A stretch of DNA of 64,000 nucleotides from Clostridia bacterium (GCA_017468385.1 JAFUIQ010000001.1:7335-71334); one strand, 5' to 3'. Shown: positions 1 through 64,000, counted from the stretch's first letter. The notes: generated by a model not told the origin, from the sequence alone. Translations and numbers: made by a program.

Positions 1-619
1 GTGCCCCCAGTGCATCCAGTTTTTTGCGGATGTTGGATATATGCACCCACACCACGCTGGTGTCCACATTGGCGTCCCATCCCCAGATGTGCGTGATGAT
101 GGATTCGGCTGTGACAATGATATCTTTTTTCTGCATCAGCATCTCCATCACCTGAAACTCTTTACCGCTCAGCGGTTGCTTGCAGTCACCAAAGTGCAGT
201 TCATAGGTGGAGCGGTTCAGCCGTAGATCACCGAAAGCGAGCATATCGGGGGTGAAGTGATCCTTCCGACGCAGCATGGCACGCACGCGGGCAAGCAGTT
301 CCGCGGTGGCAAACGGCTTCGGGAGATAATCGTCCGCACCCGCGTCCAACCCCTCCACCCTCTGGTAGATTTCCGTCTTGGCTGTCAGGAACAATGCCGG
401 CGTGGTAATGCCGTTTTGCCGGAGTTGTTTCAGCACGGTGATACCGTCCATGCCGGGCATCATGATATCCAGAATCAATCCGTCATACTCGCCGGAGGCT
501 GCGTAATCGTATGCATCGGTGCCGTTGGCTACGGCATCCACCACATAATGATTGATTTCAAAAATGTGCACGAGACTTTTGAGCAGCTTCGGCTCGTCTT
601 CCGCAATCAGAATCCGCAT
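1..619 (-). CDS. OmpR/PhoB-family response regulator (C-terminal end cut by window edge)
   Basis: Not in the ORF track because it runs off the window. Reverse translation from ATG at 619 (AAAGGAGG SD 5 nt upstream) reads MRILIAEDEPKLLKSLVHIFEINHYVVDAVANGTDAYDYAASGEYDG..DIMMPGMDGI (receiver domain), then a winged-helix end ..VDTSVVWVHISNIRKKLDALGA. Confidence 0.85.
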   Translation of the reverse strand, partial: MRILIAEDEPKLLKSLVHIFEINHYVVDAVANGTDAYDYAASGEYDGLILDIMMPGMDGITVLKQLRQNGITTPALFLTAKTEIYQRVEGLDAGADDYLPKPFATAELLARVRAMLRRKDHFTPDMLAFGDLRLNRSTYELHFGDCKQPLSGKEFQVMEMLMQKKDIIVTAESIITHIWGWDANVDTSVVWVHISNIRKKLDALGA

Positions 620-777
620 ATGCCCCTCCTTTCGCCATTTTATACTATGATACCGCACACAACTAAAGCGATCCTAAAGATTTACTATAACTGTATCAAA
701 TATTCGTGGTCAATGCAAGCACTTGCCGTGAATTGTGTGTAACTTTCCTTACCGGTACCGCCGTATTGGTCATTACT

Positions 778-809
778 GTACCGCCCGTCCACTCGGGCGG
801 TACTTTTTT
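778..809 (+). terminator. Intrinsic-terminator-like hairpin with no plus-strand gene upstream (orphan)
   Basis: GTACCGCCCG-tccact-CGGGCGGTAC followed by TTTTTT on the plus strand only. It lies between the divergent response-regulator gene and the sulP promoter. Confidence 0.5.
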
Positions 810-824
810 CGTTAGTATTTCCCA

Positions 825-853
825 TTGAAAAAGAATGTCGTTCGATGTATAAT
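825..853 (+). promoter_or_regulatory. Sigma-A-type promoter for the SulP gene
   Basis: TTGAAA, 17 nt spacer, TATAAT with TG immediately upstream (extended -10). A GGAGGAAG SD at 875-882 and the ATG at 894 follow. Confidence 0.5.
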
Positions 854-893
854 TATGGATGTTCAAAAATCACCGGAGGAAGAGCGATTTCTT

Positions 894-2561
894 ATGAAGA
901 CATTTCAACCCAAACTGTTCCATTCGCTGAAGAATTACAGCGCATCGAAGCTGATCAACGACCTGATCGCCGGCGTCATCGTGGCGATCATTGCCCTGCC
1001 CCTGTCCATCGCTTTGGCCATCGCCTCGGGCGTATCCCCCGAACAGGGACTGTACACCGCCATCGTCGCCGGATTTGTGATTGCATTTCTTGGCGGAAGC
1101 AGTGTAAACATTTCCGGCCCCACCGCGGCGTTTGCCACCATTGTCGCCGGCATTGTGGCCACCCATGGCTTGTCCGGGCTGATCATTGCCACCATCCTGG
1201 CCGGTATCATTCTGATTCTCATGGGCATCTGCCGTTTCGGTTCGCTGATCAAATACATCCCCATGACCATCACCACCGGATTCACCGCCGGTATCGCCGT
1301 CACCATCATCGTGGGACAGATCAAGGATTTCCTCGGTCTTACCTTCGCCCCCGGCACCCATGCCATTGAAACCGGTGAAAAGGTGGAAGCCATCATCGAA
1401 TCCATCACCACGCTCAACGTAGATGCTGTGATTGTCGGCTGTATCGGTATGGCCATCCTGATTCTGTGGCCCATGCTGGGTCGGGCCAAATGGGGCGTAT
1501 TTTCCACCATCTGCGGAAAGATTCCTCCGTCCATTATTGCGGTAATCGCAGGCATTCTGCTGGTGCAGTTCGCACCGCTGGAGGTAAACACCATCGGTAC
1601 CCTGTATCCGGAGTTGTCCTCCGCATTCCCGATGCCTTCCCTGCCCGCCTTTGATTTTGCCACGGTGAAAGCCGTGATTCCCAGTGCATTCACCATTGCG
1701 CTTCTGGCCGCCATTGAATCCCTGCTTTCCTGCGTGGTGTCAGACGGCATGATTGGGGATCGCCACAACTCCAACACGGAACTGATCGCCCAGGGTGTGG
1801 GCAACGTATGCTCCGGCATATTCGGCGGCATCCCTGCCACCGGCGCCATTGCCAGAACCGCCGCCAACGTGAAAAACGGCGGTCGCTCCCCCATCAGCGG
1901 AATCGTACACGCCCTCGTTCTTCTTCTGTTTTTGCTGGTACTGATGCCGCTTGCCAAGATGATTCCCATGCCCATCATTGCCGCTATCCTCTTCATGGTG
2001 GCTTACAACATGAGTGAGTGGAGACATTTTGTACACATCTGCCGGTTCTCCGCGCTAAGCGATATTCTGGTTCTGGTTGTCACGTTCGTTCTGACCGTGG
2101 TGTTCGATCTGGTGGTGGCCATTGCGGTAGGCCTTGTACTGGCTGCGGCTCTGTTCATGAAGCGGATGTCGGATGTTACTCATGTGCGTCGCTGGGATGC
2201 CAAAAACAGCGAGGACAGCAAGTACAAATCCATTCCTGACCGTACAGTTGTTTATGAGATCAATGGCCCCATGTTCTTCGCAGATGCGGACAAGTTCCTG
2301 GATTTCAGCCTGGATCAGGATACAAAATGCGTCATCGTACGTATGAGTAATGTTCCTTCCATCGATGCAACCGCCATGAAGAATTTTGAGTTGCTGTTGA
2401 CAGTTTGCCGGGAAAGAAATGTTACGCTCCTTCTCTCCCACGTGAACGAATTCCCTATGACTGTGATGAAAAAATCCGGCTTCTATGAGCACCTGGGCGC
2501 TGAGCATTTTGTGGCCAACATCGACGATGCGTTGGCCATAGCCGAGACTATGCAGAAATAA
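894..2561 (+). CDS. SulP-family inorganic anion transporter with C-terminal STAS domain
   Basis: Translation MKTFQPKLFHSLKNYSASKLINDLIAGVIVAIIALPLSIALAIASGVSPEQGLYTAIVAGF is a typical SulP N-terminus. Many TM helices follow, and the C-terminal ..VVYEINGPMFFADADKF..VIVRMSNVPSIDATAM is STAS-like. The start was moved from the ORF-track TTG at 825 to the ATG at 894, downstream of the promoter and SD. Confidence 0.9.
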   Translation: MKTFQPKLFHSLKNYSASKLINDLIAGVIVAIIALPLSIALAIASGVSPEQGLYTAIVAGFVIAFLGGSSVNISGPTAAFATIVAGIVATHGLSGLIIATILAGIILILMGICRFGSLIKYIPMTITTGFTAGIAVTIIVGQIKDFLGLTFAPGTHAIETGEKVEAIIESITTLNVDAVIVGCIGMAILILWPMLGRAKWGVFSTICGKIPPSIIAVIAGILLVQFAPLEVNTIGTLYPELSSAFPMPSLPAFDFATVKAVIPSAFTIALLAAIESLLSCVVSDGMIGDRHNSNTELIAQGVGNVCSGIFGGIPATGAIARTAANVKNGGRSPISGIVHALVLLLFLLVLMPLAKMIPMPIIAAILFMVAYNMSEWRHFVHICRFSALSDILVLVVTFVLTVVFDLVVAIAVGLVLAAALFMKRMSDVTHVRRWDAKNSEDSKYKSIPDRTVVYEINGPMFFADADKFLDFSLDQDTKCVIVRMSNVPSIDATAMKNFELLLTVCRERNVTLLLSHVNEFPMTVMKKSGFYEHLGAEHFVANIDDALAIAETMQK

Positions 2562-2565
2562 ATGT

Positions 2566-2600
2566 AAAAGGAATCACCCGACGGTGATTCCTTTTCTTTT
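2566..2600. terminator. Bidirectional terminator between convergent sulP and tspO
   Basis: AAAAGGAATCACC-cgac-GGTGATTCCTTTTCTTTT, with an A-run on the 5' side and a T-run on the 3' side. Confidence 0.6.
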
Positions 2601-3084
2601 ATCGATTGAGAATCCATATGCCGAAATTCAGATACCCGGCAAAGGCAACCCACACGGCGTACGGAATTTGCAGATAGGCGGCGACGGGGGAAACCTTGTG
2701 GTAATCCAGAATGGTGCGGATGATGAAATACAAAAGGGCAAGCAGCCACACGAACGCAAACAAAAACTGCCGCATATTGAAAAAGATGATGCTCCAGCAG
2801 AAGTTGAAGAACAGGCTGACCGCATAATATCCCAGCCCGGATTGGACATGTCGCAGATCCACCCGCCTGTTCAGCCAGACATTGCCGGAGCTGACGCCCA
2901 TCAACACATACAGAATCGTCCACACGATGGGAAATAAAATTGACGGCGGGGACAGGGGCGGTGTTTGAATTTCGCTGTAGATCTGCATATTGTCCATGGT
3001 GAGAAGGGCCGAAAGAATTCCCACAGCCAGCGGAAGCGCTATGGCCACCACATAGGTTTTGATGCGTGTTTTCAAATCGGACAT
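2599..3084 (-). CDS. tspO: TspO/MBR family (tryptophan-rich sensory) membrane protein
   Basis: MSDLKTRIKTYVVAIALPLAVGILSALLT..PPLSPPSILFPIVWTILYVLMGVS..YAVSLFFNFCWSIIFF..AAYLQIPYAVWVAFAGYLNFGIW. About five TM helices and a Trp-rich pattern typical of TspO. GGAG SD 8 nt before the ATG at 3084. Confidence 0.85.
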   Translation of the reverse strand: MSDLKTRIKTYVVAIALPLAVGILSALLTMDNMQIYSEIQTPPLSPPSILFPIVWTILYVLMGVSSGNVWLNRRVDLRHVQSGLGYYAVSLFFNFCWSIIFFNMRQFLFAFVWLLALLYFIIRTILDYHKVSPVAAYLQIPYAVWVAFAGYLNFGIWILNR

Positions 3085-3165
3085 AGGATATCTCCTTACT
3101 GCGCAAATAATTGTCAATACCATTGTATTACGCGCACCACGCCGATATGCCGCATCCGAAAGTAA

Positions 3166-3223
3166 GAGAAAATAGAAACGACCCTTGACTGCAGGCTTTC
3201 AACCACATCTGCAATCAAGGGTC
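3166..3223 (-). terminator. Strong minus-strand hairpin plus U-run about 95 nt upstream of the tspO start (terminator or attenuator)
   Basis: Minus strand reads GACCCTTGATTGCAG-(14 nt loop)-CTGCAGTCAAGGGTC followed by GTTTCTATTTTCT. The stem is 15 bp with one mismatch. Confidence 0.5.
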
Positions 3224-3724
3224 ATTTCTGTTCACTCTTGATATCTAACATCTTTTGTTATCCTCGCTTTCGTTATTTGCCCTGAATGACCTCTCTGCAC
3301 TCATCTTACACTTTACTCTGTTTTCTCTAGTGAGAATACCCCCTGTACATTTCCTGTGCTTGGATTCCATTCGGGCGGATGGGATGCATCCTTTGATTCA
3401 TTGCGGTGCATGCGGTTTCGACGGAATTCATACTACCGGGTTCTTACACTATCCAATCTATATGATGCGTACCACCGCCGTGTTTTTCATTTACACAACC
3501 TGTAATCGAAACACGCTTTACCGGAATGAATCGGTTTTTACTTTGCCATTGGACCTTTCCTCCTTTGCATCTATAGTATACCATATTGTTTGGCCTTTGA
3601 CAATTGGCAAATTATTAAAAGTTCACAACAACTTATTGTACAAAACGCAGAATATTGTCAACTATCACAATTTCCTCTTTACAAACCACCCTGTCCCATG
3701 GTATAATAGATGTATGGTTGTGGT

Positions 3725-3763
3725 AAAAAACGGGGTCGGCGATCGCCGACCCTGTTTCTTTTT
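3725..3763. terminator. Terminator after the nitroreductase gene (palindromic, usable on both strands)
   Basis: AAAAAAC-GGGTCGGCGATCGCCGACCC-TGTTTCTTTTT. The GC-rich stem is perfect and is flanked by A and T runs. Confidence 0.6.
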
Positions 3764-3766
3764 AAT

Positions 3767-4297
3767 TTATCCAAGAAAGGTAACCAATTCCTCGGTGGAT
3801 TTGCGTTTTTTGGTGCGGTGCACATCTCCCTCGGCGGCGTAGCCGAGAGTGATTATCAGGCGAATGGGCCGATCCAGATGGCAGATTTCGCGCACAGCCT
3901 TGTCATCGAACCATCCGAGGATGCAGGTAGCAAGCCCCTGTGCTTCCGCTTCGGCAGTCAGATAGGACGCCGCAATACCGATATCGATGGAACGGTAGTC
4001 ATTCCCCTTCCGCTTGGACGCCAGAGCGGCAGAGGGCGAATACTCCCCCTCGGAGATCACGATCATGACAGGAACATCCTTGCCGAACGCGTTCAAGCCC
4101 ATTCCGGTCACGTTATCCGCCACCGCTTTGGCGAATTCCCCCTGGCAAACGGTAAAATGATAGGGCTGACTGTTGCAGGCGGACGGCGCCAGGCGTCCCG
4201 CTTCCAGAACGGCGGCCAGTTTCTCCGGCTCCACGGTGCGGGCTGCATCGTATTTGCGGCAGGATTGGCGCGCATGGGCAATTTCCATGAAATTCAT
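3767..4297 (-). CDS. Nitroreductase-family protein
   Basis: MNFMEIAHARQSCRKYDAARTVEPEKLAAVLEAGRLAPSACNSQPYHF..IDIGIAASYLTAEAEAQGLATCILGWF. The RxSxRxY and SAxNxQP-type motifs fit the nitroreductase fold. GGAGGG SD before the ATG at 4297. Confidence 0.85.
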   Translation of the reverse strand: MNFMEIAHARQSCRKYDAARTVEPEKLAAVLEAGRLAPSACNSQPYHFTVCQGEFAKAVADNVTGMGLNAFGKDVPVMIVISEGEYSPSAALASKRKGNDYRSIDIGIAASYLTAEAEAQGLATCILGWFDDKAVREICHLDRPIRLIITLGYAAEGDVHRTKKRKSTEELVTFLG

Positions 4298-4317
4298 ACT
4301 ATATCCCTCCGAATCCG

Positions 4318-5169
4318 TTACACAGGTACGCGGGTATGTATTTTGCAATCGGTGGCAAAAACGCTGTCTTCCAGGATGATCTCCCCGATGGAATCCGCCA
4401 CGATCTCGCCGGAGCGGGGATTCTTCACGGAAAGAATAGATCCGCGCACATCGGCCTTTACATCCGAATACTCAAAAGCAAGATCCGTTCCCTCCATGGT
4501 GCAGTTGATCAGAGTCAGATCCTTGGCATAGCAGAGGGGCTGGGTACCGATGATCTTGCAATCGATGAGGGTCAATCCCTCGGAATACCAGGCCAGATAC
4601 TCGCCTTTCACGGTGCAGTTTTTCACCGTCACATTCTTCGCGTGCCAGAATGCGTCTTTGGTATCCAGATAGGAATCGGTGATGGTGAAATTCTCCGTAT
4701 ACTGGAAGGAGTACTTCCCCCTCATGCGCAGATCGCGGATCTCCGCATCCCGGGCCTCAAAAAAGAGGTATTCGCTTTCCAGATCTGTATCGTCGATCTT
4801 CAATCCGCGGCAGCGCCAGCCGAACTCGGGGGAGACAATTTTGCTGTGACGGATCTCCGTGCGGTCACACTCCCGCAGACACTTCACGCCGGTGATGGCG
4901 GAAGAATCGATAACACCGTCGCAGGCGTACCAGATGGGTGCCCGGGTCAACTCGTCCATGCTGCACCGAAGCAGCTGAAACGACTGGGTATGCCACAAAG
5001 GATACCGGAGGGAAAACCGGCAGTCCCGCACGATCACGTCCCGTGCTTCCTTCAAAGCAGATTCCCCGTCCGCCGGGCCGGCGAAGGTACACTCCGCCAC
5101 TTCTGTATTCTGCAGATGATAAAGAGCGCGCTCCTCATCAAAGGTCTTTCCGAATATCTGTGTTTTCAC
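4318..5169 (-). CDS. DUF3737-family protein (predicted beta-helix repeat protein)
   Basis: MKTQIFGKTFDEERALYHLQNTEVAECTFAGPADGESALKEARDVIVRDCRFSLRYPLWH..QPLCYAKDLTLINCTMEGTDLAFEYSDVKADVRGSILSVKNPRSGEIVAD matches my memory of DUF3737 proteins. GTG start with a GGAGGTG SD. Confidence 0.75.
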   Translation of the reverse strand: MKTQIFGKTFDEERALYHLQNTEVAECTFAGPADGESALKEARDVIVRDCRFSLRYPLWHTQSFQLLRCSMDELTRAPIWYACDGVIDSSAITGVKCLRECDRTEIRHSKIVSPEFGWRCRGLKIDDTDLESEYLFFEARDAEIRDLRMRGKYSFQYTENFTITDSYLDTKDAFWHAKNVTVKNCTVKGEYLAWYSEGLTLIDCKIIGTQPLCYAKDLTLINCTMEGTDLAFEYSDVKADVRGSILSVKNPRSGEIVADSIGEIILEDSVFATDCKIHTRVPV

Positions 5170-5184
5170 GACAGCACCTCCGGC

Positions 5185-5688
5185 TCAATACGAACTGATG
5201 GGCAGGGATTCGTTATCCTCGCCTTTTTCAATATGACGGATCACTACAAAATAACTGTACTTTTCGTTGGCTTTGATCTCCACCCGATCGCCTACTTTAT
5301 GGCCCAGAATGGCACGGCCGAAGGGGGATTCCTTGCTGATGTACCCGTCAAAGATATCGTTGCGGAGCGTGGTTACAATGGAAACGACGCGCTCCTCGTC
5401 TTCTTCCTCATCGTACACGGTGATCTTATCGAACAGACCCACCACGTCCTCGGCGGAATCCACATCGATCACAACGGCGGTATCGATCATGGCCTGCAGA
5501 TAGCGGATGCGGCCGTAATTCTTATTCAGGGCACGCTTGACGGAGTGGTACTCATCGTTTTCACTCAAATCTCCCAGATCCCGTGCCGCTTTCAGCTGTT
5601 CCTTCAGTTTCGGTGTTACTTCACTTTTCCGATAGTCGATCTCTTCCTGCATTTTGCGGATATCGACTTTGGTCAACTCATCGTGCAT
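5185..5688 (-). CDS. greA: Transcription elongation factor GreA
   Basis: MHDELTKVDIRKMQEEIDYRKSEVTPKLKEQLKAARDLGDLSENDEYHSVKRALNKNYGRIRYLQAMIDTAVVI..SPFGRAILGHKVGDRVEI. Coiled-coil plus FKBP-like domain typical of GreA. GGAG lies 8 nt before the ATG at 5688 (the ATG at 5694 is too close to the SD). Confidence 0.9.
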   Translation of the reverse strand: MHDELTKVDIRKMQEEIDYRKSEVTPKLKEQLKAARDLGDLSENDEYHSVKRALNKNYGRIRYLQAMIDTAVVIDVDSAEDVVGLFDKITVYDEEEDEERVVSIVTTLRNDIFDGYISKESPFGRAILGHKVGDRVEIKANEKYSYFVVIRHIEKGEDNESLPISSY

Positions 5689-5716
5689 TCTCATCACTCC
5701 TATTCCATACCCGATT

Positions 5717-5745
5717 ATTATACCACGAGCAGGGAGTATTGTCAA
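5717..5745 (-). promoter_or_regulatory. Consensus promoter for the greA-DUF3737-nitroreductase operon
   Basis: Minus strand TTGACA, 17 nt spacer, TATAAT preceded by TGG (extended -10), about 30 nt upstream of the greA SD. Confidence 0.6.
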
Positions 5746-5803
5746 ACAAATCCGGGTAAGGATGCCCGACATGGGAAGATTTATCATTTCAGGAAAATGA
5801 CAC

Positions 5804-5832
5804 TTGACATCATCCTGCGCGCCATGTATAAT
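5804..5832 (+). promoter_or_regulatory. Consensus plus-strand promoter divergent from greA, pointing at the AT-rich cassette
   Basis: TTGACA (5804-5809), exactly 17 nt spacer, TATAAT (5827-5832) preceded by TG. Confidence 0.55.
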
Positions 5833-5930
5833 AAAGTTACAAATGTAATCACGCCGTGTGATGGCCACCAAGTCTGTTTCTACCATTCAGTATCACCACG
5901 AAAAACATCGAACAAGATTTTATTAAGCGG

Positions 5931-5952
5931 AAATGAAACTGCAGTTTCATTT
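5931..5952. repeat. Perfect 22-bp palindrome (candidate operator or hairpin) in the 5' leader of the cassette
   Basis: AAATGAAACTG|CAGTTTCATTT is self-complementary over all 22 nt and lies about 95 nt downstream of the promoter at 5804-5832. Confidence 0.5.
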
Positions 5953-6254
5953 GTTATATTAGTTGAAGGGGCATATCAAAAATGTACTGTTTGCTATGCA
6001 TCCCTTCAACAAAGAAACGCATGCTTGACCTATATCAGTTCGATTAATAGAAATGAGGTGAGATGATTATGGCACATGAACTGAGCCTAGCGGCTTTACA
6101 GTCGATATGGCTGTATATGTTTGATAGGATAATCCAACCCGTGCCCTATCCTATTAAACGTATTTGTTTTTGCGCATATGTTGATTAATCAAATCAACTG
6201 TGCGCTTATTAGGAAGTCAAAACAATGCATAATTAATTGAAAGGATATAACATC

Positions 6255-6653
6255 ATGAAAAGAAAAATCACATCCATTATCGTACTGTGTCTTCTCTTTG
6301 CCTCTTTGATGATATTGCAAATCAGCGCCGTAGAGCCGCGGAGTTATTTCGAAGGGTGCGCAGATTGCGGAGCAAATGTAGTCGCATATTGCGATGGGTG
6401 GGTTTCTGAAGAAGAAGACTCGCACAAATATAACAAGTTCTTGGGAATCTTTGGCGGTGATACTTGTGTTTATATGATAACCTATCACGCTACAACCGAA
6501 TACTGTAGCGGAAGTACAATTCATAAAAATCCGGGCGATACAGTATCGTCAGAATCGGGTCATGAGTACGACGATTTAGGTAAAAATACCTGTGGCATAG
6601 AAGATATTCCTTCCTGCCCCCTCAATGCCGAAGCATATAGATCTGAAATTTAA
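6255..6653 (+). CDS. Small secreted cysteine-rich hypothetical protein
   Basis: MKRKITSIIVLCLLFASLMILQISA|VEPRS.. is a signal-peptide-like N-terminus. The roughly 107 aa mature part has 7 Cys (CADC..C, DTC, EYC, NTC, PSC). AAAGGA SD about 10 nt before the ATG. I recognise no family. Confidence 0.6.
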   Translation: MKRKITSIIVLCLLFASLMILQISAVEPRSYFEGCADCGANVVAYCDGWVSEEEDSHKYNKFLGIFGGDTCVYMITYHATTEYCSGSTIHKNPGDTVSSESGHEYDDLGKNTCGIEDIPSCPLNAEAYRSEI

Positions 6654-6746
6654 TCGCCACCAGTTAGAATTATTCACTCAATAAATCCCGATGGGGAGCT
6701 GTCTCTAATTGAGGCAGCTCCTGCTCGGTTGATGAAAGGAGTTATC

Positions 6747-8231
6747 ATGTTTTACAAACTGATGTATAAGCGTGGTATGCATAAATACCGAAAAAGTTAT
6801 ATTAACATTTTGTGTGTCTTCATTCTCACGCTGTCTATGCTCAGTTTCACCAGCATTTACTGTGATTCGCATTATAATTACAACGATGCCGTCCTTATCC
6901 CGGCGATGACGGCAGATTGGACGTGCGATATCCGTGTAAAAAACATTACAGAAGAAGAAGCAATATTATATTCCCGAATCCCGAATGTAGATATGGTATA
7001 TGCCGCAGGAAATTTGGATTTTGTCCTGTTAGATACCAATGAATTTGAAACCGTATTAGAACAAATACGGACTATCTTAAACAGTCAGCATGAGCATATT
7101 CATGAAATCACAGACACCACTCCGACTATATATGTTTATTATGGGCGGGATGTGCGAAACAACATTGATGATTATTACGACAATGGGGTCAGAATCGGCA
7201 CAGCAGTATTCCAAGCAATACTCACCGCAATTGGCGCCGTATCCATGGTTCTGATCTACAGCGACTACATTCGCCAACGCACAGAAGACATCCGTACTTT
7301 GTCTGCCATCGGGATCACGGAACGACAGTTGCATCGCTTGTTTTTTGGTGAATGTAACGTTCTGTATCTGCTTTCCGTCGTAATCGGTATTCCGCTGGGC
7401 GGCGGGATCGCCTATGTATTCTTCAAAGTATGTGAATGGGTAGATATGAGTGATACAAACAGTGTATATCCGGTTTTTGATCTGCATATTACCTCCCTGC
7501 TGACCACCGCCCTGATTGGCTATATGGCCGTTTACATTACATTTCAGATCATCTTGAAGAAGATACTGCGCATCGATGCGTCTTACACCTGCGCGGAATC
7601 TGTTATCGAATTCGATCCGGATAAATTCAGGGGCTTCTATTACAAAGCAACTCCACATTTTCGTGCATTTTTTGCCCGCATTCTACGAAAACGCAGCTCC
7701 ACAAAATCCAAGTCTCTCGTCGTATTGATTGCATCTATTATTGCACTATCGATAGTCATGCTGAACACCGTAAATTATGCAATCGGGAGAGAGTACTCGC
7801 ATGGTGAAATAAAGCCATCGGAGCTTGCTGCGGCAATTTCCGCTACAAGTCTTTTTATCATGAGCACCATATATGCTATCCTGTATAGCCTGGCGATCGT
7901 GGCTATTTTCACAAAAAGGCAAATGGAGTCCAATGCGAAATCAACACAAATTCTGTATGCACTCGGTGCCGATGAGCACATACTATATTCCTGTTTTCAC
8001 CGGTATATGCTGCGTCAATTCACATCGTCAGTTCTGTCCGGTTTTGGAGTTGGATATGCTGCCACTGTACTTATCTTTTCTTCCGTTAACCATACGATTT
8101 ACATCAATCTGTGGTTTATTATCGTCCATTTGGTGCTCATAGTATTGTATTATTTCGTTTATCTTTTCAGTATGAAAAAGTATTTTAATGAAAATTGTCG
8201 GAGCACCATCTCCGAGGAAGCGGGAGGTTGA
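6747..8231 (+). CDS. FtsX-like ABC transporter permease (two FtsX-type modules)
   Basis: MFYKLMYKRGMHKYRKSYINILCVFILTLSMLSF, then a roughly 130 aa extracytoplasmic stretch. Then ..VLIYSDYIRQRTEDIRTLSAIGITERQLHRLFFGE.. and a second ..IFTKRQMESNAKSTQILYALGADEHILYSCF.. helix bundle, the MacB/FtsX pattern. GGAG SD. The stop sits 1 nt before the ATPase ATG. Confidence 0.8.
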   Translation: MFYKLMYKRGMHKYRKSYINILCVFILTLSMLSFTSIYCDSHYNYNDAVLIPAMTADWTCDIRVKNITEEEAILYSRIPNVDMVYAAGNLDFVLLDTNEFETVLEQIRTILNSQHEHIHEITDTTPTIYVYYGRDVRNNIDDYYDNGVRIGTAVFQAILTAIGAVSMVLIYSDYIRQRTEDIRTLSAIGITERQLHRLFFGECNVLYLLSVVIGIPLGGGIAYVFFKVCEWVDMSDTNSVYPVFDLHITSLLTTALIGYMAVYITFQIILKKILRIDASYTCAESVIEFDPDKFRGFYYKATPHFRAFFARILRKRSSTKSKSLVVLIASIIALSIVMLNTVNYAIGREYSHGEIKPSELAAAISATSLFIMSTIYAILYSLAIVAIFTKRQMESNAKSTQILYALGADEHILYSCFHRYMLRQFTSSVLSGFGVGYAATVLIFSSVNHTIYINLWFIIVHLVLIVLYYFVYLFSMKKYFNENCRSTISEEAGG

Positions 8232-8232
8232 C

Positions 8233-8892
8233 ATGGCACTTCTGGAAATTAAGCATATTCGTAAAGAGTTTGTCAGCGGCACAAGAACGGTGCAGGCGTT
8301 GAAGGATATAACCCTAACCATTGAAAAAGGCGAGATGGTAGCCATAACCGGCCCATCCGGTGCGGGCAAAAGCACCCTTCTGCAGATCTGTGCGGGCCTG
8401 ATGCGCCCGACAAAGGGAAATATTTGTCTGGACGGCAAGGATCTGTATGCCCTGAACGACGACAAGTTGGCGGAATTCCGCCGCAATCATATCAGTTATA
8501 TCCTTCAGCATTTCAATCTGCTGCCCATGCTGACGGCCCATGAAAATATTGCGATTCCCTCCCTTCTTAACGATGTGAAGCCTGACGAAACAGTCCTGCG
8601 CGAAATTACCGATACGCTGGGAATTACCGAACGACTGGAACATTTCCCGGCAGAACTGTCCGGTGGTGAGCAGCAGCGGGTTGGCATTGCACGATCGCTG
8701 ATCAATAATCCTGCGTGCATTTTCGCCGATGAGCCCACCGGCAATCTGGACGGCGGCACGACGAAGGACGTCATGGACCTCTTTTGCCGATTGAACGAGG
8801 CTGGGAAAACTATTGTGATTGTCACGCACGATCCGGAGGTAGCGCGATACTGCCACCGCGAGATCACGATCGTGGACGGGATGATCCGATAA
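8233..8892 (+). CDS. ABC transporter ATP-binding protein (MacB/LolD-like)
   Basis: Walker A GPSGAGKST, Q-loop, signature LSGGEQQRV, Walker B IFADEPTGNLD, H-loop VTHD. Confidence 0.9.
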   Translation: MALLEIKHIRKEFVSGTRTVQALKDITLTIEKGEMVAITGPSGAGKSTLLQICAGLMRPTKGNICLDGKDLYALNDDKLAEFRRNHISYILQHFNLLPMLTAHENIAIPSLLNDVKPDETVLREITDTLGITERLEHFPAELSGGEQQRVGIARSLINNPACIFADEPTGNLDGGTTKDVMDLFCRLNEAGKTIVIVTHDPEVARYCHREITIVDGMIR

Positions 8893-9019
8893 AGCTCTAC
8901 GAAATATATAAAAAACCCGTGATTTCGCACTCAATCGCACGGGAGGGATTGATTCTGCCGGACAGTTTTGATATAATAATAGGAGTGTAAATCAGAAACT
9001 GTAGAAATCGGGATGGATT

Positions 9020-9949
9020 ATGCAATATATCGTTCTGGATCTTGAATGGAATCAGGCCCTGTCCGGCAAGCCCTACCGTCGGGATGATCTGACGCTGGCG
9101 GGGGAAATTATACAAATCGGTGCCGTTCTTCTCGGCGAGGATCTGTCCGTTATAGACACGCTTCGTCTGCGTGTGGCACCCAAGTATTATAAAAAGATGC
9201 ACTGGAGCGTGAAGAAGCTGACCGGCATCAGCACCCAGAGTTTGTCGGAGGGGCTTTCCTTCCCCGATGCCTTTGAGCAGCTCAGCGCGTTCTGCGGCGA
9301 GGATTACGCATTTCTCACCTGGGGACCGGATGATTTGCCTATGCTCCGCTCCAATCTTTCCTTGCACCGCATCCAGTACACCGAGCCGATTCCCTGGTTC
9401 GATCTGCAGAAGATCTACGCTAAGATCGTCCACGGCGAGAAACGACAGTATTCCCTCTCCGATGCGCTGGCGCATTTCTCGATCACGGATACTTTCCCGC
9501 CCCACGATGCACTGAACGATGCCCTCAACACCGCCAAATTGTGTCCGCACCTTAGTCTGGAATCCTCCATTGAGAATTACGACAATCTGTTTGTCACCTA
9601 CGAACTGCCGCAGACAGACGGCGGTGAGGTCTTGCACTACGACACCTATGATGCCCTGGTACAGGACAACAAAATCCCCGCCTGCACTTGCCCGCAGTGC
9701 GAAAAGCCGCTGACCTTCGGCAAATGGGTGCGCCGCTCCCCCCGGCGGAGACTGTCCTTGGCCAAGTGCTCCTGCGGCGGACAGTATCTTCTGAAGATCC
9801 GCTGGATGGAGGATGAAACCACCGGCGTACACGCGATCCGTTCCCTGCTCCCGGCAACGGAAGCACAGATCGCCGCCTACACCCGTGCGCTCAAAAACCG
9901 GCACAGAAGCCGCAAAAGCGGTGCTAAATCCAGAAATACGACGGTTTGA
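9020..9949 (+). CDS. DEDDh 3'-5' exonuclease domain protein (KapD/ERI-1-like) with C-terminal Cys4 region
   Basis: MQYIVLDLEWNQ (Exo I DxE), ..EIIQIGAVLL.., ..FLTWGPDDLPML (Exo II), ..HDALNDALNTAKL (Exo III, H-x4-D). The C-terminus has CTCPQC..CSCG. Confidence 0.8.
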   Translation: MQYIVLDLEWNQALSGKPYRRDDLTLAGEIIQIGAVLLGEDLSVIDTLRLRVAPKYYKKMHWSVKKLTGISTQSLSEGLSFPDAFEQLSAFCGEDYAFLTWGPDDLPMLRSNLSLHRIQYTEPIPWFDLQKIYAKIVHGEKRQYSLSDALAHFSITDTFPPHDALNDALNTAKLCPHLSLESSIENYDNLFVTYELPQTDGGEVLHYDTYDALVQDNKIPACTCPQCEKPLTFGKWVRRSPRRRLSLAKCSCGGQYLLKIRWMEDETTGVHAIRSLLPATEAQIAAYTRALKNRHRSRKSGAKSRNTTV

Positions 9950-9963
9950 CCGAAATAGAGTTT

Positions 9964-9995
9964 AAAAATCCTTCCCCGGCGGGGAAGGATTTTTT
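9964..9995. terminator. Bidirectional terminator between the convergent exonuclease and MutS-like genes
   Basis: AAAAATCCTTCCCC-ggc-GGGGAAGGATTTTT. Confidence 0.65.
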
Positions 9996-10030
9996 CGCGA
10001 AAGGCAAGGTTGCGTCTGCATAGGGGATTC

Positions 10031-11539
10031 TTAATCCTTCAGCAAACCGTACTTTTTTGCAATGTTCTGTGCATAACTGTTTTTCTCGGCTTTTCCTTGC
10101 CGAATCGCATAGGATCTGCGCTCCCCCTGAGATTCCGTGTGAAGATACCCTACCTGCTCACCACATTCCCGGATTTTCGGCTGGTTTTCGCTAAGTTCGT
10201 GGTAATGGGTAATAAAAACACATTTCCCGCCCAATCGGCACAGCTCATAGATAAAGTTGGCAGCAATCGGAACGGCTTCCGCCGCCGCAGTGGAGGTAAA
10301 TGCCTCATCGATCAGCGCCAGACTGTTCGGGGTAAACTTCTTTAACACCTCGGACAGCGAAATACATTCTTTCTCAAACCGACCGACCAGATCCGCATTT
10401 GCCTGCTCCTCAACGGATATTTTATATATGGCATCGCAAATGGGTAAAGAGGCGGATTTGGCCGGAATGGGCATCCCCAACTGAAAATAGTATTGGGCGG
10501 CAGCAAGAGAGTTTAGGAAAACCGTTTTTCCGCCGCTGTTCGGTCCACTCAAAATATAGCAATGGACGGAATCATCCAGATGCACGGTATTGGGTACAAT
10601 ACCTTTTTTGTCCATATCCCGAGAGAGACCACTATCATAGAGAGATTCGACAAAGAATGAGCGGTCATTGCTCACCTGGGGAAAACACAAGGGGATCTTC
10701 TTGTCCCGGAAAATCTGTATCCGTCGGATCGCTTCGACCACAAAAGTCAGTGAATCAAGCCATGCAAAATACGCAGCCAGTCTCTCCTTAACATATTTTA
10801 GCAGACGATTACTGCAGTGATGCAGGCCGCTGTCCAGCACCCGTCCCATGGCCTTCAGTAAAGCATAGTTTATCTGCTGGCTTTCCCGATAGCCGAGTTT
10901 CTTATCGATCACCGTAAGCGGAGCCAGACAATGGAAATCGTCTTTTTCAAAATCCAGTTTGATGATCCGGTCAAGCAAATCCCCCGAGCGGAACGTCTTC
11001 TCATGCAGAGAGACGATTCCCGCCTCCGTCGGACGATACAGCGCGTCCAGGTTGACACCGATTGTCACACTTTTTATCCGGCGCAATGTATGAAGATTCG
11101 CTTCATAATAGCGCACAAGACGGCGGTACTCGACGGATTCCATATCCCGCTTGGCAAGATCATATAGATGCTTCAGCGAATCGGACGTGACAGCCTCTGT
11201 CATCGGCGACAGAGAGTCACAAATAAATTGAACCAGTTCTATGTAAACGGTCGGATATAATACATTGTGTATTCTTTCCTCGTTGTTGTCGGCCTGCGGT
11301 GAATACTGCATAAGGGGCGCATACTCGGTCAATTTTCCATGAAGTGATACCAAAAAATCCGACAAACCGCTGATTTTCAGTATATCAGAAAACAGGCATT
11401 GTCGGTACAGCAGTGTCTTTTCATCCGTGCTGATATACTTTTTGGCTTGATTCAAAAAGCGATCTTTGGATACGATCTCCCGACGGGGATCAAAGTCGAT
11501 GACAAAAGGATCGCTTTCACTCAGATACAGGAAATCCAT
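10031..11539 (-). CDS. MutS-related ATPase (MutS domain V only; no mismatch-binding or Smr domain seen)
   Basis: C-terminal ..YILSGPNSGGKTVFLNSLAAAQYYFQLGMPIPA..LIDEAFTSTAAAEAVPIA..CVFITHYHEL is the MutS domain V Walker A, Walker B and TH motif set. The start is set at MDFLYLSESD (ATG at 11539), which has TTGGAGGTATT directly upstream. Confidence 0.75.
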   Translation of the reverse strand: MDFLYLSESDPFVIDFDPRREIVSKDRFLNQAKKYISTDEKTLLYRQCLFSDILKISGLSDFLVSLHGKLTEYAPLMQYSPQADNNEERIHNVLYPTVYIELVQFICDSLSPMTEAVTSDSLKHLYDLAKRDMESVEYRRLVRYYEANLHTLRRIKSVTIGVNLDALYRPTEAGIVSLHEKTFRSGDLLDRIIKLDFEKDDFHCLAPLTVIDKKLGYRESQQINYALLKAMGRVLDSGLHHCSNRLLKYVKERLAAYFAWLDSLTFVVEAIRRIQIFRDKKIPLCFPQVSNDRSFFVESLYDSGLSRDMDKKGIVPNTVHLDDSVHCYILSGPNSGGKTVFLNSLAAAQYYFQLGMPIPAKSASLPICDAIYKISVEEQANADLVGRFEKECISLSEVLKKFTPNSLALIDEAFTSTAAAEAVPIAANFIYELCRLGGKCVFITHYHELSENQPKIRECGEQVGYLHTESQGERRSYAIRQGKAEKNSYAQNIAKKYGLLKD

Positions 11540-11880
11540 AATACCTCCAAAATCATGGGAATCGGGATGGATACAATTTTTATTAGTAAAAGAATCAAGG
11601 CATGAAAGAAAACGTATGCTCTGCGGGAGATCCCGCACGCACACCAAACAGGAGAAAACAAAGCAATGAAAACACAAAGTAAAACCAAGCAGGGGAATCC
11701 GACCATAGCGAAAAATACAGGGCTGGGAACAGAAAACAAGCCCAACAAGAACAACCATAAAGGGATCATCGGCCGAATCAGCAGGCGCTTCGATATGAGA
11801 ATCGAATAGGTAATTCCGCGGGAAAGGAACTCGGTGTATTCGTAATAATCCTTGCCATACAGGCTCATATGGTTTTTCAT
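11521..11880 (-). CDS. Putative small 3-TM membrane protein overlapping the MutS-like start by 19 nt
   Basis: MKNHMSLYGKDYYEYTEFLSRGITYSILISKRLLIRPMIPLWLFLLGLFSVPSPVFFAMVGFPCLVLLCVFIALFSPVWCACGISRRAYVFFHALILLLIKIVSIPIPMILEVLWISCI. Three hydrophobic spans with basic residues between them. No family recognised, and the start is uncertain. Confidence 0.4.
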   Translation of the reverse strand: MKNHMSLYGKDYYEYTEFLSRGITYSILISKRLLIRPMIPLWLFLLGLFSVPSPVFFAMVGFPCLVLLCVFIALFSPVWCACGISRRAYVFFHALILLLIKIVSIPIPMILEVLWISCI

Positions 11881-12042
11881 ACGCGAACAAGCAACGCATG
11901 CCGCATTATTATCGATAAAAACAGACGCATACAATCTCCTTGATCAAATATCCGATCTATAACTATATTATAACACGCACGCCGGCACAAACAATATCCG
12001 CAAAGTTGTTCGAAATTCAACCGGAAATAGAGTCCCGCCATC

Positions 12043-12074
12043 AAAAAACGCCATCAAGTTCCCATTGATGGCGT
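12043..12074 (-). terminator. Terminator after the GerA-family gene
   Basis: ACGCCATCAA-(7 nt)-TTGATGGCGT with a T-run on the minus strand (AAAAAA at 12043-12048 on the plus strand). Confidence 0.6.
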
Positions 12075-12083
12075 TTATCTATT

Positions 12084-13511
12084 TTAATCGTGTTTTTTTA
12101 CGCGGAGTAACAGGCGCATCAGTGCTTTCCCATTAAAGGGAATCAGCGGATAGAGGTAATTCCGCTTGCCGTTGACGGTGACGTTGGAGGCAATGAGAAC
12201 AAAGACGAGAATCCATCCGGCGGCGTATCCCCAGACATTGAACAGTGCTGTCAGAATAAGCAGAAGCATGCGCATATATTTGAAAGCGTACCCCAGCTCA
12301 TAGCTGGACTGGGTAAAGTTGGAGATGCCCACAAAGGCCATATAGAGGATCACGTCCGGGGACAGCCACCCCACCGTGACGGCAAAATCCCCCAGCAGCA
12401 GTCCACCCACCACCGACAGCGAATTGGACAGAATATTGGGCGTGTTCAGCGATGCCAGTTTCAATCCGTCCAAGGCAAATTCCGTCAGGAACAACTGCAC
12501 GAGAATGGGCAAAGCCCCCGGATTCTGCGGTACGATCATGGACAACCCCGGCGGAATCCAGGCGGGATTTTTCAGAAGCAGATACCAGGTAGGCGTCAGT
12601 GCCACGGTCAGCCAGAACACCACATGCCGCAGAATCCGCAGATAGGATCCCGTCAGCGGCGGAAAATAGAAATCGTCCGTTTCCTGCAGAAAATCGAAGA
12701 ACGTGGTGGGAAAGATCATCGCCTCCGGACTGTTATCGCACAAAAGGATCACATTTCCCTCCAGAATGGAGGCGGCCGCCGCGTCGGGGCGTTCCGTCAT
12801 GCGGATTTTGGGAAACGGATTGTACCATTTCGTCCGTATCAGGCTTTCCGCCACGCTCTGATGCCCCAGCACCAGCGAACTCGTTTTCAGATTGCGGATC
12901 TTGTCTCCCAATTCCTTGACATACTCCCTGTCCGCTTTATCCGCCATATACACCAGTGCCATATCCGTACGGGAGCTGCTTCCCGCATTGATATATTCCA
13001 CGGTTAGGGATGTGTCCCGGATGCGGCGGCGGATCATGGCCGTATTGAAGATCAACGTCTCCACAAATCCGTCCCGGCTGCCCCGCATAACGCGATCGTT
13101 TTCCGGCTCGCTGGCTTCTCTCGCGGGATAGGTACGCAGATCGATGACGATGGCGTTGGGGCCGAATCCATCGCACAGAAGCACACTGCACCCGGACATG
13201 GTCATAAGGATCAGCGTATCCACGGAATCCGTGACCTCCACCTCGATGGTGGGCACGTTGGTTTCGGCAAATTTCTGCGCCGCGTCGGCACTGCCGTCCC
13301 CAAAATCCTTGACGGTGACCAGGTACATCATCAACTTTTGCATGCTGGCCGTCTGGGTAAATCCGTCGATGTAGTACATGACCATGCGGGTATTGCCCAC
13401 CCGCATGGGGCGGCGGATCAAATCAAAACTCTTGTCCACCCGCAAAAGTCGGTCCATCATGAGCACATTGTCATCGTAGGACGATGTGAGTTTCTGATTG
13501 AAAATTTGCAA
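12084..13511 (-). CDS. GerA-family spore germination protein (GerAA/SpoVAF-like)
   Basis: ..DKSFDLIRRPMRVGNTRMVMYYIDGFTQ..EPENDRVMRGSRDGFVETLIFNTAMIRRRIRD..ERPDAAAASILEGNVILLCDNSPEAMIFPTTFFDFLQETDDFY.. plus C-terminal TM helices. TTG start with GGGAG 8 nt upstream. No gerAB or gerAC partners are adjacent, so it could be SpoVAF-like. Confidence 0.8.
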   Translation of the reverse strand: MQIFNQKLTSSYDDNVLMMDRLLRVDKSFDLIRRPMRVGNTRMVMYYIDGFTQTASMQKLMMYLVTVKDFGDGSADAAQKFAETNVPTIEVEVTDSVDTLILMTMSGCSVLLCDGFGPNAIVIDLRTYPAREASEPENDRVMRGSRDGFVETLIFNTAMIRRRIRDTSLTVEYINAGSSSRTDMALVYMADKADREYVKELGDKIRNLKTSSLVLGHQSVAESLIRTKWYNPFPKIRMTERPDAAAASILEGNVILLCDNSPEAMIFPTTFFDFLQETDDFYFPPLTGSYLRILRHVVFWLTVALTPTWYLLLKNPAWIPPGLSMIVPQNPGALPILVQLFLTEFALDGLKLASLNTPNILSNSLSVVGGLLLGDFAVTVGWLSPDVILYMAFVGISNFTQSSYELGYAFKYMRMLLLILTALFNVWGYAAGWILVFVLIASNVTVNGKRNYLYPLIPFNGKALMRLLLRVKKHD

Positions 13512-13572
13512 AAAATCAGCTCCCGTCTGTTTTCATACTATAAAAAGTATGAGCCGGGAGCTGTCATTTTAT

Positions 13573-14694
13573 TCAGTTTTTCGGCTTGAAGAATTGATAG
13601 AACAGGCACGGCAGCATGCCGTTGTACAGTTTGCGGACTTTATCCGCACGGCGGCCGTACAGCCGCTCAAATTCTTCGTTGGGGGTCAGGATATAGATCT
13701 GCCACCGTCCCAGACGGGAAAAGGCCCGTCCCATATCCCGGTACAACTGCACCGCCTCCTCCTGGGTCATCAGCCGCTCGCCGTAAGGCGGATTGGTAAC
13801 GATCGTGCCGCGGCGTCCGTCTGCGGTAATATCCAGCGCATTGGCCTGAGAGCAATGGACGTGGCCCTCCACCCCGGCGCGCTTGGCGGATTCCGTGGCG
13901 ATACGGACACACTCGGGATCGATATCCGAGGCATGCACCTCAAAGGTGCTGTCCCGCAGGATACGGTCGCGGGCTTCCTCACGGGCAGATTGCCACAGTA
14001 AGGTGTCAAAGGCGGGAAAACTCTCCGCGGCAAAGGTACGGGAGATGCCCGGTGCTATGCGGAGCATCTGCATGGCGGCTTCGATGGCGATGGTGCCCGA
14101 TCCGCAGAAGGGATCACAAAACAGCACATCCTCCCTTGGGCGGGAGAAGGCGGCCAGCGCCGCGGCCAGTGTTTCTCTCAACGGTGCCGCTACGGTTTCG
14201 GGGCGGTATCCCCGCTTATGGAGCGGCACGCCGGAGGTATCGATCATCAGCGAAGCGGAATCCTTCAGGATGAAGAACTCCACCTGGTATTTGATGCCCG
14301 TTTCCGGCATCTGCGTCATTCCATAGGCATTGCCCAGTCGCTTGGCGATGGCTTTTTTGACGATCTTCTGGCAATCGGGGATGGAATATAGAGCGCTTTT
14401 GATGGCATGGCCTTTAACGGGAAACGCATCCACTCGGCCAATATACTCTTCCCAGGGCAAGTCGATGGTGCCGTCAAACAACTCCTCGAAGGAGGATGCG
14501 TGGAAGGTCCCCAGATTGATATATACCCGCTCCGCATAGCGCAGGCCGATATTGGCGCGGGCGCACGCCGCCGCATCTCCCTCAAAGGTGACACGGCCGT
14601 CGATGGTGGACAGACGTTTATATCCCAGCGCGTCTATTTCCGCACCCAGCAGTGCTTCCAGGCCAAACAAACAAGTGGCTGTATAGGTAATCAT
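13573..14694 (-). CDS. THUMP-domain class I SAM-dependent RNA methyltransferase (RlmL/YpsC-like)
   Basis: MITYTATCLFGLEALLGAEI.. (N-terminal ferredoxin-like/THUMP region), DPFCGSGTIAIEAA (SAM motif I), NPPYGERL (motif IV). Confidence 0.85.
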   Translation of the reverse strand: MITYTATCLFGLEALLGAEIDALGYKRLSTIDGRVTFEGDAAACARANIGLRYAERVYINLGTFHASSFEELFDGTIDLPWEEYIGRVDAFPVKGHAIKSALYSIPDCQKIVKKAIAKRLGNAYGMTQMPETGIKYQVEFFILKDSASLMIDTSGVPLHKRGYRPETVAAPLRETLAAALAAFSRPREDVLFCDPFCGSGTIAIEAAMQMLRIAPGISRTFAAESFPAFDTLLWQSAREEARDRILRDSTFEVHASDIDPECVRIATESAKRAGVEGHVHCSQANALDITADGRRGTIVTNPPYGERLMTQEEAVQLYRDMGRAFSRLGRWQIYILTPNEEFERLYGRRADKVRKLYNGMLPCLFYQFFKPKN

Positions 14695-16232
14695 ACGGTC
14701 ATTCCCTTTCCGGATTCTTTTGCATTGCGATCGGTCAGATTCTTCCGCTTATCCAGGGGGAATCCGGACGGCTTGGGCAAAGTGAAGGTGAAGCGGCACC
14801 ATTTGCCGTACTCACTCTCCGCCCAGATCTTCTCGCCGTGGGCTTCGATGATGGCACGGGAAATATACATTCCCAGTCCCACGCCGGTCTTGTCCAGCCC
14901 CCGGCTCTTATCGCTCTTATAAAACCGATCAAATATCCGCGGCACATCTTCCGCGGGGATCCCCACGCCTTCATCGTACACACTGACATGGATTCGTTTG
15001 TCCTTCTCCGCAATGCGGATCTCGTATTTGCCGCACGCATAGGAGAACTTGATGGCGTTATCACAGATATTGTACAGCACCTGATGGATCGCATCCCGAT
15101 CCGCCAGCACGTCCATGCGATCGCTGTCGCACTCGAAGGAAACGTCCAGTTTTTTGGCATCGATCTTCTGCTCAAAGGAAATCAGCACCTGTCGGGACAA
15201 CTCACAGATGTCAAACTCCGCCATGGTGAATTTCCGCTCACCCGCCTGCATACGGGAAATATCCAAAAGCGCGGATACGAGGCGGGACAGACGCCGCACC
15301 TCCTCCGAGACCACACCCAGGTAATACTCCTGCTTCTCGGGAGGGATGGCACCGGACAGGATGCCGTCGATAAATCCCGCGATCGTGGTCATAGGGGTAC
15401 GCAGATCGTGGGACACGTTGGCAATGAAGGACCGCTGCATCTCGTTGGCAATGGCCAGATTTTCCGCCATGTTATTGAACGCCACCGCCAATTCGGCGAT
15501 TTCATCCGATCCGGTTACGGTGACACGGGCATCGAACTTTCCGTTGGCGAAGGATCTGGCGGCGCGGCTCATGCTTTTCAGCGGGGCCACCATGCGCTCA
15601 GTGATAAAGTACACCGCAATCAGCGCGGCCAGCATGATCCACAAAGTGGACATGAGAACCGTGTTGTCCATGGCCTCCAGCAATTCGTTCATGCCGCCGC
15701 TTTCCGCGGAAGCAATTACCGCACCGATAAAGCGGGAATCCCTGGTATACAGGCCGATTCCGTAGGTGCAATGGCCCCGTTGGAAGAACCCGTCCAGCGT
15801 TCCCGAATCGGACAGGGTTCCGTCGGTGCGCAAGGCCTGCATGACACTGTCCGGGAAGGATGCCTCTGTTTCCGGCACTGCGCCGTCGGGGGACTTTTTC
15901 TGCCCGCTTCCGCCGGTCAGAATAGCGGCGCCCGTTTCATCCACCACCCACAACGCCATATCGTCCACATTGACAGACAATAAATCGATGACGGGCATGA
16001 TACTGTCTTTTTGCGAAATAAGATAGTTATCAAAGCCGGTCTGCTCCGATTCGATATACTGATCCCGCAGGTATACGGACACGGAATAGGCCGCGTCCGC
16101 CATGGAATTCATTTTAGCGTCGATGTTATAGGTGTTGACAAGCGAGGTTAGAATCGTTGTCAGCACCAGAAAACTGGCCAGAAGGATCAGCATAAACAGC
16201 GAAACAAATTTGGTAAAGACACTTCGGAACAT
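14691..16232 (-). CDS. Sensor histidine kinase (TM - extracytoplasmic domain - TM - HAMP - HisKA - HATPase)
   Basis: H-box SHDLRTPMTTI, N-box NAIKFS, G1 DEGVGIP, G2 GVGLGMYISR. GGAGG SD before the ATG at 16232. The ATGA stop/start overlap links it to the methyltransferase gene. Confidence 0.85.
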   Translation of the reverse strand: MFRSVFTKFVSLFMLILLASFLVLTTILTSLVNTYNIDAKMNSMADAAYSVSVYLRDQYIESEQTGFDNYLISQKDSIMPVIDLLSVNVDDMALWVVDETGAAILTGGSGQKKSPDGAVPETEASFPDSVMQALRTDGTLSDSGTLDGFFQRGHCTYGIGLYTRDSRFIGAVIASAESGGMNELLEAMDNTVLMSTLWIMLAALIAVYFITERMVAPLKSMSRAARSFANGKFDARVTVTGSDEIAELAVAFNNMAENLAIANEMQRSFIANVSHDLRTPMTTIAGFIDGILSGAIPPEKQEYYLGVVSEEVRRLSRLVSALLDISRMQAGERKFTMAEFDICELSRQVLISFEQKIDAKKLDVSFECDSDRMDVLADRDAIHQVLYNICDNAIKFSYACGKYEIRIAEKDKRIHVSVYDEGVGIPAEDVPRIFDRFYKSDKSRGLDKTGVGLGMYISRAIIEAHGEKIWAESEYGKWCRFTFTLPKPSGFPLDKRKNLTDRNAKESGKGMTV

Positions 16233-16307
16233 ATTCTGCCTCCACGGAAAATCACAAGCAGGGGCGGACTCCGTCACCGGAAGCCGTCCCTGCTTTCCTC
16301 ATTCATT

Positions 16308-16997
16308 TTACTGAAGCAATTCGAACTTATATCCTACGCCCCAGACGGTCTTCAGTGTCCACTTATCGGACACGCCCTCCAGCTTCTCGCGCAGACGCTT
16401 GACGTGTACATCTACGGTGCGGGAGTCGCCCAGATAGTCAAAGCCCCAGACCTTATCCAGCAGCTGATCACGGGTAAATACATGATCGAAATTGGATGCC
16501 AGGAAATACAGAAGCTCCAATTCCTTGGGGGGGATATCCACCGGCTTGCCGCGCAGTCTGAGCTCGTACTTCTGACGGCTGATCTCGATATTGTCAAACT
16601 TAATGACTTCGTCATCGTTCTGATTCATATGGGCAGAATAGCGGCGAAGAACCGCTTTCACGCGGGCAGACAGTTCCTTCATATCGAAGGGCTTGACCAC
16701 AAAGTCATCCGCGCCCAGCTCCAGGCCCAGCACCTTATCGAACACCTCACCCTTGGCAGTGATCATGATCACCGGTTTGGAGGACATCTCGCGGATCTCG
16801 CGGCACACGGCCCAACCGTCCTTCTTCGGCAGCATAATGTCCAGAAGAACCAGATCCGGCTCATACATTTTGAAATAGCTGATGCCTTCCACGCCGTCGT
16901 TGGCTGTTTTTACTTCGTAGTTCTCATTTTCAAAATACAACCGCAGTAAGTCGCAGATATTGACATCGTCGTCCACAACAAGAATCTTCGTTCCCAT
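16308..16997 (-). CDS. OmpR-family response regulator
   Basis: MGTKILVVDDDVNICDLLRLYF..DLVLLDIMLPKKDGW..ITAKGE..DDFVVKPF plus winged helix ..TRDQLLDKVWGFDYLGDSRTVDVHVKRLREKL. Confidence 0.9.
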   Translation of the reverse strand: MGTKILVVDDDVNICDLLRLYFENENYEVKTANDGVEGISYFKMYEPDLVLLDIMLPKKDGWAVCREIREMSSKPVIMITAKGEVFDKVLGLELGADDFVVKPFDMKELSARVKAVLRRYSAHMNQNDDEVIKFDNIEISRQKYELRLRGKPVDIPPKELELLYFLASNFDHVFTRDQLLDKVWGFDYLGDSRTVDVHVKRLREKLEGVSDKWTLKTVWGVGYKFELLQ

Positions 16998-17363
16998 AAT
17001 CCGTTTCTCCTTCAAAAGTGATTTATTTGAATATGTATTGATTTTGTAGTTCATACATCAATAGTATACCACCGAAAAAATGAAAAGTAAACACTTTTTT
17101 CCAATCCCAATGAATATTCCCGGGGAAAGGCCCGCCACTTTACGCCATTAGTATACCAATCCAAAGTGACCGTTTTGTGAAATCGGTGTGATTGATGCAT
17201 AAATTCATCATGAAAAAGCGAAAATTTTCCTTTTCCAAAAGCATTTCAATTTATTTGACGTACAATCTCTTGTAAAGTTCGCAGAAATATTGTATAATAG
17301 TATAGATTTTTCGAAGAAACTGCGTTGGAAAGGACTTCCCTTTGGGGAATTTGCAATTACATT

Positions 17364-18458
17364 ATGAAACTTGGTATTATCGGTTTGCCGAATGTGGGCA
17401 AAAGCACACTGTTTAACGCAATCACGGGCGCGGGCGCGGTATGCGCCAACTACCCTTTCTGCACCATCGATCCCAATGTGGGCGTGGTAGCGGTGCCCGA
17501 CCGCCGTCTGGACGTACTGGCGGAGATGTACAATCCTCAGCTGTACACCCCGGCCACCATTGAGTTTGTGGACATCGCCGGTCTGGTGCGCGGCGCCTCA
17601 AAGGGAGAGGGTCTGGGCAACAAATTCTTGTCCCACATCCGCGACGTAGACGCCATCGTGCACGTACTCCGCTGTTTTGACAACGGGGATATCGTACACG
17701 TGGACGGCTCCATCGATCCGATCCGCGATCTGGAAACCATCAACATGGAACTGATCTTCTCCGACATGGAGGTACTGGAGCGCCGAGTGGACAAAACCGC
17801 CAAACTGATGAAGGGCGACAAGACGCTGGCGGCGGAATTGGCTCTGTATCAAAGAATCCTTGCGGAGTTGGGCGAGGGCAAGACGGCCCGTGCGCTGGAG
17901 TTCACCGAGGACGAGGCGGCCCTTGTATCCCAGCTGGAGCTGCTGACGTACAAGCCCATCATCTATGTGGCCAACGTAAGCGATGAAGAAGCGGGCGGTG
18001 TTTCCCCCGACAATCCGTACTACGGAAAGATCTGCGAGGCGGCTAAAGCCGAGCACGCGGAGGTTATTCCCGTATGTGCCGGAATTGAGGCAGAGATCAG
18101 CGAACTCTCCCCCGAGGAGAAGGTGGAATTCCTGGCGGAGCTGGGCATTGAGGAAAGCGGTCTGGACCGTTTGATCAAGGCAGGCTATTCCCTGCTCGGC
18201 CTGATCAGCTATCTGACCGCCGGTCCCAAGGAAGTCCGTGCATGGACCATCCGCCGCGGCACTAAGGCACCGCAGGCGGCCGGCAAGATCCACAGCGATT
18301 TCGAGCGTGGATTCATCCGTGCGGAGATCGTTGCCTTTGACGATCTGGTCGCCTGCGGCAACATGAACGCGGCTAAGGAAAAAGGACTTGTCCGCAGTGA
18401 GGGCAAGGAGTACGTCATCGCCGACGGTGACGTAGTACTGTTCCGGTTCAACGTATAA
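17364..18458 (+). CDS. ychF: Ribosome-binding ATPase YchF
   Basis: [61 protein letters not shown]-terminal TGS-like ..[15 protein letters not shown]. Confidence 0.92.
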
Positions 18459-18471
18459 TTCCCATAAAGAA

Positions 18472-18504
18472 GGGTTGCTGCGAATACGCAGCAGCCCCTT
18501 TTTT
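18472..18504 (+). terminator. ychF terminator
   Basis: GGGTTGCTGCG-aata-CGCAGCAGCCCC-TTTTTT. Confidence 0.65.
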
Positions 18505-19642
18505 ATGCTTGATTCAGGATAATCTTGTACAGTGCATTGGCGAAATGCTTTGTTTCCTTTTCGGTATTCATGGCGCCGAAACTAACACGAATCGCCCCAT
18601 CAGCGCCTGTCTTCAGCGCGCCATGCCCCATGGGCGTGCAATGCAGTCCCGCACGCACGCAGATGCCGGCGCGGTTGAGTTCACCGGCAATTTCCGCCGG
18701 GGAGCAATTTCTTACGTTGAACAAGAGAATAGCGCCGGGGGTATCGTCGTAAATTCGCACATCCCGCATGGCGTGCAGATCGGTGTACAGATGTCTCCAC
18801 AAAGCACACTCCTGCCGATGTATCGCATCCGTGCCGATGTTCGACACCCATCGGATGCCCTCGGCAAGTCCGGCGATGGCGGGGGTCGGAAGGGTCCCCG
18901 CCTCAAAATGCTCCGGAAGTTCCTCCGGCATGGCGGGATCCAGCGAATGGACACCGCTGCCTCCTTCCACCAATGTGCATCCGTCCCGAAAACGATCGCT
19001 GCCGAACACCATCATGCCGCATCCCTGGGGGCCGTACAGTCCTTTGTGACCGGGGACGCACAGGATATCGATGGGCATGCTTCGCAGATCGATGTGGAGA
19101 ATCCCCGCGCTCTGGGCACCATCCACGATGCATCCAATCCCGCGGGAGCGGCAGAAGCGCCCGATCTCCCGGATCGGTGCTGTGATATTACATATATTGG
19201 ATGCGTGAGCACAGACGATAGCTTTCGTGTTGGGGCGCAGGCGTTTTTGTATATCGGCGAGCACCTGTCGGGCACTGCCGCGAATATCAAATACATCGTA
19301 GGTGATGATCCCATCCCGTGCCAAGCGCTCCACAGGACGCCGGACGGAATTGTGCTCCATATTGCCGATAAGAAAATGATCCCCTGCCCGGGCCACGCTC
19401 TTGATGGCGGTGTTCAGCGCGTAGGTTGTGTTCATCGTGAAAACCACGTCCGACGGATCCGCAGCCCCAAAGAAATCGGCCGCCGCCTCCCGGCAGGAAT
19501 AAACGCTCTCCGCCGCCAGCATGGCAAGGCGATGGGAGCCGCGCCCGGGATTGCCGCCGTACTTATCCATACAGCGGATCACCGCCTCGGTTACAGAGGA
19601 CGGTTTTGGCCAGGTGGTGGCGGCATTGTCAAGGTATATCAT
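18503..19642 (-). CDS. Class V aminotransferase-fold cysteine desulfurase family protein
   Basis: MIYLDNAATTWPKPSSVTEAV..GNPGRGSHRLA..HKGLYGPQG (PLP-Lys region)..RAGLHCTP. This is the NifS/CsdA-like pattern. Confidence 0.85.
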   Translation of the reverse strand: MIYLDNAATTWPKPSSVTEAVIRCMDKYGGNPGRGSHRLAMLAAESVYSCREAAADFFGAADPSDVVFTMNTTYALNTAIKSVARAGDHFLIGNMEHNSVRRPVERLARDGIITYDVFDIRGSARQVLADIQKRLRPNTKAIVCAHASNICNITAPIREIGRFCRSRGIGCIVDGAQSAGILHIDLRSMPIDILCVPGHKGLYGPQGCGMMVFGSDRFRDGCTLVEGGSGVHSLDPAMPEELPEHFEAGTLPTPAIAGLAEGIRWVSNIGTDAIHRQECALWRHLYTDLHAMRDVRIYDDTPGAILLFNVRNCSPAEIAGELNRAGICVRAGLHCTPMGHGALKTGADGAIRVSFGAMNTEKETKHFANALYKIILNQA

Positions 19643-19880
19643 GTCTCACCGCATCCGCCGCACGACCGCCGCCGATCCACTCCCCATAGGCAATTCCCTT
19701 GCCATCCAGCACGCGCCGCACCTCATCGGAATCCCCGCAGGAAAAGGACACGCCGTACGCGCACCCCCGCGCCGTCACCGACGGATCCAAATGGATCACG
19801 TCGGAGGAAATCCCTTTGGCACTGAGTACCGATTTGGCGCGGAGGGCGTGGGTCATGGTTTTCATTGTCACAATACACAT
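19629..19880 (-). CDS. DUF3343-like small protein (putative S/Se carrier-like), overlapping the desulfurase start
   Basis: MCIVTMKTMTHALRAKSVLSAKGISSDVIHLDPSVTARGCAYGVSFSC.. has the size and pattern of DUF3343, which usually sits beside desulfurases. AGGAG 9 nt before the ATG at 19880. Confidence 0.6.
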   Translation of the reverse strand: MCIVTMKTMTHALRAKSVLSAKGISSDVIHLDPSVTARGCAYGVSFSCGDSDEVRRVLDGKGIAYGEWIGGGRAADAVRHDIP

Positions 19881-19955
19881 ACTGTTTCACTCCTGTTTTT
19901 TCAATCATCCGATAACAGTATATGAAACGGTCAGTGCTTATGACAGCACGCGGTT

Positions 19956-20948
19956 TTATTTGGCCGGCGGATTCTCCGTCATCTGGGCTGCTTCCTTCTG
20001 CGCGGCGCGTTTTTCCTCTCTTCTCTTTTTATGCCGACGCACAAGGACACGGAGTACGATCACGATCACAGCAATGATTGCCGCCCAGATCAACAGATAC
20101 GGCAGGTTGATAACGAAGTCCACGGCGAAATCTTCCAGATCATCGGAGATATCCGCAATCGTCTCCGAGAATCCAGCGGCAATGCGCTCGCCCATGGTTT
20201 CCGGATCCACCACGGTTTCCCGTTCCACCTCGGAGATGTTCATGGTGATGGTGCTGTACGCCACCAGATTATCATAGTTGTTCAACTGGGACTGATAGGA
20301 CTCAATCTGATACAGCACTTCCGTAATCCTGCTCTGGACACTGATCACGTCCTTCAGCTCGGTACACTTTTCCAGAATCCCCACCAGAGTATCGTATTCA
20401 CTGCGGAGCGCTTTCACGTGACTTTCCATATCATAGTAGGAGAGCGTCACATCGTTTGTGTTCTCACTGCGGGAGGTCACATTGGCGATTTCCGACACGC
20501 CGCTCACAAAAGCATCCAGCTGCTCCGCGGGAATACGCGCGGTGACGGTGGCATAACGTCGGTAGTTTCGGCTGTAATAACTGCCTCCGTCCACGGAGGA
20601 GGACTGGATATATCCGCCGAAGGCGGTGATGCGGGCGTTCAATTCCGCGATAAACGCATCAAATTCCTTGGTTTCCAGGCGGAGATTGACATTTTTGATC
20701 AGTTTCCGGCCGGTAGTTTGAACAGCTTCCTTGTCAGCGGGACGAACGATGCTGTCCGAACCCATGGAGTATTCATAGTCGCCGGAGGTGTCATAGATTC
20801 CATCGGAATATTTTCCGTCGTAGGATGTCTGCGGGGCATTCATCATACCCATATCGTTGGACTCCATTTTGGCACCGCATCCGGCGAGAAGAAGGGCCGC
20901 CATCAGGCACGCCATAGCCGTAAGGATGTGCTTTTTCACGTTTTTCAT
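19956..20948 (-). CDS. DUF4349-like lipoprotein with C-terminal TM anchor
   Basis: MKNVKKHILTAMACLMAALLLAGC (lipobox LAGC). The central region is coiled-coil-like, and the C-terminus has INLPYLLIWAAIIAVIVIVL plus a basic tail. GGGAGG SD. Confidence 0.65.
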   Translation of the reverse strand: MKNVKKHILTAMACLMAALLLAGCGAKMESNDMGMMNAPQTSYDGKYSDGIYDTSGDYEYSMGSDSIVRPADKEAVQTTGRKLIKNVNLRLETKEFDAFIAELNARITAFGGYIQSSSVDGGSYYSRNYRRYATVTARIPAEQLDAFVSGVSEIANVTSRSENTNDVTLSYYDMESHVKALRSEYDTLVGILEKCTELKDVISVQSRITEVLYQIESYQSQLNNYDNLVAYSTITMNISEVERETVVDPETMGERIAAGFSETIADISDDLEDFAVDFVINLPYLLIWAAIIAVIVIVLRVLVRRHKKRREEKRAAQKEAAQMTENPPAK

Positions 20949-21131
20949 AAGGAACCTCCCGGTTATATTTGGTTTCACCTATTACAACGGAAAGAAAAGC
21001 GGGATATTACATATCCTGCAAGAATTATGGCAAAATTGATTATTTTGCATTTTCTCATGCATGAAAATTCATTTTCGCAAAAAAATTCCGCATTTTTCAA
21101 GAAAAACCATAAAAATATGCCGTTTCCATCA

Positions 21132-21160
21132 TTGACAACCCCGCAAAATGGTTGTATAAT
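21132..21160 (+). promoter_or_regulatory. Consensus promoter for serC-serA
   Basis: TTGACA (21132-21137), 17 nt spacer, TATAAT (21155-21160). Confidence 0.55.
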
Positions 21161-21229
21161 TATTGGAAAGCGGATGAATATTATCCGCTCTTACATATTT
21201 TCCACAAGAATTCAGAAAGGATCGTTTCT

Positions 21230-22315
21230 ATGAACAGAGTTTACAACTTTTCAGCAGGTCCCTCCATGCTTCCGCTGGCGGTATTGGAGCAGGCTCAGAA
21301 AGAGCTGATTTGCTACGGAGATTCTGGCATGTCTGTAATGGAGATGAGCCACCGTTCTCCCGTTTACGAAGAGATCATTAAAGATGCCGAGGCTAAGCTT
21401 CGTGCCGTTATGTCCATTCCGGACAACTATAAGGTACTGTTTTTGCAGGGCGGCGCCTCCACCCAGTTTGCCGCTGTTCCCCTGAACCTTCTGAACAAAA
21501 ATAAAAAGGCAGATTACATCCTGTCCGGTCAATTCTCCACCAAGGCATACAAGGAAGCACAGAAGTACGGTGATATCGCGGTAGCCGCTTCCTCCAAGGA
21601 GGATAACTTCTCCCGCATCCCCGAGACTACCCGTGAGTCCTTCCGTCCCGACGCAGATTATGTACACATCTGCTACAACAACACCATCTACGGCACCAAG
21701 TTCAACTACATACCCGACACCGGCGATATCCCGCTGGTTGCGGATATGTCCTCCTGCATCATCTCCGAGCCGGTGGATGTATCCAAGTTCGGTCTGATCT
21801 ATGCCGGTGCACAGAAGAACATGGCTCCCGCCGGTCTGACGGTGGTCATCGTCCGTGAGGATCTGATCGGCAACGCCCGCCCCGACACCCCCGCTATGCT
21901 GGACTATCAGCTGGCCGCCGATAACGGATCCATGTACAACACACCTCCCTGCTGGCCCATCTACATCGCCAAGTTGGTGTATGAGTGGATTCTGGATCTG
22001 GGCGGTCTGGAAGCCATGAAAGAGCTGAACGAGAAGAAAGCCGCTCTGCTCTACGACTATCTGGACAATCAGGATTACTACACCGCACCTGTTGAGAAGG
22101 CAAGCCGTTCCATGATGAACGTAACCTTCGTAACCGGCGACGCGGATCTGGACAAGAAATTCGCCTCCGAGGCAGCCGCAGCCGGTCTGAAGAATCTGAA
22201 GGGTCACCGTTCCGTTGGCGGTATGCGTGCATCCATCTATAATGCAATGCCCTACGAGGGCGTTGAAAAGCTCGTCGCATTCATGAAAGAATTCGCCGAG
22301 AAAAATCCTAAATAA
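21230..22315 (+). CDS. serC: Phosphoserine aminotransferase
   Basis: MNRVYNFSAGPSMLPLAVLEQAQKEL..GMSVMEMSHRS..FLQGGASTQF..GAQKNMAPAGLTVVIVRE..GGMRASIYNAMP. Confidence 0.92.
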   Translation: MNRVYNFSAGPSMLPLAVLEQAQKELICYGDSGMSVMEMSHRSPVYEEIIKDAEAKLRAVMSIPDNYKVLFLQGGASTQFAAVPLNLLNKNKKADYILSGQFSTKAYKEAQKYGDIAVAASSKEDNFSRIPETTRESFRPDADYVHICYNNTIYGTKFNYIPDTGDIPLVADMSSCIISEPVDVSKFGLIYAGAQKNMAPAGLTVVIVREDLIGNARPDTPAMLDYQLAADNGSMYNTPPCWPIYIAKLVYEWILDLGGLEAMKELNEKKAALLYDYLDNQDYYTAPVEKASRSMMNVTFVTGDADLDKKFASEAAAAGLKNLKGHRSVGGMRASIYNAMPYEGVEKLVAFMKEFAEKNPK

Positions 22316-22329
22316 CCGAGGACACGATC

Positions 22330-23484
22330 ATGGCTAAAATTCAACTTCTGAATAAAATTTCCAAAGTAGGTCTGAAACAGTTTGACGACAAGTACGAGAT
22401 CGGCGACGCAATCGCCGATCCCGATGCGATTCTCGTTCGCTCTGCCGCTATGCACGACATGGAGTTCGGTGCTTCCCTGAAAGCTATCGGCCGTGCCGGT
22501 GCCGGCGTAAACAACATTCCCGTGGATCGATGTGCCGAGGAAGGCATTGTGGTATTCAATACCCCCGGTGCCAACGCCAACGGCGTAAAGGAGCTGGCTG
22601 TGGCCGCTCTAATGCTGGCTTCCCGCGATATCGTAGGCGGTATTCAGTGGGCAAACTCCCTGACAGCCGATGTGGCCAAGTCTGTGGAAAAAGGCAAGTC
22701 CGCTTTCGCCGGCAACGAAATCATGGGCAAGACCCTGGGCGTAATCGGCCTGGGTGCCATCGGCGGTCTGGTCGCCAATGCGGCCAAGTCCCTGGGTATG
22801 GAAGTTATCGGATGCGATCCGTACATCACCATCGACGGTGCATGGCATCTGTCCCGCTCCATCCAGAAAGCGGCTACGTACGATGAAATTTTCGAGAAGG
22901 CAGACTACATCACCCTGCACGTTCCCGCTACTCCCCAGACCAAGAATATGATCTGCGCCGAATCCATCGCCAAGATGAAGCCCGGCGTGCGCATCATCAA
23001 TCTGGCCCGTGCGGATCTGGTCAATGCGGCCGATCTGAAGGCTGCCATTGAAGAAGGTAAGGTTGCCTCCTATGTGACCGACTTCCCCACCGAGGAAACC
23101 ATCGGTGTCAAGGGCATCGTAACCATTCCTCACCTGGGTGCATCCACCGAGGAGAGCGAAGACAACTGCGCTGTGATGGCCGCCAATGAGCTGATCGACT
23201 ATCTGGAAAACGGCAACATCAAGAACAGCGTGAACTTCCCGAATCTGAACCTGCCTCACACTGCGGCTCACCGCGTGGTGATCCTGCACAAGAACATCCC
23301 CAACATGATCGCCCGCATCACCGGTTCCCTGGCGGATCAGAACATCAATATCGAGAATCTGGTCAACGCCTCCAAGGGTGATTATGCCGGCACGATCGCC
23401 GAGACCAACTCCCCCGTGGACGACGCAGTGGTGGAAAAGATCGCCGCTGTAGACGGAATCATTCGTGTGATCAAGATTTCCTAA
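22330..23484 (+). CDS. serA: D-3-phosphoglycerate dehydrogenase with C-terminal ACT domain
   Basis: ..GRAGAGVNNIPV..GKTLGVIGLGAIGGLVA (NAD fold)..ITLHVPATPQTKNM..NLARADLV..PHLGASTEESEDN. The C-terminal ..HRVVILHKNIPNMIARITGSLADQNINIENL is ACT-like. Confidence 0.9.
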   Translation: MAKIQLLNKISKVGLKQFDDKYEIGDAIADPDAILVRSAAMHDMEFGASLKAIGRAGAGVNNIPVDRCAEEGIVVFNTPGANANGVKELAVAALMLASRDIVGGIQWANSLTADVAKSVEKGKSAFAGNEIMGKTLGVIGLGAIGGLVANAAKSLGMEVIGCDPYITIDGAWHLSRSIQKAATYDEIFEKADYITLHVPATPQTKNMICAESIAKMKPGVRIINLARADLVNAADLKAAIEEGKVASYVTDFPTEETIGVKGIVTIPHLGASTEESEDNCAVMAANELIDYLENGNIKNSVNFPNLNLPHTAAHRVVILHKNIPNMIARITGSLADQNINIENLVNASKGDYAGTIAETNSPVDDAVVEKIAAVDGIIRVIKIS

Positions 23485-23496
23485 AATACAGATACC

Positions 23497-23538
23497 AAAA
23501 GGGGCTGTTGCGTTTACTTGCAACAGCCCCGAATTTTT
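23497..23538 (+). terminator. serA terminator
   Basis: AAAA-GGGGCTGTTGC-gtttactt-GCAACAGCCCC-gaATTTTT. Confidence 0.65.
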
Positions 23539-23650
23539 ACGTTCGCGACGTAAAAATTCGAAATTTCGTAGAAATTTGTGGCGAGATTGCCCGTGTTTTT
23601 GCCTATGTCGGGCAAAAAATGGCCGCATCAGCGGCCAAGGGAAAGCTCGC

Positions 23651-23690
23651 GGAGGTGACGCATTGCTAAATGCGACACCTCCTTTTCGTT
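23651..23690 (+). terminator. Second plus-strand terminator-like hairpin about 120 nt after the serA terminator
   Basis: GGAGGTGaCGCATT-gcta-AATGCGaCACCTCC followed by TTTTCGTT. Confidence 0.5.
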
Positions 23691-23815
23691 GGTCACACTC
23701 TTTTCTCAACTGCAAGTTGCATAATGCTTCAAAAAACAAGTTATTGCATTCACTTTAAGCGATTGATATAATATACCCAGAATCCGGATTCAATATATGA
23801 TTTGAGGTGATTCGA

Positions 23816-24874
23816 ATGACGATTGGCGAAAAAATAAAGGAATTGCGAAAAAAGAATGATCTGACACAAGAAAAACTGGCAGATTATCTTTGTGTGTCGT
23901 ATCAAGCGGTTTCGAAATGGGAATGCGGAATGTCAAGCCCCGATTTGTCTTTGATCGTGCCCCTTGCCAAACTGCTTCATGTAACCACAGATGAATTGCT
24001 CTGTATTAACGACGAAGAGACGGACAATAGATACAATGAGCTCAAACAGCTCTATGAGCACACATTCAAAACCGAGGATTTTGCAGAACGCCAAAAAATA
24101 TGCGAACTTGCCGTCTCGGAATATCCGGGAGATATGAAATGGCTGCTAGAACTTGCGTGGGTGGTATCCAACCGTTCCTTTGAATACAAGGACAATGACA
24201 GACATATCGCAGAGCAGGAAAAGGCAATTAAACTTTTCGACGCTGTGATCAAAAACTGTAAAGATGATGCTATCCGCGGAAGCGCTATAGAAGGCATTAC
24301 ACAGTTGCTGGGATGGAGAGGACGCAAAGACGAAGCGAGAAGGTATGCGGAAATGCTTCCCGAAAGAACAATACGCTTTCGTGATATGGTTTGGGAAAAC
24401 GTTTTGGATGGCGATGAACTGATCCAATTTAAGCAAGAAAAAATCATGGGTAACGTGGAAGGTATTCTTTGGGGCCTTTCGTTAATGCCTACCGTTTATA
24501 CCGACCTTATCCGAGATATTGTCAACGTGATGTTCCCCGATGGGAATTACATGGAATTCAATCACACGTTGTATTACGCTGTAAGAAAGAAAATCAATCG
24601 TATTCTTAAGCTTGAGCAAAATGCATCGGCAGATCAGATTTGTGCTTTGCTGACGGAAATGAAGTCGTACGCAAAAGCCTATGATGAGATTGTTTTCTTG
24701 AATCCCGGAGTTTACAAATATACAGCTCCTTGGTTTGACCATATTGAAAAAGATACTCGCGACTGGATCGGAAGTGAGGGAGAAACCCTGATGCAGGAAT
24801 TCAAGGAATATCTTGATGATCCGCAATTTGATCGTATCCGCACGGATGAACTTTTCTGTTCGCTAAAGAATTAA
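23816..24874 (+). CDS. XRE-family HTH regulator with a roughly 290 aa helical (TPR-like) C-terminal domain
   Basis: MTIGEKIKELRKKNDLTQEKLADYLCVSYQAVSKWECGMSSPDLSLIVPLAKLLHVTTDELL is a Cro/C1-type HTH. The remainder looks like helical repeats. A consensus promoter, TTGCAT-17-TATAAT at 23744-23772, lies upstream. Confidence 0.8.
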   Translation: MTIGEKIKELRKKNDLTQEKLADYLCVSYQAVSKWECGMSSPDLSLIVPLAKLLHVTTDELLCINDEETDNRYNELKQLYEHTFKTEDFAERQKICELAVSEYPGDMKWLLELAWVVSNRSFEYKDNDRHIAEQEKAIKLFDAVIKNCKDDAIRGSAIEGITQLLGWRGRKDEARRYAEMLPERTIRFRDMVWENVLDGDELIQFKQEKIMGNVEGILWGLSLMPTVYTDLIRDIVNVMFPDGNYMEFNHTLYYAVRKKINRILKLEQNASADQICALLTEMKSYAKAYDEIVFLNPGVYKYTAPWFDHIEKDTRDWIGSEGETLMQEFKEYLDDPQFDRIRTDELFCSLKN

Positions 24875-24884
24875 TAACCCCGCA

Positions 24885-24917
24885 AAAACAGCCACCACAG
24901 TTCGTGATGGCTGTTTT
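24885..24917. terminator. Bidirectional terminator between the convergent XRE and DUF1015 genes
   Basis: AAAACAGCCAcCAC-agttc-GTGaTGGCTGTTTT. Confidence 0.55.
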
Positions 24918-24933
24918 ACTGTTTGACTTTCTT

Positions 24934-26169
24934 TTATCTCGTAATCTTTCGTGCTTCGATGTAATATCGCTTGCTGCGGGCTTCGCCCATGGAGAAGGTC
25001 TTGCGGGGGAGTGTTCCGTTTTTCTGCACATAGGGGAACAATTCGCTTTTCTTCATACCGCCGAACAGGAATCCCACGGAGTTTTCCCGCTTGGCCAGAT
25101 CGATCAGCGCATCCTCGTCGTGGATATAGTCACACTTCACACCGGGGTGCTTTTTCATATAGTCATCGATGAAATTCTGCAGTGTGCCTACGGTCAGCGC
25201 GTGGGATTTTCTCAGGAAGGAGATTTCCTTATCCTCGGATTCCGTGATGACACGCACGGTATGGGCACAGCGCTTCTTCTCACCGGTGATTTTACCGAGT
25301 TCGGAGAGGAAATCCGCTGTATCGCAATCGGTCACCACGCGGTAGATCGGCTCGAAATCCAGCGCGCGGCTCTGCAGTGCGGTCAACTCCACCAGCGCGT
25401 ACCGCGCGGGATGATCTTTCGCATCCTCACCCAACTCGGCTTTCAGTTTCTCATAGAACGCCTTGGCCGATGCCAGCGAATGATTGCCGTCGCCCACAGC
25501 GTAGATCAGATCGCCCTCCACGGATGCTTCGTATTCAGCGATCCATCCGGTAACGTCTGCCAGCGCATCTCCGGCAATACGGAAGCCGGCAATTTTTCCG
25601 CCGCCCAGCATGAGATCAAATTCATACATCGGAGTATATTCCGCTTTTCTGGCGGCGATGCGTTTCATCAGTCCGTCCTTGTCGTCAATCAGCAGCATAA
25701 CGTGAGGCAGTTCGTACACAGCCGATGCACGGATAGCCATGCGGGGCGGAATCCGCTCCAGCACGGTGGCTTCCGTGGCGCGCACGGCAGAGGTACTGCC
25801 CACACTGTAATCGTATGCTTCCAGATCGATCTTGCCGAGGATTCCCTGCCGCACGCGTCCGTCGGGCAAGGTACGCTCGATCCACATCATGCAGTCGGAT
25901 GCCGTATCAAAATCCATTTTGCCCATGGATTCGGCGATGTGGGCCTTGTGGGATGCTTCCTGTTCCGTTTCCAGATAGGCCTCGGGGAGGATCAGATCCA
26001 AGGCGGATGCGCTGCCCTGACGGATGGCATTGGCGTTTTGCCAATAGGCGGGATCGGAGGTGAACTGATCGCAGGCGATCACGGCCCATTTTGTCCAGCG
26101 TTCTTTATCCGCGACGGACAGTTTGGGCAGACAGATGGAAGCAGGTGTAAAAACGGTGCGGTTGTTCAT
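24934..26169 (-). CDS. DUF1015-family protein
   Basis: MNNRTVFTPASICLPKLSVADKERWTKWAVIACDQFTSDPAYW..ADVTGWIAEYEASVEGDLIYAVGDGNHSLASAKAFYEKLK..FLFGGMKKSELFPYVQKNGTLPRKTFSMGEARSKRYYIEARKI matches my memory of DUF1015. Confidence 0.8.
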   Translation of the reverse strand: MNNRTVFTPASICLPKLSVADKERWTKWAVIACDQFTSDPAYWQNANAIRQGSASALDLILPEAYLETEQEASHKAHIAESMGKMDFDTASDCMMWIERTLPDGRVRQGILGKIDLEAYDYSVGSTSAVRATEATVLERIPPRMAIRASAVYELPHVMLLIDDKDGLMKRIAARKAEYTPMYEFDLMLGGGKIAGFRIAGDALADVTGWIAEYEASVEGDLIYAVGDGNHSLASAKAFYEKLKAELGEDAKDHPARYALVELTALQSRALDFEPIYRVVTDCDTADFLSELGKITGEKKRCAHTVRVITESEDKEISFLRKSHALTVGTLQNFIDDYMKKHPGVKCDYIHDEDALIDLAKRENSVGFLFGGMKKSELFPYVQKNGTLPRKTFSMGEARSKRYYIEARKITR

Positions 26170-26357
26170 GGTGTATCCTTTCGTTGCTACTGAAAAAAAC
26201 ATTAGAATTATTATAACGCAAAGCGCCTGTCATGTCAATTTCCCGCTTACGGAAAATGTAAATTTTTGACCAAACTGTTTTTTCCCTTGTAACAGGAAAC
26301 CATATGCGGTATAATAAAAGGTAACGAATCAATTCGAAAAGATAGGAAGTGTGTCGT

Positions 26358-28367
26358 ATGATGGGTGGACCGCCGCCCGGCTTCAGAGGTCCGGATCACG
26401 CAACCGAACACATAAAACCGCCGAAACCCCAATCCATCCGGCAGGTGCCGGGATACCTGATACAGCTTCTGGGGGGATTTTTCTCCCGTTTGTTTTACAT
26501 ATTCCGCCTGGTATGGGATGCCAAACCGTGGATCTTGTTTGTCATGGTCTTCATGGCTGTGTTCAACGGTGTCCGCCCGGTCATTGATGCCCATATTGCC
26601 CGTTTGCTTCTCACAGCGTTGGGCGATGCGGGCACCGCACTTGTCAACCATACGCAGTATGAATTCTCACACATTCTGTACCTGCTGGTGTTCCAGTTCG
26701 GGTTTATGTTCGCAGCCAATCTTTTGATGAATGTGTACAATATGATGATCCGCATTGCGGGAGAGCTGGTTACCAATCACATCAAGATGAAAATGCTGTA
26801 CAAAGCTCGAACCATCGATATTGCCAGCTTTGACCGACCGGAATTCTACGAGAAAATGGAAAATGCCAATCGGGAGGCAGGCTCCCGTCCGATTCAGATC
26901 CTGCGCTCCACTTTTTCCATTGTCAGCAGCATCATCACTATGGTATCCTTCATCGCGGCACTCTGGCAGGTCAGCACCACCGCACCGCTTTTGATTATTG
27001 CCCTGTCTGTGCCGTCGGCAGTGATCACGTTTATCTACCGCAAAAAGAATTTTCTGTACATGCGGCGCCGTTCCAAGGATCGCCGCAAGATGAGTTATTA
27101 CAGCGACACCATCACCAACAAGGATATTGTCAAGGAAATCCGGCTGTTTGATTTATCGGATACGTTCATCGGGCATTACAAGGATACATTCAAAAATTAC
27201 TTTAAAGGAATCAAGAAGCTGATCCTCAGCGAGGGAGCCTGGCACATCGGTTTGTCCGTCGCCTCCTCCGCCGTTCACTGCTACTTGTTTCTGTACATCG
27301 CCCGAAAAGTGTACGAGGGTGTACTGAAACTGGGTGATTACTCCTTTTATACTGGCGCGCTGAAAAGCATCTCCGGCGGTTTCGCATCGCTGATCGACAC
27401 CGTCGCCACCATATACGGCGGAACGCTGTTTATCGACAACATGATCGCTTTTATGGACGAAGAACAGACCATCAAACCGCGTCTGTCTCCGCCTTTGCCG
27501 GTGAAGCGGCACTGCGGTCACACCATTGAACTGCGTCACGTAAGCTTCCGCTATCCGGGTACCGAGCGTATGGTGATCCGGGATGTGAATCTGACACTGC
27601 GGGAGGGTGAAACCGCTGTTCTGGTTGGTCTGAACGGCGCGGGAAAAACCACCCTGATCAAGTTGATCACGCGGCTGTACGATCCGACCGAGGGCGAGAT
27701 CTATCTGGATGGAAAAGACATCCGCGATTACGATCTGAAGGAACTGTACAAGATGTTCGGCATCATTTTCCAGGACTTCGGAAAATATGCGGTATCTGTG
27801 CAGGAAAATATTGCGTTCGGCGATATTTCCCGGGGCATCGTTCCCGAGAACATCGCCGCCGCGGCCAAGCAAAGCAGTGCCGATGCCTTTATTGAGAAAC
27901 TGCCCGACGGATATGATACGCCATTGATGCGGTATTTCGAGGAAAACGGCATTGAGCTGTCCATCGGTCAATGGCAGAAGCTGTCCATTGCGCGGGCATT
28001 CTACAGTGATTCGGATATACTGATTCTGGATGAGCCCACCGCCTCCCTGGATCCTATGGCGGAGCAGGAAATTTTCAACCAATTCGATACACTGCGCCGC
28101 GACAAGACCACCATATTCGTCTCCCACCGTTTGTCCAGCGCCACCACCGCCACGAAAATCATCGTGATGGAAAACGGGGCCGTAGTGGAAGAAGGCAATC
28201 ATCGGGAACTGATGGCAAAGCGCGGGAAATATCACGAATTGTTTACCACCCAGGCCAAGCGGTATATCACGGATTGGGATGTTCCCCCGGATTCCCGACA
28301 CGGAGATACACGTCCTGCGCCGCACGGTCGCCCGCCCATGCCGCCGCACATGCGTGATAATTGTTAA
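26358..28367 (+). CDS. ABC exporter, fused permease plus ATPase (MsbA/MdlB type)
   Basis: Six-TM ABC_membrane region, then GLNGAGKTTL (Walker A), LSIGQWQKLSIARA (signature), ILILDEPTASLD (Walker B), SHR (H-loop). Both tails are Pro/Gly-rich: MMGGPPPGFRGP.. and ..PAPHGRPPMPPHMRDNC. Confidence 0.88.
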   Translation: MMGGPPPGFRGPDHATEHIKPPKPQSIRQVPGYLIQLLGGFFSRLFYIFRLVWDAKPWILFVMVFMAVFNGVRPVIDAHIARLLLTALGDAGTALVNHTQYEFSHILYLLVFQFGFMFAANLLMNVYNMMIRIAGELVTNHIKMKMLYKARTIDIASFDRPEFYEKMENANREAGSRPIQILRSTFSIVSSIITMVSFIAALWQVSTTAPLLIIALSVPSAVITFIYRKKNFLYMRRRSKDRRKMSYYSDTITNKDIVKEIRLFDLSDTFIGHYKDTFKNYFKGIKKLILSEGAWHIGLSVASSAVHCYLFLYIARKVYEGVLKLGDYSFYTGALKSISGGFASLIDTVATIYGGTLFIDNMIAFMDEEQTIKPRLSPPLPVKRHCGHTIELRHVSFRYPGTERMVIRDVNLTLREGETAVLVGLNGAGKTTLIKLITRLYDPTEGEIYLDGKDIRDYDLKELYKMFGIIFQDFGKYAVSVQENIAFGDISRGIVPENIAAAAKQSSADAFIEKLPDGYDTPLMRYFEENGIELSIGQWQKLSIARAFYSDSDILILDEPTASLDPMAEQEIFNQFDTLRRDKTTIFVSHRLSSATTATKIIVMENGAVVEEGNHRELMAKRGKYHELFTTQAKRYITDWDVPPDSRHGDTRPAPHGRPPMPPHMRDNC

Positions 28368-28417
28368 TTTTGTTGCATTTTTTACACAAATCACGCATAA
28401 TTTCTCACGATACGCCG

Positions 28418-28446
28418 TTGACATTTCGACTAAATATTCATATAAT
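28418..28446 (+). promoter_or_regulatory. Consensus promoter for the aspartate kinase gene
   Basis: TTGACA (28418-28423), 17 nt spacer, TATAAT (28441-28446). Confidence 0.6.
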
Positions 28447-28495
28447 ATACTATATTACATTTTTTAATGAATAATTTTTCGTCAGGAGAAACACC

Positions 28496-29845
28496 GTGAA
28501 CTCGCAAAACTACATTTCTGTATCCGCAGAACCCGTCAAAGTTGTCAAATTCGGCGGCAGCTCCCTGGCCGATGCGGAGCATTTCCGCATGGTCAAAGAT
28601 ATTGTTACCGCTGAGTCCAGCCGCCGCTTCGTTGTCCCCTCTGCTCCCGGCAAGCGCTTCAACGGCGATGACAAAGTTACGGATCTCTTTTATAAATGCT
28701 ATGAGGTATCCGATGACCGCACCGCGCTGAAAGAGGTCTTTGAGCGCGTAAAGGAGCGGTACGAGCTGATCATCCAGGGACTGGGTCTGTCCCTCAATCT
28801 GTCCGCTGAGTATGAATCCATTCTGAGTGCCATCTCCCACCACGCCGGACGGGACTATGCCGCCAGCCGCGGTGAGTATTTGAACGGCATCATTCTGGCT
28901 CACCTGCTGGGATACGATTTCATCGACGCCGCCAAGGTGATCCGCTTCGCGGAGGATGGCTCCTTCGACAGCGAAACCACCAACGAGATTCTCGGAAAAG
29001 AACTGGCCAAGCACGACCGTGCCGTTATCCCCGGATTCTACGGCTCCATGCCCAACGGCACCGTCAAGACTTTCTCCCGCGGCGGATCCGACATTACCGG
29101 TTCCATTGTTGCCCGCGCAGTGAATGCCTGCCTGTACGAGAACTGGACCGATGTCACCGGCTTTTTGACCGCGGATCCCCGCATCATCACCAATCCCCGA
29201 AAGATCGATGTGATCACCTACCGGGAGCTTCGTGAGCTTTCCTACATGGGTGCGACGGTACTGCATGAGGACGCTATCTTCCCCGTTCGCTTTGCCGGTA
29301 TTCCGATCAACATCCGCAACACCAATGCGCCCAAGGAATCGGGTACGATGATCGTGGCTTCCGCCGATCCTTCCGCTCCCACGCCCACCATCACCGGTAT
29401 TGCCGGCAAGACCGGCTTCTCCGTTCTCAATATCGAAAAGGATATGATGAATGCGGAGCTGGGCTTCGGCCGCAAGGTACTGGAAGTGATTGAGGAGTGC
29501 GGTGTGGCCTTTGAGCATCTGCCCTCCGGCATTGACACCATGAGCGTGATTATGAACACCCACGATATCGAAAAATGCCGTCAGAAGATCATCGACGGTA
29601 TCTGCCACGAGGTGGAGCCGGAATTCATCAGCATTGAGGATGATCTGGCACTGATCGCCGTGGTAGGCCGCGGCATGGTAAAATCCAAGGGTACTGCTGC
29701 CAGATTGTTCAAGGCTTGCGCCGCGGCGGACATCAACATCCGCATGATCGATCAGGGCTCCAGCGAATTGAACATCATCATCGGTGTGGACGCCGGCGAC
29801 TTCGCCCGCGCGCAGAACGCAATCTACAAAGAATTTGTAGGCTGA
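28496..29845 (+). CDS. lysC: Aspartate kinase (with C-terminal ACT domains)
   Basis: ..VKVVKFGGSSLADAEHF..FSRGGSDITGSIVA..TDVTGFLTADPRI..ELSYMGATVLHEDA.. and ACT-like ..IAVVGRGM..IRMIDQGSSELNIIIGV. GTG start with an AGGAG SD. Confidence 0.9.
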   Translation: MNSQNYISVSAEPVKVVKFGGSSLADAEHFRMVKDIVTAESSRRFVVPSAPGKRFNGDDKVTDLFYKCYEVSDDRTALKEVFERVKERYELIIQGLGLSLNLSAEYESILSAISHHAGRDYAASRGEYLNGIILAHLLGYDFIDAAKVIRFAEDGSFDSETTNEILGKELAKHDRAVIPGFYGSMPNGTVKTFSRGGSDITGSIVARAVNACLYENWTDVTGFLTADPRIITNPRKIDVITYRELRELSYMGATVLHEDAIFPVRFAGIPINIRNTNAPKESGTMIVASADPSAPTPTITGIAGKTGFSVLNIEKDMMNAELGFGRKVLEVIEECGVAFEHLPSGIDTMSVIMNTHDIEKCRQKIIDGICHEVEPEFISIEDDLALIAVVGRGMVKSKGTAARLFKACAAADINIRMIDQGSSELNIIIGVDAGDFARAQNAIYKEFVG

Positions 29846-29854
29846 AAACAAATC

Positions 29855-29890
29855 GGGCTGCTGTAGCATCAAACCACAGCAGCCCTTTTG
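29855..29890. terminator. Terminator between convergent lysC and the HIT gene
   Basis: GGGCTGCTGT-(11 nt)-ACAGCAGCCC-TTTT. Confidence 0.6.
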
Positions 29891-29904
29891 AATATTGCTC
29901 AGGA

Positions 29905-30243
29905 TCAGACAATGTGTTCCGGCAGCTTCTTGCCGCCCAGAATATGAAAATGCAGATGCTGCACCGACTGTGCCGCGTCCTCGCCGCAGTTGGAGATCAC
30001 ACGGTAGCCGTTGGTGATTCCGGCCAGGCGGGCAATGTGGGGGATTTTCTCAAAAATCTTTGCCACGCAGGCGCTGTTCTCTGCACTCACACCGTCCATC
30101 GAGGGAATGTGCGTCTTGGGAATGACCAGGACATGCACCGGTGCTTCGGGATTGATATCGTGAAACGCCAGCATCGATTCGTCTTCATACACTTTGTTCG
30201 AGGGGATCTCACCCGCAATAATTCTGCAAAACAAGCAATCCAT
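29905..30243 (-). CDS. HIT-family (histidine triad) nucleotide-binding protein
   Basis: MDCLFCRIIAGEIPSNKVYEDESMLAFHDINPEAPVHVLVIPKTH..QSVQHLHFHILGG carries the HxHxH triad. Confidence 0.9.
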   Translation of the reverse strand: MDCLFCRIIAGEIPSNKVYEDESMLAFHDINPEAPVHVLVIPKTHIPSMDGVSAENSACVAKIFEKIPHIARLAGITNGYRVISNCGEDAAQSVQHLHFHILGGKKLPEHIV

Positions 30244-30326
30244 TTTGAATCTCCTTTGCCGCGCCGCGGCTTTGAAATGTTCGTAATTATAGTAGCATAA
30301 TTCTGTTTATAAATCAAGAGGATGTT

Positions 30327-31136
30327 ATGAAAGTATTCGATATTCACACCCATACATATCCCGAAGCCATCGCCGAGCGTGCGGTGGTGAATCTGGGAAA
30401 ATTCTATGATTTCGTACCCGAGGGAAAAGGAACCTACAACGATCTGGTGTCCCAGGCTGAAGAAAACCACGTGGGTGGCTATCTGCTCTTCTCCGTGGCT
30501 ACCAATGCCCATCAGGTACAAAAGGTGAACGATTCCATCGCCGCACTGGCACAGCGCTCCCGGGATGAGGGATTTTTGACGGTGGGCTTTGCGGGAATGC
30601 ACCAGGATTTTCCGGATTTTGAGGCGGAGATCAACCGCTGTGAGGCCATGGGGCTGTGCGGTGTGAAGATCCATCCCGACATTCAGGAAGTGGACATCGA
30701 TGACCCCAAAATGCTGCCGCTGTATGAGATCGTGGAGGGCCGTATGCCCGTGTATTTCCACATCGGTGACGACCGTCCGCAATACCGTTTTTCCGAGCCG
30801 AAGAAACTGGCACGGATTCTGAAGATGTTCCCCAAGCTGGAAGTGGTAGCCGCACATCTGGGCGGCTATCGGGCCAAGGCCGAAGCCATCGAATATCTGG
30901 CCGGCAAACCGAATGTATATTATGACACCTCCAGCGCATTGTGGTATCAGTCCCCCGAGGAAGCATCGGATACCATTCACAAGCTGGGATGCGAGAACGT
31001 AATGTTCGGCACAGATTATCCGGTAAAAAATCCCAAAACGGAGTTGGAGCTGTTTTCACGGCTCACCTTGACCGATCAGCAGCGGGAGGATATTTTATGG
31101 AACAACGCTATTCGTTTCCTGAAACTGAAACCGTAA
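30327..31136 (+). CDS. Amidohydrolase-family (TIM-barrel metal hydrolase, PF04909-like) protein
   Basis: MKVFDIHTHTYPE (HxH)..GVKIHPDIQ..PVYFHIGD..VVAAHLGG..VMFGTDYPV. Confidence 0.8.
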   Translation: MKVFDIHTHTYPEAIAERAVVNLGKFYDFVPEGKGTYNDLVSQAEENHVGGYLLFSVATNAHQVQKVNDSIAALAQRSRDEGFLTVGFAGMHQDFPDFEAEINRCEAMGLCGVKIHPDIQEVDIDDPKMLPLYEIVEGRMPVYFHIGDDRPQYRFSEPKKLARILKMFPKLEVVAAHLGGYRAKAEAIEYLAGKPNVYYDTSSALWYQSPEEASDTIHKLGCENVMFGTDYPVKNPKTELELFSRLTLTDQQREDILWNNAIRFLKLKP

Positions 31137-32233
31137 CCGATTTGCGCGATCTATTCCCACGGGAGGATTGTGTGTGGGAAATCCTGCGCACAACGGACCG
31201 GCCGATCGTTCTGTACGGCACGGGCAACGGCGGGGACAAGCTGATCAGCGCGCTGGAAAGAATCGGGCGCAAGCCTGACGGCGTATTCGCCAGCGACGGA
31301 TTTGTACGGAATCGCTCCTTTCACGATATGCCGGTTCTCTCTCTGGCGGATGCGGAGAAGAACTTCGGGCACGACATGATGATCCTTGCCGCGTTTGGCT
31401 CCTCTGTACCTGAGGTAATGGATCATATGCGATGGCTGGACGAGAATTACGAATTTTTCATGCCGGAATTGCCCCTGTACGGCGGGGATCTGTTCGACTT
31501 CGATTACTTCATGGAGCACATCGACGAGATCAACGAGACCTTCGCCCTTCTCACCGACAGCGTATCCCGGGATATATTTTGCGACATTCTCCGCTACCGT
31601 TTGAGCGGAAGAATCGGGTATCTGGAAGAAACGGAACCCTTTTCCTATTCCCTGTGCTGTCTGACTCACACCGATTCTGTACGCACCGCCCTGGACGGGG
31701 GAGCGTACACCGGGGACACGGCACGGGAGATGCGTCAGGTACTCCCGCATCTGGAAAAACTGATCGCCGCAGAACCGGACGCACGGACCTTCCGGAAATT
31801 GTCGGAATTCGCCTCCACGGCACCGGACGTGATCCGTCCCGTAAACTGCGCATTGGGGGATACGGTAGGCACCTATACCTTCTCCTCCTCCGGCAGCCGC
31901 GGATCCGGAATCGCCGGAAGAAACAAGCGGGCCAAGACGGTGGAAATCCAGACCAGCACCGTGGACACGCTTTGTGAGGGGTGGACGCTGGATCTGCTCA
32001 AGTTGGATATTGAGGGGGACGAGGCCGCCGCTCTGCGAGCCGCGGAGAACACCATCCGCCGCTGTCAGCCGGCGTTGGCTGTATCGCTGTATCACCGCAG
32101 CGAGGATCTGTTCGCCCTGCCCCGGCAAGCGGCCGCGCTGTGCGGGGAGGGATACACTTACCACCTGCGCCGCGTGCCCTGCTATCCTGCGTGGGATCTG
32201 ATGCTATACGCCATTCCCGCTCGACTGAAGTAA
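31097..32233 (+). CDS. FkbM-family methyltransferase
   Basis: ..ALDGGAYTGDTAREM..LIAAEPDARTFRKL..NCALGDTVGTYTF..LDLLKLDIEGDEAAALRAAENTIRRCQPALAVSLYHR matches the FkbM pattern. The ATG at 31097 overlaps the upstream gene by 40 nt. An alternative GTG at 31172 has GGGAGGA upstream. Confidence 0.75.
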   Translation: MEQRYSFPETETVTDLRDLFPREDCVWEILRTTDRPIVLYGTGNGGDKLISALERIGRKPDGVFASDGFVRNRSFHDMPVLSLADAEKNFGHDMMILAAFGSSVPEVMDHMRWLDENYEFFMPELPLYGGDLFDFDYFMEHIDEINETFALLTDSVSRDIFCDILRYRLSGRIGYLEETEPFSYSLCCLTHTDSVRTALDGGAYTGDTAREMRQVLPHLEKLIAAEPDARTFRKLSEFASTAPDVIRPVNCALGDTVGTYTFSSSGSRGSGIAGRNKRAKTVEIQTSTVDTLCEGWTLDLLKLDIEGDEAAALRAAENTIRRCQPALAVSLYHRSEDLFALPRQAAALCGEGYTYHLRRVPCYPAWDLMLYAIPARLK

Positions 32234-32274
32234 AAAACATCCCGTAATGCACAGGCATTACGGGATGTTTTGCG

Positions 32275-32979
32275 TTATTCTCCAAGGAGCACTTCCCGGT
32301 TGGTACCGTAGAAGATATCGTCCTTTTCGGCCAGGATGGAGCACAACTCCTCCATCTTCTCCCAGGAATCGCCCCGGTCAAACTCGTAGGAATGTCCCCA
32401 GATATAGAACAGCTTTGGTGTGTCGGGCTTCAGTTCCACAAACTCATGGGCCAGGCGGAAAAGATTGTCCCAGCCGCAGTTGTGATACACGGTAGGGCGG
32501 TACTCCAGAAGATTCTCCGTCTGCAGATCAAAACTGTTGGAGGACACAAGAGTTCTGGCGTAGCGGATGCCGGTATGCTCCTTCAGGAGGTCGATTACAC
32601 GCTGGTCGTAGTTTTGCCCGCCGTTGGGATAGGCCAGGCCCACCACGTCGTATCCGACGATTTCCGACAGCGCACGGCGGTCGTTTTCCACCTCGCGAAT
32701 CACGTCCTCATCTGCCAGTTTGGGAAGCATGGCATGGGTCAGCGTGTGGGCGGCCACCTCATGGCCTTTGTAAATCTCCGCAATTTCACTGGCGCGGGGT
32801 ACCACGCGGGGGATCGTCATCCCGCCGAAGAAAAAGGCGGTGGCGGAGCCCAGCATATCGGAGTTCAGATTGAACGTTCCCTTGAGCCCGTACTTGTTGA
32901 AAATCTTCAAAAGGCGGCGATCCTGAAACACACCGTCGTCGTAGCTGAATGTCAGCGCTTTCATTTTGCCGTGAAACAT
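32275..32979 (-). CDS. Polysaccharide deacetylase (NodB-type) family protein
   Basis: MFHGKMKALTFSYDDGVFQD (TFDDG-like motif)..HEVAAHTLTHAML (HxxxH)..GLAYPNG..WGHSYEF. GGAGG 6 nt before the ATG at 32979. Confidence 0.85.
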   Translation of the reverse strand: MFHGKMKALTFSYDDGVFQDRRLLKIFNKYGLKGTFNLNSDMLGSATAFFFGGMTIPRVVPRASEIAEIYKGHEVAAHTLTHAMLPKLADEDVIREVENDRRALSEIVGYDVVGLAYPNGGQNYDQRVIDLLKEHTGIRYARTLVSSNSFDLQTENLLEYRPTVYHNCGWDNLFRLAHEFVELKPDTPKLFYIWGHSYEFDRGDSWEKMEELCSILAEKDDIFYGTNREVLLGE

Positions 32980-32993
32980 AACTGGCCTCCAAA

Positions 32994-34646
32994 TCAAAGA
33001 TTGTATTGCAATGTCCCCTCATACCGGGGATTCATCAAATCGGATTCGTATACATAGATGTTGCCGTAACTCCATGTATAATCGCTGCCGCCGTGGCGGT
33101 CAAATGTCATCCACATATACTTGGTGCGGCTGCCGCAGGGGATGGGAATAATCGTGCCCCATCCGCGGAAGCCGCCGTCGTCGTAGTCACAGCGGAGTGA
33201 AGTACAGCGGGACAAATCCGCGAGATCGTACACATTGTACTGCGCACGGCGGTCGAAATCCGATCCGCAGCAAAAATGCAGTTTTCCGCCCACGCGAATG
33301 ATGGATCCGCCGGTGTTGGCACCGCTGCGGGTGCGATCCTTGTACACATATCCCCCGAAGGGACGGTCGGATTCAAACATGAAATAGCGGTAGCGAGTCT
33401 TCCCTTCCTCCTCCACACCGCGGCAGATGGTCATATACCATTTTCCGCTTGCCCGATCATAGACGAAATCCGGATCCTCATCTCCCGATTTCGCCATCCA
33501 GAGCGTATCATCGGACAAGGTGGCATGGAAAGACGCCTCCACGCCTGCGTGGGCGGCAAGGATATCGTTTTTGCTTTCCGTTACGTTTTCATAAGGCATC
33601 AGTTCCGCATCGATCACGTGGATGCCGTAGCGCAGGTCCCCAAGGGATGTACCATGGCACAAAACGTGCCCGTGGGAGAAGGAGCAGGCCCATATGTACC
33701 ACTCGTTAGTGAGGCGGTTGAACAGCACGGAGGACGCCACATCGGCGCACCAGATATCATCGCCGCAATCGAAGAAAATGGCTCCCTCCAGCTTCATCTC
33801 GCACCCGGAGGGGTTCCAGGAAATCACCGTCTGGAATCCGCCGGCCTCCAAGCGGGAGGACATGGTCATGAACACCTTGCCGTCGGATAGGATCGGGGTG
33901 CCGTCCTCGTAACGGATCGGCTTCATATCCGCGTGGCTGACGCCGGCCTCCAGATAAAACTCCACCGACTCGATCACAGCACATCCCGACGGCGCGGCAC
34001 AGCAATAGAGTCCCGCCACCGCATGGACAAAGGTGCCGTATTTCCCGATATGGGAAAAGGCGGGCAGATCCAACTTCAGGCAGATCTCCGGCTTTTTATC
34101 GGTGCAGATATAGATATCAAAACATTTCCCGCGGGCGGTAACGCTGAACCGCATGCCCGGCACGAAGTCGGTGGTGAAATCCTGCAGGATGATGCCCTGG
34201 GACACGCCGCCGATGAGGAGCTCATAGCCCGGTGCGATTTTGCCATTCTGCTCACCCAGAAAAATACGCACCTCCGGCTCGTTCTCTTTGGTATAAGAAG
34301 ATCGGCCCTCGGCATTGGCTCGGAACAGAAACCCCACGCCGCAGTCCTTCATGGAGCGGAGCATGACCTCATAGGACGCATAGGGAAAATGCTGTCCCAG
34401 CAGACGGCTCTGTGCCGCCGTTTCCCCGGAGGGATTGGCAAAAGAATACCGTCCGTCGCCGGTGGTTTCCGTCAGTTCAGCGGCTGGAGTCTCCGTGATC
34501 ACCGGGTACGGATCGCCTCGGTCCGTGTGAAGCCAATCCTTGAAAAAACTCATTTCTCCCAGCTTCATGCGGAGATTCTTATAGGGATTGATTGAGAACT
34601 TGCGGCGGAATTTCATATCGTACACAGAGTGTGTTTCGCCTGTCAT
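32994..34646 (-). CDS. Hypothetical 550 aa protein, possibly beta-sandwich plus beta-propeller glycosidase-like
   Basis: Long ORF with an AGGGGGG SD, ending 14 nt before the deacetylase start. Motifs such as DEDPDFVYDRASGKWYM and GGSIIRVGGKLHFCCGSD recall GH43/GH32-clan blades, but I cannot assign a family. Confidence 0.6.
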   Translation of the reverse strand: MTGETHSVYDMKFRRKFSINPYKNLRMKLGEMSFFKDWLHTDRGDPYPVITETPAAELTETTGDGRYSFANPSGETAAQSRLLGQHFPYASYEVMLRSMKDCGVGFLFRANAEGRSSYTKENEPEVRIFLGEQNGKIAPGYELLIGGVSQGIILQDFTTDFVPGMRFSVTARGKCFDIYICTDKKPEICLKLDLPAFSHIGKYGTFVHAVAGLYCCAAPSGCAVIESVEFYLEAGVSHADMKPIRYEDGTPILSDGKVFMTMSSRLEAGGFQTVISWNPSGCEMKLEGAIFFDCGDDIWCADVASSVLFNRLTNEWYIWACSFSHGHVLCHGTSLGDLRYGIHVIDAELMPYENVTESKNDILAAHAGVEASFHATLSDDTLWMAKSGDEDPDFVYDRASGKWYMTICRGVEEEGKTRYRYFMFESDRPFGGYVYKDRTRSGANTGGSIIRVGGKLHFCCGSDFDRRAQYNVYDLADLSRCTSLRCDYDDGGFRGWGTIIPIPCGSRTKYMWMTFDRHGGSDYTWSYGNIYVYESDLMNPRYEGTLQYNL

Positions 34647-34804
34647 AAACGATCCCCCCTTTCATTTTTATCATTATAGCAAACCGCGTGGAGCGTGTCA
34701 ATCGATTCCGAAAAAAGGCCGGCACAATCTGCACTCATGACGTATTTCGGCATATTATGAACTGAGGTGTCAAAACCATGCCGTATTACAGAAAGGAAAA
34801 AGTC

Positions 34805-35734
34805 ATGAACGATATAAAAATTAGTGTGCTTGGCGGAGATACGCGGCAGTTATCCCTTGCCCGCCATCTCTCACTGAGCGGATACGAAACCGCCGTGTGG
34901 GGCTTGCCGACATCCGATGGCAACGACACCGTCAGCGCATACTGTGCCGATTTCAGCGGTGTACGCTGTGCCGATCCGGAAAGTGCGGTCAGCGGCAGCC
35001 GCGCTGTTATTTTACCGCTGCCCGCCACAACGGACGGAGTGCGTGTCAACTGCGCACCGGCGGAGCGGGGAGATCCCACCACCCAAAGAGAACTGCGCCT
35101 GACGCACCTTATGCAGATACTGCCAAAGGGGGTACTTCTGCTTGCGGGAAAACCCGGGGATGTGCTTCGCTCCATGGCGCGGGATGAAAATGTCCGACTG
35201 ATCGACTACTACGATCTGGAGGAGGTACAGATCAAAAATGCTGTTCCCACGGTGGAGGGGGCCATCGCCATTGCCATGCGAGAATTGCCCATTACATTGT
35301 TTGAAGCCAGATGCACGATCCTCGGATACGGACGAATCGGAAAACGGCTTGCTCATGTATTGCATGCTCTTGGCGCCCATGTAACGGTAGCGGCACGAAG
35401 CGAAAAGGATCTGGCGCTTGCCCGCGTCGGCGGATGCACTGCCCGTCCGCTGACGGAATATCTGGCCGATCCGGCCCCGGCCGATGTGCTGTTCAACACC
35501 GTTCCTGCGCCGATTCTGACACGGGATGTGCTGGAAAAACTGCCTGACGGGCTGCCCATCGTTGAGCTGGCATCTGCGCCGGGGTGCATGGAGGCACGGG
35601 CCCAGAAACAATGCCGCCAGAAGCTGCTGAAAGCCCCCTCTCTGCCGGGGCGGACGGCCCCCTGCACAGCGGGAAAAATTCTGTTTGAATCCATTGAAGC
35701 CATTCTGCGGCGGGAGGGGGTGGGGATCCGATGA
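34805..35734 (+). CDS. dpaA: Dipicolinate synthase subunit A
   Basis: MNDIKISVLGGDTRQLSLARHLSLSGYET..ILGYGRIGKRLAHVLHALGAHVTVAARS (NAD fold). It sits directly upstream of and overlaps dpaB, which is the SpoVFA pattern. Confidence 0.85.
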   Translation: MNDIKISVLGGDTRQLSLARHLSLSGYETAVWGLPTSDGNDTVSAYCADFSGVRCADPESAVSGSRAVILPLPATTDGVRVNCAPAERGDPTTQRELRLTHLMQILPKGVLLLAGKPGDVLRSMARDENVRLIDYYDLEEVQIKNAVPTVEGAIAIAMRELPITLFEARCTILGYGRIGKRLAHVLHALGAHVTVAARSEKDLALARVGGCTARPLTEYLADPAPADVLFNTVPAPILTRDVLEKLPDGLPIVELASAPGCMEARAQKQCRQKLLKAPSLPGRTAPCTAGKILFESIEAILRREGVGIR

Positions 35735-36297
35735 TCGGTTATGCTATGTGCGGTTCCTTCTGCACCCATAAAAGATCCCTGCAGACGCTGAAGCAATTGG
35801 TAGCCGCCGGAGAGGATGTGATTCCGATTGTCAGTGAAATTGCCGCCGCCACGGACACTCGCTTCGGGCAGGCAGATCAACTTATAGAATCCCTCCGTAC
35901 AATCACGGGACGTTCGCCGATTACAACCATTGTGGATGCGGAACCGCTGGGGCCCCACTCCCCCCTGGATGCTCTGATCATTGCGCCCTGCACGGGCAAC
36001 ACGCTGGCGAAAATTGCCTCCGGCATCACCGATACAGTGGTATGCATGGCGGCAAAAGCGCACATGCGCACCTCCCGCCCATTGCTGATTGCGCTGGCAA
36101 CCAACGATGCCATGAGCGCCAATCTGTCCAACATCGCGGTGCTGCTGCAGAAAAAGAACGTATTTTTTGTTCCGCTTCTGCAGGATGACCCGGAAAACAA
36201 GCCGCACTCTCTGGTTGCGGATTTCGCACTGTTGCCGGATGCACTGCAGGCCATGAAAAACGGGAAACAGCTTCGCCCGTTGTTCCGAACCTTGTAG
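35731..36297 (+). CDS. dpaB: Dipicolinate synthase subunit B (flavoprotein)
   Basis: MIGYAMCGSFCTHKRSLQTLKQLVAAGEDVIPIVSE..IIAPCTGNTLAKIASGITDT..ATNDAMSAN. Confidence 0.88.
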   Translation: MIGYAMCGSFCTHKRSLQTLKQLVAAGEDVIPIVSEIAAATDTRFGQADQLIESLRTITGRSPITTIVDAEPLGPHSPLDALIIAPCTGNTLAKIASGITDTVVCMAAKAHMRTSRPLLIALATNDAMSANLSNIAVLLQKKNVFFVPLLQDDPENKPHSLVADFALLPDALQAMKNGKQLRPLFRTL

Positions 36298-36423
36298 AAA
36301 TCGGAAGTAAAACAGCCCAAAACCACCGCAAAAGGCCGTCTGACAGGACTTTTTTGGGCAAAACCGTTGCATTTTTTATACTGCCGTGGTATAATTGCGT
36401 AAATATATTTGTGAGGTATATCC

Positions 36424-37590
36424 ATGAATTATACTGCGGATCAACGCCGTAAACTGTGGGGAATCCTCGCGTCATTGGCAGCGGCGGTCACCATTGCCGT
36501 TGTGCTGGACTGTCTGCCATTGACTACACCTCCCACCACCGATGTACTTGACAACTCTGTATCGGACTCATCTGCCCAAGAGGATTATTTCCCCGAAACT
36601 GATTCCTCTGTTTCGCCAGATCATACACCTGTCACGGATCCCGCACAAACCACGGGCACTCCATCGGAAACCACCGCTCCTGAACCTTCCGCTCCGGCTC
36701 CGCAGGATTCTGCGTTTGTCCTGACTTTTCTGGGCGAATGTGCCCCCGGCAGTCCTTTGGGAACCGATTCCTTCGGTTCGCTCAATGCTTTGGCCAAAGA
36801 GAACGGAACGGGATACTTTTTCTCGGAGCTGAAACCCATTCTATCCACCGATGATCTGACCGTGGCGGCCAACAACTGTGTTTTCACCGATGCGGACGCG
36901 TCCTCCATCACCGGATGCGCGGCACCGTCGGCCAACGTAAACATTTATAAAGACGGATCCATCGGTTTCCTGTCGCTGGCGGCACCTTCCCTGCACGAAT
37001 ACAGTGACACGGCTCTGTCGGACACCAAGCACTCTCTGGACACACACGGTCTCCGTTATGCGGAGGATGGTCAGTTCACCGTTTTTGAAGACGACGGTAT
37101 CCGTCTGGCCCTTGTATGCCTGCAGCTTAAGAAGCACATCAATACCGCCGATGATCTGACGGTGATCCGTCAGGCAAAAGATGCAGCGGAATATGTTATC
37201 GTGTACTTCTGGGGCGGGGACAACGACTCCCACGCACCGGAAGAGTGGCTGAGCACTACCCTGCGCTCCTTTGCCGATGCCGGCGCTTCGCTGATCGTCG
37301 GATGCGGAAACGGAGTGCTTCGTCCTGTGGAGCAATACGGAAATGCCACCATTGCCTATTCTTTGGGTACTCTTCTGGATGGCTCTGCCATGTATCATCA
37401 GAACGCCACAGCTCTTTTGCGGCTCACCCTTTCCCGGAACACGGACGGAACCCTCCATCAGAATGTGGAGATCATTCCCTGCTACGTGTACGAGGACACC
37501 TGGCAGCCCTGCCGCATCACCGATTCCGCGGATGAAAAGCAGGTGATAGGTTTTCTGAATGGGCAATCCGACGCCCCCACGCTGGAATAA
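36424..37590 (+). CDS. CapA/PGA_cap-like membrane-anchored protein (catalytic motifs appear substituted)
   Basis: N-terminal TM (WGILASLAAAVTIAVVL), a Pro/Thr/Ser-rich linker, then ..FVLTFLGECAPGS..LTVAANNCVFTD..VIVYFWGGDNDSHAPEEW..LIVGCGNGVLRPVE..IAYSLGTLL, which follows the CapA block order. Confidence 0.7.
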   Translation: MNYTADQRRKLWGILASLAAAVTIAVVLDCLPLTTPPTTDVLDNSVSDSSAQEDYFPETDSSVSPDHTPVTDPAQTTGTPSETTAPEPSAPAPQDSAFVLTFLGECAPGSPLGTDSFGSLNALAKENGTGYFFSELKPILSTDDLTVAANNCVFTDADASSITGCAAPSANVNIYKDGSIGFLSLAAPSLHEYSDTALSDTKHSLDTHGLRYAEDGQFTVFEDDGIRLALVCLQLKKHINTADDLTVIRQAKDAAEYVIVYFWGGDNDSHAPEEWLSTTLRSFADAGASLIVGCGNGVLRPVEQYGNATIAYSLGTLLDGSAMYHQNATALLRLTLSRNTDGTLHQNVEIIPCYVYEDTWQPCRITDSADEKQVIGFLNGQSDAPTLE

Positions 37591-37656
37591 CACCTGAGCC
37601 TCCCGCATCTGCCGGAGGCTCTCTGTATCTTATGGAATCTACAAAGGAGAGAATCT

Positions 37657-39186
37657 ATGTATACAAACAACTCGATGTATCTCGGCCTTGCCGATGAGCG
37701 CGTATGCCTGCCGCTGGGACAAGCCAACCGCCACGGCTTGATTGCCGGTGCCAGCGGTACGGGTAAAACCATCACCATGAAGGTGATGGCGGAATCCTTT
37801 TCCGATGCGGGTGTCCCTGTTTTTCTTTGCGATGTGAAAGGGGACGTATCCGGTCTGGCACAGGCCGGTGAGGACAACGCCGGTATGCAGAAACGCATCG
37901 ACAAATTCGGCATCCGTGACACCTTCACCTACAAACCCTATCCGGTGACGTTTTGGGATCTGTACGGCAAATTCGGACATCCTGTCCGCGCCACGGTTTC
38001 GGACATGGGACCTTCCCTGCTGGCGCGGATCTGCAGTTTGACGGAGATCCAGGAAGGTATTCTGCATATTGCGTTCCGCGTGGCCGATGACAAGGGCTTG
38101 ATCCTCACCGATCTGAAGGATCTGCGCGCCATCCTGAACCACATAAATGACCGGAAGAAAGAATACATTCCTCAGTACGGAAATATCACCACGCAAAGCG
38201 TGGGGGCTATTCTCCGCGCGCTTCTGGTTCTGGAAAATGAAGGCGCCGATCGTTTTTTCGGCGAGCCCGCACTGGATATTGCCGACTGGCTCCGCACCGA
38301 TGCGGACGGACGCGGCATGATCCACATTCTGGACAGCCGCACACTGATCTCCACCCCCAAACTGTATGCCACATTCCTTCTGTGGATGATGGCGGAGCTG
38401 TTTGAAACCTTGCCGGAGGTAGGCGATCCGGAGAAGCCTAAGCTGGTGTTCTTCTTTGATGAGGCACATCTCCTCTTTAACGATGCCCCCAAGGCTCTCC
38501 TCCAGAAAATCGAGCAGACGGTCAAGCTGATCCGCTCCAAAGGTGTGGGCATTTATTTTGTCACACAGAATCCTTCGGATATTCCCGATGCGGTGCTGGC
38601 ACAGTTGAGCAATCGTATTCTGCACGGTCTTCGTGCCTACACGCCCAGTGAGTTGAAGGCGGTGCGTGCCGCCGCCCAGTCGTTCCGCCAGAATCCAGCC
38701 TTTGACACGCAAGAGGCCATCTTGTCCGTGGGAACCGGCGAAGCGGTAGTATCCCTGCTCAATGAAAAAGGTGTGCCTACCATCGCACAGAAAACGGCTA
38801 TTCTCTGCCCCCAGAGCCTTATGGCACCTTGCAGTGAATCCGTTCGTACACAGTGTCTGGAAAAGGACGGTATGGCAAAATACGACACAGCCATTGATCC
38901 GGAATCCGCTTACGAAGTGTTGGCGGAGGAAGCTGCTCTGCAGGCGGAAAAAGACGCACTGGAAGCCGAACGGGAAGCGATTCGCCGTGAGCGGGAAGAG
39001 TTGGAAAAGCAGAAGCAGAAGGAAGAAGAAAAGCGAATCAAGCAGATAGAAAAGGAACAGGAGCGTCAGCGGATCGCCGCCGAGAAAAAGGTCCAGAAGC
39101 GGCGGGAACGGATCGAATCCCAGATCATTTCAACCGGCGGTGCTCTTCTGCGGCGCGGTCTTTTGAACATACTGAAGAGAAGATAA
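37657..39186 (+). CDS. HerA-like P-loop ATPase (DUF853/YjgR family) with C-terminal coiled-coil
   Basis: ..NRHGLIAGASGTGKTITMKVMAE (Walker A)..KLVFFFDEAHLLF (Walker B)..GVGIYFVTQNPSDIP... The tail is Glu/Lys/Arg-rich: ..REREELEKQKQKEEEKRIKQIEKEQERQR... Confidence 0.85.
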   Translation: MYTNNSMYLGLADERVCLPLGQANRHGLIAGASGTGKTITMKVMAESFSDAGVPVFLCDVKGDVSGLAQAGEDNAGMQKRIDKFGIRDTFTYKPYPVTFWDLYGKFGHPVRATVSDMGPSLLARICSLTEIQEGILHIAFRVADDKGLILTDLKDLRAILNHINDRKKEYIPQYGNITTQSVGAILRALLVLENEGADRFFGEPALDIADWLRTDADGRGMIHILDSRTLISTPKLYATFLLWMMAELFETLPEVGDPEKPKLVFFFDEAHLLFNDAPKALLQKIEQTVKLIRSKGVGIYFVTQNPSDIPDAVLAQLSNRILHGLRAYTPSELKAVRAAAQSFRQNPAFDTQEAILSVGTGEAVVSLLNEKGVPTIAQKTAILCPQSLMAPCSESVRTQCLEKDGMAKYDTAIDPESAYEVLAEEAALQAEKDALEAEREAIRREREELEKQKQKEEEKRIKQIEKEQERQRIAAEKKVQKRRERIESQIISTGGALLRRGLLNILKRR

Positions 39187-39198
39187 CGGAACATCATT

Positions 39199-39241
39199 CC
39201 CGGGTGACTGTCAACTGACAGGACACCCGGGCTTTATTTCT
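39199..39241 (+). terminator. Terminator after the HerA-like gene
   Basis: CCCGGGTGaCTGTCA-act-GACAGgaCACCCGGG-CTTTATTTCT. Confidence 0.55.
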
Positions 39242-39316
39242 GGCTCCTTTAACAAAAATATCCACGCGGCCGAACAATATTTATTGAAAAAAACAGCGGC
39301 AAAACACACAAAAATC

Positions 39317-39345
39317 TTGCATTTTTTACCATAGTATGATATAAT
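39317..39345 (+). promoter_or_regulatory. Consensus promoter for the cofE-like/guaA-like pair
   Basis: TTGCAT (39317-39322), 17 nt spacer, TATAAT (39340-39345). Confidence 0.55.
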
Positions 39346-39444
39346 GTACGCGTTGCAAAAATATAATCAGATTTGCTTCCATCCATGTCCCTCTGTACCC
39401 TGTACAGTCGGCTGAATGCACACAAATGTGAAAGGACCTTTCCC

Positions 39445-40647
39445 ATGAAAAGTAATGATCGCAGAGTTGGCACAGTATCCCGCGGTATCCGCTGCCCGAT
39501 TATCCGCGAAGGAGACGATCTGTCGGCCATCATCACTGACAGCGTCCTTGAGGCGGCAGAAATCGAAGGATTCCCCTTGCGTGACCGGGATGTCATTGCT
39601 ATGACGGAATCCATTGTGGCCCGTGCCCAGGGAAACTACGCTACCGTACAGAATATTGCCGCTGATGTAAAGGCAAAGCTGGGCGGTGAAACCATCGGCA
39701 TTATCTTCCCCATCCTTTCACGAAACCGATTTGCCATTTGCCTCCGCGGTATTGCTATGGGTGCCAAGAAGGTTGTGCTGATGCTCAGTTATCCCTCCGA
39801 TGAGGTGGGCAACGAGCTTGTCAGCCTGGATAAGATCGACGCAGCCGGCATAAACCCCTACACGGATGTTCTCACACTGGAAAAATACCGCGAGCTGTTC
39901 GGTGTAAACAAGCACGAATTCACCGGCATCGATTATGTGGAGTATTACGGTGATCTGATCCGCTCCTGCGGTGCAGAAGCGGAGATCATCTTCGCTAACC
40001 AGCCCAAAGCCATTCTGGACTATGCCGATCATATTCTGACCTGTGACATTCATACCCGCGCCCGCACCAAGCGCATTCTGAAAGCCGCCGGTGCCAAGGT
40101 AGTGTGCGGATTGGACGATATCATGACCGCACCGATAAACGGAAGCGGATACAATGAAAAATACGGCCTTCTCGGCTCCAATAAATCCACGGAAGATCAG
40201 ATCAAGCTCTTCCCCCGGGAGTGCAAGCAGTTGGTTCTCGACATTCAGGACCGTGTGCTGAAAGCTACCGGCAAGCTGGTGGAAGTAATGGTATACGGCG
40301 ACGGCGCGTTCAAGGATCCCAAGGGTAAGATCTGGGAATTGGCGGATCCGGTGGTTTCCCCCGCGTTCACCGACGGTCTGATCGGTACGCCCAGCGAACT
40401 GAAACTGAAATATCTGGCAGACAACGATTTCAAGAATCTGTCCGGTGAGGAGCTGAAGGAAGCGATTTCCGCCAGCATCCGGGCCAAGGAACGCGATCTG
40501 GTAGGCAATATGGCTTCCCAGGGCACCACTCCCCGTCAGCTGACCGATCTGATCGGATCTCTTTGCGATCTGACCAGCGGCTCCGGCGATAAGGGTACTC
40601 CCGTGGTACTGGTTCAGGGATATTTCGACAACTACACCGACATGTAA
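39445..40647 (+). CDS. CofE-like (F420-0:gamma-glutamyl ligase family, PF01996-like) protein
   Basis: MKSNDRRVGTVSRGIRCPIIREGDDLSAIITDSVLEAAEIEGFPLRDRDVIAMTESIVARAQGNY....YGLLGSNKS....DGAFKDPKG..ELADP... This is the roughly 400 aa Firmicute version of the family as I remember it. Confidence 0.75.
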   Translation: MKSNDRRVGTVSRGIRCPIIREGDDLSAIITDSVLEAAEIEGFPLRDRDVIAMTESIVARAQGNYATVQNIAADVKAKLGGETIGIIFPILSRNRFAICLRGIAMGAKKVVLMLSYPSDEVGNELVSLDKIDAAGINPYTDVLTLEKYRELFGVNKHEFTGIDYVEYYGDLIRSCGAEAEIIFANQPKAILDYADHILTCDIHTRARTKRILKAAGAKVVCGLDDIMTAPINGSGYNEKYGLLGSNKSTEDQIKLFPRECKQLVLDIQDRVLKATGKLVEVMVYGDGAFKDPKGKIWELADPVVSPAFTDGLIGTPSELKLKYLADNDFKNLSGEELKEAISASIRAKERDLVGNMASQGTTPRQLTDLIGSLCDLTSGSGDKGTPVVLVQGYFDNYTDM

Positions 40648-40666
40648 TCCAACGGAGGAATAATCT

Positions 40667-41668
40667 ATGCTGAACAATAAACGTCCCGATTCTATGGAAC
40701 GCATTACAACTCCCGCACTGGCGGAAGCTTTCATCAATGAGCAGATCGCCCTTGTGCGCGAGCAGGTCGGTGACAAAAAAGTACTTCTCGCCCTTTCCGG
40801 CGGTGTGGACAGCTCCGTTGTTGCCGCTCTTTTGATCAAAGCCATCGGCAAGCAGTTGGTCTGCGTACACGTCAATCACGGCCTTATGCGGAAGGATGAA
40901 TCCGAAAGTGTTATCAAACTGTTCCGGGAGGAACTGGATGCCAATCTGATCTATGTGGATGCCACGGACCGTTTCCTGGATCTTCTCGCCGGCGTATCCG
41001 ACCCGGAGAAGAAGCGCAAGATCATCGGTGCGGAGTTTATCAATGTATTCGCTGACGAAGCCCGCAAGCTGGAAGGCATTTCTTTCCTCGCTCAGGGCAC
41101 CATATATCCGGACATTCTGGAAAGCATCAAGCAGGCTGAAGGCAAAAAAGCCGTTAAATCCCACCACAACGTGGGCGGTTTGCCGGAGGATCTGCAGTTT
41201 GATCTGGTTGAACCCATCAAACTGTTGTTCAAGGACGAAGTCCGTGTCGTAGGTGAAGCCCTCGGTCTGCCGCACGCTATGGTATACCGTCAGCCGTTCC
41301 CCGGCCCCGGTCTGGGTGTACGCTGTCTGGGTGCCATTACCCGCGACCGTCTGCACGCTCTGCGGGAAGCCGATGCCATCCTCCGCGAGGAGTTTGACAA
41401 CGCAGGTCTGAGCGGTAAGGTCTGGCAGTACTTCGTAGTAGTACCTGATGTACGGAGTGTCGGTGTCAAAGACGAAAGCCGTTACGAGGGCTGGCCGGCC
41501 ATCATCCGTGCGGTGAACACCAAGGATGCCATGACGGCTTCCATTGAAGAGATTCCCTATGCGGTTCTCCACCACATTACGAAGCGCATTACCAGCGAGG
41601 TGGAGGGCATCAACCGTGTTCTGTACGATCTGACGCCCAAGCCGACGGGCACCATTGAATGGGAATAA
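40667..41668 (+). CDS. guaA: GMP synthase ATP-pyrophosphatase plus dimerisation domains only (GuaA subunit-B-like; no GATase domain)
   Basis: ..DKKVLLALSGGVDSSVVAALL (PP-loop SGGVDS)..VCVHVNHGLMRKDE..AQGTIYPDILES..KSHHNVGGLPE..EPIKLLFKDEVR..LGLPHAMVYRQPFPGPGLGVR....TGTIEWE. The protein starts right at the ATP-PPase domain. Confidence 0.85.
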   Translation: MLNNKRPDSMERITTPALAEAFINEQIALVREQVGDKKVLLALSGGVDSSVVAALLIKAIGKQLVCVHVNHGLMRKDESESVIKLFREELDANLIYVDATDRFLDLLAGVSDPEKKRKIIGAEFINVFADEARKLEGISFLAQGTIYPDILESIKQAEGKKAVKSHHNVGGLPEDLQFDLVEPIKLLFKDEVRVVGEALGLPHAMVYRQPFPGPGLGVRCLGAITRDRLHALREADAILREEFDNAGLSGKVWQYFVVVPDVRSVGVKDESRYEGWPAIIRAVNTKDAMTASIEEIPYAVLHHITKRITSEVEGINRVLYDLTPKPTGTIEWE

Positions 41669-41673
41669 TGCAC

Positions 41674-41841
41674 TTGCATTAAGATAAACCTAATTATTGC
41701 ACAACCGGCAAGTGCCTGAGAATTTTCCTGACGGAAAATTCTCCAAGGTGCAGTTTACTTCCGCTTTGCATTAAGATAAACCTAATCGCAGCACAACCGG
41801 CAAGTGCCTGAGAATTTCCCTGACGGAAAATTCTCCAAGGC
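41674..41841 (+). repeat. Tandem direct repeat (2 copies of about 76 nt, period about 92 nt), each with a strong hairpin
   Basis: Copy A 41674-41749 and copy B 41766-41841 both read TTGCATTAAGATAAACCTAAT..GCACAACCGGCAAGTGCCTGAGAATTT(T/C)CCTGACGGAAAATTCTCCAAGG. Hairpins are GAGAATTTTCC-TGAC-GGAAAATTCTC at 41718-41743 and the one-mismatch copy at 41810-41835. Confidence 0.8.
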
Positions 41842-41904
41842 ACTGCCAAATATTCATAACCGCATAATACACAACCTCACATACCAATCAAAGGAGCATA
41901 TACT

Positions 41905-42594
41905 ATGAAAACTCTTTATTCCGGTAAAACCAAGGACGTTCTTCTCGACGAGGAGAAGAATATTGTACACCTGCTTTTCAAAGACAGCATGACCGGCGAA
42001 AACGGTGTATTTGATCCCGGCTCCAACACCGTTGGCGGCAGCGTGGAAGGCAAAGGTAAGATCGGTCTTGCCATCTCCAAGTATTTCTTTGAGTTGATGG
42101 AAAAGAACGGCATCCCCACCCACTACATCGCAGCCGATGTGGACAAGGGCTTGATGCAGGTGCGTAATCTGACCGTTCCGAAGCTGGAGTTCGTTCTCCG
42201 TTACTTCACCGCAGGCAGCATGTGTCGCCGCTTTACCCTGCCGGAGGGCATCGTATTCGATCCGCCGTATGCTGAGGTTACTTTGAAGGACGACATTCAG
42301 GGTGATCCGCTGATCAGCGAGCGTCTGTGCATCATGAAGGGTCTTCTGAAGGAAGGTCAGTATGACGAGGCACTGGATATCGTTCGCCGCGTCGGCGAGG
42401 TTCTGAAGGCTGAACTCGCTCCTATGGGTCTGACGCTGATCGACTTCAAGATTGAGGTTGGTTATGACGAAAGCGGCAAGATGTACGTTGCCGACGAGAT
42501 CACTCCCGATATCTGGCGCGTCCGTGATGAGAATGGCAACATCCCCAATCAGCTGGACTGCTCCAAGATGCTGCTCAAGAAAATGAATCTGTAA
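41905..42594 (+). CDS. purC: Phosphoribosylaminoimidazole-succinocarboxamide (SAICAR) synthase
   Basis: MKTLYSGKTKDVLLDEEKNIVHLLFKDSMTGENG..GKGKIGLAISKYFFELMEKNGIPTHYI..LEFVLRYFTAGS..LIDFKIEVG... AAAGGAG SD. Confidence 0.9.
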   Translation: MKTLYSGKTKDVLLDEEKNIVHLLFKDSMTGENGVFDPGSNTVGGSVEGKGKIGLAISKYFFELMEKNGIPTHYIAADVDKGLMQVRNLTVPKLEFVLRYFTAGSMCRRFTLPEGIVFDPPYAEVTLKDDIQGDPLISERLCIMKGLLKEGQYDEALDIVRRVGEVLKAELAPMGLTLIDFKIEVGYDESGKMYVADEITPDIWRVRDENGNIPNQLDCSKMLLKKMNL

Positions 42595-42602
42595 TTCAAT
42601 AT

Positions 42603-42632
42603 AAAAGGCATCGCTAAACGATGCCTTTTTCT
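42603..42632 (+). terminator. purC terminator
   Basis: AAAAGGCATCG-ctaaa-CGATGCCTTTTTCTT. Confidence 0.7.
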
Positions 42633-42660
42633 TACTTTGGAACCTAAGGAGGTATCCGCG

Positions 42661-43686
42661 ATGATATACTTTGAAAGCGACTACATGGAGGGCGCACACC
42701 CGGAGATACTGCGCCGCCTGATGGAAACCAATCTGGAAAAGCACTCCGGCTACGGCAGCGATATATACTGTGCCTCGGCCAAGGAGAAGATCCGCCGCGC
42801 TATCGGCTCACCGGACGCGGACATATATTTTCTGGTGGGCGGCACGCAGACCAATCAGATCGTCATTGACGCCATGCTGGGCGCATGCGAGGGAATCATC
42901 AGTGCCGACACGGGCCACATCCAATGTCATGAGGCAGGTGCTGTGGAGTCCTGCGGTCACAAGATCCTTCCCATCCCCCATAATCAGGGGAAGCTTCCGG
43001 CAGACGCCCTGCGGCGTTATCTGGAGACGTTCTTCGCCGATCCCAATCATCCCCATATGATTTACCCCGGCATGGTGTACATCTCCCATCCCACGGAATA
43101 CGGAACGCTGTACACGCTGGATGAGCTGAGCGCCCTCGCCGATCTGTGCCGCCAGTACCATCTTCCACTGTTCCTGGACGGCGCACGTCTTGGCTACGGG
43201 CTTATGAGCCGCGGCACGGATGTGACGCTGAGGAATATCGCCGAGCTGTGCGATGCGTTCTACATCGGCGGAACCAAGGTGGGTGCGCTGTGCGGCGAAG
43301 CGGTGGTGTTCCCCCGCGGGAATGCGCCGAAGCATTTCTTCACGCTGACCAAACAGCACGGCGCTTTGCTGGCCAAGGGACGTCTGCTGGGGATTCAATT
43401 CGATACGTTATTTACGGACGATCTGTATTTCACCATCAGCCGTCACGCGATCCAAATGGCGGATCGGATGCGAGCAGCCTTCGCCGCCAAGGGATACGAG
43501 TTCTACATTTCCACCGTCACGAACCAGATCTTTGTGGTACTGGACGCAGAGAAACTGGCCGCACTGGAGAAACAGGTATCCTTCAGTTTCTGGGAAAAGC
43601 TGGCGGACGGGCGCACCGTGGTTCGGTTTGCTTCCAGTTGGGCCACGACGGAGGAGGATGTGCGGGCACTCACTGACCTTCTATAA
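42661..43686 (+). CDS. Low-specificity threonine aldolase / beta-eliminating lyase family PLP enzyme
   Basis: MIYFESDYMEGAHPEILRRLMETNLEKHSGYGSDIYC..FLVGGTQTNQIVI..YISHPTEYGTLY..LFLDGARL..FYIGGTKVGALCGEAVVF. AAGGAGG SD. Confidence 0.8.
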   Translation: MIYFESDYMEGAHPEILRRLMETNLEKHSGYGSDIYCASAKEKIRRAIGSPDADIYFLVGGTQTNQIVIDAMLGACEGIISADTGHIQCHEAGAVESCGHKILPIPHNQGKLPADALRRYLETFFADPNHPHMIYPGMVYISHPTEYGTLYTLDELSALADLCRQYHLPLFLDGARLGYGLMSRGTDVTLRNIAELCDAFYIGGTKVGALCGEAVVFPRGNAPKHFFTLTKQHGALLAKGRLLGIQFDTLFTDDLYFTISRHAIQMADRMRAAFAAKGYEFYISTVTNQIFVVLDAEKLAALEKQVSFSFWEKLADGRTVVRFASSWATTEEDVRALTDLL

Positions 43687-43688
43687 AA

Positions 43689-44846
43689 TCATGCCCCCAG
43701 AGAGAACATCTGCAGCATCCGGACAAACAATCCCCAAAAGCTGATTTTATCCACGCTTTCCGATGCGGTGATATCCTCCTCACCGATGATCTCATCTCCG
43801 CACCGGTAGACGATTTTCCCGACGGTGTCACCCGCCTGCACGGGGGCGGAGACGGTTTCCGGCAATTCCAACGTATACGTCACCGACTTCTCGCTTCCCT
43901 TTTTCATCAAGCGGGAAAAGTCCCCATACACGATTCCGCAGTCCTCGGCCACACCGCCGAGGACTTTTATTCTGCCCGCGTCCGCGCCGGCATTGCGGTA
44001 CAAGGCAAAGTTGGCAAATCCCCAGTCCAAAAGCCGCGTGGCCATGGCATTCCGCACGTCCCGGGTGGGGGATCCCATGATCACGGCGATCAGGTGCAGT
44101 CCGTCCCGCTTGGCGGTGGCACTGATGCAGAATTTCGCTTTGGAGGTGGAGCCGGTTTTCAGCCCCGTAGCCCCGTTGTAAAAGCGGATCAGCCGATTGG
44201 TATTGGACAGCCCGAAGGCGCCGTCGCGGATGGTATCCATCCAGATGGTGGTGTAATCGAGAATCTTCTCGTGGGACAAAAGTGCCCGCGACATGATGGC
44301 GATATCCTCCGCGCTGGTCAGATGCGCGGTAGTGTCGTCATCCAGACCGGTGGCATTTTCGAACTTCGTGTGCTCCATCCCCAACTCCGCCGCCCGGTCG
44401 TTCATCATCCGGACAAAGGCTTCCTCGCTTCCCGCGATGGTTTCCCCCAAGGCGACGGCGGCATCGTTGGCAGAGGAAACTACGGTGCTCTTGAGCATAT
44501 CCTCCACGCTCATCTGCTCCCCCGGCTCCAGATAGACCTGGGATCCGCCCATGGAGGCGGCGTAATCGCTGACCGTAATCTTATCCGTCAGCGACAGGCG
44601 GCCGGAATCGATGGCTTCCATGACCAGAAGAAGTGTCATGATTTTTGTGACCGATGCGGGCGGCAGTGCCTCATCGGGATTTTTGGCGTAGAGGATCTCT
44701 CCCGTCTCCGCATCCATCAGCACCGCGCTGCGCGCGTCCACATCAAAGGGCATATTCTCCGCCGGATCCGTCCCGTAACACGGAATCGAGCCCATGCCGA
44801 CAAGCACCGCCAGAGCGCAGATCAATAGTCGTATACGTCGTTTCAT
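43689..44846 (-). CDS. D-alanyl-D-alanine carboxypeptidase (S11, PBP5/DacB/DacF-like)
   Basis: Signal peptide MKRRIRLLICALAVLVGMG. SxxK is PPASVTKIM, SxN is VVSSANDAA, KTG is GLKTGSTSKA. GGGAG SD before the ATG at 44846. Confidence 0.88.
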   Translation of the reverse strand: MKRRIRLLICALAVLVGMGSIPCYGTDPAENMPFDVDARSAVLMDAETGEILYAKNPDEALPPASVTKIMTLLLVMEAIDSGRLSLTDKITVSDYAASMGGSQVYLEPGEQMSVEDMLKSTVVSSANDAAVALGETIAGSEEAFVRMMNDRAAELGMEHTKFENATGLDDDTTAHLTSAEDIAIMSRALLSHEKILDYTTIWMDTIRDGAFGLSNTNRLIRFYNGATGLKTGSTSKAKFCISATAKRDGLHLIAVIMGSPTRDVRNAMATRLLDWGFANFALYRNAGADAGRIKVLGGVAEDCGIVYGDFSRLMKKGSEKSVTYTLELPETVSAPVQAGDTVGKIVYRCGDEIIGEEDITASESVDKISFWGLFVRMLQMFSLGA

Positions 44847-44955
44847 ACCGTACTCCCGATTATAAAGATGTACGATAACCATATGCGAACAAGCCCGGAA
44901 ATATGTCCGAAAAGCAAAGAGGCCGATGCGATATAACACATCGGCTCCTTGATTA

Positions 44956-46944
44956 TTATGGAATAAAATCGGGTACCAGACCGCGGACAAATGCGCCGGT
45001 GGAGGCAGCCGGTTGGCCATCCGCAAAGTAAACATACACGCCGTAGTAGGAATCCAACAGGGTAAACACGGTGCTTCCCTGCGCAAAGTAGGTAGACTCG
45101 CAAATCGCACGGATGCTGTCCGCATCCTCATATTTTGTGATCTCGCCGGTTTCGTTATTCATCACGTAGATATAGGAAATGGTGTTGACCAAAGCACGCC
45201 ACTCATTGTCCGTGATATCGTATACGGGATACACATAGGTGGGATACCACTGATCATCCTGTGCGCCGCGGCAGCTCAGGGACAAGAACGTCCCCCGCTG
45301 GAAGTAATCCATTCCGTTATATCCGGCCCGCATGGCGCGGAGCCGCTCCGGATAGCCCTTTTCGTTCCAGACATCCATTTGATCGTTCCGTATGTGATTC
45401 ACGCTGGTGATACGCACATTAACATCCGAGGGCACAAGGTCGAAATAAGCATCCGCAAATTCTTCAGCATCCGCAAGAGCGGTGAGCAGTTTTGCGCCCT
45501 CCTCTCCTGTATACGCCGGATAGATGGTTATGGACTTTTCATAGATAAAGCCAAGCCGTGTGACAAACCGGATATTCATGTAGCAGAATGAATTGCTGAC
45601 ACTCTTGTAGGAATAGACCATCTCGTCCGTTTCATGCGTTACCGACTCTATGCGCTCTTTTTCGATGATCTCGATGGCGCTGACACTGCGGTAACTTTCC
45701 CTTGTAGGATTGGCCTTGATGTATTCCCGCACCGCGTCGCTCAGGTTCTCGATATCTTCCCGGTCTTCCATGCGGAACGTGGTATCGCCGGTCGTTACGG
45801 TGATGTACTTGATACCGGCGGCATGGGGAACGTACCCGTCCATGCCCACCAGATCCACTCCGAACAGCACAAAGACTGCCAGAAACACTCCGCAGAATGC
45901 GCCGAATCCGGGAAGGCCTCGGAACATCTGCTTGGCCGATTTGGTCAGGATGGTGTTGATGAGCATCATGCACAGAAGTGCCCCGATCAGAGCACCGCAA
46001 ATGAACCAGCCGTCGCCGCCGGCGATGGCCTCAAAGAAGATACCGCCGACCACCGCGCCGCAGAACATGCAGGCATATTTAATCACCGCCGAAGCGACTT
46101 TGGAAATCACGGGAGTACCGCTCAATTCACTCTTGCGGAAACGGTAGATCAGCAGACCCAGCACCCAGAACGCCAATCCCACAACGAGCGCAAGGATCAA
46201 TTCCCCAAGCACGTTTTCACTTTCCTCTACAGCCACCATCAGCGTACGCGCGGGCAAAAAGATTTTTAACGCCAATTCCGTCGCCCATGTATGGACGGAA
46301 TACACCGCATTGTAGCTCCAGATATACGTCAGACACAATACGATCGCCGACGGAAGAAAGACGACCAATCCCGCGTTCATGATGCGGGCGAAGGCGGTGC
46401 CGGTAAAGGAGGCGGCGAACACCATAATACAGAAGTACAGAAGGAAATATATAACGGAACAGATCAGTCCGCTCAGTTGGATACCAATCACGGACAGATT
46501 CCATTCCCGGTGAACGCCCATGATGATCACAGACAGTCCCACCGACAAACACATGGGAATCAGATAGCAAAGGAATTTTGCCAGGGATTCGCTTATGTAC
46601 AAAGAGATGCGGGTTTTGGGGATACTGTGATAAAACTGGATATTGGTTTTGGAGTTGAGATAACTCATACAGCCGCATCCCCACACCACAGCCAGACAGG
46701 AGGACACCAGAATGTTGATGGCACGCATGACGCGGGCGAACTCCTGCATGGAGCGGATCATGCTCTCGCGGGTGGAAAACATGGCTTCCGTTTCGGTGAT
46801 ATCCATGTACAATGTAATGACATTCAAAAGCACCAATATCACCGCATTGGTAATCAGCACGGGCCAATTCTGCTTCAACAAAAACGCAAAATAACTGCGT
46901 GATGACGCGTTTCTTCTTTTAGGCGAGGATGTCGTGGAAGTCAT
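44956..46944 (-). CDS. ABC-2-type multi-TM permease-like protein with a roughly 260 aa C-terminal soluble domain
   Basis: MTSTTSSPKRRNASSRSYFAFLLKQNWPVLITNAVILVLL.. followed by many TM helices to about residue 400, then a hydrophilic domain (..YITVTTGDTTFRMEDREDIENL..). It overlaps the upstream ATPase gene by 26 nt, with GGAGGAG 7 nt before the ATG at 46944. Confidence 0.65.
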   Translation of the reverse strand: MTSTTSSPKRRNASSRSYFAFLLKQNWPVLITNAVILVLLNVITLYMDITETEAMFSTRESMIRSMQEFARVMRAINILVSSCLAVVWGCGCMSYLNSKTNIQFYHSIPKTRISLYISESLAKFLCYLIPMCLSVGLSVIIMGVHREWNLSVIGIQLSGLICSVIYFLLYFCIMVFAASFTGTAFARIMNAGLVVFLPSAIVLCLTYIWSYNAVYSVHTWATELALKIFLPARTLMVAVEESENVLGELILALVVGLAFWVLGLLIYRFRKSELSGTPVISKVASAVIKYACMFCGAVVGGIFFEAIAGGDGWFICGALIGALLCMMLINTILTKSAKQMFRGLPGFGAFCGVFLAVFVLFGVDLVGMDGYVPHAAGIKYITVTTGDTTFRMEDREDIENLSDAVREYIKANPTRESYRSVSAIEIIEKERIESVTHETDEMVYSYKSVSNSFCYMNIRFVTRLGFIYEKSITIYPAYTGEEGAKLLTALADAEEFADAYFDLVPSDVNVRITSVNHIRNDQMDVWNEKGYPERLRAMRAGYNGMDYFQRGTFLSLSCRGAQDDQWYPTYVYPVYDITDNEWRALVNTISYIYVMNNETGEITKYEDADSIRAICESTYFAQGSTVFTLLDSYYGVYVYFADGQPAASTGAFVRGLVPDFIP

Positions 46945-47818
46945 ACCCATTCTCCTCCATTTCCGATATAAATATCTCCTCCAAGGTGAGAGGAATACAC
47001 TCGCAGAACTGCGGATGCATCTTTTGCAGTTCATTCTCCAATTCGTCGCGGGTACCGCGGGCAACGATGGTGTACATACTGCCCCGGCGTTCCAGATTGA
47101 GCAGCGGCAATGTGCGCAGTTTTTCCTCCGCACACTCGTCGGTGAACACCGCCTGAATCTTCTGGATATTCAGTTTCATATCGTCCAGCTCCCTCTGGAA
47201 CAGAAGCGTTCCTTTATGAAGCAAAGCGATATGGTCGCACACATCCTCCAACTCCCTGAGGTTGTGGGATGCGATCACCACGGTAGTTCCCCGCTCGGCA
47301 ATATCATCCATGAGGATCCGCTTTACCAGATGGCGCATAACCGGATCCAGCCCGTCAAAGGTTTCATCGCAGAACAGATACTTGGGACAAACCGACAATC
47401 CGAGCAGCACAGAGGTCTGCTTCTGCATGCCTTTGGAAAAGGTGTTGATCTTCCGATGCTCCGGCAGGCCCAGCACCTTCAGAAGCTGCTCAAATTTCGT
47501 ATCGCTGAAGGTGGGATACAGACTGCGGTACAGATCCCGCATTTCCCCGATGGAGGAATGGGGGAGAAAAAAGGGCTCATCCGACAAATACACCAGTTTG
47601 GCTTTCTGCTCCGTGTTCTCCCAGATGTTGAATCCGTCGTATAAAACATATCCCTTATCCAAAGCGAAAATTCCGCTCATTGCGCGCAGCAGCGTGGACT
47701 TGCCCGATCCGTTGGACCCGATCAAACCGAAGATCGATCCGTCCGGAATGCGCATAGTCACCGCGTCCAGACTGCACACATCCGAAAAATATTTGGTAGC
47801 CGATTCTATTTTAATCAT
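46919..47818 (-). CDS. ABC transporter ATP-binding protein (ABC-2/YtrB type)
   Basis: GSNGSGKSTLL (Walker A), FSKGMQKQTSVLL (signature-like), YLFCDETFDGLD (Walker B), ASHN (H-loop). The ATG lies 1 nt after the GntR stop. Confidence 0.9.
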   Translation of the reverse strand: MIKIESATKYFSDVCSLDAVTMRIPDGSIFGLIGSNGSGKSTLLRAMSGIFALDKGYVLYDGFNIWENTEQKAKLVYLSDEPFFLPHSSIGEMRDLYRSLYPTFSDTKFEQLLKVLGLPEHRKINTFSKGMQKQTSVLLGLSVCPKYLFCDETFDGLDPVMRHLVKRILMDDIAERGTTVVIASHNLRELEDVCDHIALLHKGTLLFQRELDDMKLNIQKIQAVFTDECAEEKLRTLPLLNLERRGSMYTIVARGTRDELENELQKMHPQFCECIPLTLEEIFISEMEENGYDFHDILA

Positions 47819-47819
47819 T

Positions 47820-48221
47820 CTACTCTGTCTCCTTTCCGGTATCCGGTTCTGCCGCCTGCCAGATGGCTGCGGCACACTCCAAAAATTCCTCCCGCGTCAT
47901 GTGCAAGGTCCGCGCCTTGGAGGCAAGGATCGTCATCTCCGCCCGCAGGGATTCCTTCCCCGCTGAGGCGATCTCACTGCCATCCAGGATCACGATACTG
48001 CCCCGGCCGGACAAAGAAGCGATAATTCCCTGCCGCTCCAATTCCGCATAGGCTTTCTGGATGGTATTGGGATTGATGCCCAACTCCTTGGCCAACGTAC
48101 GCACGGAGGGCAGGAAGTCATTCTTCTTAAGATCTCCCCGCAGAACCAACATTTTCACATTGTCGATCAACTGCTCATAAATCAGTTTCCGATCGCGGTA
48201 ATCAATTGTGATTAAACCCAC
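47820..48221 (-). CDS. GntR-family transcriptional regulator (short YtrA subfamily)
   Basis: ..IYEQLIDNVKMLVLRGDLKKNDFLPSVRTLAKELGINPNTIQKAYAELERQGIIASLSGRGSIV. At 133 aa it is YtrA-like and heads an ABC operon. GTG start. Confidence 0.88.
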   Translation of the reverse strand: MGLITIDYRDRKLIYEQLIDNVKMLVLRGDLKKNDFLPSVRTLAKELGINPNTIQKAYAELERQGIIASLSGRGSIVILDGSEIASAGKESLRAEMTILASKARTLHMTREEFLECAAAIWQAAEPDTGKETE

Positions 48222-48389
48222 TTTCTCACCGTCCCAACTGTATTATCTGTAGTAGTACAGTTAGATTATAGCATCCTGCCAACCGCCTGTCAAGCCGTTT
48301 TACGGATAATTCACAAATATTTTCCGTCAATGCCTTGTAAATTGTTTTTGGTTTCGGTATAATATAGAAAATATCTTTGGAGGTATACT

Positions 48390-48710
48390 ATGAATTCCAT
48401 TCTTCTTGAAGCGACTACTACGCCCAGTTCTATGGCAGGTCTGTCCACCATTCTGATGGTTGTTATTACCCTTGCTGTCATGTATTTCTTCTTAATCAGA
48501 CCGCAGAAAAAGCAGGAAAAAGAAACCGCCAACATGCTGGACAATCTGGCAGTCGGCGATGAGATCACCACCATCGGCGGTGTGATCGGCGAGATCGTAT
48601 CCATCACCGGTGAGACCGTTGTTGTGGCTACCAGCCGCGATCAGACGAAGATCCGCTTCCGCAAAACCGCCATCAAGAGCGTTGACGTTCACGCCAACGA
48701 AAAACCCTGA
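48390..48710 (+). CDS. yajC: Preprotein translocase subunit YajC
   Basis: ..ILMVVITLAVMYFFLIRPQKKQEKETANMLDNLAVGDEITTIGGVIGEIVSI... GGAGG SD. Confidence 0.88.
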   Translation: MNSILLEATTTPSSMAGLSTILMVVITLAVMYFFLIRPQKKQEKETANMLDNLAVGDEITTIGGVIGEIVSITGETVVVATSRDQTKIRFRKTAIKSVDVHANEKP

Positions 48711-48783
48711 TCTGTCATACCATCCCCATCCTTCGAATATGTTTGTACCACAGATTTGTGTCAAACTGTTCGGAGGATTTCGT

Positions 48784-49224
48784 ATGACTAAACATTCCAT
48801 CAAAAGCGGGCCTGCGGGAGCCTTGCGCCCCTGCGCCCTTTCTCTGCCCATATCCTTGGCGGCGGCCATGATTCTGCTGCTCCTGTCGGCCGCCATCGCC
48901 TATGCACAGCCGGATCCGGCCACACTGGCCCGGCCGCTGTCTGTAGTGTGCTTGTATCTATCGGCCCTTTTGTGCGGTATTCTTTCCGCCAAACGATCCG
49001 ATACGCCCATTCTGTCGGGCGTAATCGGCGGCGGGGGGATGGTTCTCGTCCTCCTGCTGCTGTCTTTGCTCCCCTATAGCGCATCTCCATCCGCCCTCTC
49101 CCCTCTCACCGCGATTCTCATGCATGTCGGCGTCATCGCTGTTTCTGCCGGCGGCGCATTTATCGCCATGAAGAAGCCGAAACGGCACGCCATGAAACGG
49201 GGGATAAAACGGCGCAAACATTGA
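48784..49224 (+). CDS. Small 4-TM membrane protein (TIGR04086-like)
   Basis: MTKHSIKSGPAGALRPCALSLPISLAAAMILLLLSAAIAY..VVCLYLSALLCGILSAK..ILSGVIGGGGMVLVLLLLSLL..ILMHVGVIAVSAGGAFIAMKKP. GGAGG SD. The position after yajC fits that family as I recall it. Confidence 0.5.
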   Translation: MTKHSIKSGPAGALRPCALSLPISLAAAMILLLLSAAIAYAQPDPATLARPLSVVCLYLSALLCGILSAKRSDTPILSGVIGGGGMVLVLLLLSLLPYSASPSALSPLTAILMHVGVIAVSAGGAFIAMKKPKRHAMKRGIKRRKH

Positions 49225-49239
49225 TCAGGAATATAAATT

Positions 49240-49893
49240 ATGATACACATATTCAAACTGAACGGGCATAGAATTGCCTATGACTGCACCCGACGGGTGA
49301 GTTATTCCCTGTCCGCTTTGGCGATAAAGATCGCGGAGGCGGTCCATCCCCCCCTGAGCGAGGAATGTCCGTCGTCGCTCCGCTACGCTTTTGCGAAATA
49401 CGACAGCCACGATCTGAGCGAGGCTTATCAAGAGGTATATGCTTTGGCGAAGCGGGGATTGTTTGACACCACAGCGGGGGATGCCCCCGCTGCAGCCGGA
49501 AATCCGTCAGCAGCAGATGATGCATGTTACGTTACAGTCCCCCCGTCCCTTCCACTCGGTGAAGCGGTTCTGGAGCTGGCGGAGCGCGGCGTCCGCTATA
49601 TCCATGCGGATATTCCCCCTGCCACCGATCCGAAGGAACTGATCCGCTTGGCCAAGGATCTGGAAAAAATGCGGGACGGCGGAAACGAGATCCACTTTGC
49701 TCCCTTTGTGTCTGCCATGGAGGTGGATGACCGCGCGGAAATCCCGGATGCGTGCCGCCACTGCTGGGCGCAGGAAATCTGCCGCGGACGCGCGCTGTGC
49801 GATGGTGAGAATCCGATGGCGCGCTGCGATCTGGTAAGGACATGTATCGAGTGCGGCATTGTACTATATTGCGAACCGAAAAAAATCGTCTGA
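49240..49893 (+). CDS. SCIFF-maturase-like protein lacking the radical-SAM core (RRE-like N-terminus plus C-terminal Cys cluster)
   Basis: MIHIFKLNGHRIAYDCTRRVSYSLSALAIKI..EAYQEVYALAKRGLFDT resembles the N-terminus of SCIFF maturases (TIGR03974, from memory). The C-terminal CRHCWAQEICRGRALCDGENPMARCDLVRTCIECGIVLYC resembles the end of a SPASM domain. There is no CxxxCxxC anywhere in the 217 aa. Confidence 0.55.
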   Translation: MIHIFKLNGHRIAYDCTRRVSYSLSALAIKIAEAVHPPLSEECPSSLRYAFAKYDSHDLSEAYQEVYALAKRGLFDTTAGDAPAAAGNPSAADDACYVTVPPSLPLGEAVLELAERGVRYIHADIPPATDPKELIRLAKDLEKMRDGGNEIHFAPFVSAMEVDDRAEIPDACRHCWAQEICRGRALCDGENPMARCDLVRTCIECGIVLYCEPKKIV

Positions 49894-49912
49894 TACAATC
49901 AGACGATTTTTT
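49879..49912. terminator. Bidirectional terminator between the convergent scfB-like and GTPase-NYN genes
   Basis: AAAAAAATCGTCTGAT-aca-ATCAGACGATTTTTT. Confidence 0.65.
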
Positions 49913-49913
49913 G

Positions 49914-52481
49914 TTATTTCAGGCTGTCACCGATGGTGCCGAAGGGCTGCTCCTGCAGATCGTTGAGGATGGCCGTGATCTTCTCATTCACGTCGTTCAC
50001 CTCCCGGGCGAATTCAGCGGCGGACATACGGAGCACGCCAAAGCGGACAGCGGACAACTGAATCAGTCCGTCAGAGGTAACCACGCGAACGTTTTCGTTT
50101 TTGCCGATCTGGGCGATGAGTTTTTCGATATACACGTCCCCCAGCTCCCGCTCCTTGGTGTAGACCACATGAATGTTCTGATAATCGAACCGCTTGCCGG
50201 GATTTCCGGCCACCTTGTACGCGTCGAACACCAGCACTACATTGTACTTGGTGAAGGCGCAATAGTTTGACAGAATCCGCATCAGCTCGCCCCGGGCCTT
50301 TTCCAGATCTGTTTCGGCGATGGCATGCAGATCCTCCCAGGCGAAAATCACATTATATCCGTCCACGATCAGCCATTGCTTTTTGGGCGGACTGGACTCT
50401 TCCTCCCGTCCCCGCTCGTTTCCGTAGATCACGGGCGGTTTGTAGGACGGCCGCTTGATGGGGCCGAACTCCCGCATCATAATGGCTTCCAGCTCCTTCT
50501 CATCCAGGTGCAGATTGCGATGGATGAGCCGAGGCGGAATCTCCGTCTCTTCCGCTTTCAGACAACTTTCCAGATGCATATATTCCGTTACCTGATCCCA
50601 TTTGACGGTGAATCCGCCGCCGTGGGCACAGAAAACGGAATCCGGTGTGTTTTCCACATCGCACAGCGGATCGTAGGCGTAGCGGGCAATCACTTCGTCT
50701 GCGTTGTGGCAGACGTCATAGCCGTCCGTTTCGTAACTCAATCGTCCCCGTCCTTTGGTATAGGATGCCACGACGGCGGCGTAATCGTTCATGGCGGTGA
50801 CGGGTGCCCGTCCGCGCAAAAGAACCATATCGCCGGCTTCCTCCATGGGCTCAATGGTGCCGAACCGGCTTCGTATATCGTGGATGGCATGGCCGATCTG
50901 CTCCCGAGGCAATTCCAGACGGAAGCGGTAGTATGGCTCCAGCAAAACGGATTTCGCCTGCATCAGTCCGTGGCGCACGGCCCGATAGGTCGCCTGGCGG
51001 AAGTCACCGCCCTCCGTATGCTTGATGTGAGCGCGGCCCGCCGCCAACGTAATCCGCATATCCGTCACGGGGGATCCGGTGAGCGTGCCGATGTGCTGTT
51101 TCTCCGCCAGGTGCGTCAGCACCAGCCTCTGCCAATTGCGCTCCAGGGCATTCTCACTGCACAGAGAGCGGAACACCAGCCCGCTTCCCCGAGGCAGCGG
51201 CTCCATTACCAGATGGACCTCTGCATAGTGGCGCAGTGGCTCGTAATGCCCCACGCCTTCCACGGCAGCATCGATGGTCTCTTTATACAGCACTTCACCC
51301 GAATCGATCTCCACCGATACATCGAATCGGTCCATAATAAGACTTTTCAGAATCTCCGCCTGCACTTCTCCCATCAGTTCCACATGGATCTGCTGGAGGT
51401 AGGTATTCCACGTGATGCGGAGCTGGGGATCCTCCTCCTCGAGCTGCCGCAGTTTGGGGAGCATAGTTTGGGGATCACATTCCTCCGGCAGGACAATGCG
51501 GTATTTCATGATCGGCTCCAGCACCGGCGAGGCGGATGCGGCCTCCGTGCCGATTCCCTGCCCGTTGCGGGTGGATTCCAGCCCCACCACACAGCACACA
51601 TCCCCCGCTGTGATCTCATCGCTGGTGGTATATTTTGCGCCGGAGTAGATTCGTATCTGGGTAATCTTGGCGGCGTCTTTGCCGTCCGCCAGGCTGTCCC
51701 GCACCCGCAAAGTGCCGCCGGTCACCTTCAGATGGGTCAGGCGGGTACCCGATTCATCGTAGGTGATTTTGAACACCTTGGCGCCGAAAGCATCCGCATA
51801 TTTCTTTTGAGCGGTATACCGCTCCATACCGGCGAGGAATTCCTCCACGCCCTCCAGCCTCAAGCCCGATCCGAAATAACAGGGGAAAATTTCCCGCTCG
51901 CAGATCAGATCCGAAATATCCGCGTCGTCCACCTGCCCGGTAAGCAGATAGTTCTCCAGTATATCCTCGCGGCACATGGCGATGCGCTCATTCCGCTTTT
52001 CCGCCCCGTCGGGGCAGAAGTCCACGCAGCCGTCATCCAGCTCCTTTTGGAGCTCCGCCATCAATTCGTCCTTGGTACGGCGAGCGAAATCCATCTTGGT
52101 GACAAACAGAAACACGGGGATGTGATACAGCCGCAAGAGCCGCCACAGGGTGCGGGTGTGGGACTGGACGCCGTCGATGCCGCTGATGACCAGTATGGCG
52201 TAATCCAGCACCTGCAGAATCCGCTCCGTCTCAGCGGAGAAATCAATATGGCCGGGGGTATCCAGCAAGGTAACGGACAAATCCCCATAGGTGAACACGG
52301 CCTGGCTGGCAAAGATGGTGATGCCCCGCTCCCGCTCCAGATCGTGGGTATCCAGCATGGTATTCCGGTGGTCTACCCGTCCCAGCTTCCGCGTCTTTCC
52401 CGTGGTATACAATATGGATTCCGCCAATGTGGTTTTTCCCGCATCCACATGGGCCAATATGCCAACGACTGCTTTCTTCAT
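49914..52481 (-). CDS. Translational GTPase (EF-G/Tet(M)-like) fused to a C-terminal YacP/Rae1-type NYN domain
   Basis: MKKAVVGILAHVDAGKTTLAE (G1), RGITI (G2), DTPGH (G3), TKMD (G4), then EF-G-like domains to about residue 640. The last 165 aa read ..QWLIVDGYNVIFAWEDL..VVLVFDAYKVAG..VVYTKERELGDVYIEKL..VVTSDGLIQ..SAAEFAREV, which is YacP-like. GAGGA 5 nt before the ATG at 52481. Confidence 0.85.
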   Translation of the reverse strand: MKKAVVGILAHVDAGKTTLAESILYTTGKTRKLGRVDHRNTMLDTHDLERERGITIFASQAVFTYGDLSVTLLDTPGHIDFSAETERILQVLDYAILVISGIDGVQSHTRTLWRLLRLYHIPVFLFVTKMDFARRTKDELMAELQKELDDGCVDFCPDGAEKRNERIAMCREDILENYLLTGQVDDADISDLICEREIFPCYFGSGLRLEGVEEFLAGMERYTAQKKYADAFGAKVFKITYDESGTRLTHLKVTGGTLRVRDSLADGKDAAKITQIRIYSGAKYTTSDEITAGDVCCVVGLESTRNGQGIGTEAASASPVLEPIMKYRIVLPEECDPQTMLPKLRQLEEEDPQLRITWNTYLQQIHVELMGEVQAEILKSLIMDRFDVSVEIDSGEVLYKETIDAAVEGVGHYEPLRHYAEVHLVMEPLPRGSGLVFRSLCSENALERNWQRLVLTHLAEKQHIGTLTGSPVTDMRITLAAGRAHIKHTEGGDFRQATYRAVRHGLMQAKSVLLEPYYRFRLELPREQIGHAIHDIRSRFGTIEPMEEAGDMVLLRGRAPVTAMNDYAAVVASYTKGRGRLSYETDGYDVCHNADEVIARYAYDPLCDVENTPDSVFCAHGGGFTVKWDQVTEYMHLESCLKAEETEIPPRLIHRNLHLDEKELEAIMMREFGPIKRPSYKPPVIYGNERGREEESSPPKKQWLIVDGYNVIFAWEDLHAIAETDLEKARGELMRILSNYCAFTKYNVVLVFDAYKVAGNPGKRFDYQNIHVVYTKERELGDVYIEKLIAQIGKNENVRVVTSDGLIQLSAVRFGVLRMSAAEFAREVNDVNEKITAILNDLQEQPFGTIGDSLK

Positions 52482-52687
52482 CGATTCCTCATCCCGCCGC
52501 TGTGGGCGTGCCTTTTCGCTCATAATCACTACTATTATAGCAAAACTCATCCCGTTTGTAAATACGGTCCGGTTTTCTAAAACCTCGTTTGAAGCATTTA
52601 CTTTTCCATAATTATATGGTATAATGTATTTTGTATACGAATGTTCATTTTTACAGATCAAATCGGAGCGGAGGAAGTACACACCGT

Positions 52688-52897
52688 ATGATTTCAATCC
52701 CGAAGATTGCTGTGGGGGATTTGCTGGAAATGAAGAAGCCCCACCCCTGCGGAAACAAGACATTCCAGGTGCTTCGCATCGGATCGGATGTGCGGATTCA
52801 GTGCGCCGGATGCGGCCGCGATCTGACGCTGGAACGTATAAAACTGGAAAAATCCATCAAAAAAATCATCTCCTCGGAGGAAAGCCATGCAGAATGA
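52688..52897 (+). CDS. DUF951-family small protein
   Basis: MISIPKIAVGDLLEMKKPHPCGNKTFQVLRIGSDVRIQCAGCGRDLTLERIKLEKSIKKI has the Cys4 pattern and size typical of DUF951. GGAGGAAG SD. Confidence 0.7.
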   Translation: MISIPKIAVGDLLEMKKPHPCGNKTFQVLRIGSDVRIQCAGCGRDLTLERIKLEKSIKKIISSEESHAE

Positions 52898-55634
52898 AGA
52901 AAACATGTCCCTGCCTGCGGACAATCCCTGCCCCCAGGTGCATGAGGATATCCCTGCCGAAAAGAAAAAAGCCTCCTTTTGGGAGAAGTTTTCCTCTGTG
53001 AAATACCTGCTCTGGTGCTTCTTTTTGCCGGCGGCACTGATGTGGGTGATCTACATCGCCATGAATGTGTATCCCTTCGGGGAGGAATCCGTTCTGGTAC
53101 TGGATCTGAACGGACAGTATGTGTATTATTTTGAGGCCCTGCGGCGGCTTCTGCACGGGGAAGGCAGTTTTCTCTACTCCTTTGGCCGGGCGCTGGGCGG
53201 TGAGTTCCTCGGCATCGTTGCCTATTATCTGGCCAGCCCCTTCTCGTTCATTGTGGGGCTTTTCCCCAAGGCCATGATCACCGAAGCACTGCTGACGATG
53301 TTCCTTCTGAAAACCGGCCTGTGCGGCTTGCACTTCGGCATCTATCTCCACAAAACCCGGGATCGGAATCCCGTTGCCGTGGTGATCTTCTCCACCATGT
53401 ACGCGCTGTGCGCTTATGCGGTGGTACAGCAGCACAACACCATGTGGATCGACAATCTGATCTTCCTGCCGCTGATTCTTTTGGGTATTGAGGAAATGAT
53501 CCGCTTCGGCAAGTACAAGCTGTTTGTGGTTTGTCTGTCCCTGGCCGTGTTCAGCAATTACTACATCGGCTACATGATGTGCATTTTTGTGGCGGTGTAT
53601 TTCTTCTATTACTATTTCAGCCGGACACCTGATGAGAGAAATCCCCATGGCGTCCAGCATCACTTCCTTCGTTCCTTTGGACGGATTGCGTTCTATTCCC
53701 TGCTTGTGATCTGCATCTGCGCCGCGATCCTTCTGCCCGCTTACTATTCGCTGACCTTCGGTAAGACCACCTTCTCCGATCCGTCCTTTGCTCTGACGCA
53801 GAAGTTTGATTTTCTGGACATGCTGTCCAAGATGTATTTCGGCTCCTACGACACGGTACGTCCGGAGGGACTTCCCTTCCTCTACTGCGGTATGCTGACG
53901 TTCATTCTGGTGCCGCTGTACTTCTTCGCGCCCCATATCCGCCTTCGCGAGAAAATTGCTACCGGTTTTCTGGTGATCTTCTTTGTGATCGGCTTCAACG
54001 CCAGCACGCTGGATTTGATCTGGCACGGCTTCCAGCGTCCCAACTGGCTGAATTACCGGCAGAGCTTCATGCTGTGCTTTATCTTCCTGATCATGGCCTA
54101 CAAGGCCTTCGAGGGACTGAAGACCATGGGATTCCGCTATGCTGTTGCTTCCACCGGTGTTATTGCAGGTCTTCTCATTATCATGCAGAAGATCGGATAC
54201 AAGAATCTGCCCGATTTCACTGCCGTGTGGCCGTCGCTGATCTTCTGTGCTCTCTATCTGTTCCTGCTGCGCGCCTGCACCATGGACAGCAAAAACACCC
54301 GGCAGACCGCCGCGCTGGTTATGGCTATCCTTGTATCGCTGGAGATGTTCTGCGCAGGACTGGCCAACACCACCGCCATGGATAAGGATGTAATCTACTC
54401 CAGCCGCACCTCCTACCGTTCCTTTATCGATCGGGTGCAGCCCATCGCGGACGATGTGAAGGAGATGGACGATTCCTTCTACCGCATGGAAAAGACGGTA
54501 CACCGCAAGACCAACGACAATCTGTCGCTGGGCATGCGCGGACTGTCTAACTCCACCTCCACATTGAACGCCAAGGTAGTTGCGCTGCTCAAGGGAATGG
54601 GTATGGCATCCAAATCCCACTGGTCCAAGTATGTGGGCAGCACGCCGGTACTGGATTCCCTGATGAACGTGAAGTACGTAATCGCCGAGGACGCGGGCAC
54701 CGTGTCCCCGCTTTACCACGAGATCCTGCGGGACGAGGAGAACACGCTGTCCGTCTATGAGAATCCCTATGTTCTCTCCCTGGCCTTCGGTGTATCCCCG
54801 GACACGGCGGATTTCCTGTTCGATGACACCCGCTTCGATTCTCCTTTTGTTCGTATGAATCATCTGATCACCGCCCTGCTGGGCGAGGATGAGACCGTGG
54901 AAATCTTCCGGGAAGCCAAAGTCATCGATACCGAATATATCAACTGTTCCTCCTCCTCTGTGGCGGGACACCGCAAATACACTCCCAAGGATTCCTCCAC
55001 CTCCGCCACGCTCCGCTATACGGTGCGGGTGGACAGCGGTGATCTGCTGTACTGCTACATCCCCTCGGAATATCCCCGAGAGGTAGAACTGAAAGTCAAC
55101 AACAAGAGTGTGGGCAAGCACATGGGCAATGAGACCCACGCCGTCAAGTCCCTTGGCACCTTTGAGGTAGGCGATGAGATCACCGTATCGGCTACCCTGC
55201 AGGACAAGGATCTGTATATTACCACCGGCGCCTCCTATTTCTACTACTTCGATGAGGCGGCGTATAAAGACGCCATGGCACGTCTGAGCACATCCCAGTA
55301 CGTGATTAAGGAGTACACCGAGGATTCCTTCACCGGAACAATCCACGTGGCGGCAGGCCAGGAGATGATCTACACCTCCATCCCCTACGATGCGGGCTGG
55401 GTAGTGAAGATCGACGGTGCCATCGTGGAAACGGAAGAAATCGTCGGTGCGCTGATGGGATTCCGCACCACCCCCGGTGAGCACACGCTGGAAATGGAAT
55501 ACCGTCCCGCCTGTGTGACGTACGGCACATGGATCAGCGCGGGAGGATTGTCCGTCTTTGCGGTGATCTGCCTTGGTGAATGGCTTAATCGAAAAAAGAA
55601 ACAAAAATCCATCGATGTGAGGTCTGAGATATGA
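52887..55634 (+). CDS. YfhO-family membrane protein (putative glycosyl-transfer/lipid-linked sugar flippase family)
   Basis: ..NVYPFGEESVLVLDLNGQYVYYFEALRRLLHGEGSFLYSFGRALGGEFLGIVAYYLASPFSFIV.. followed by many TM helices and a large C-terminal extracytoplasmic domain. 915 aa. Confidence 0.88.
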   Translation: MQNEENMSLPADNPCPQVHEDIPAEKKKASFWEKFSSVKYLLWCFFLPAALMWVIYIAMNVYPFGEESVLVLDLNGQYVYYFEALRRLLHGEGSFLYSFGRALGGEFLGIVAYYLASPFSFIVGLFPKAMITEALLTMFLLKTGLCGLHFGIYLHKTRDRNPVAVVIFSTMYALCAYAVVQQHNTMWIDNLIFLPLILLGIEEMIRFGKYKLFVVCLSLAVFSNYYIGYMMCIFVAVYFFYYYFSRTPDERNPHGVQHHFLRSFGRIAFYSLLVICICAAILLPAYYSLTFGKTTFSDPSFALTQKFDFLDMLSKMYFGSYDTVRPEGLPFLYCGMLTFILVPLYFFAPHIRLREKIATGFLVIFFVIGFNASTLDLIWHGFQRPNWLNYRQSFMLCFIFLIMAYKAFEGLKTMGFRYAVASTGVIAGLLIIMQKIGYKNLPDFTAVWPSLIFCALYLFLLRACTMDSKNTRQTAALVMAILVSLEMFCAGLANTTAMDKDVIYSSRTSYRSFIDRVQPIADDVKEMDDSFYRMEKTVHRKTNDNLSLGMRGLSNSTSTLNAKVVALLKGMGMASKSHWSKYVGSTPVLDSLMNVKYVIAEDAGTVSPLYHEILRDEENTLSVYENPYVLSLAFGVSPDTADFLFDDTRFDSPFVRMNHLITALLGEDETVEIFREAKVIDTEYINCSSSSVAGHRKYTPKDSSTSATLRYTVRVDSGDLLYCYIPSEYPREVELKVNNKSVGKHMGNETHAVKSLGTFEVGDEITVSATLQDKDLYITTGASYFYYFDEAAYKDAMARLSTSQYVIKEYTEDSFTGTIHVAAGQEMIYTSIPYDAGWVVKIDGAIVETEEIVGALMGFRTTPGEHTLEMEYRPACVTYGTWISAGGLSVFAVICLGEWLNRKKKQKSIDVRSEI

Positions 55635-56257
55635 TTTACTGTTTGAGCGGTGAGCTTCTATTCACCGATGCGGTAGCATCCACGGCAGTGATTGATTGCT
55701 GCGGCGTGGGATACAAGGTCACAGTGACCTCCAACACCTTGCGGAAACTGCCCATGAATCCGGAAAAGCCCCCCCGCATCCGCCTGCTGACCTATATGCA
55801 GGTGCGGGAGGACGGCGTGGATCTGTTCGGCTTCTATACGGCGGAAGAACTCGACATGTTCAAGATGCTGATTTCCGTGTCGGGCGTGGGGCCCAAGGCG
55901 GCTGTATCCATTCTGTCGCTGATGACGCCGGAAAAATTGTCCCTCGCCATCGCGGGGGAGGATGTGAAAGCCATCTCCAAGGCACCCGGTGTGGGTGCCA
56001 AGACGGCGGGACGCATCATTCTGGATCTGAAGGACAAGGTGGCGAAGGCATTCCCTGCGCTCAGCGCGGATACAGCCGGCGATATGCCCGCCGCATCTGT
56101 ACAAAGCAACAGCGGGAAAATGTCCGATGCACAGGCCGCCCTTCTCTCCCTGGGCTACTCCCGCCAGGAGATTTCGTCCGCTTTGGCCAAGGTGGATACC
56201 TCCGCTTCCCTGGAAGACATCATCCGCCTGGCACTGAATGTGCTGCTTCGGCAGTAA
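55631..56257 (+). CDS. ruvA: Holliday junction branch migration complex subunit RuvA
   Basis: MIYCLSGELLFTDAVASTAVIDCCGVGYKVTVTSNT..LISVSGVGPKAAVSILS..ISKAPGVGAKTAGRIILDLK..LLSLGYSRQEISSAL. Confidence 0.92.
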   Translation: MIYCLSGELLFTDAVASTAVIDCCGVGYKVTVTSNTLRKLPMNPEKPPRIRLLTYMQVREDGVDLFGFYTAEELDMFKMLISVSGVGPKAAVSILSLMTPEKLSLAIAGEDVKAISKAPGVGAKTAGRIILDLKDKVAKAFPALSADTAGDMPAASVQSNSGKMSDAQAALLSLGYSRQEISSALAKVDTSASLEDIIRLALNVLLRQ

Positions 56258-56272
56258 CCATCGGAGGTATGT

Positions 56273-57337
56273 ATGGAAGACATGGAATTTGATTTTGAAA
56301 ATCGTATCGTGACATCCGATTACACTCCGGAGGACGGCGATAACGAAAACAGCCTGCGCCCGCATACGCTGGAGGAATACATCGGCCAGAGCAAATCCAA
56401 AGAGGTACTGAAAATCTACATAGATGCGGCCAAGATGCGCAGCGAGTGTCTGGATCATGTACTGCTGTACGGCCCGCCCGGTTTGGGTAAGACCACCCTT
56501 TCCACCATCATCGCCTCGGAATTGGGTGTAAATCTGCGAATCACATCCGGCCCTGCCATCGAAAAGCAGGGCGATCTGGCGGCGCTTCTCACCAATCTGG
56601 GAGAGGGGGACGTGCTGTTTATCGATGAGATTCACCGTCTGTCCCGCTCTGTGGAGGAGATTCTGTATCCCGCCATGGAGGATTTTGCGCTGGATATCAT
56701 CATCGGCAAGGGCCCCTCTGCCCGCAGTATCCGTCTGCCCCTGCCCCACTTTACCCTGATCGGTGCTACTACCCGTGCCGGACAGCTGACCACGCCGCTT
56801 CGCGACCGTTTTGGCGTCCTTCTGAAGCTGGATCTGTACTCCTGCGAGGAGCTGGCGCAGATCGTTCACCGCAGTGCGGGCATTCTCAATCTGCCCATCA
56901 CGGAGGACGGTGCCATGGAGATTGCTTCCCGTTCCCGCGGCACGCCGCGTATCGCCAATCGCCTGCTCAAGCGGGTGCGCGATTTTGCACAGGTGCGGGG
57001 CGATGGTACGATCACTCTGGAATCCGCCCGGTATGCTTTGAACATGCTGGAAATCGATGAGTTGGGCCTGGATAACGTGGACCGCCGCATGCTGCAGACC
57101 ATCATTGATTTCTACGATGGCGGCCCGGTGGGACTGGAAACGTTGGCGGCCACGGTGGGCGAAGAAGCCATCACGCTGGAGGATGTATACGAGCCCTATC
57201 TGATGCAGATCGGATTTTTGTCCCGCACTCCTCGTGGACGGTGCGTAACCCGTCTGGGATACGAGCATCTGGGAATCCCCTACACCCCCAAGCACACGGA
57301 TACAAATCAGATCAATCTGGAAAGTGACAACACCTGA
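56273..57337 (+). CDS. ruvB: Holliday junction DNA helicase RuvB
   Basis: ..[41 protein letters not shown] (Walker A)..[10 protein letters not shown] (Walker B)..[26 protein letters not shown]. Confidence 0.95.
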
Positions 57338-57338
57338 T

Positions 57339-58082
57339 ATGGCCGAAAAGAACGCAAACATTCACCAAAATCACCGCAAACGTCTGCGGGAGCGGTACGA
57401 GAAGTACGGTCTGGAGTCTTTTGAGGAGCACAACATTCTGGAACTGTTGCTCTTCCGCTCCATTCCCCGCGCCGACACCAACGGTCTGGCTCATGAACTG
57501 ATCAACACCTTCGGCTCTCTGTACGAGGTGCTGTGCGCACCGTATGAGGAGCTGCTGAAAGTCAAAGGGGTGGGGCCGGCCAGTGCTTCGCTGATCCGCA
57601 CCGTATTCGATACAGCACGGGAAGCCAATCTGCGGAAATTGGCGGCGATGCCCATAGACAGTTATCCCCGTCTGGCCATGTACGCCACGGAGTGGTTCGG
57701 CGGAAAGCCGGCGGGCGTGGTGGCGGTTCTTCTGCTGGATGAGGGCAATCGGATTGTGCACACAGGCACACTGTCCGCCAGTCACACCATTCGTGAGGCC
57801 TCCTATGCACAGGCTATTGCGGATCTGGCGGAAAAATTTGACACACGCCGCGTGGTGCTGATGCACAATCACGAAAGCGGGATCATGAAGCCGTCTGACG
57901 AGGATCTGTATCTCACAAAACAGCTGTACACCGCACTGCGGGAGAAGGATATTGCTCTCATGGAGCATCTGATCGTCCACAAATTCGACTGCATACCGAT
58001 TCTGGATACTGCCGTCAAGCAATCCGTCAGCGGATTCCCCACGGTGTTGTCCGAGAATATGCAAAAAGCTCTTTTACTGTAA
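57339..58082 (+). CDS. RadC-like JAB-domain protein
   Basis: ..HRKRLRERYEKYGLESFEEHNILELLLF..LLKVKGVGPASASLI (HhH)..VVLMHNHESGIMKPSDEDLYLTKQL (HNHxSG..PSxxD JAB/MPN-like motif). The ATG lies 1 nt after the ruvB stop. Confidence 0.8.
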   Translation: MAEKNANIHQNHRKRLRERYEKYGLESFEEHNILELLLFRSIPRADTNGLAHELINTFGSLYEVLCAPYEELLKVKGVGPASASLIRTVFDTAREANLRKLAAMPIDSYPRLAMYATEWFGGKPAGVVAVLLLDEGNRIVHTGTLSASHTIREASYAQAIADLAEKFDTRRVVLMHNHESGIMKPSDEDLYLTKQLYTALREKDIALMEHLIVHKFDCIPILDTAVKQSVSGFPTVLSENMQKALLL

Positions 58083-58120
58083 AAAACCGGGGCACCCTTT
58101 TGGGGGGTGCCCCGGTTTTG
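58081..58120. terminator. Bidirectional terminator between convergent radC-like and uxaC
   Basis: AAAAAACCGGGGCACCC-ttttgg-GGGTGCCCCGGTTTTG. Confidence 0.65.
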
Positions 58121-58122
58121 TA

Positions 58123-59541
58123 TTATACCGTTTTGAATCCGAAATAGTTTTTGGTGTTGTTGTAGCAGATATCGCACACAAGCTGTGCCAGTGCCTCCAT
58201 ATCGGCGGGATACATGCCGTCCTCCACCCACTGGCCGATGAGGTCGCACAAAATGCGGCGGAAATACTCATGGCGGGGATAGGATGTGAAACTGCGGGAG
58301 TCTGTCAGCATGCCCAGAAACTTACCGAACACGGACAGATTGGCCAGCTGCTGCATCTGTGCCCGCATACCGTCGTAGGTATCGTTGAACCACCAGGCAC
58401 TTCCCTGCATCATGCGGGGCATACCGTCGCCTGCGGTCTGGAAGCAGCCGATCAGTGCGCCGATGGCTGCATTATCCGAGGGATCGATGGAATAGATGAT
58501 GGTGCGCGGGAGAGCATCCCGCTGATCCATGGCATCAAAGAGCTTGGCGAAATCCGTGATGGTATTGCTGCCGATGGTATCGAATCCCGTATCGGCGCCC
58601 AGCTTTGCAAACATGGACGCATTGGTGTTACGCCACACGCCGCAATGGATCTGCATTACCCAGCCGTGCTTTTTATATTCGCCGGCCAGATACTGCAGCA
58701 TCTCGCATTTCAGAACGGACAACTGCTCGGGGGTCACATCGGCACCATCCGAATCCAGCGCGGTCTGCATGGCCTGATTGGCGGCATATTCGTTGGGCTT
58801 CACGTACATGGGGAACTCGTCCAGGCCGTGATCCGCCGTGCGGCATCCCATGGAATCAAAGAAATCGATGCGGCGGGACAGTGCCTCCTTCAGGGAACGG
58901 ACATCGGTGATCTCCACGCCGGCGGCTTCGCCCAGTTTCGCATAGTATTCCTTCAGGCCGCCTTTGTTGATATTGAACGCCTTATCGGGGCGGAACGCGG
59001 GCAGCACTTTGGTTGCAAAGGTAGCATCCGCGGCCAGTGCGGCATGATACTCCAGGGAATCGGCGGGATCGTCTGTGGTACAGAGCAGATCTACGCGGGA
59101 GCGGCGGATCAGATTCCGCACACTCATATCGGGCTGGGACAGTTTCTCGGAGGTGAGTTTCCAGATCTCGTCTGCGGTCTTCTCGCTCAGGATCAGATCG
59201 CAGTCGAAGTACCGCTGCAGCTCCAGGTGTGTCCAATGATACAACGGATTTCCGATGAGGGACGGCATGACAGACGCGTACGCCTTGAACTTCTCGTAAT
59301 CCGATGCACCTCCGGTGATGTATTTCTCCGGCACGCCGGCGGAGCGGATGGCGCGCCACTTATAGTGGTCGCCGCTAAGCCACAATTCCGTGATATTGGA
59401 ATACTGCTTATCCTCGGCGATATCCTTGGGGCTGACGTGGCAATGGTAATCGATGATGGGCAGTTTTTCCGCATAGTTGTGGAACAACTCCTGTGCTATC
59501 TCTGTGCGGAGCAGAAAATCCGAGTCAAGAAAAGGTTTCAT
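58123..59541 (-). CDS. uxaC: Glucuronate isomerase
   Basis: MKPFLDSDFLLRTEIAQELFHNYAEKLPIIDYHCHVSPKDIAEDKQYSNITELWLSGDHYKWRAIRSAGV.....WWFND... GGAGG SD before the ATG at 59541. Confidence 0.92.
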   Translation of the reverse strand: MKPFLDSDFLLRTEIAQELFHNYAEKLPIIDYHCHVSPKDIAEDKQYSNITELWLSGDHYKWRAIRSAGVPEKYITGGASDYEKFKAYASVMPSLIGNPLYHWTHLELQRYFDCDLILSEKTADEIWKLTSEKLSQPDMSVRNLIRRSRVDLLCTTDDPADSLEYHAALAADATFATKVLPAFRPDKAFNINKGGLKEYYAKLGEAAGVEITDVRSLKEALSRRIDFFDSMGCRTADHGLDEFPMYVKPNEYAANQAMQTALDSDGADVTPEQLSVLKCEMLQYLAGEYKKHGWVMQIHCGVWRNTNASMFAKLGADTGFDTIGSNTITDFAKLFDAMDQRDALPRTIIYSIDPSDNAAIGALIGCFQTAGDGMPRMMQGSAWWFNDTYDGMRAQMQQLANLSVFGKFLGMLTDSRSFTSYPRHEYFRRILCDLIGQWVEDGMYPADMEALAQLVCDICYNNTKNYFGFKTV

Positions 59542-59596
59542 ATCGTTATCCTCCAGCAAATATCTGTTTTCATTATAAAAGGATGCGCCGCCCTTG

Positions 59597-60472
59597 TCAA
59601 GCATCCCGGCGGATTCCGCGGATCATCCGGTGCAAAAACTGCAGACTTTCCGCCAATTTGGGGATGTCCGCCCCGTCGGAACGGATGACCGGGGATTCCA
59701 GGGTGAAAGTGCCGCGATAATCCGCTTGCATGAGGCAATCGGCAACGTCCAGGAAATCCACCATACCCTCCCCTGGGTGATAGATGGGACGCAAAGCGGA
59801 AAAGTCCCGCTCCTCCCCGCGGATATCGCTAATATGTATATGCTCGATATGGGGGACGACGGTCTCCTCGTTCCATATCTCCCTGGTTTGCCGGTGGAAG
59901 AACCCGAAGCGGGTATCAAAAATCAGACCGCAGGATCCCAGATAACCGGTGAGGGCTTTCCATTGGGACAAGGGATCCTTCGTTGTGCAGGGGACGTTTT
60001 CGATGAGCAATCGGACACGGTATGGCCGGATGATATCCAGCAGTTCCGGCAGGACGGAGATATTGTACGAAGCGTAACTGTCCGATGTCAGCCCGCCCCA
60101 CAGGTGAAATACCATTTTCCCGCACCCGGCCATGGCAGCCATCTCGCAATTCCGTCGGAAATCGTCCAGGGCGCGCCGATACAGCGCATGTCCGCTGTCC
60201 CCATCCCCTGCGGCAAAGGCCTTTCCCGCATCGGACAATTGGGTGCCGATCTCCTTCTCGCAATGGATGACGGGAAAACGGAGTCCCGCCCGAAGCCACT
60301 CCTGTGCCACTTCTTTCATGCGATCGTAGAAGACGGGAATCATCATCAGTTCTGCTCCGGAGATGAGTCCTCGCTCCATAAAATGGGGGAAGGCTTCTGT
60401 TACCAAATGTATATTGTATCCGTTTGCTCGACCGACCGTTGTGCCGGTGGAGCAAAAAACGCCGTGTTCCAT
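59597..60472 (-). CDS. Sugar phosphate isomerase/epimerase (xylose-isomerase-like TIM barrel) family protein
   Basis: ..GLRFPVIHCEK..AGCGKMVFHLWGG..RLLIENVPC..VPHIEHIHISDIRGEERDF..PGEGMVDF shows the AP_endonuc_2-type metal-ligand pattern (H, E, H, E). Confidence 0.8.
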   Translation of the reverse strand: MEHGVFCSTGTTVGRANGYNIHLVTEAFPHFMERGLISGAELMMIPVFYDRMKEVAQEWLRAGLRFPVIHCEKEIGTQLSDAGKAFAAGDGDSGHALYRRALDDFRRNCEMAAMAGCGKMVFHLWGGLTSDSYASYNISVLPELLDIIRPYRVRLLIENVPCTTKDPLSQWKALTGYLGSCGLIFDTRFGFFHRQTREIWNEETVVPHIEHIHISDIRGEERDFSALRPIYHPGEGMVDFLDVADCLMQADYRGTFTLESPVIRSDGADIPKLAESLQFLHRMIRGIRRDA

Positions 60473-60887
60473 CCTATTTCATCCTTTCCGCGATGGGAAT
60501 ATACATATTTTGTCTGTGTATGCAATGACTGCCGGGAGATAATGTATATTTATGGTAAAACATCCCGAAACGGGACGTATATCGCTTACTATTTTACATT
60601 CTGTATGAATATTTTCAAGATGCATTTCTACATTTTTCGCTGAAAACTATACTATCTCCCTCAAATCTGCCGTTTTTTAAACCATTTACCCCGAGCAGGG
60701 CGCTGTTTTTCGTGAAAACGGCAGTTCTTTTCATTGTATATACATCGGAATCCCGCTTAATCTTCGGCTTTTAGGCCGTATGGTATAATATGTTCAGCAC
60801 CATTCATTACTCGATAAGCTGTCACTCGGTATAGATATGTGAGTTTCAGTTCGGCAACATTTCATTATCACCAAAGAAAGGCTTATT

Positions 60888-61193
60888 ATGAATTTCCCTA
60901 ACATAGAAACGCAGACACTGCTGGAAACCAAAACCATACAAATCGACACCCGGCTGATCAACCATGAACTGCATCTCACCACGGTACTGATACAGGTTAT
61001 CTATACAGATCACAGTTTCTACTCCATTGGTATTCACTCCCTGAACGGGAACGGAATCGCCGAATTCCGTATGATTAACGATGTATGCCGTGACAAAACG
61101 GAAGCGGAAGCATTGTTCCGCATCCTATCCGACGGCGAAGTCACGCCGTGCACGCTGGAATACATACTGAGCGATCTTATCGGCATGCGGTAA
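60888..61193 (+). CDS. Small hypothetical protein (DUF6514-like)
   Basis: MNFPNIETQTLLETKTIQIDT..FYSIGIHSLNGNGIAEFRMINDVCRDKTEAEALFRILSDGEVTPCTLEYILSDLIG. The C-terminal V-T-P-x-T-L pattern matches my memory of DUF6514. A TGGTATAAT extended -10 element lies about 100 nt upstream. Confidence 0.5.
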   Translation: MNFPNIETQTLLETKTIQIDTRLINHELHLTTVLIQVIYTDHSFYSIGIHSLNGNGIAEFRMINDVCRDKTEAEALFRILSDGEVTPCTLEYILSDLIGMR

Positions 61194-61214
61194 CATCCCC
61201 CGGAGCACCTATCC

Positions 61215-61253
61215 AAAAAAACAGGAGACAGGCAGGTACTGTCTCCTTTTTTA
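61215..61253. terminator. Bidirectional terminator between the convergent DUF6514-like and HPr-like genes
   Basis: AAAAAAAC-AGGAGACAG-gcaggta-CTGTCTCCT-TTTTTATT. Confidence 0.6.
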
Positions 61254-61270
61254 TTGCTTTGCTTGGACGA

Positions 61271-61513
61271 TTACTCGTTGACGATAAATGCCTTCAGATC
61301 ATCCATCAGTGCCTTGACGTCCTCTTCCTTATCGGTCTGAGCGGACAGCTTGATCGGATTCAGAAGATCCAGGCTGAAGATGCCCATGATGGACTTGGCG
61401 TCTACAACATAACGGCCGCTGGACAGATCGATATCCATATTGTACTTGGTAACGATATCCACAAAAGAACGAACATCCTGGATGGAGGACAGACGAATCA
61501 TAACGTTATTCAT
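61271..61513 (-). CDS. HPr-fold protein lacking the His15 phosphorylation motif
   Basis: MNNVMIRLSSIQDVRSFVDIVTKYNMDIDLSSGRYVVDAKSIMGIFSLDLLNPIKLSAQTDKEEDVKALMDDLKAFI. The DAKSIMG block equals the HPr Ser46 region. The GLHARPA block is replaced by SIQDVRSFV. Confidence 0.7.
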   Translation of the reverse strand: MNNVMIRLSSIQDVRSFVDIVTKYNMDIDLSSGRYVVDAKSIMGIFSLDLLNPIKLSAQTDKEEDVKALMDDLKAFIVNE

Positions 61514-61732
61514 ATCAATTCACCTCGTGATTTCATATTTAGTAATTACTCACTACAGAAGTATTATACCGATTTTTCCTCTATTTGTCAAGGATAGTCT
61601 TTGCATTATTATGGGGATTTTTGATGCGAATCTTTGGTTAGAATTAAAGTTCACCGAGGAGTTGATTGACATTGTGTGCAGAATTGGGTAAAATATAGGA
61701 TAACCATCCGATTTTTCAGGAAAGGAGAACGT

Positions 61733-64000
61733 ATGTTACACGAAAATTGGTATTTTGATCCGGCCAAGCCGGACACCGTTCCTGCCATCCTGCATGATAT
61801 ATTAGATAAGAAAGGCATTTTGTGCGATGACATCCGTCTGGTTTGCAAAACGGATATCAATCGGGATCTGGTGCGCTGTGATAATTACATTCTGGCAACG
61901 GATGAGGAAATCATCCTCCTCAGCGGAAGCAGTTCCGCCGTGGAGAATGCCGGACGGAATCTTCTCCCCGGGCGCCGTGCCCGCACCCAATTTCAGGAAC
62001 TGAGTTGGGATGTGCTTCCCCTGCAGGACATCGTCGAGTGCAAAATGGAAGAACAGCTTTCCTCCGGCAGAATCACGGCCAAGATGGAATCCGGAGTCTA
62101 CGAATTGGTGGCCAATCTGTCCAACACATACAAGGACGATGCCTATCAGGCGGTTAAATTTCTGAATCAACTGAAAAAAGAGAAAAAGATCACCCCCGCC
62201 GAGGAATCCAAAACCAAGCAGCGCGCGGATCAGTTTTGTCCGAAATGCGGCAACCGCTATGTGGACGCGGAGCGGAAGATCTGTCCCAAATGTCTGGATC
62301 GGGGCAAGATTCTCTCCCGCATCGGTGTCTTTCTCGGCAAGTACAAGTTGTCCATTGCCGCCGTGGCCGCTACGCTGATCCTCAGCAGTGCTTTGGGCAT
62401 CATCGCGCCCTATGTATCCTCCGGCTTCTACTACGACGAGGTACTGAACGATAGCGGCTCCTTCTATGGCCAACTCCTGCTGGTATTGGGCATTGTGATC
62501 GGCACCAAACTCCTCAATCTGGTCGTTGGCATGATCAACTCCATCGTGAGCAGCACGGTGGCGGCCAAACTGGTATACGATCTGAAAACCGTGATCTTCA
62601 ACTCCATTGAGCGGCTGTCCCTCAGTTTCTTCACCAACAAGCAGACCGGCGGATTGATGACGCAGGTAAACCGGGACGCATCCACCATCTACTGGTTCTT
62701 CTGCGACGGTCTTCCCTATTTTCTGATCAACATCGTGCAGATCCTCATTATTGTGGTGATCATGCTGATCATGAATCCTCTGCTGACCCTGCTGTCGCTG
62801 GTGACCGTTCCGCTGGTGTTCGTTCTGATCAAGAAACTGTTCAGCCACATGGACGCGCTCCACTCCCGCCGCTACAACCGATCCCGCCGCATGAATGCCA
62901 TTCTCAACGACGCCCTCAGCGGCATCCGCGTAGTCAAGGCCTTTGCCAAGGAGAAGGAGGAGGTATCCCGCTTTAACCGCTCCAGCGTGGCTGTGGCCGA
63001 TGCGGAGCGAAAATCCTCCCGGTTCTCCACCGTTGCCTTCCCCGGATTGAATCTGCTTCTGTACGTCAGCAACATCGTGATCCTGGGTGTGGGCGGATGG
63101 ATGGTGATCGACGGAAAACTGTCCTACGGCACGCTGATGACCTTTATCGCTTACATGAATATGGTGTACAGTCCCATGTTCTTCTTCGCGGATATGACCT
63201 ACATGGCGGCGGACAGCATGAATGCCATGAACCGCCTGATCGAAATCATGGATGCGAAGGCGGATGTGGAAGAGCGGCCGGATGCCATCCGCTTGCCCCA
63301 TCCCGAGGGACGGGTGGAATTCCGGGATGTGGAATTTTCCTACGAAAAGAATCGCAAGATCATCGACGGCGTATCCTTTGAGATCGAGCCGGGACGGGTG
63401 ATCGGCATTGTGGGCCACACGGGTGCCGGGAAATCCACCCTGGCCAATCTGCTGATCCGTCTGTATGACACCGCCGCCGGCGGGATTTATATCGACGGAA
63501 TCAACGTACGGGACATCGCCTTTGAGGATCTGCGCAAGAACATCGCCATCGTGTCCCAGGAAACCTATCTGTTCATGGGAACGATTCTGGACAACATCAA
63601 GTACGCCAATCCGGACGCCACGGAGGAAGAAGTCCTGCGCGCGTCCAAGGCGGCGGGGGCCCATGATTTCATCATCAAGCTGCCGGATGCCTACGCCACG
63701 CAGATCGGTGTGGGATACAAGGATCTGTCCGGCGGTGAGCGGCAGCGGATCTCCATCGCCCGGGCCATTCTGCGCAATCCGAAAATCCTGATACTGGACG
63801 AGGCCACGGCCGCCATGGACACGCAAACCGAGCGAAAGATCCAGACGGCGCTGGAAAAGTTGATCGTGGGCCGTACCACCATCATGATCGCCCATCGTCT
63901 GTCCACCCTGCGGGATGCGGACAAGCTGATCGTTATTGAAAACGGAAAAATGCCGGAGTTCGGCACCCATCTGGAGCTTTTGAAGAAGAAAGGCATTTAC
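61733..64000 (+). CDS. ABC exporter (fused permease-ATPase) with a roughly 195 aa N-terminal cytoplasmic extension containing a zinc ribbon; 3' end beyond the window
   Basis: Not in the ORF track because there is no stop in the window. ATG at 61733 with an AAAGGAG SD. Hand translation gives MLHENWYFDPAKPDTVPAILHDILDKKGIL....FCPKCGNRYVDAERKICPKC, then a six-TM ABC_membrane region. It continues with GHTGAGKSTL (Walker A), LSGGERQRISIARA and ILILDEATAAMD. The frame is still open at 64000. Confidence 0.88.
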   Translation, partial: MLHENWYFDPAKPDTVPAILHDILDKKGILCDDIRLVCKTDINRDLVRCDNYILATDEEIILLSGSSSAVENAGRNLLPGRRARTQFQELSWDVLPLQDIVECKMEEQLSSGRITAKMESGVYELVANLSNTYKDDAYQAVKFLNQLKKEKKITPAEESKTKQRADQFCPKCGNRYVDAERKICPKCLDRGKILSRIGVFLGKYKLSIAAVAATLILSSALGIIAPYVSSGFYYDEVLNDSGSFYGQLLLVLGIVIGTKLLNLVVGMINSIVSSTVAAKLVYDLKTVIFNSIERLSLSFFTNKQTGGLMTQVNRDASTIYWFFCDGLPYFLINIVQILIIVVIMLIMNPLLTLLSLVTVPLVFVLIKKLFSHMDALHSRRYNRSRRMNAILNDALSGIRVVKAFAKEKEEVSRFNRSSVAVADAERKSSRFSTVAFPGLNLLLYVSNIVILGVGGWMVIDGKLSYGTLMTFIAYMNMVYSPMFFFADMTYMAADSMNAMNRLIEIMDAKADVEERPDAIRLPHPEGRVEFRDVEFSYEKNRKIIDGVSFEIEPGRVIGIVGHTGAGKSTLANLLIRLYDTAAGGIYIDGINVRDIAFEDLRKNIAIVSQETYLFMGTILDNIKYANPDATEEEVLRASKAAGAHDFIIKLPDAYATQIGVGYKDLSGGERQRISIARAILRNPKILILDEATAAMDTQTERKIQTALEKLIVGRTTIMIAHRLSTLRDADKLIVIENGKMPEFGTHLELLKKKGIY

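Follow-up and report, generated by a model that had tools for sequence, protein, structure and literature searches.

A translational GTPase fused to a Rae1-type NYN nuclease in Clostridia, with a possible role on stalled ribosomes

We analysed a 64,000-nt stretch of DNA from a Clostridia bacterium (GCA_017468385.1, JAFUIQ010000001.1:7335-71334; hereafter the window), in which a single minus-strand gene encodes a translational GTPase (trGTPase) joined to an NYN ribonuclease domain. A sequence-only reading had described an uninterrupted ORF of 855 codons at this locus, and translation yielded exactly this product, followed by a stop codon. The gene, its expression signals and the predicted segments of its protein are listed below.

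52534..52562, minus strand: sigma-70-type promoter, TTTACA-17-TGcTATAAT, 11/12 matches, with the -10 box at 52534-52539
52486..52490, minus strand: Shine-Dalgarno sequence GAGGA, 4 nt before the ATG at 52481, by direct sequence reading
49914..52481, minus strand: complete CDS of the trGTPase-NYN fusion protein, 855 aa plus stop, uninterrupted translation
51813..52469, minus strand: G domain, residues 5-223 (Pfam GTP_EFTU, 6.6e-47)
51561..51782, minus strand: domain II, residues 234-307 (Pfam EF-G_D2, 2.8e-07)
51306..51518, minus strand: domain III, residues 322-392 (Pfam EFG_III, 6.4e-07)
50952..51299, minus strand: domain IV, residues 395-510 (Pfam EFG_IV, 2.4e-18)
50703..50948, minus strand: domain V, residues 512-593 (Pfam EFG_C, 1.8e-19)
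50547..50702, minus strand: small domain, residues 594-645 (alignments; AlphaFold2 pLDDT ~76-80)
50373..50546, minus strand: tether, residues 646-703, mostly disordered (AlphaFold2 and length variation in the family)
49917..50372, minus strand: Rae1/YacP-type NYN endoribonuclease domain, residues 704-855, core 704-843 (Pfam NYN_YacP, 2e-42)
49880..49912, no strand assigned: bidirectional intrinsic terminator, a 15-bp hairpin between an A run and a T run

An alternative, longer ORF extends to 52763; the ATG at 52481 was taken as the start because the promoter, the GAGGA ribosome-binding site and the N-termini of homologues agree. The terminator is common to the fusion gene and a convergent ORF at 49240-49893. 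Window positions 48000-54000, in which a tet(M)-like leader RNA or attenuator was sought, gave no Rfam match at E <= 1. As predicted from these signals, the interval is one intact gene with its own promoter and terminator, transcribed as a monocistronic unit.

The fusion itself is already known. It was described by Atkinson in 2015 (PMC4342817) and by Matelska in 2017 (PMC5499597), the window copy is 98% identical to public proteins of 855 aa, and the novelty implied by the sequence-only reading was accordingly overstated. Its remark that no experimental characterisation was known holds, as our literature search found neither a functional study nor an experimental characterisation of the fusion.

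At 50% identity, the proteins with this architecture fall into more than 150 clusters, from Oscillospirales, Lachnospirales (Agathobacter rectalis) and Monoglobales. Among the representatives, the best 150 are all fusion-length proteins or fragments thereof, and 137 of them retain the exact DGYN motif. Genomes of 139 GTDB species carry the fusion, and A. rectalis and Monoglobus pectinilyticus are represented by isolates. Candidates for natural split forms, with separate GTPase and NYN genes, were rejected, since the inspected representatives of 616-719 aa end at contig edges or seem frameshifted. An assembly artefact or decayed gene, in which two neighbouring genes had become joined, is refuted by the recurrence of the 830-1000-aa architecture in hundreds to thousands of independent assemblies, cultured isolates included, and by the strong conservation of both halves and of the junction region; we found no support for it and give it virtually no credence. 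By these comparisons the fusion is assessed as a large and old family, spread over several orders of Clostridia, in which the joining of the two modules appears obligatory.

Residues 5-593 are predicted to form a translational GTPase of the EF-G/Tet clade in five domains; G1-G4, the catalytic His and domains II-V of the EF-G/EF2 clade are all present, and the top Foldseek matches are all EF-G (E = 1e-51). The G motifs reported previously were all recovered, namely G1 AHVDAGKTT, G2 RGITI, G3 DTPGH with the catalytic His78, and G4 TKMD. Across 22 close and 32 diverse homologues, D13, G15, K16 and T17 of G1, the whole of DTPGH, and K129 and D131 of G4 are invariant, with slight variation at H11, A14 and the first G4 position. 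EF-G-like domains had been thought to continue to about residue 640, but the Pfam domains stop at 593. The tip of domain IV carries two family-specific loops, GVGH(Y/F)EPLRHYAEVH (409-423) and GRAHxKHTEGGDFR (482-495), which are near-invariant in homologue alignments even at 40% overall identity.

The module shares with EF-G its fold, the G motifs and the domain-IV histidine, H485 aligning with H573 of Thermus thermophilus EF-G. It differs from EF-G in loop I of domain IV, which is 4 residues shorter and lacks GGRGQ, and in an extra C-terminal extension of 260 aa; scores against the EF-G models lie below their cut-offs (277 vs 659 and 329 vs 583 for TIGR00484 / NF009381).

The five-domain EF-G-like architecture is also that of Tet(M) and Tet(O), and a previous phylogenomic study assigned the fusion to the Tet subfamily (PMC4342817). 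Atkinson 2015 suggested, and an NCBI annotation name conveys, that the protein is a tetracycline ribosomal protection protein with an acquired accessory RNase. The best full-length PDB matches agree with this (Tet(O), 255 bits; Tet(M), 237 bits), as do the best NCBIfam model, tet_protect, and the label 'TetM/TetW/TetO/TetS family' that PGAP gives to several members. However, the tet_protect score (NF012153) is 419.2 against a cut-off of 775, and the specific Tet models all fall far below theirs (TetM/W/O/S, 293.9 vs 1100; Tet(M), 228.6 vs 1420). Domains IV-V alone score 79 bits with EF-G, 61 with Tet(O) and 55 with Tet(M). In Tet(M), loop III of domain IV (L505-Y-Y-S508-P509-V510-S) displaces tetracycline and is functionally key (PMC4750697); this segment, L505-YYSPVS, aligns without gaps with R483-AHIKHT of the fusion, and the replacement sequence AHIKHT is near-invariant in the fusion family. 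The Tet proteins are of ~640 aa and end in a short C-terminal helix, whereas here the alignment with Tet(M)/Tet(O) stops at residue 589-591, the short Tet(M) helix is absent, and an extension of ~260 residues stands in its place. The gene is, moreover, chromosomal and without mobile-element context, and related genomes of the two subclades examined have its neighbours in common, which fits vertical inheritance. A resistance function is thus very unlikely; judged on its sequence, the fusion is not a tetracycline-resistance determinant and a resistance annotation is unwarranted, in line with the caution against automatic naming voiced in the sequence-only reading.

Beyond the GTPase, AlphaFold2 models residues 594-645 as a helix, a beta-hairpin and two helices, and a Pfam search matched this segment to no family. 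Its Cys/His-rich signature, CHN...DSVFCxHGxG..V.W...MH, is strong in close relatives; among 32 diverse homologues C591 is kept in 25, C618 in 26, H620 in 23 and H636 in 28, while Y603, S615, F617 and G621 are invariant in the alignments of the small domain. A zinc site was considered and rejected, as C640 lacks conservation and the remaining positions are retained in only 23-28 of the 32 diverse members; no metal site is claimed.

In the tether that follows, disordered segments at 644-660 and 673-698 (AlphaFold2 pLDDT < 50) flank a conserved helix at 661-672 (DEKELEAIMMREFG). The small-domain motif and DGYN lie 92 aa apart in the window protein and 86-169 aa apart in all but 3 of 103 clusters. 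Of the linker proposed earlier, the flexible tether stands for residues 646-703, with its one conserved helix, whereas residues 594-645 proved to be conserved and structured. AlphaFold2 is confident about the individual domains; its overall pTM is 0.49, and the position that it gives the NYN domain relative to the GTPase is unusable.

The C-terminus matches NYN_YacP (PF05991) with 145.4 bits against a gathering score of 24.6, over profile positions 1-142 of 166, and aligns with the crystal-structure sequence of Bacillus subtilis Rae1/YacP (5mq8/5mq9, residues 4-152) with E = 3.5e-20. That an EF-G/Tet-class GTPase and a Rae1-type NYN domain are covalently united, as first read from the DNA, is thereby supported, five GTPase domains and the nuclease domain lying on one chain. 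All four acidic residues of Rae1 are retained in the alignment, as the earlier comparison had indicated: D707, D753, D782 and D804 pair with D7, D53, D81 and D104, and each of them is kept in 22/22 close and 32/32 diverse homologues. The catalytically dead Rae1 variant D7N D81N (PMC10351889) is altered at the equivalents of D707 and D782. The acidic active site of the NYN domain is therefore complete as far as sequence predicts.

Within the NYN_YacP family, Rae1 alone has been characterised, and it cleaves mRNA in a way that depends on translation (PMC10351889, PMC12407103). Its cleavage has been mapped 12 nt upstream of the stalled codon (PMC12407103, 2025), and the enzyme has been placed on collided ribosomes, where it feeds tmRNA (PMC13622287, 2026). 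The A-site cutting on which the sequence-only reading relied derives from a docking model of 2017 and is outdated, as both of these studies put cleavage upstream of stalled or collided ribosomes. The fusion has the NYN_YacP domain and its four conserved acidic residues in common with Rae1, and a ribosome-linked action would be expected of it. The settings differ, however: Rae1 is a free protein of ~170 aa from the mrnC-rlmB-yacP-sigH region, whereas the window protein, rather than a single-domain form next to rlmB/sigH, carries its NYN domain at the C-terminal end of an 855-aa GTPase whose gene lies elsewhere in the chromosome.

In the window, the gene lies among DUF951, yfhO, ruvAB and yajC, and housekeeping neighbours of the fusion gene include ruvAB, yajC and guaA. 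Across 81 loci no family-wide conserved gene partner was found, and the window's own neighbours are shared only with L001, a 97%-identical relative. The order clpC-fusion-metallophosphoesterase recurs in one subclade (13-15 loci) and fusion-mrnC-rqcH in one locus (L018, 1/92 loci); both arrangements are lineage-restricted and therefore too narrow for a functional argument. The genomic context characterises the fusion as a chromosomal, monocistronic and apparently housekeeping gene.

NYN and PIN nucleases are known from defence and toxin systems, and this speaks for an anti-phage or toxin-like device in which the GTPase would sense infected or abnormal ribosomes and the nuclease would abort translation. 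A BrnT/CopG toxin-antitoxin pair adjoins the fusion gene in A. rectalis. Against such a shut-off, neither the whole protein nor its C-terminal 262 aa has a PADLOC-DB match at E <= 0.01, no defence-island context was seen in the window, in loci L081-L086 or in 80 genome loci, and no immunity or antitoxin partner is conserved. Two records labelled 'Bacteriophage sp.' contain the fusion (MT835563.1 and MT835514.1); phage carriage on the strength of MT835563.1 was rejected, as this is an unverified virome contig with cellular genes (NAD(P)H-hydrate dehydratase, citrate transporter). We regard the defence function as highly improbable, and the anti-phage part of the earlier proposal finds no support, the setting of the gene being chromosomal, housekeeping and monocistronic.

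The canonical free-standing gene, as in Clostridioides difficile, lies in the order rlmB-NYN-sigH. In M. pectinilyticus neither rlmB nor sigH has an NYN neighbour, and the sampled ~80% of the genome yields no NYN match besides the fusion, the sample being chromosome fragments mislabelled in a plasmid collection. The rlmB gene of Vescimonas fastidiosa likewise has no NYN neighbour, and no second NYN gene occurs in the window or in 80 related loci, taken with flanks of up to 10 kb on either side. This partial evidence, one ~80%-sampled genome and two locus inspections, suggests that the fusion may replace free-standing Rae1 in the lineages that carry it.

We put at about 0.5 the probability that the fusion is the form of Rae1 used by these lineages, with a GTPase in cis that would target it to ribosomes that have stalled. 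In this model, the GTPase module would dock in the ribosomal factor-binding site and its domain IV would probe the A-site/decoding region, thereby selecting ribosomes that have stalled or collided and whose A site is vacant or abnormal. The NYN domain, on its tether, would then cut mRNA on or beside the selected ribosome. If it acts as Rae1 does, the cut would lie at the stalled ribosome's 5' edge or in the mRNA that separates collided ribosomes, and tmRNA would resolve the truncated mRNA. GTP hydrolysis may time or limit the residence of the nuclease on the ribosome. The domain-IV loops, as a putative purpose-built ribosome probe, are counted for the model, as are the intact catalytic residues, the age and obligatory nature of the fusion, the flexible tether, the housekeeping setting, the possible loss of free Rae1 and the biology of Rae1 itself. 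The unusable NYN placement in the AlphaFold2 model and the lack of a consistent partner in the gene neighbourhood count against it. Because Rae1 cleaves on the mRNA exit side, far from the factor-binding site of the same ribosome, a long tether or action across the disome interface would be needed. Which RNA is cut (mRNA, rRNA or tRNA), which state of the ribosome is recognised and what GTP contributes are points that we infer. The earlier idea of a GTPase-targeted or GTPase-gated nuclease in ribosome quality control survives here as the best hypothesis. A stronger version, in which the fusion has replaced free Rae1 in several orders of Clostridia and GTP binding and hydrolysis by a dedicated EF-G-like sensor licenses mRNA cleavage on stalled or collided ribosomes, is tentative and, in our estimate, rather doubtful.

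The same architecture could instead serve ribosome biogenesis or quality assurance. The GTPase would dock on ribosomes that are immature, idle or damaged, in a translation-like 'test drive', and the NYN domain would cut rRNA or tRNA, either maturing a precursor end or condemning a defective ribosome. Eukaryotes offer a parallel in the PIN nuclease Nob1, which is stimulated by the GTPase eIF5B/Fun12. The mrnC-rlmB-yacP operon led to the first prediction for YacP NYN domains, a part in rRNA/tRNA maturation, the L018 fusion gene is followed by genes for mini-RNase III and RqcH, and the 3' end of 16S rRNA lies near the mRNA exit, where the Rae1 cut site is presumed to be (as derived from PMC12407103). 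Set against this are the translation-dependent cutting of mRNA by Rae1 (PMC10351889, PMC12407103), the confinement of the L018 arrangement to a single one of the 92 loci, and the lack of rRNA operon or assembly-factor synteny in the loci examined. On balance, we consider a role in biogenesis unlikely.

For the proposed rescue of stalled ribosomes by a GTPase-targeted Rae1, eukaryotes again provide a precedent of principle, as the translational GTPase of Hbs1-Dom34 brings its partner to the stalled A site. The fusion probably shares with SmrB of Escherichia coli and with Cue2 and Hbs1-Dom34 of eukaryotes a common logic, in which recognition of a stalled or collided ribosome leads to mRNA cleavage and then to rescue (PMC13622287 and established knowledge). 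The nuclease folds are unrelated, SMR there and NYN here; and whereas sensor, GTPase and nuclease are separate proteins in those systems, GTPase and nuclease form one chain in the fusion.

If the model holds, a large part of the abundant Clostridia of the human and animal gut, among them Oscillospiraceae, Acutalibacteraceae, Agathobacter rectalis and Monoglobus, would rescue stalled ribosomes by means of a single-chain GTPase-nuclease and not by free Rae1. Bacterial ribosome rescue through a nuclease gated by a GTPase would be without characterised precedent. A Rae1-type nuclease tied to the factor-binding site would also offer a handle on how stalled and collided ribosomes are recognised, a question arising from the Rae1 papers of 2025-26, and would constitute a natural experiment on where and how nucleases of this type engage the ribosome.

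Database names for members of the family vary, from 'TetM/TetW/TetO/TetS family tetracycline resistance ribosomal protection protein' and 'translation factor GTPase family protein' to 'NYN domain-containing protein' and 'putative elongation factor G'. Whatever the mechanism, the TetM/TetW/TetO/TetS naming may inflate tetracycline-resistance counts in surveys of the gut resistome.

Translation of the fusion gene gives a single unbroken ORF, and Pfam analysis resolved its product into translation-factor domains followed by a C-terminal nuclease domain:

49914-52481, minus strand: fusion coding sequence, 855 codons plus stop
Residues 5-223: GTP_EFTU (Pfam, 6.6e-47)
Residues 234-307: EF-G_D2 (Pfam)
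Residues 322-392: EFG_III (Pfam)
Residues 395-510: EFG_IV (Pfam)
Residues 512-593: EFG_C (Pfam)
Residues 704-843: NYN_YacP (Pfam, 2e-42; 145 bits against a gathering score of 24.6)

Apart from small shifts of domain boundaries, this confirms the sequence-only reading, which had described an EF-G/Tet(M)-class GTPase joined to a YacP/Rae1-type ribonuclease and had expected a C-terminal NYN_YacP match. Its functional interpretation is borne out in part. The block-for-block likeness to Bacillus subtilis Rae1 that it described also proved correct, the C-terminus matching residues 4-152 of the crystal-structure sequence (5mq8/5mq9) at E = 3.5e-20. We aligned two sets of fusion homologues (22 close; 32 diverse, at 40-54% identity), and D707, D753, D782 and D804 were invariant in both. 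Alignment to Rae1 pairs these residues with D7, D53, D81 and D104, retaining all four catalytic aspartates; the published catalytically dead Rae1 is D7N D81N (PMC10351889). As read from these alignments, the Rae1-type active site of the fusion is intact.

The architecture recurs widely. All 120 best database matches are 838-865 aa long, with 64-98% identity and identical Pfam domains. Scanning one genome per GTDB species revealed a close relative in 139 genomes, the nearest being a Eubacteriales MAG at 97% identity. Judged by record title, nearly all of the 80 loci retained from these 139 are of Oscillospirales type (Acutalibacteraceae, Oscillospiraceae, Vescimonas, Ruminococcus sp. CAG:563/488), while two titles name Bacteroidaceae and Coriobacteriaceae bins. 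Searched exhaustively with a profile, 1.84 billion cluster representatives yielded 2386 matches at E <= 1e-30. The best 150 clusters at 50% identity all score 640-986 bits and, save for shorter fragments, span 830-1156 aa, so more than 150 clusters are fusion proteins; the few shorter representatives inspected end at contig edges or carry apparent frameshifts. Exact DGYN occurs in 137 and exact DTPGH in 147 of these 150 representatives. Full Pfam architecture is likewise present in the cultured Agathobacter rectalis (Lachnospirales; 933 aa) and Monoglobus pectinilyticus (Monoglobales; 862 aa). Identical architecture in numerous genomes, more than 150 clusters and cultured organisms excludes an assembly artefact and bears out a real covalent fusion.

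The fusion is already in the literature: it has been speculated to give a resistance mechanism involving RNase activity (Atkinson 2015; PMC4342817), and TetM-NYN_YacP fusions were noted in some Clostridia with a role called unclear (Matelska et al. 2017; PMC5499597). Our literature search found no experimental work on it, in line with the sequence-only reading. To these descriptions we add how large and widespread the family is, its invariant domain-IV loops and missing Tet motif, a further small domain that is conserved and a tether that varies, the gene's monocistronic housekeeping context, and partial evidence that the fusion takes the place of free Rae1. Rather than a discovery, the fusion is a timely and experimentally accessible lead to the way in which Rae1-type nucleases meet the ribosome.

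The factor-site-class GTPase is intact, with invariant P-loop D13, G15, K16 and T17, switch I T55 region, DTPGH with catalytic His78, and G4 K129 and D131. P-loop H11 and A14 differ in a few diverse homologues, and the first G4 residue is Thr in the window protein's subclade, where most members of the wider family have Asn. The domain IV tip is specialised, its loops GVGH(Y/F)EPLRHYAEVH and GRAHxKHTEGGDFR being family-specific and near-invariant. At full length, the best PDB sequences are near-equidistant (Tet(O) 255 bits, Tet(M) 237, Thermus thermophilus EF-G 236); Foldseek ranks EF-G structures first, and domains IV-V alone favour EF-G (79 bits) over Tet(O) (61) and Tet(M) (55). Curated NCBIfam models all fall far under cut-off (tet_protect 419 versus 775; TetM/W/O/S 294 versus 1100; EF-G 329 versus 583). 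H485 aligns with EF-G H573 (T. thermophilus numbering), whereas domain IV loop I is four residues shorter than in EF-G. In Tet(M), displacement of tetracycline is ascribed to loop III, L505-YYSPVS (PMC4750697); the fusion has an ungapped R-AHIKHT there, and a 260-aa extension replaces the short C-terminal helix of Tet(M). Given the sub-cut-off scores, near-equidistance, EF-G-leaning domains IV-V, lost loop III and C-terminal extension, we treat the GTPase, on sequence grounds, as a separate subfamily inside the EF-G/Tet clade and not as a ribosomal protection protein. Tetracycline protection, second by weight among the rival explanations, runs against both the Tet scores and the replacement of YYSPVS, and the earlier warning against a resistance annotation was well founded.

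Public records (NZ_CP143948.1 from A. rectalis, NZ_OY725736.1, MBQ7938797.1 and P0111) give the family four names: TetM/TetW/TetO/TetS resistance protein, translation factor GTPase family protein, NYN domain-containing protein and putative elongation factor G. The first may yield false tetracycline-resistance calls in gut metagenomes.

Between GTPase and nuclease, a linker of about 60 aa had been proposed. Residues 594-645, which follow domain V and had been counted as linker, are instead strongly conserved (Y603, S615, F617 and G621 invariant in the 22 close and 32 diverse homologues); this stretch matched no Pfam family, and AlphaFold2 models it as a helix, a beta-hairpin and two helices (pLDDT about 76-80; whole-model mean pLDDT 77, pTM 0.49). 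The linker holds farther on, where disordered segments (644-660 and 673-698) are predicted on either side of a conserved helix (661-672). In all but three of 103 representative clusters, 86-169 residues separate the small-domain motif from DGYN (median 112; 92 in the window protein), as would be expected of a flexible tether. Residues 586-645 (window 50547-50726) carry a Cys/His-rich pattern, GYDxCHN...DSVFCxHGxG..V.W...MH, which resembles a metal site in close relatives but is only partly kept in distant ones.

Since the gene has its own promoter and a shared convergent hairpin right after its stop, it is monocistronic:

52562-52534, minus strand: sigma-70-type promoter TTTACA-17-TGcTATAAT, 11/12 matches
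4 nt ahead of the ATG at 52481, minus strand: GAGGA ribosome-binding site
49880-49912: 15-bp hairpin flanked by A and T runs, directly after the fusion stop and serving both convergent genes

The ORF could extend upstream to 52763; promoter, ribosome-binding site and homologue N-termini, which line up with the ATG at 52481, place the start there. An in-frame ATG at 52521-52523 would give 869 aa, the length of MBQ7938797.1, a member of the same 90% cluster as the window protein; it is probably not the start, since only about 11 nt separate it from the -10 box upstream. GC content is 57% in the gene and 53% in the window, and no Rfam leader was found upstream of the gene.

The genomic setting is of housekeeping type. 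Neighbours in the window are a divergent DUF951 gene, yfhO, ruvA, ruvB, yajC, a DUF3792 membrane protein gene and a GntR/ABC transporter set, with guaA, purC, uxaC and radC farther off; two multi-megabase contigs, one bearing a more distant family member, likewise show ordinary chromosomal surroundings. This setting and the lack of a PADLOC match for the fusion argue against defence, third by weight among the rivals, and leave the earlier suggestion of an anti-phage device unsupported.

Two "Bacteriophage sp." records, MT835563.1 and MT835514.1, contain the fusion; we rejected phage carriage via MT835563.1, an unverified virome contig on which genes of cellular metabolism occur. This record and the PLSDB "plasmids" NZ_OY7257xx (Monoglobus) and NZ_CP1497xx (Clostridioides difficile) are evidently chromosome fragments, with markers such as ruvB, rlmB, sigH, tuf, ribosomal protein genes or metabolic genes, and are a trap for mobility inferences.

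Among 81 loci, the window's neighbours recur only in L001, the relative at 97% identity. Clustering flanking ORFs de novo recovered one subclade of 13-15 loci with the order truA-DUF5711-cvpA-pgsA-clpC-fusion-metallophosphoesterase (L043, L048, L050, L052-L054, L058, L062, L063, L067-L069 and L075; about 4300-17000 each). There clpC ends about 50 nt ahead of the fusion on the same strand, making co-transcription possible. One of 92 loci, L018:10001-14769 (Oscillospiraceae MAG SIG496, SVLV01000002.1), has the fusion followed by:

12625-13023, same strand as fusion: mini-RNase III gene (Ribonuclease_3 1.8e-21)
13030-14769, same strand as fusion: RqcH/NFACT ribosome-quality-control gene (NFACT_N 3e-141)

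In Bacillus, clpC lies within the wider chromosomal region that holds yacP, to which mrnC also belongs. The place of mrnC in that region is published (PMC5499597), and the clpC or mrnC adjacency of some fusions could, on this slender evidence, be a remnant of an ancestral yacP position.

Chromosome fragments filed in PLSDB as plasmids served as a genome source for the question of a free Rae1. With the window's tether-plus-NYN region as query, tblastn picks up free Rae1 at 1e-14 to 1e-21 in Bacillus, Listeria, lactobacilli and C. difficile; in the Monoglobus records, which cover about four fifths of the M. pectinilyticus genome by locus-tag numbering, the single NYN location is the fusion. C. 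difficile has the canonical order cysS-mrnC-thyX-rlmB-NYN-sigH-tuf, and M. pectinilyticus has pta-ackA and then sigH, with a metallophosphoesterase after rlmB. An NYN neighbour of rlmB is absent from Vescimonas fastidiosa, and no second NYN gene was found within the window and 80 related loci. This suggests that these lineages may have no Rae1-type protein besides the fusion.

How the fusion might act depends on where Rae1 cuts. In 2017 Rae1 was modelled as docking in the A site (PMC10351889 summarises that model); cleavage has since been mapped 12 nt upstream of the stalled codon (PMC12407103, 2025), which makes the A-site premise of the sequence-only reading outdated. The 2025 study raised collided ribosomes as a possible trigger, and a September 2026 preprint shows Rae1 making tmRNA substrates after collisions (PMC13622287); the GTPase fusion is absent from both. 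We propose that the GTPase module would pick ribosomes whose A site is vacant or abnormal and keep the tethered nuclease nearby; the nuclease would cleave mRNA, tmRNA would clear the product, and GTP hydrolysis would time release. With the revised cut at the stalled ribosome's 5' edge, the tethered domain would have to reach round the 30S or act from the trailing ribosome of a disome. Disome geometry would bring that trailing ribosome's mRNA entry and factor site opposite the mRNA exit of the lead ribosome. The weightiest rival to this mRNA-directed cleavage is an rRNA- or tRNA-directed role in ribosome maturation or disposal, for which Nob1 and eIF5B offer a eukaryotic parallel.

Several minor features lie near fusion genes. 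In A. rectalis, genes for a BrnT toxin and its CopG antitoxin (L085:5429-5937) sit directly upstream on the opposite strand; the pair was not seen at other loci and is probably there by coincidence. In the window, a 217-aa ORF (49240-49893, plus strand) convergent with the fusion has a Cys-rich C-terminus (CRHCWAQEICRGRALCDGENPMARCDLVRTCIECG) and no Pfam match. An apparent operon (44956-48221, minus strand) combines genes for a GntR regulator and an ABC ATPase with one for a polytopic membrane protein of 725 aa, for which Pfam gave no family. About 11 kb from the fusion, a 509-aa protein (37657-39183, plus strand) gives only weak matches, all far below cut-offs, to HerA/VirB4/CedD-type DNA-translocating ATPases, and might mark a mobile or defence element.
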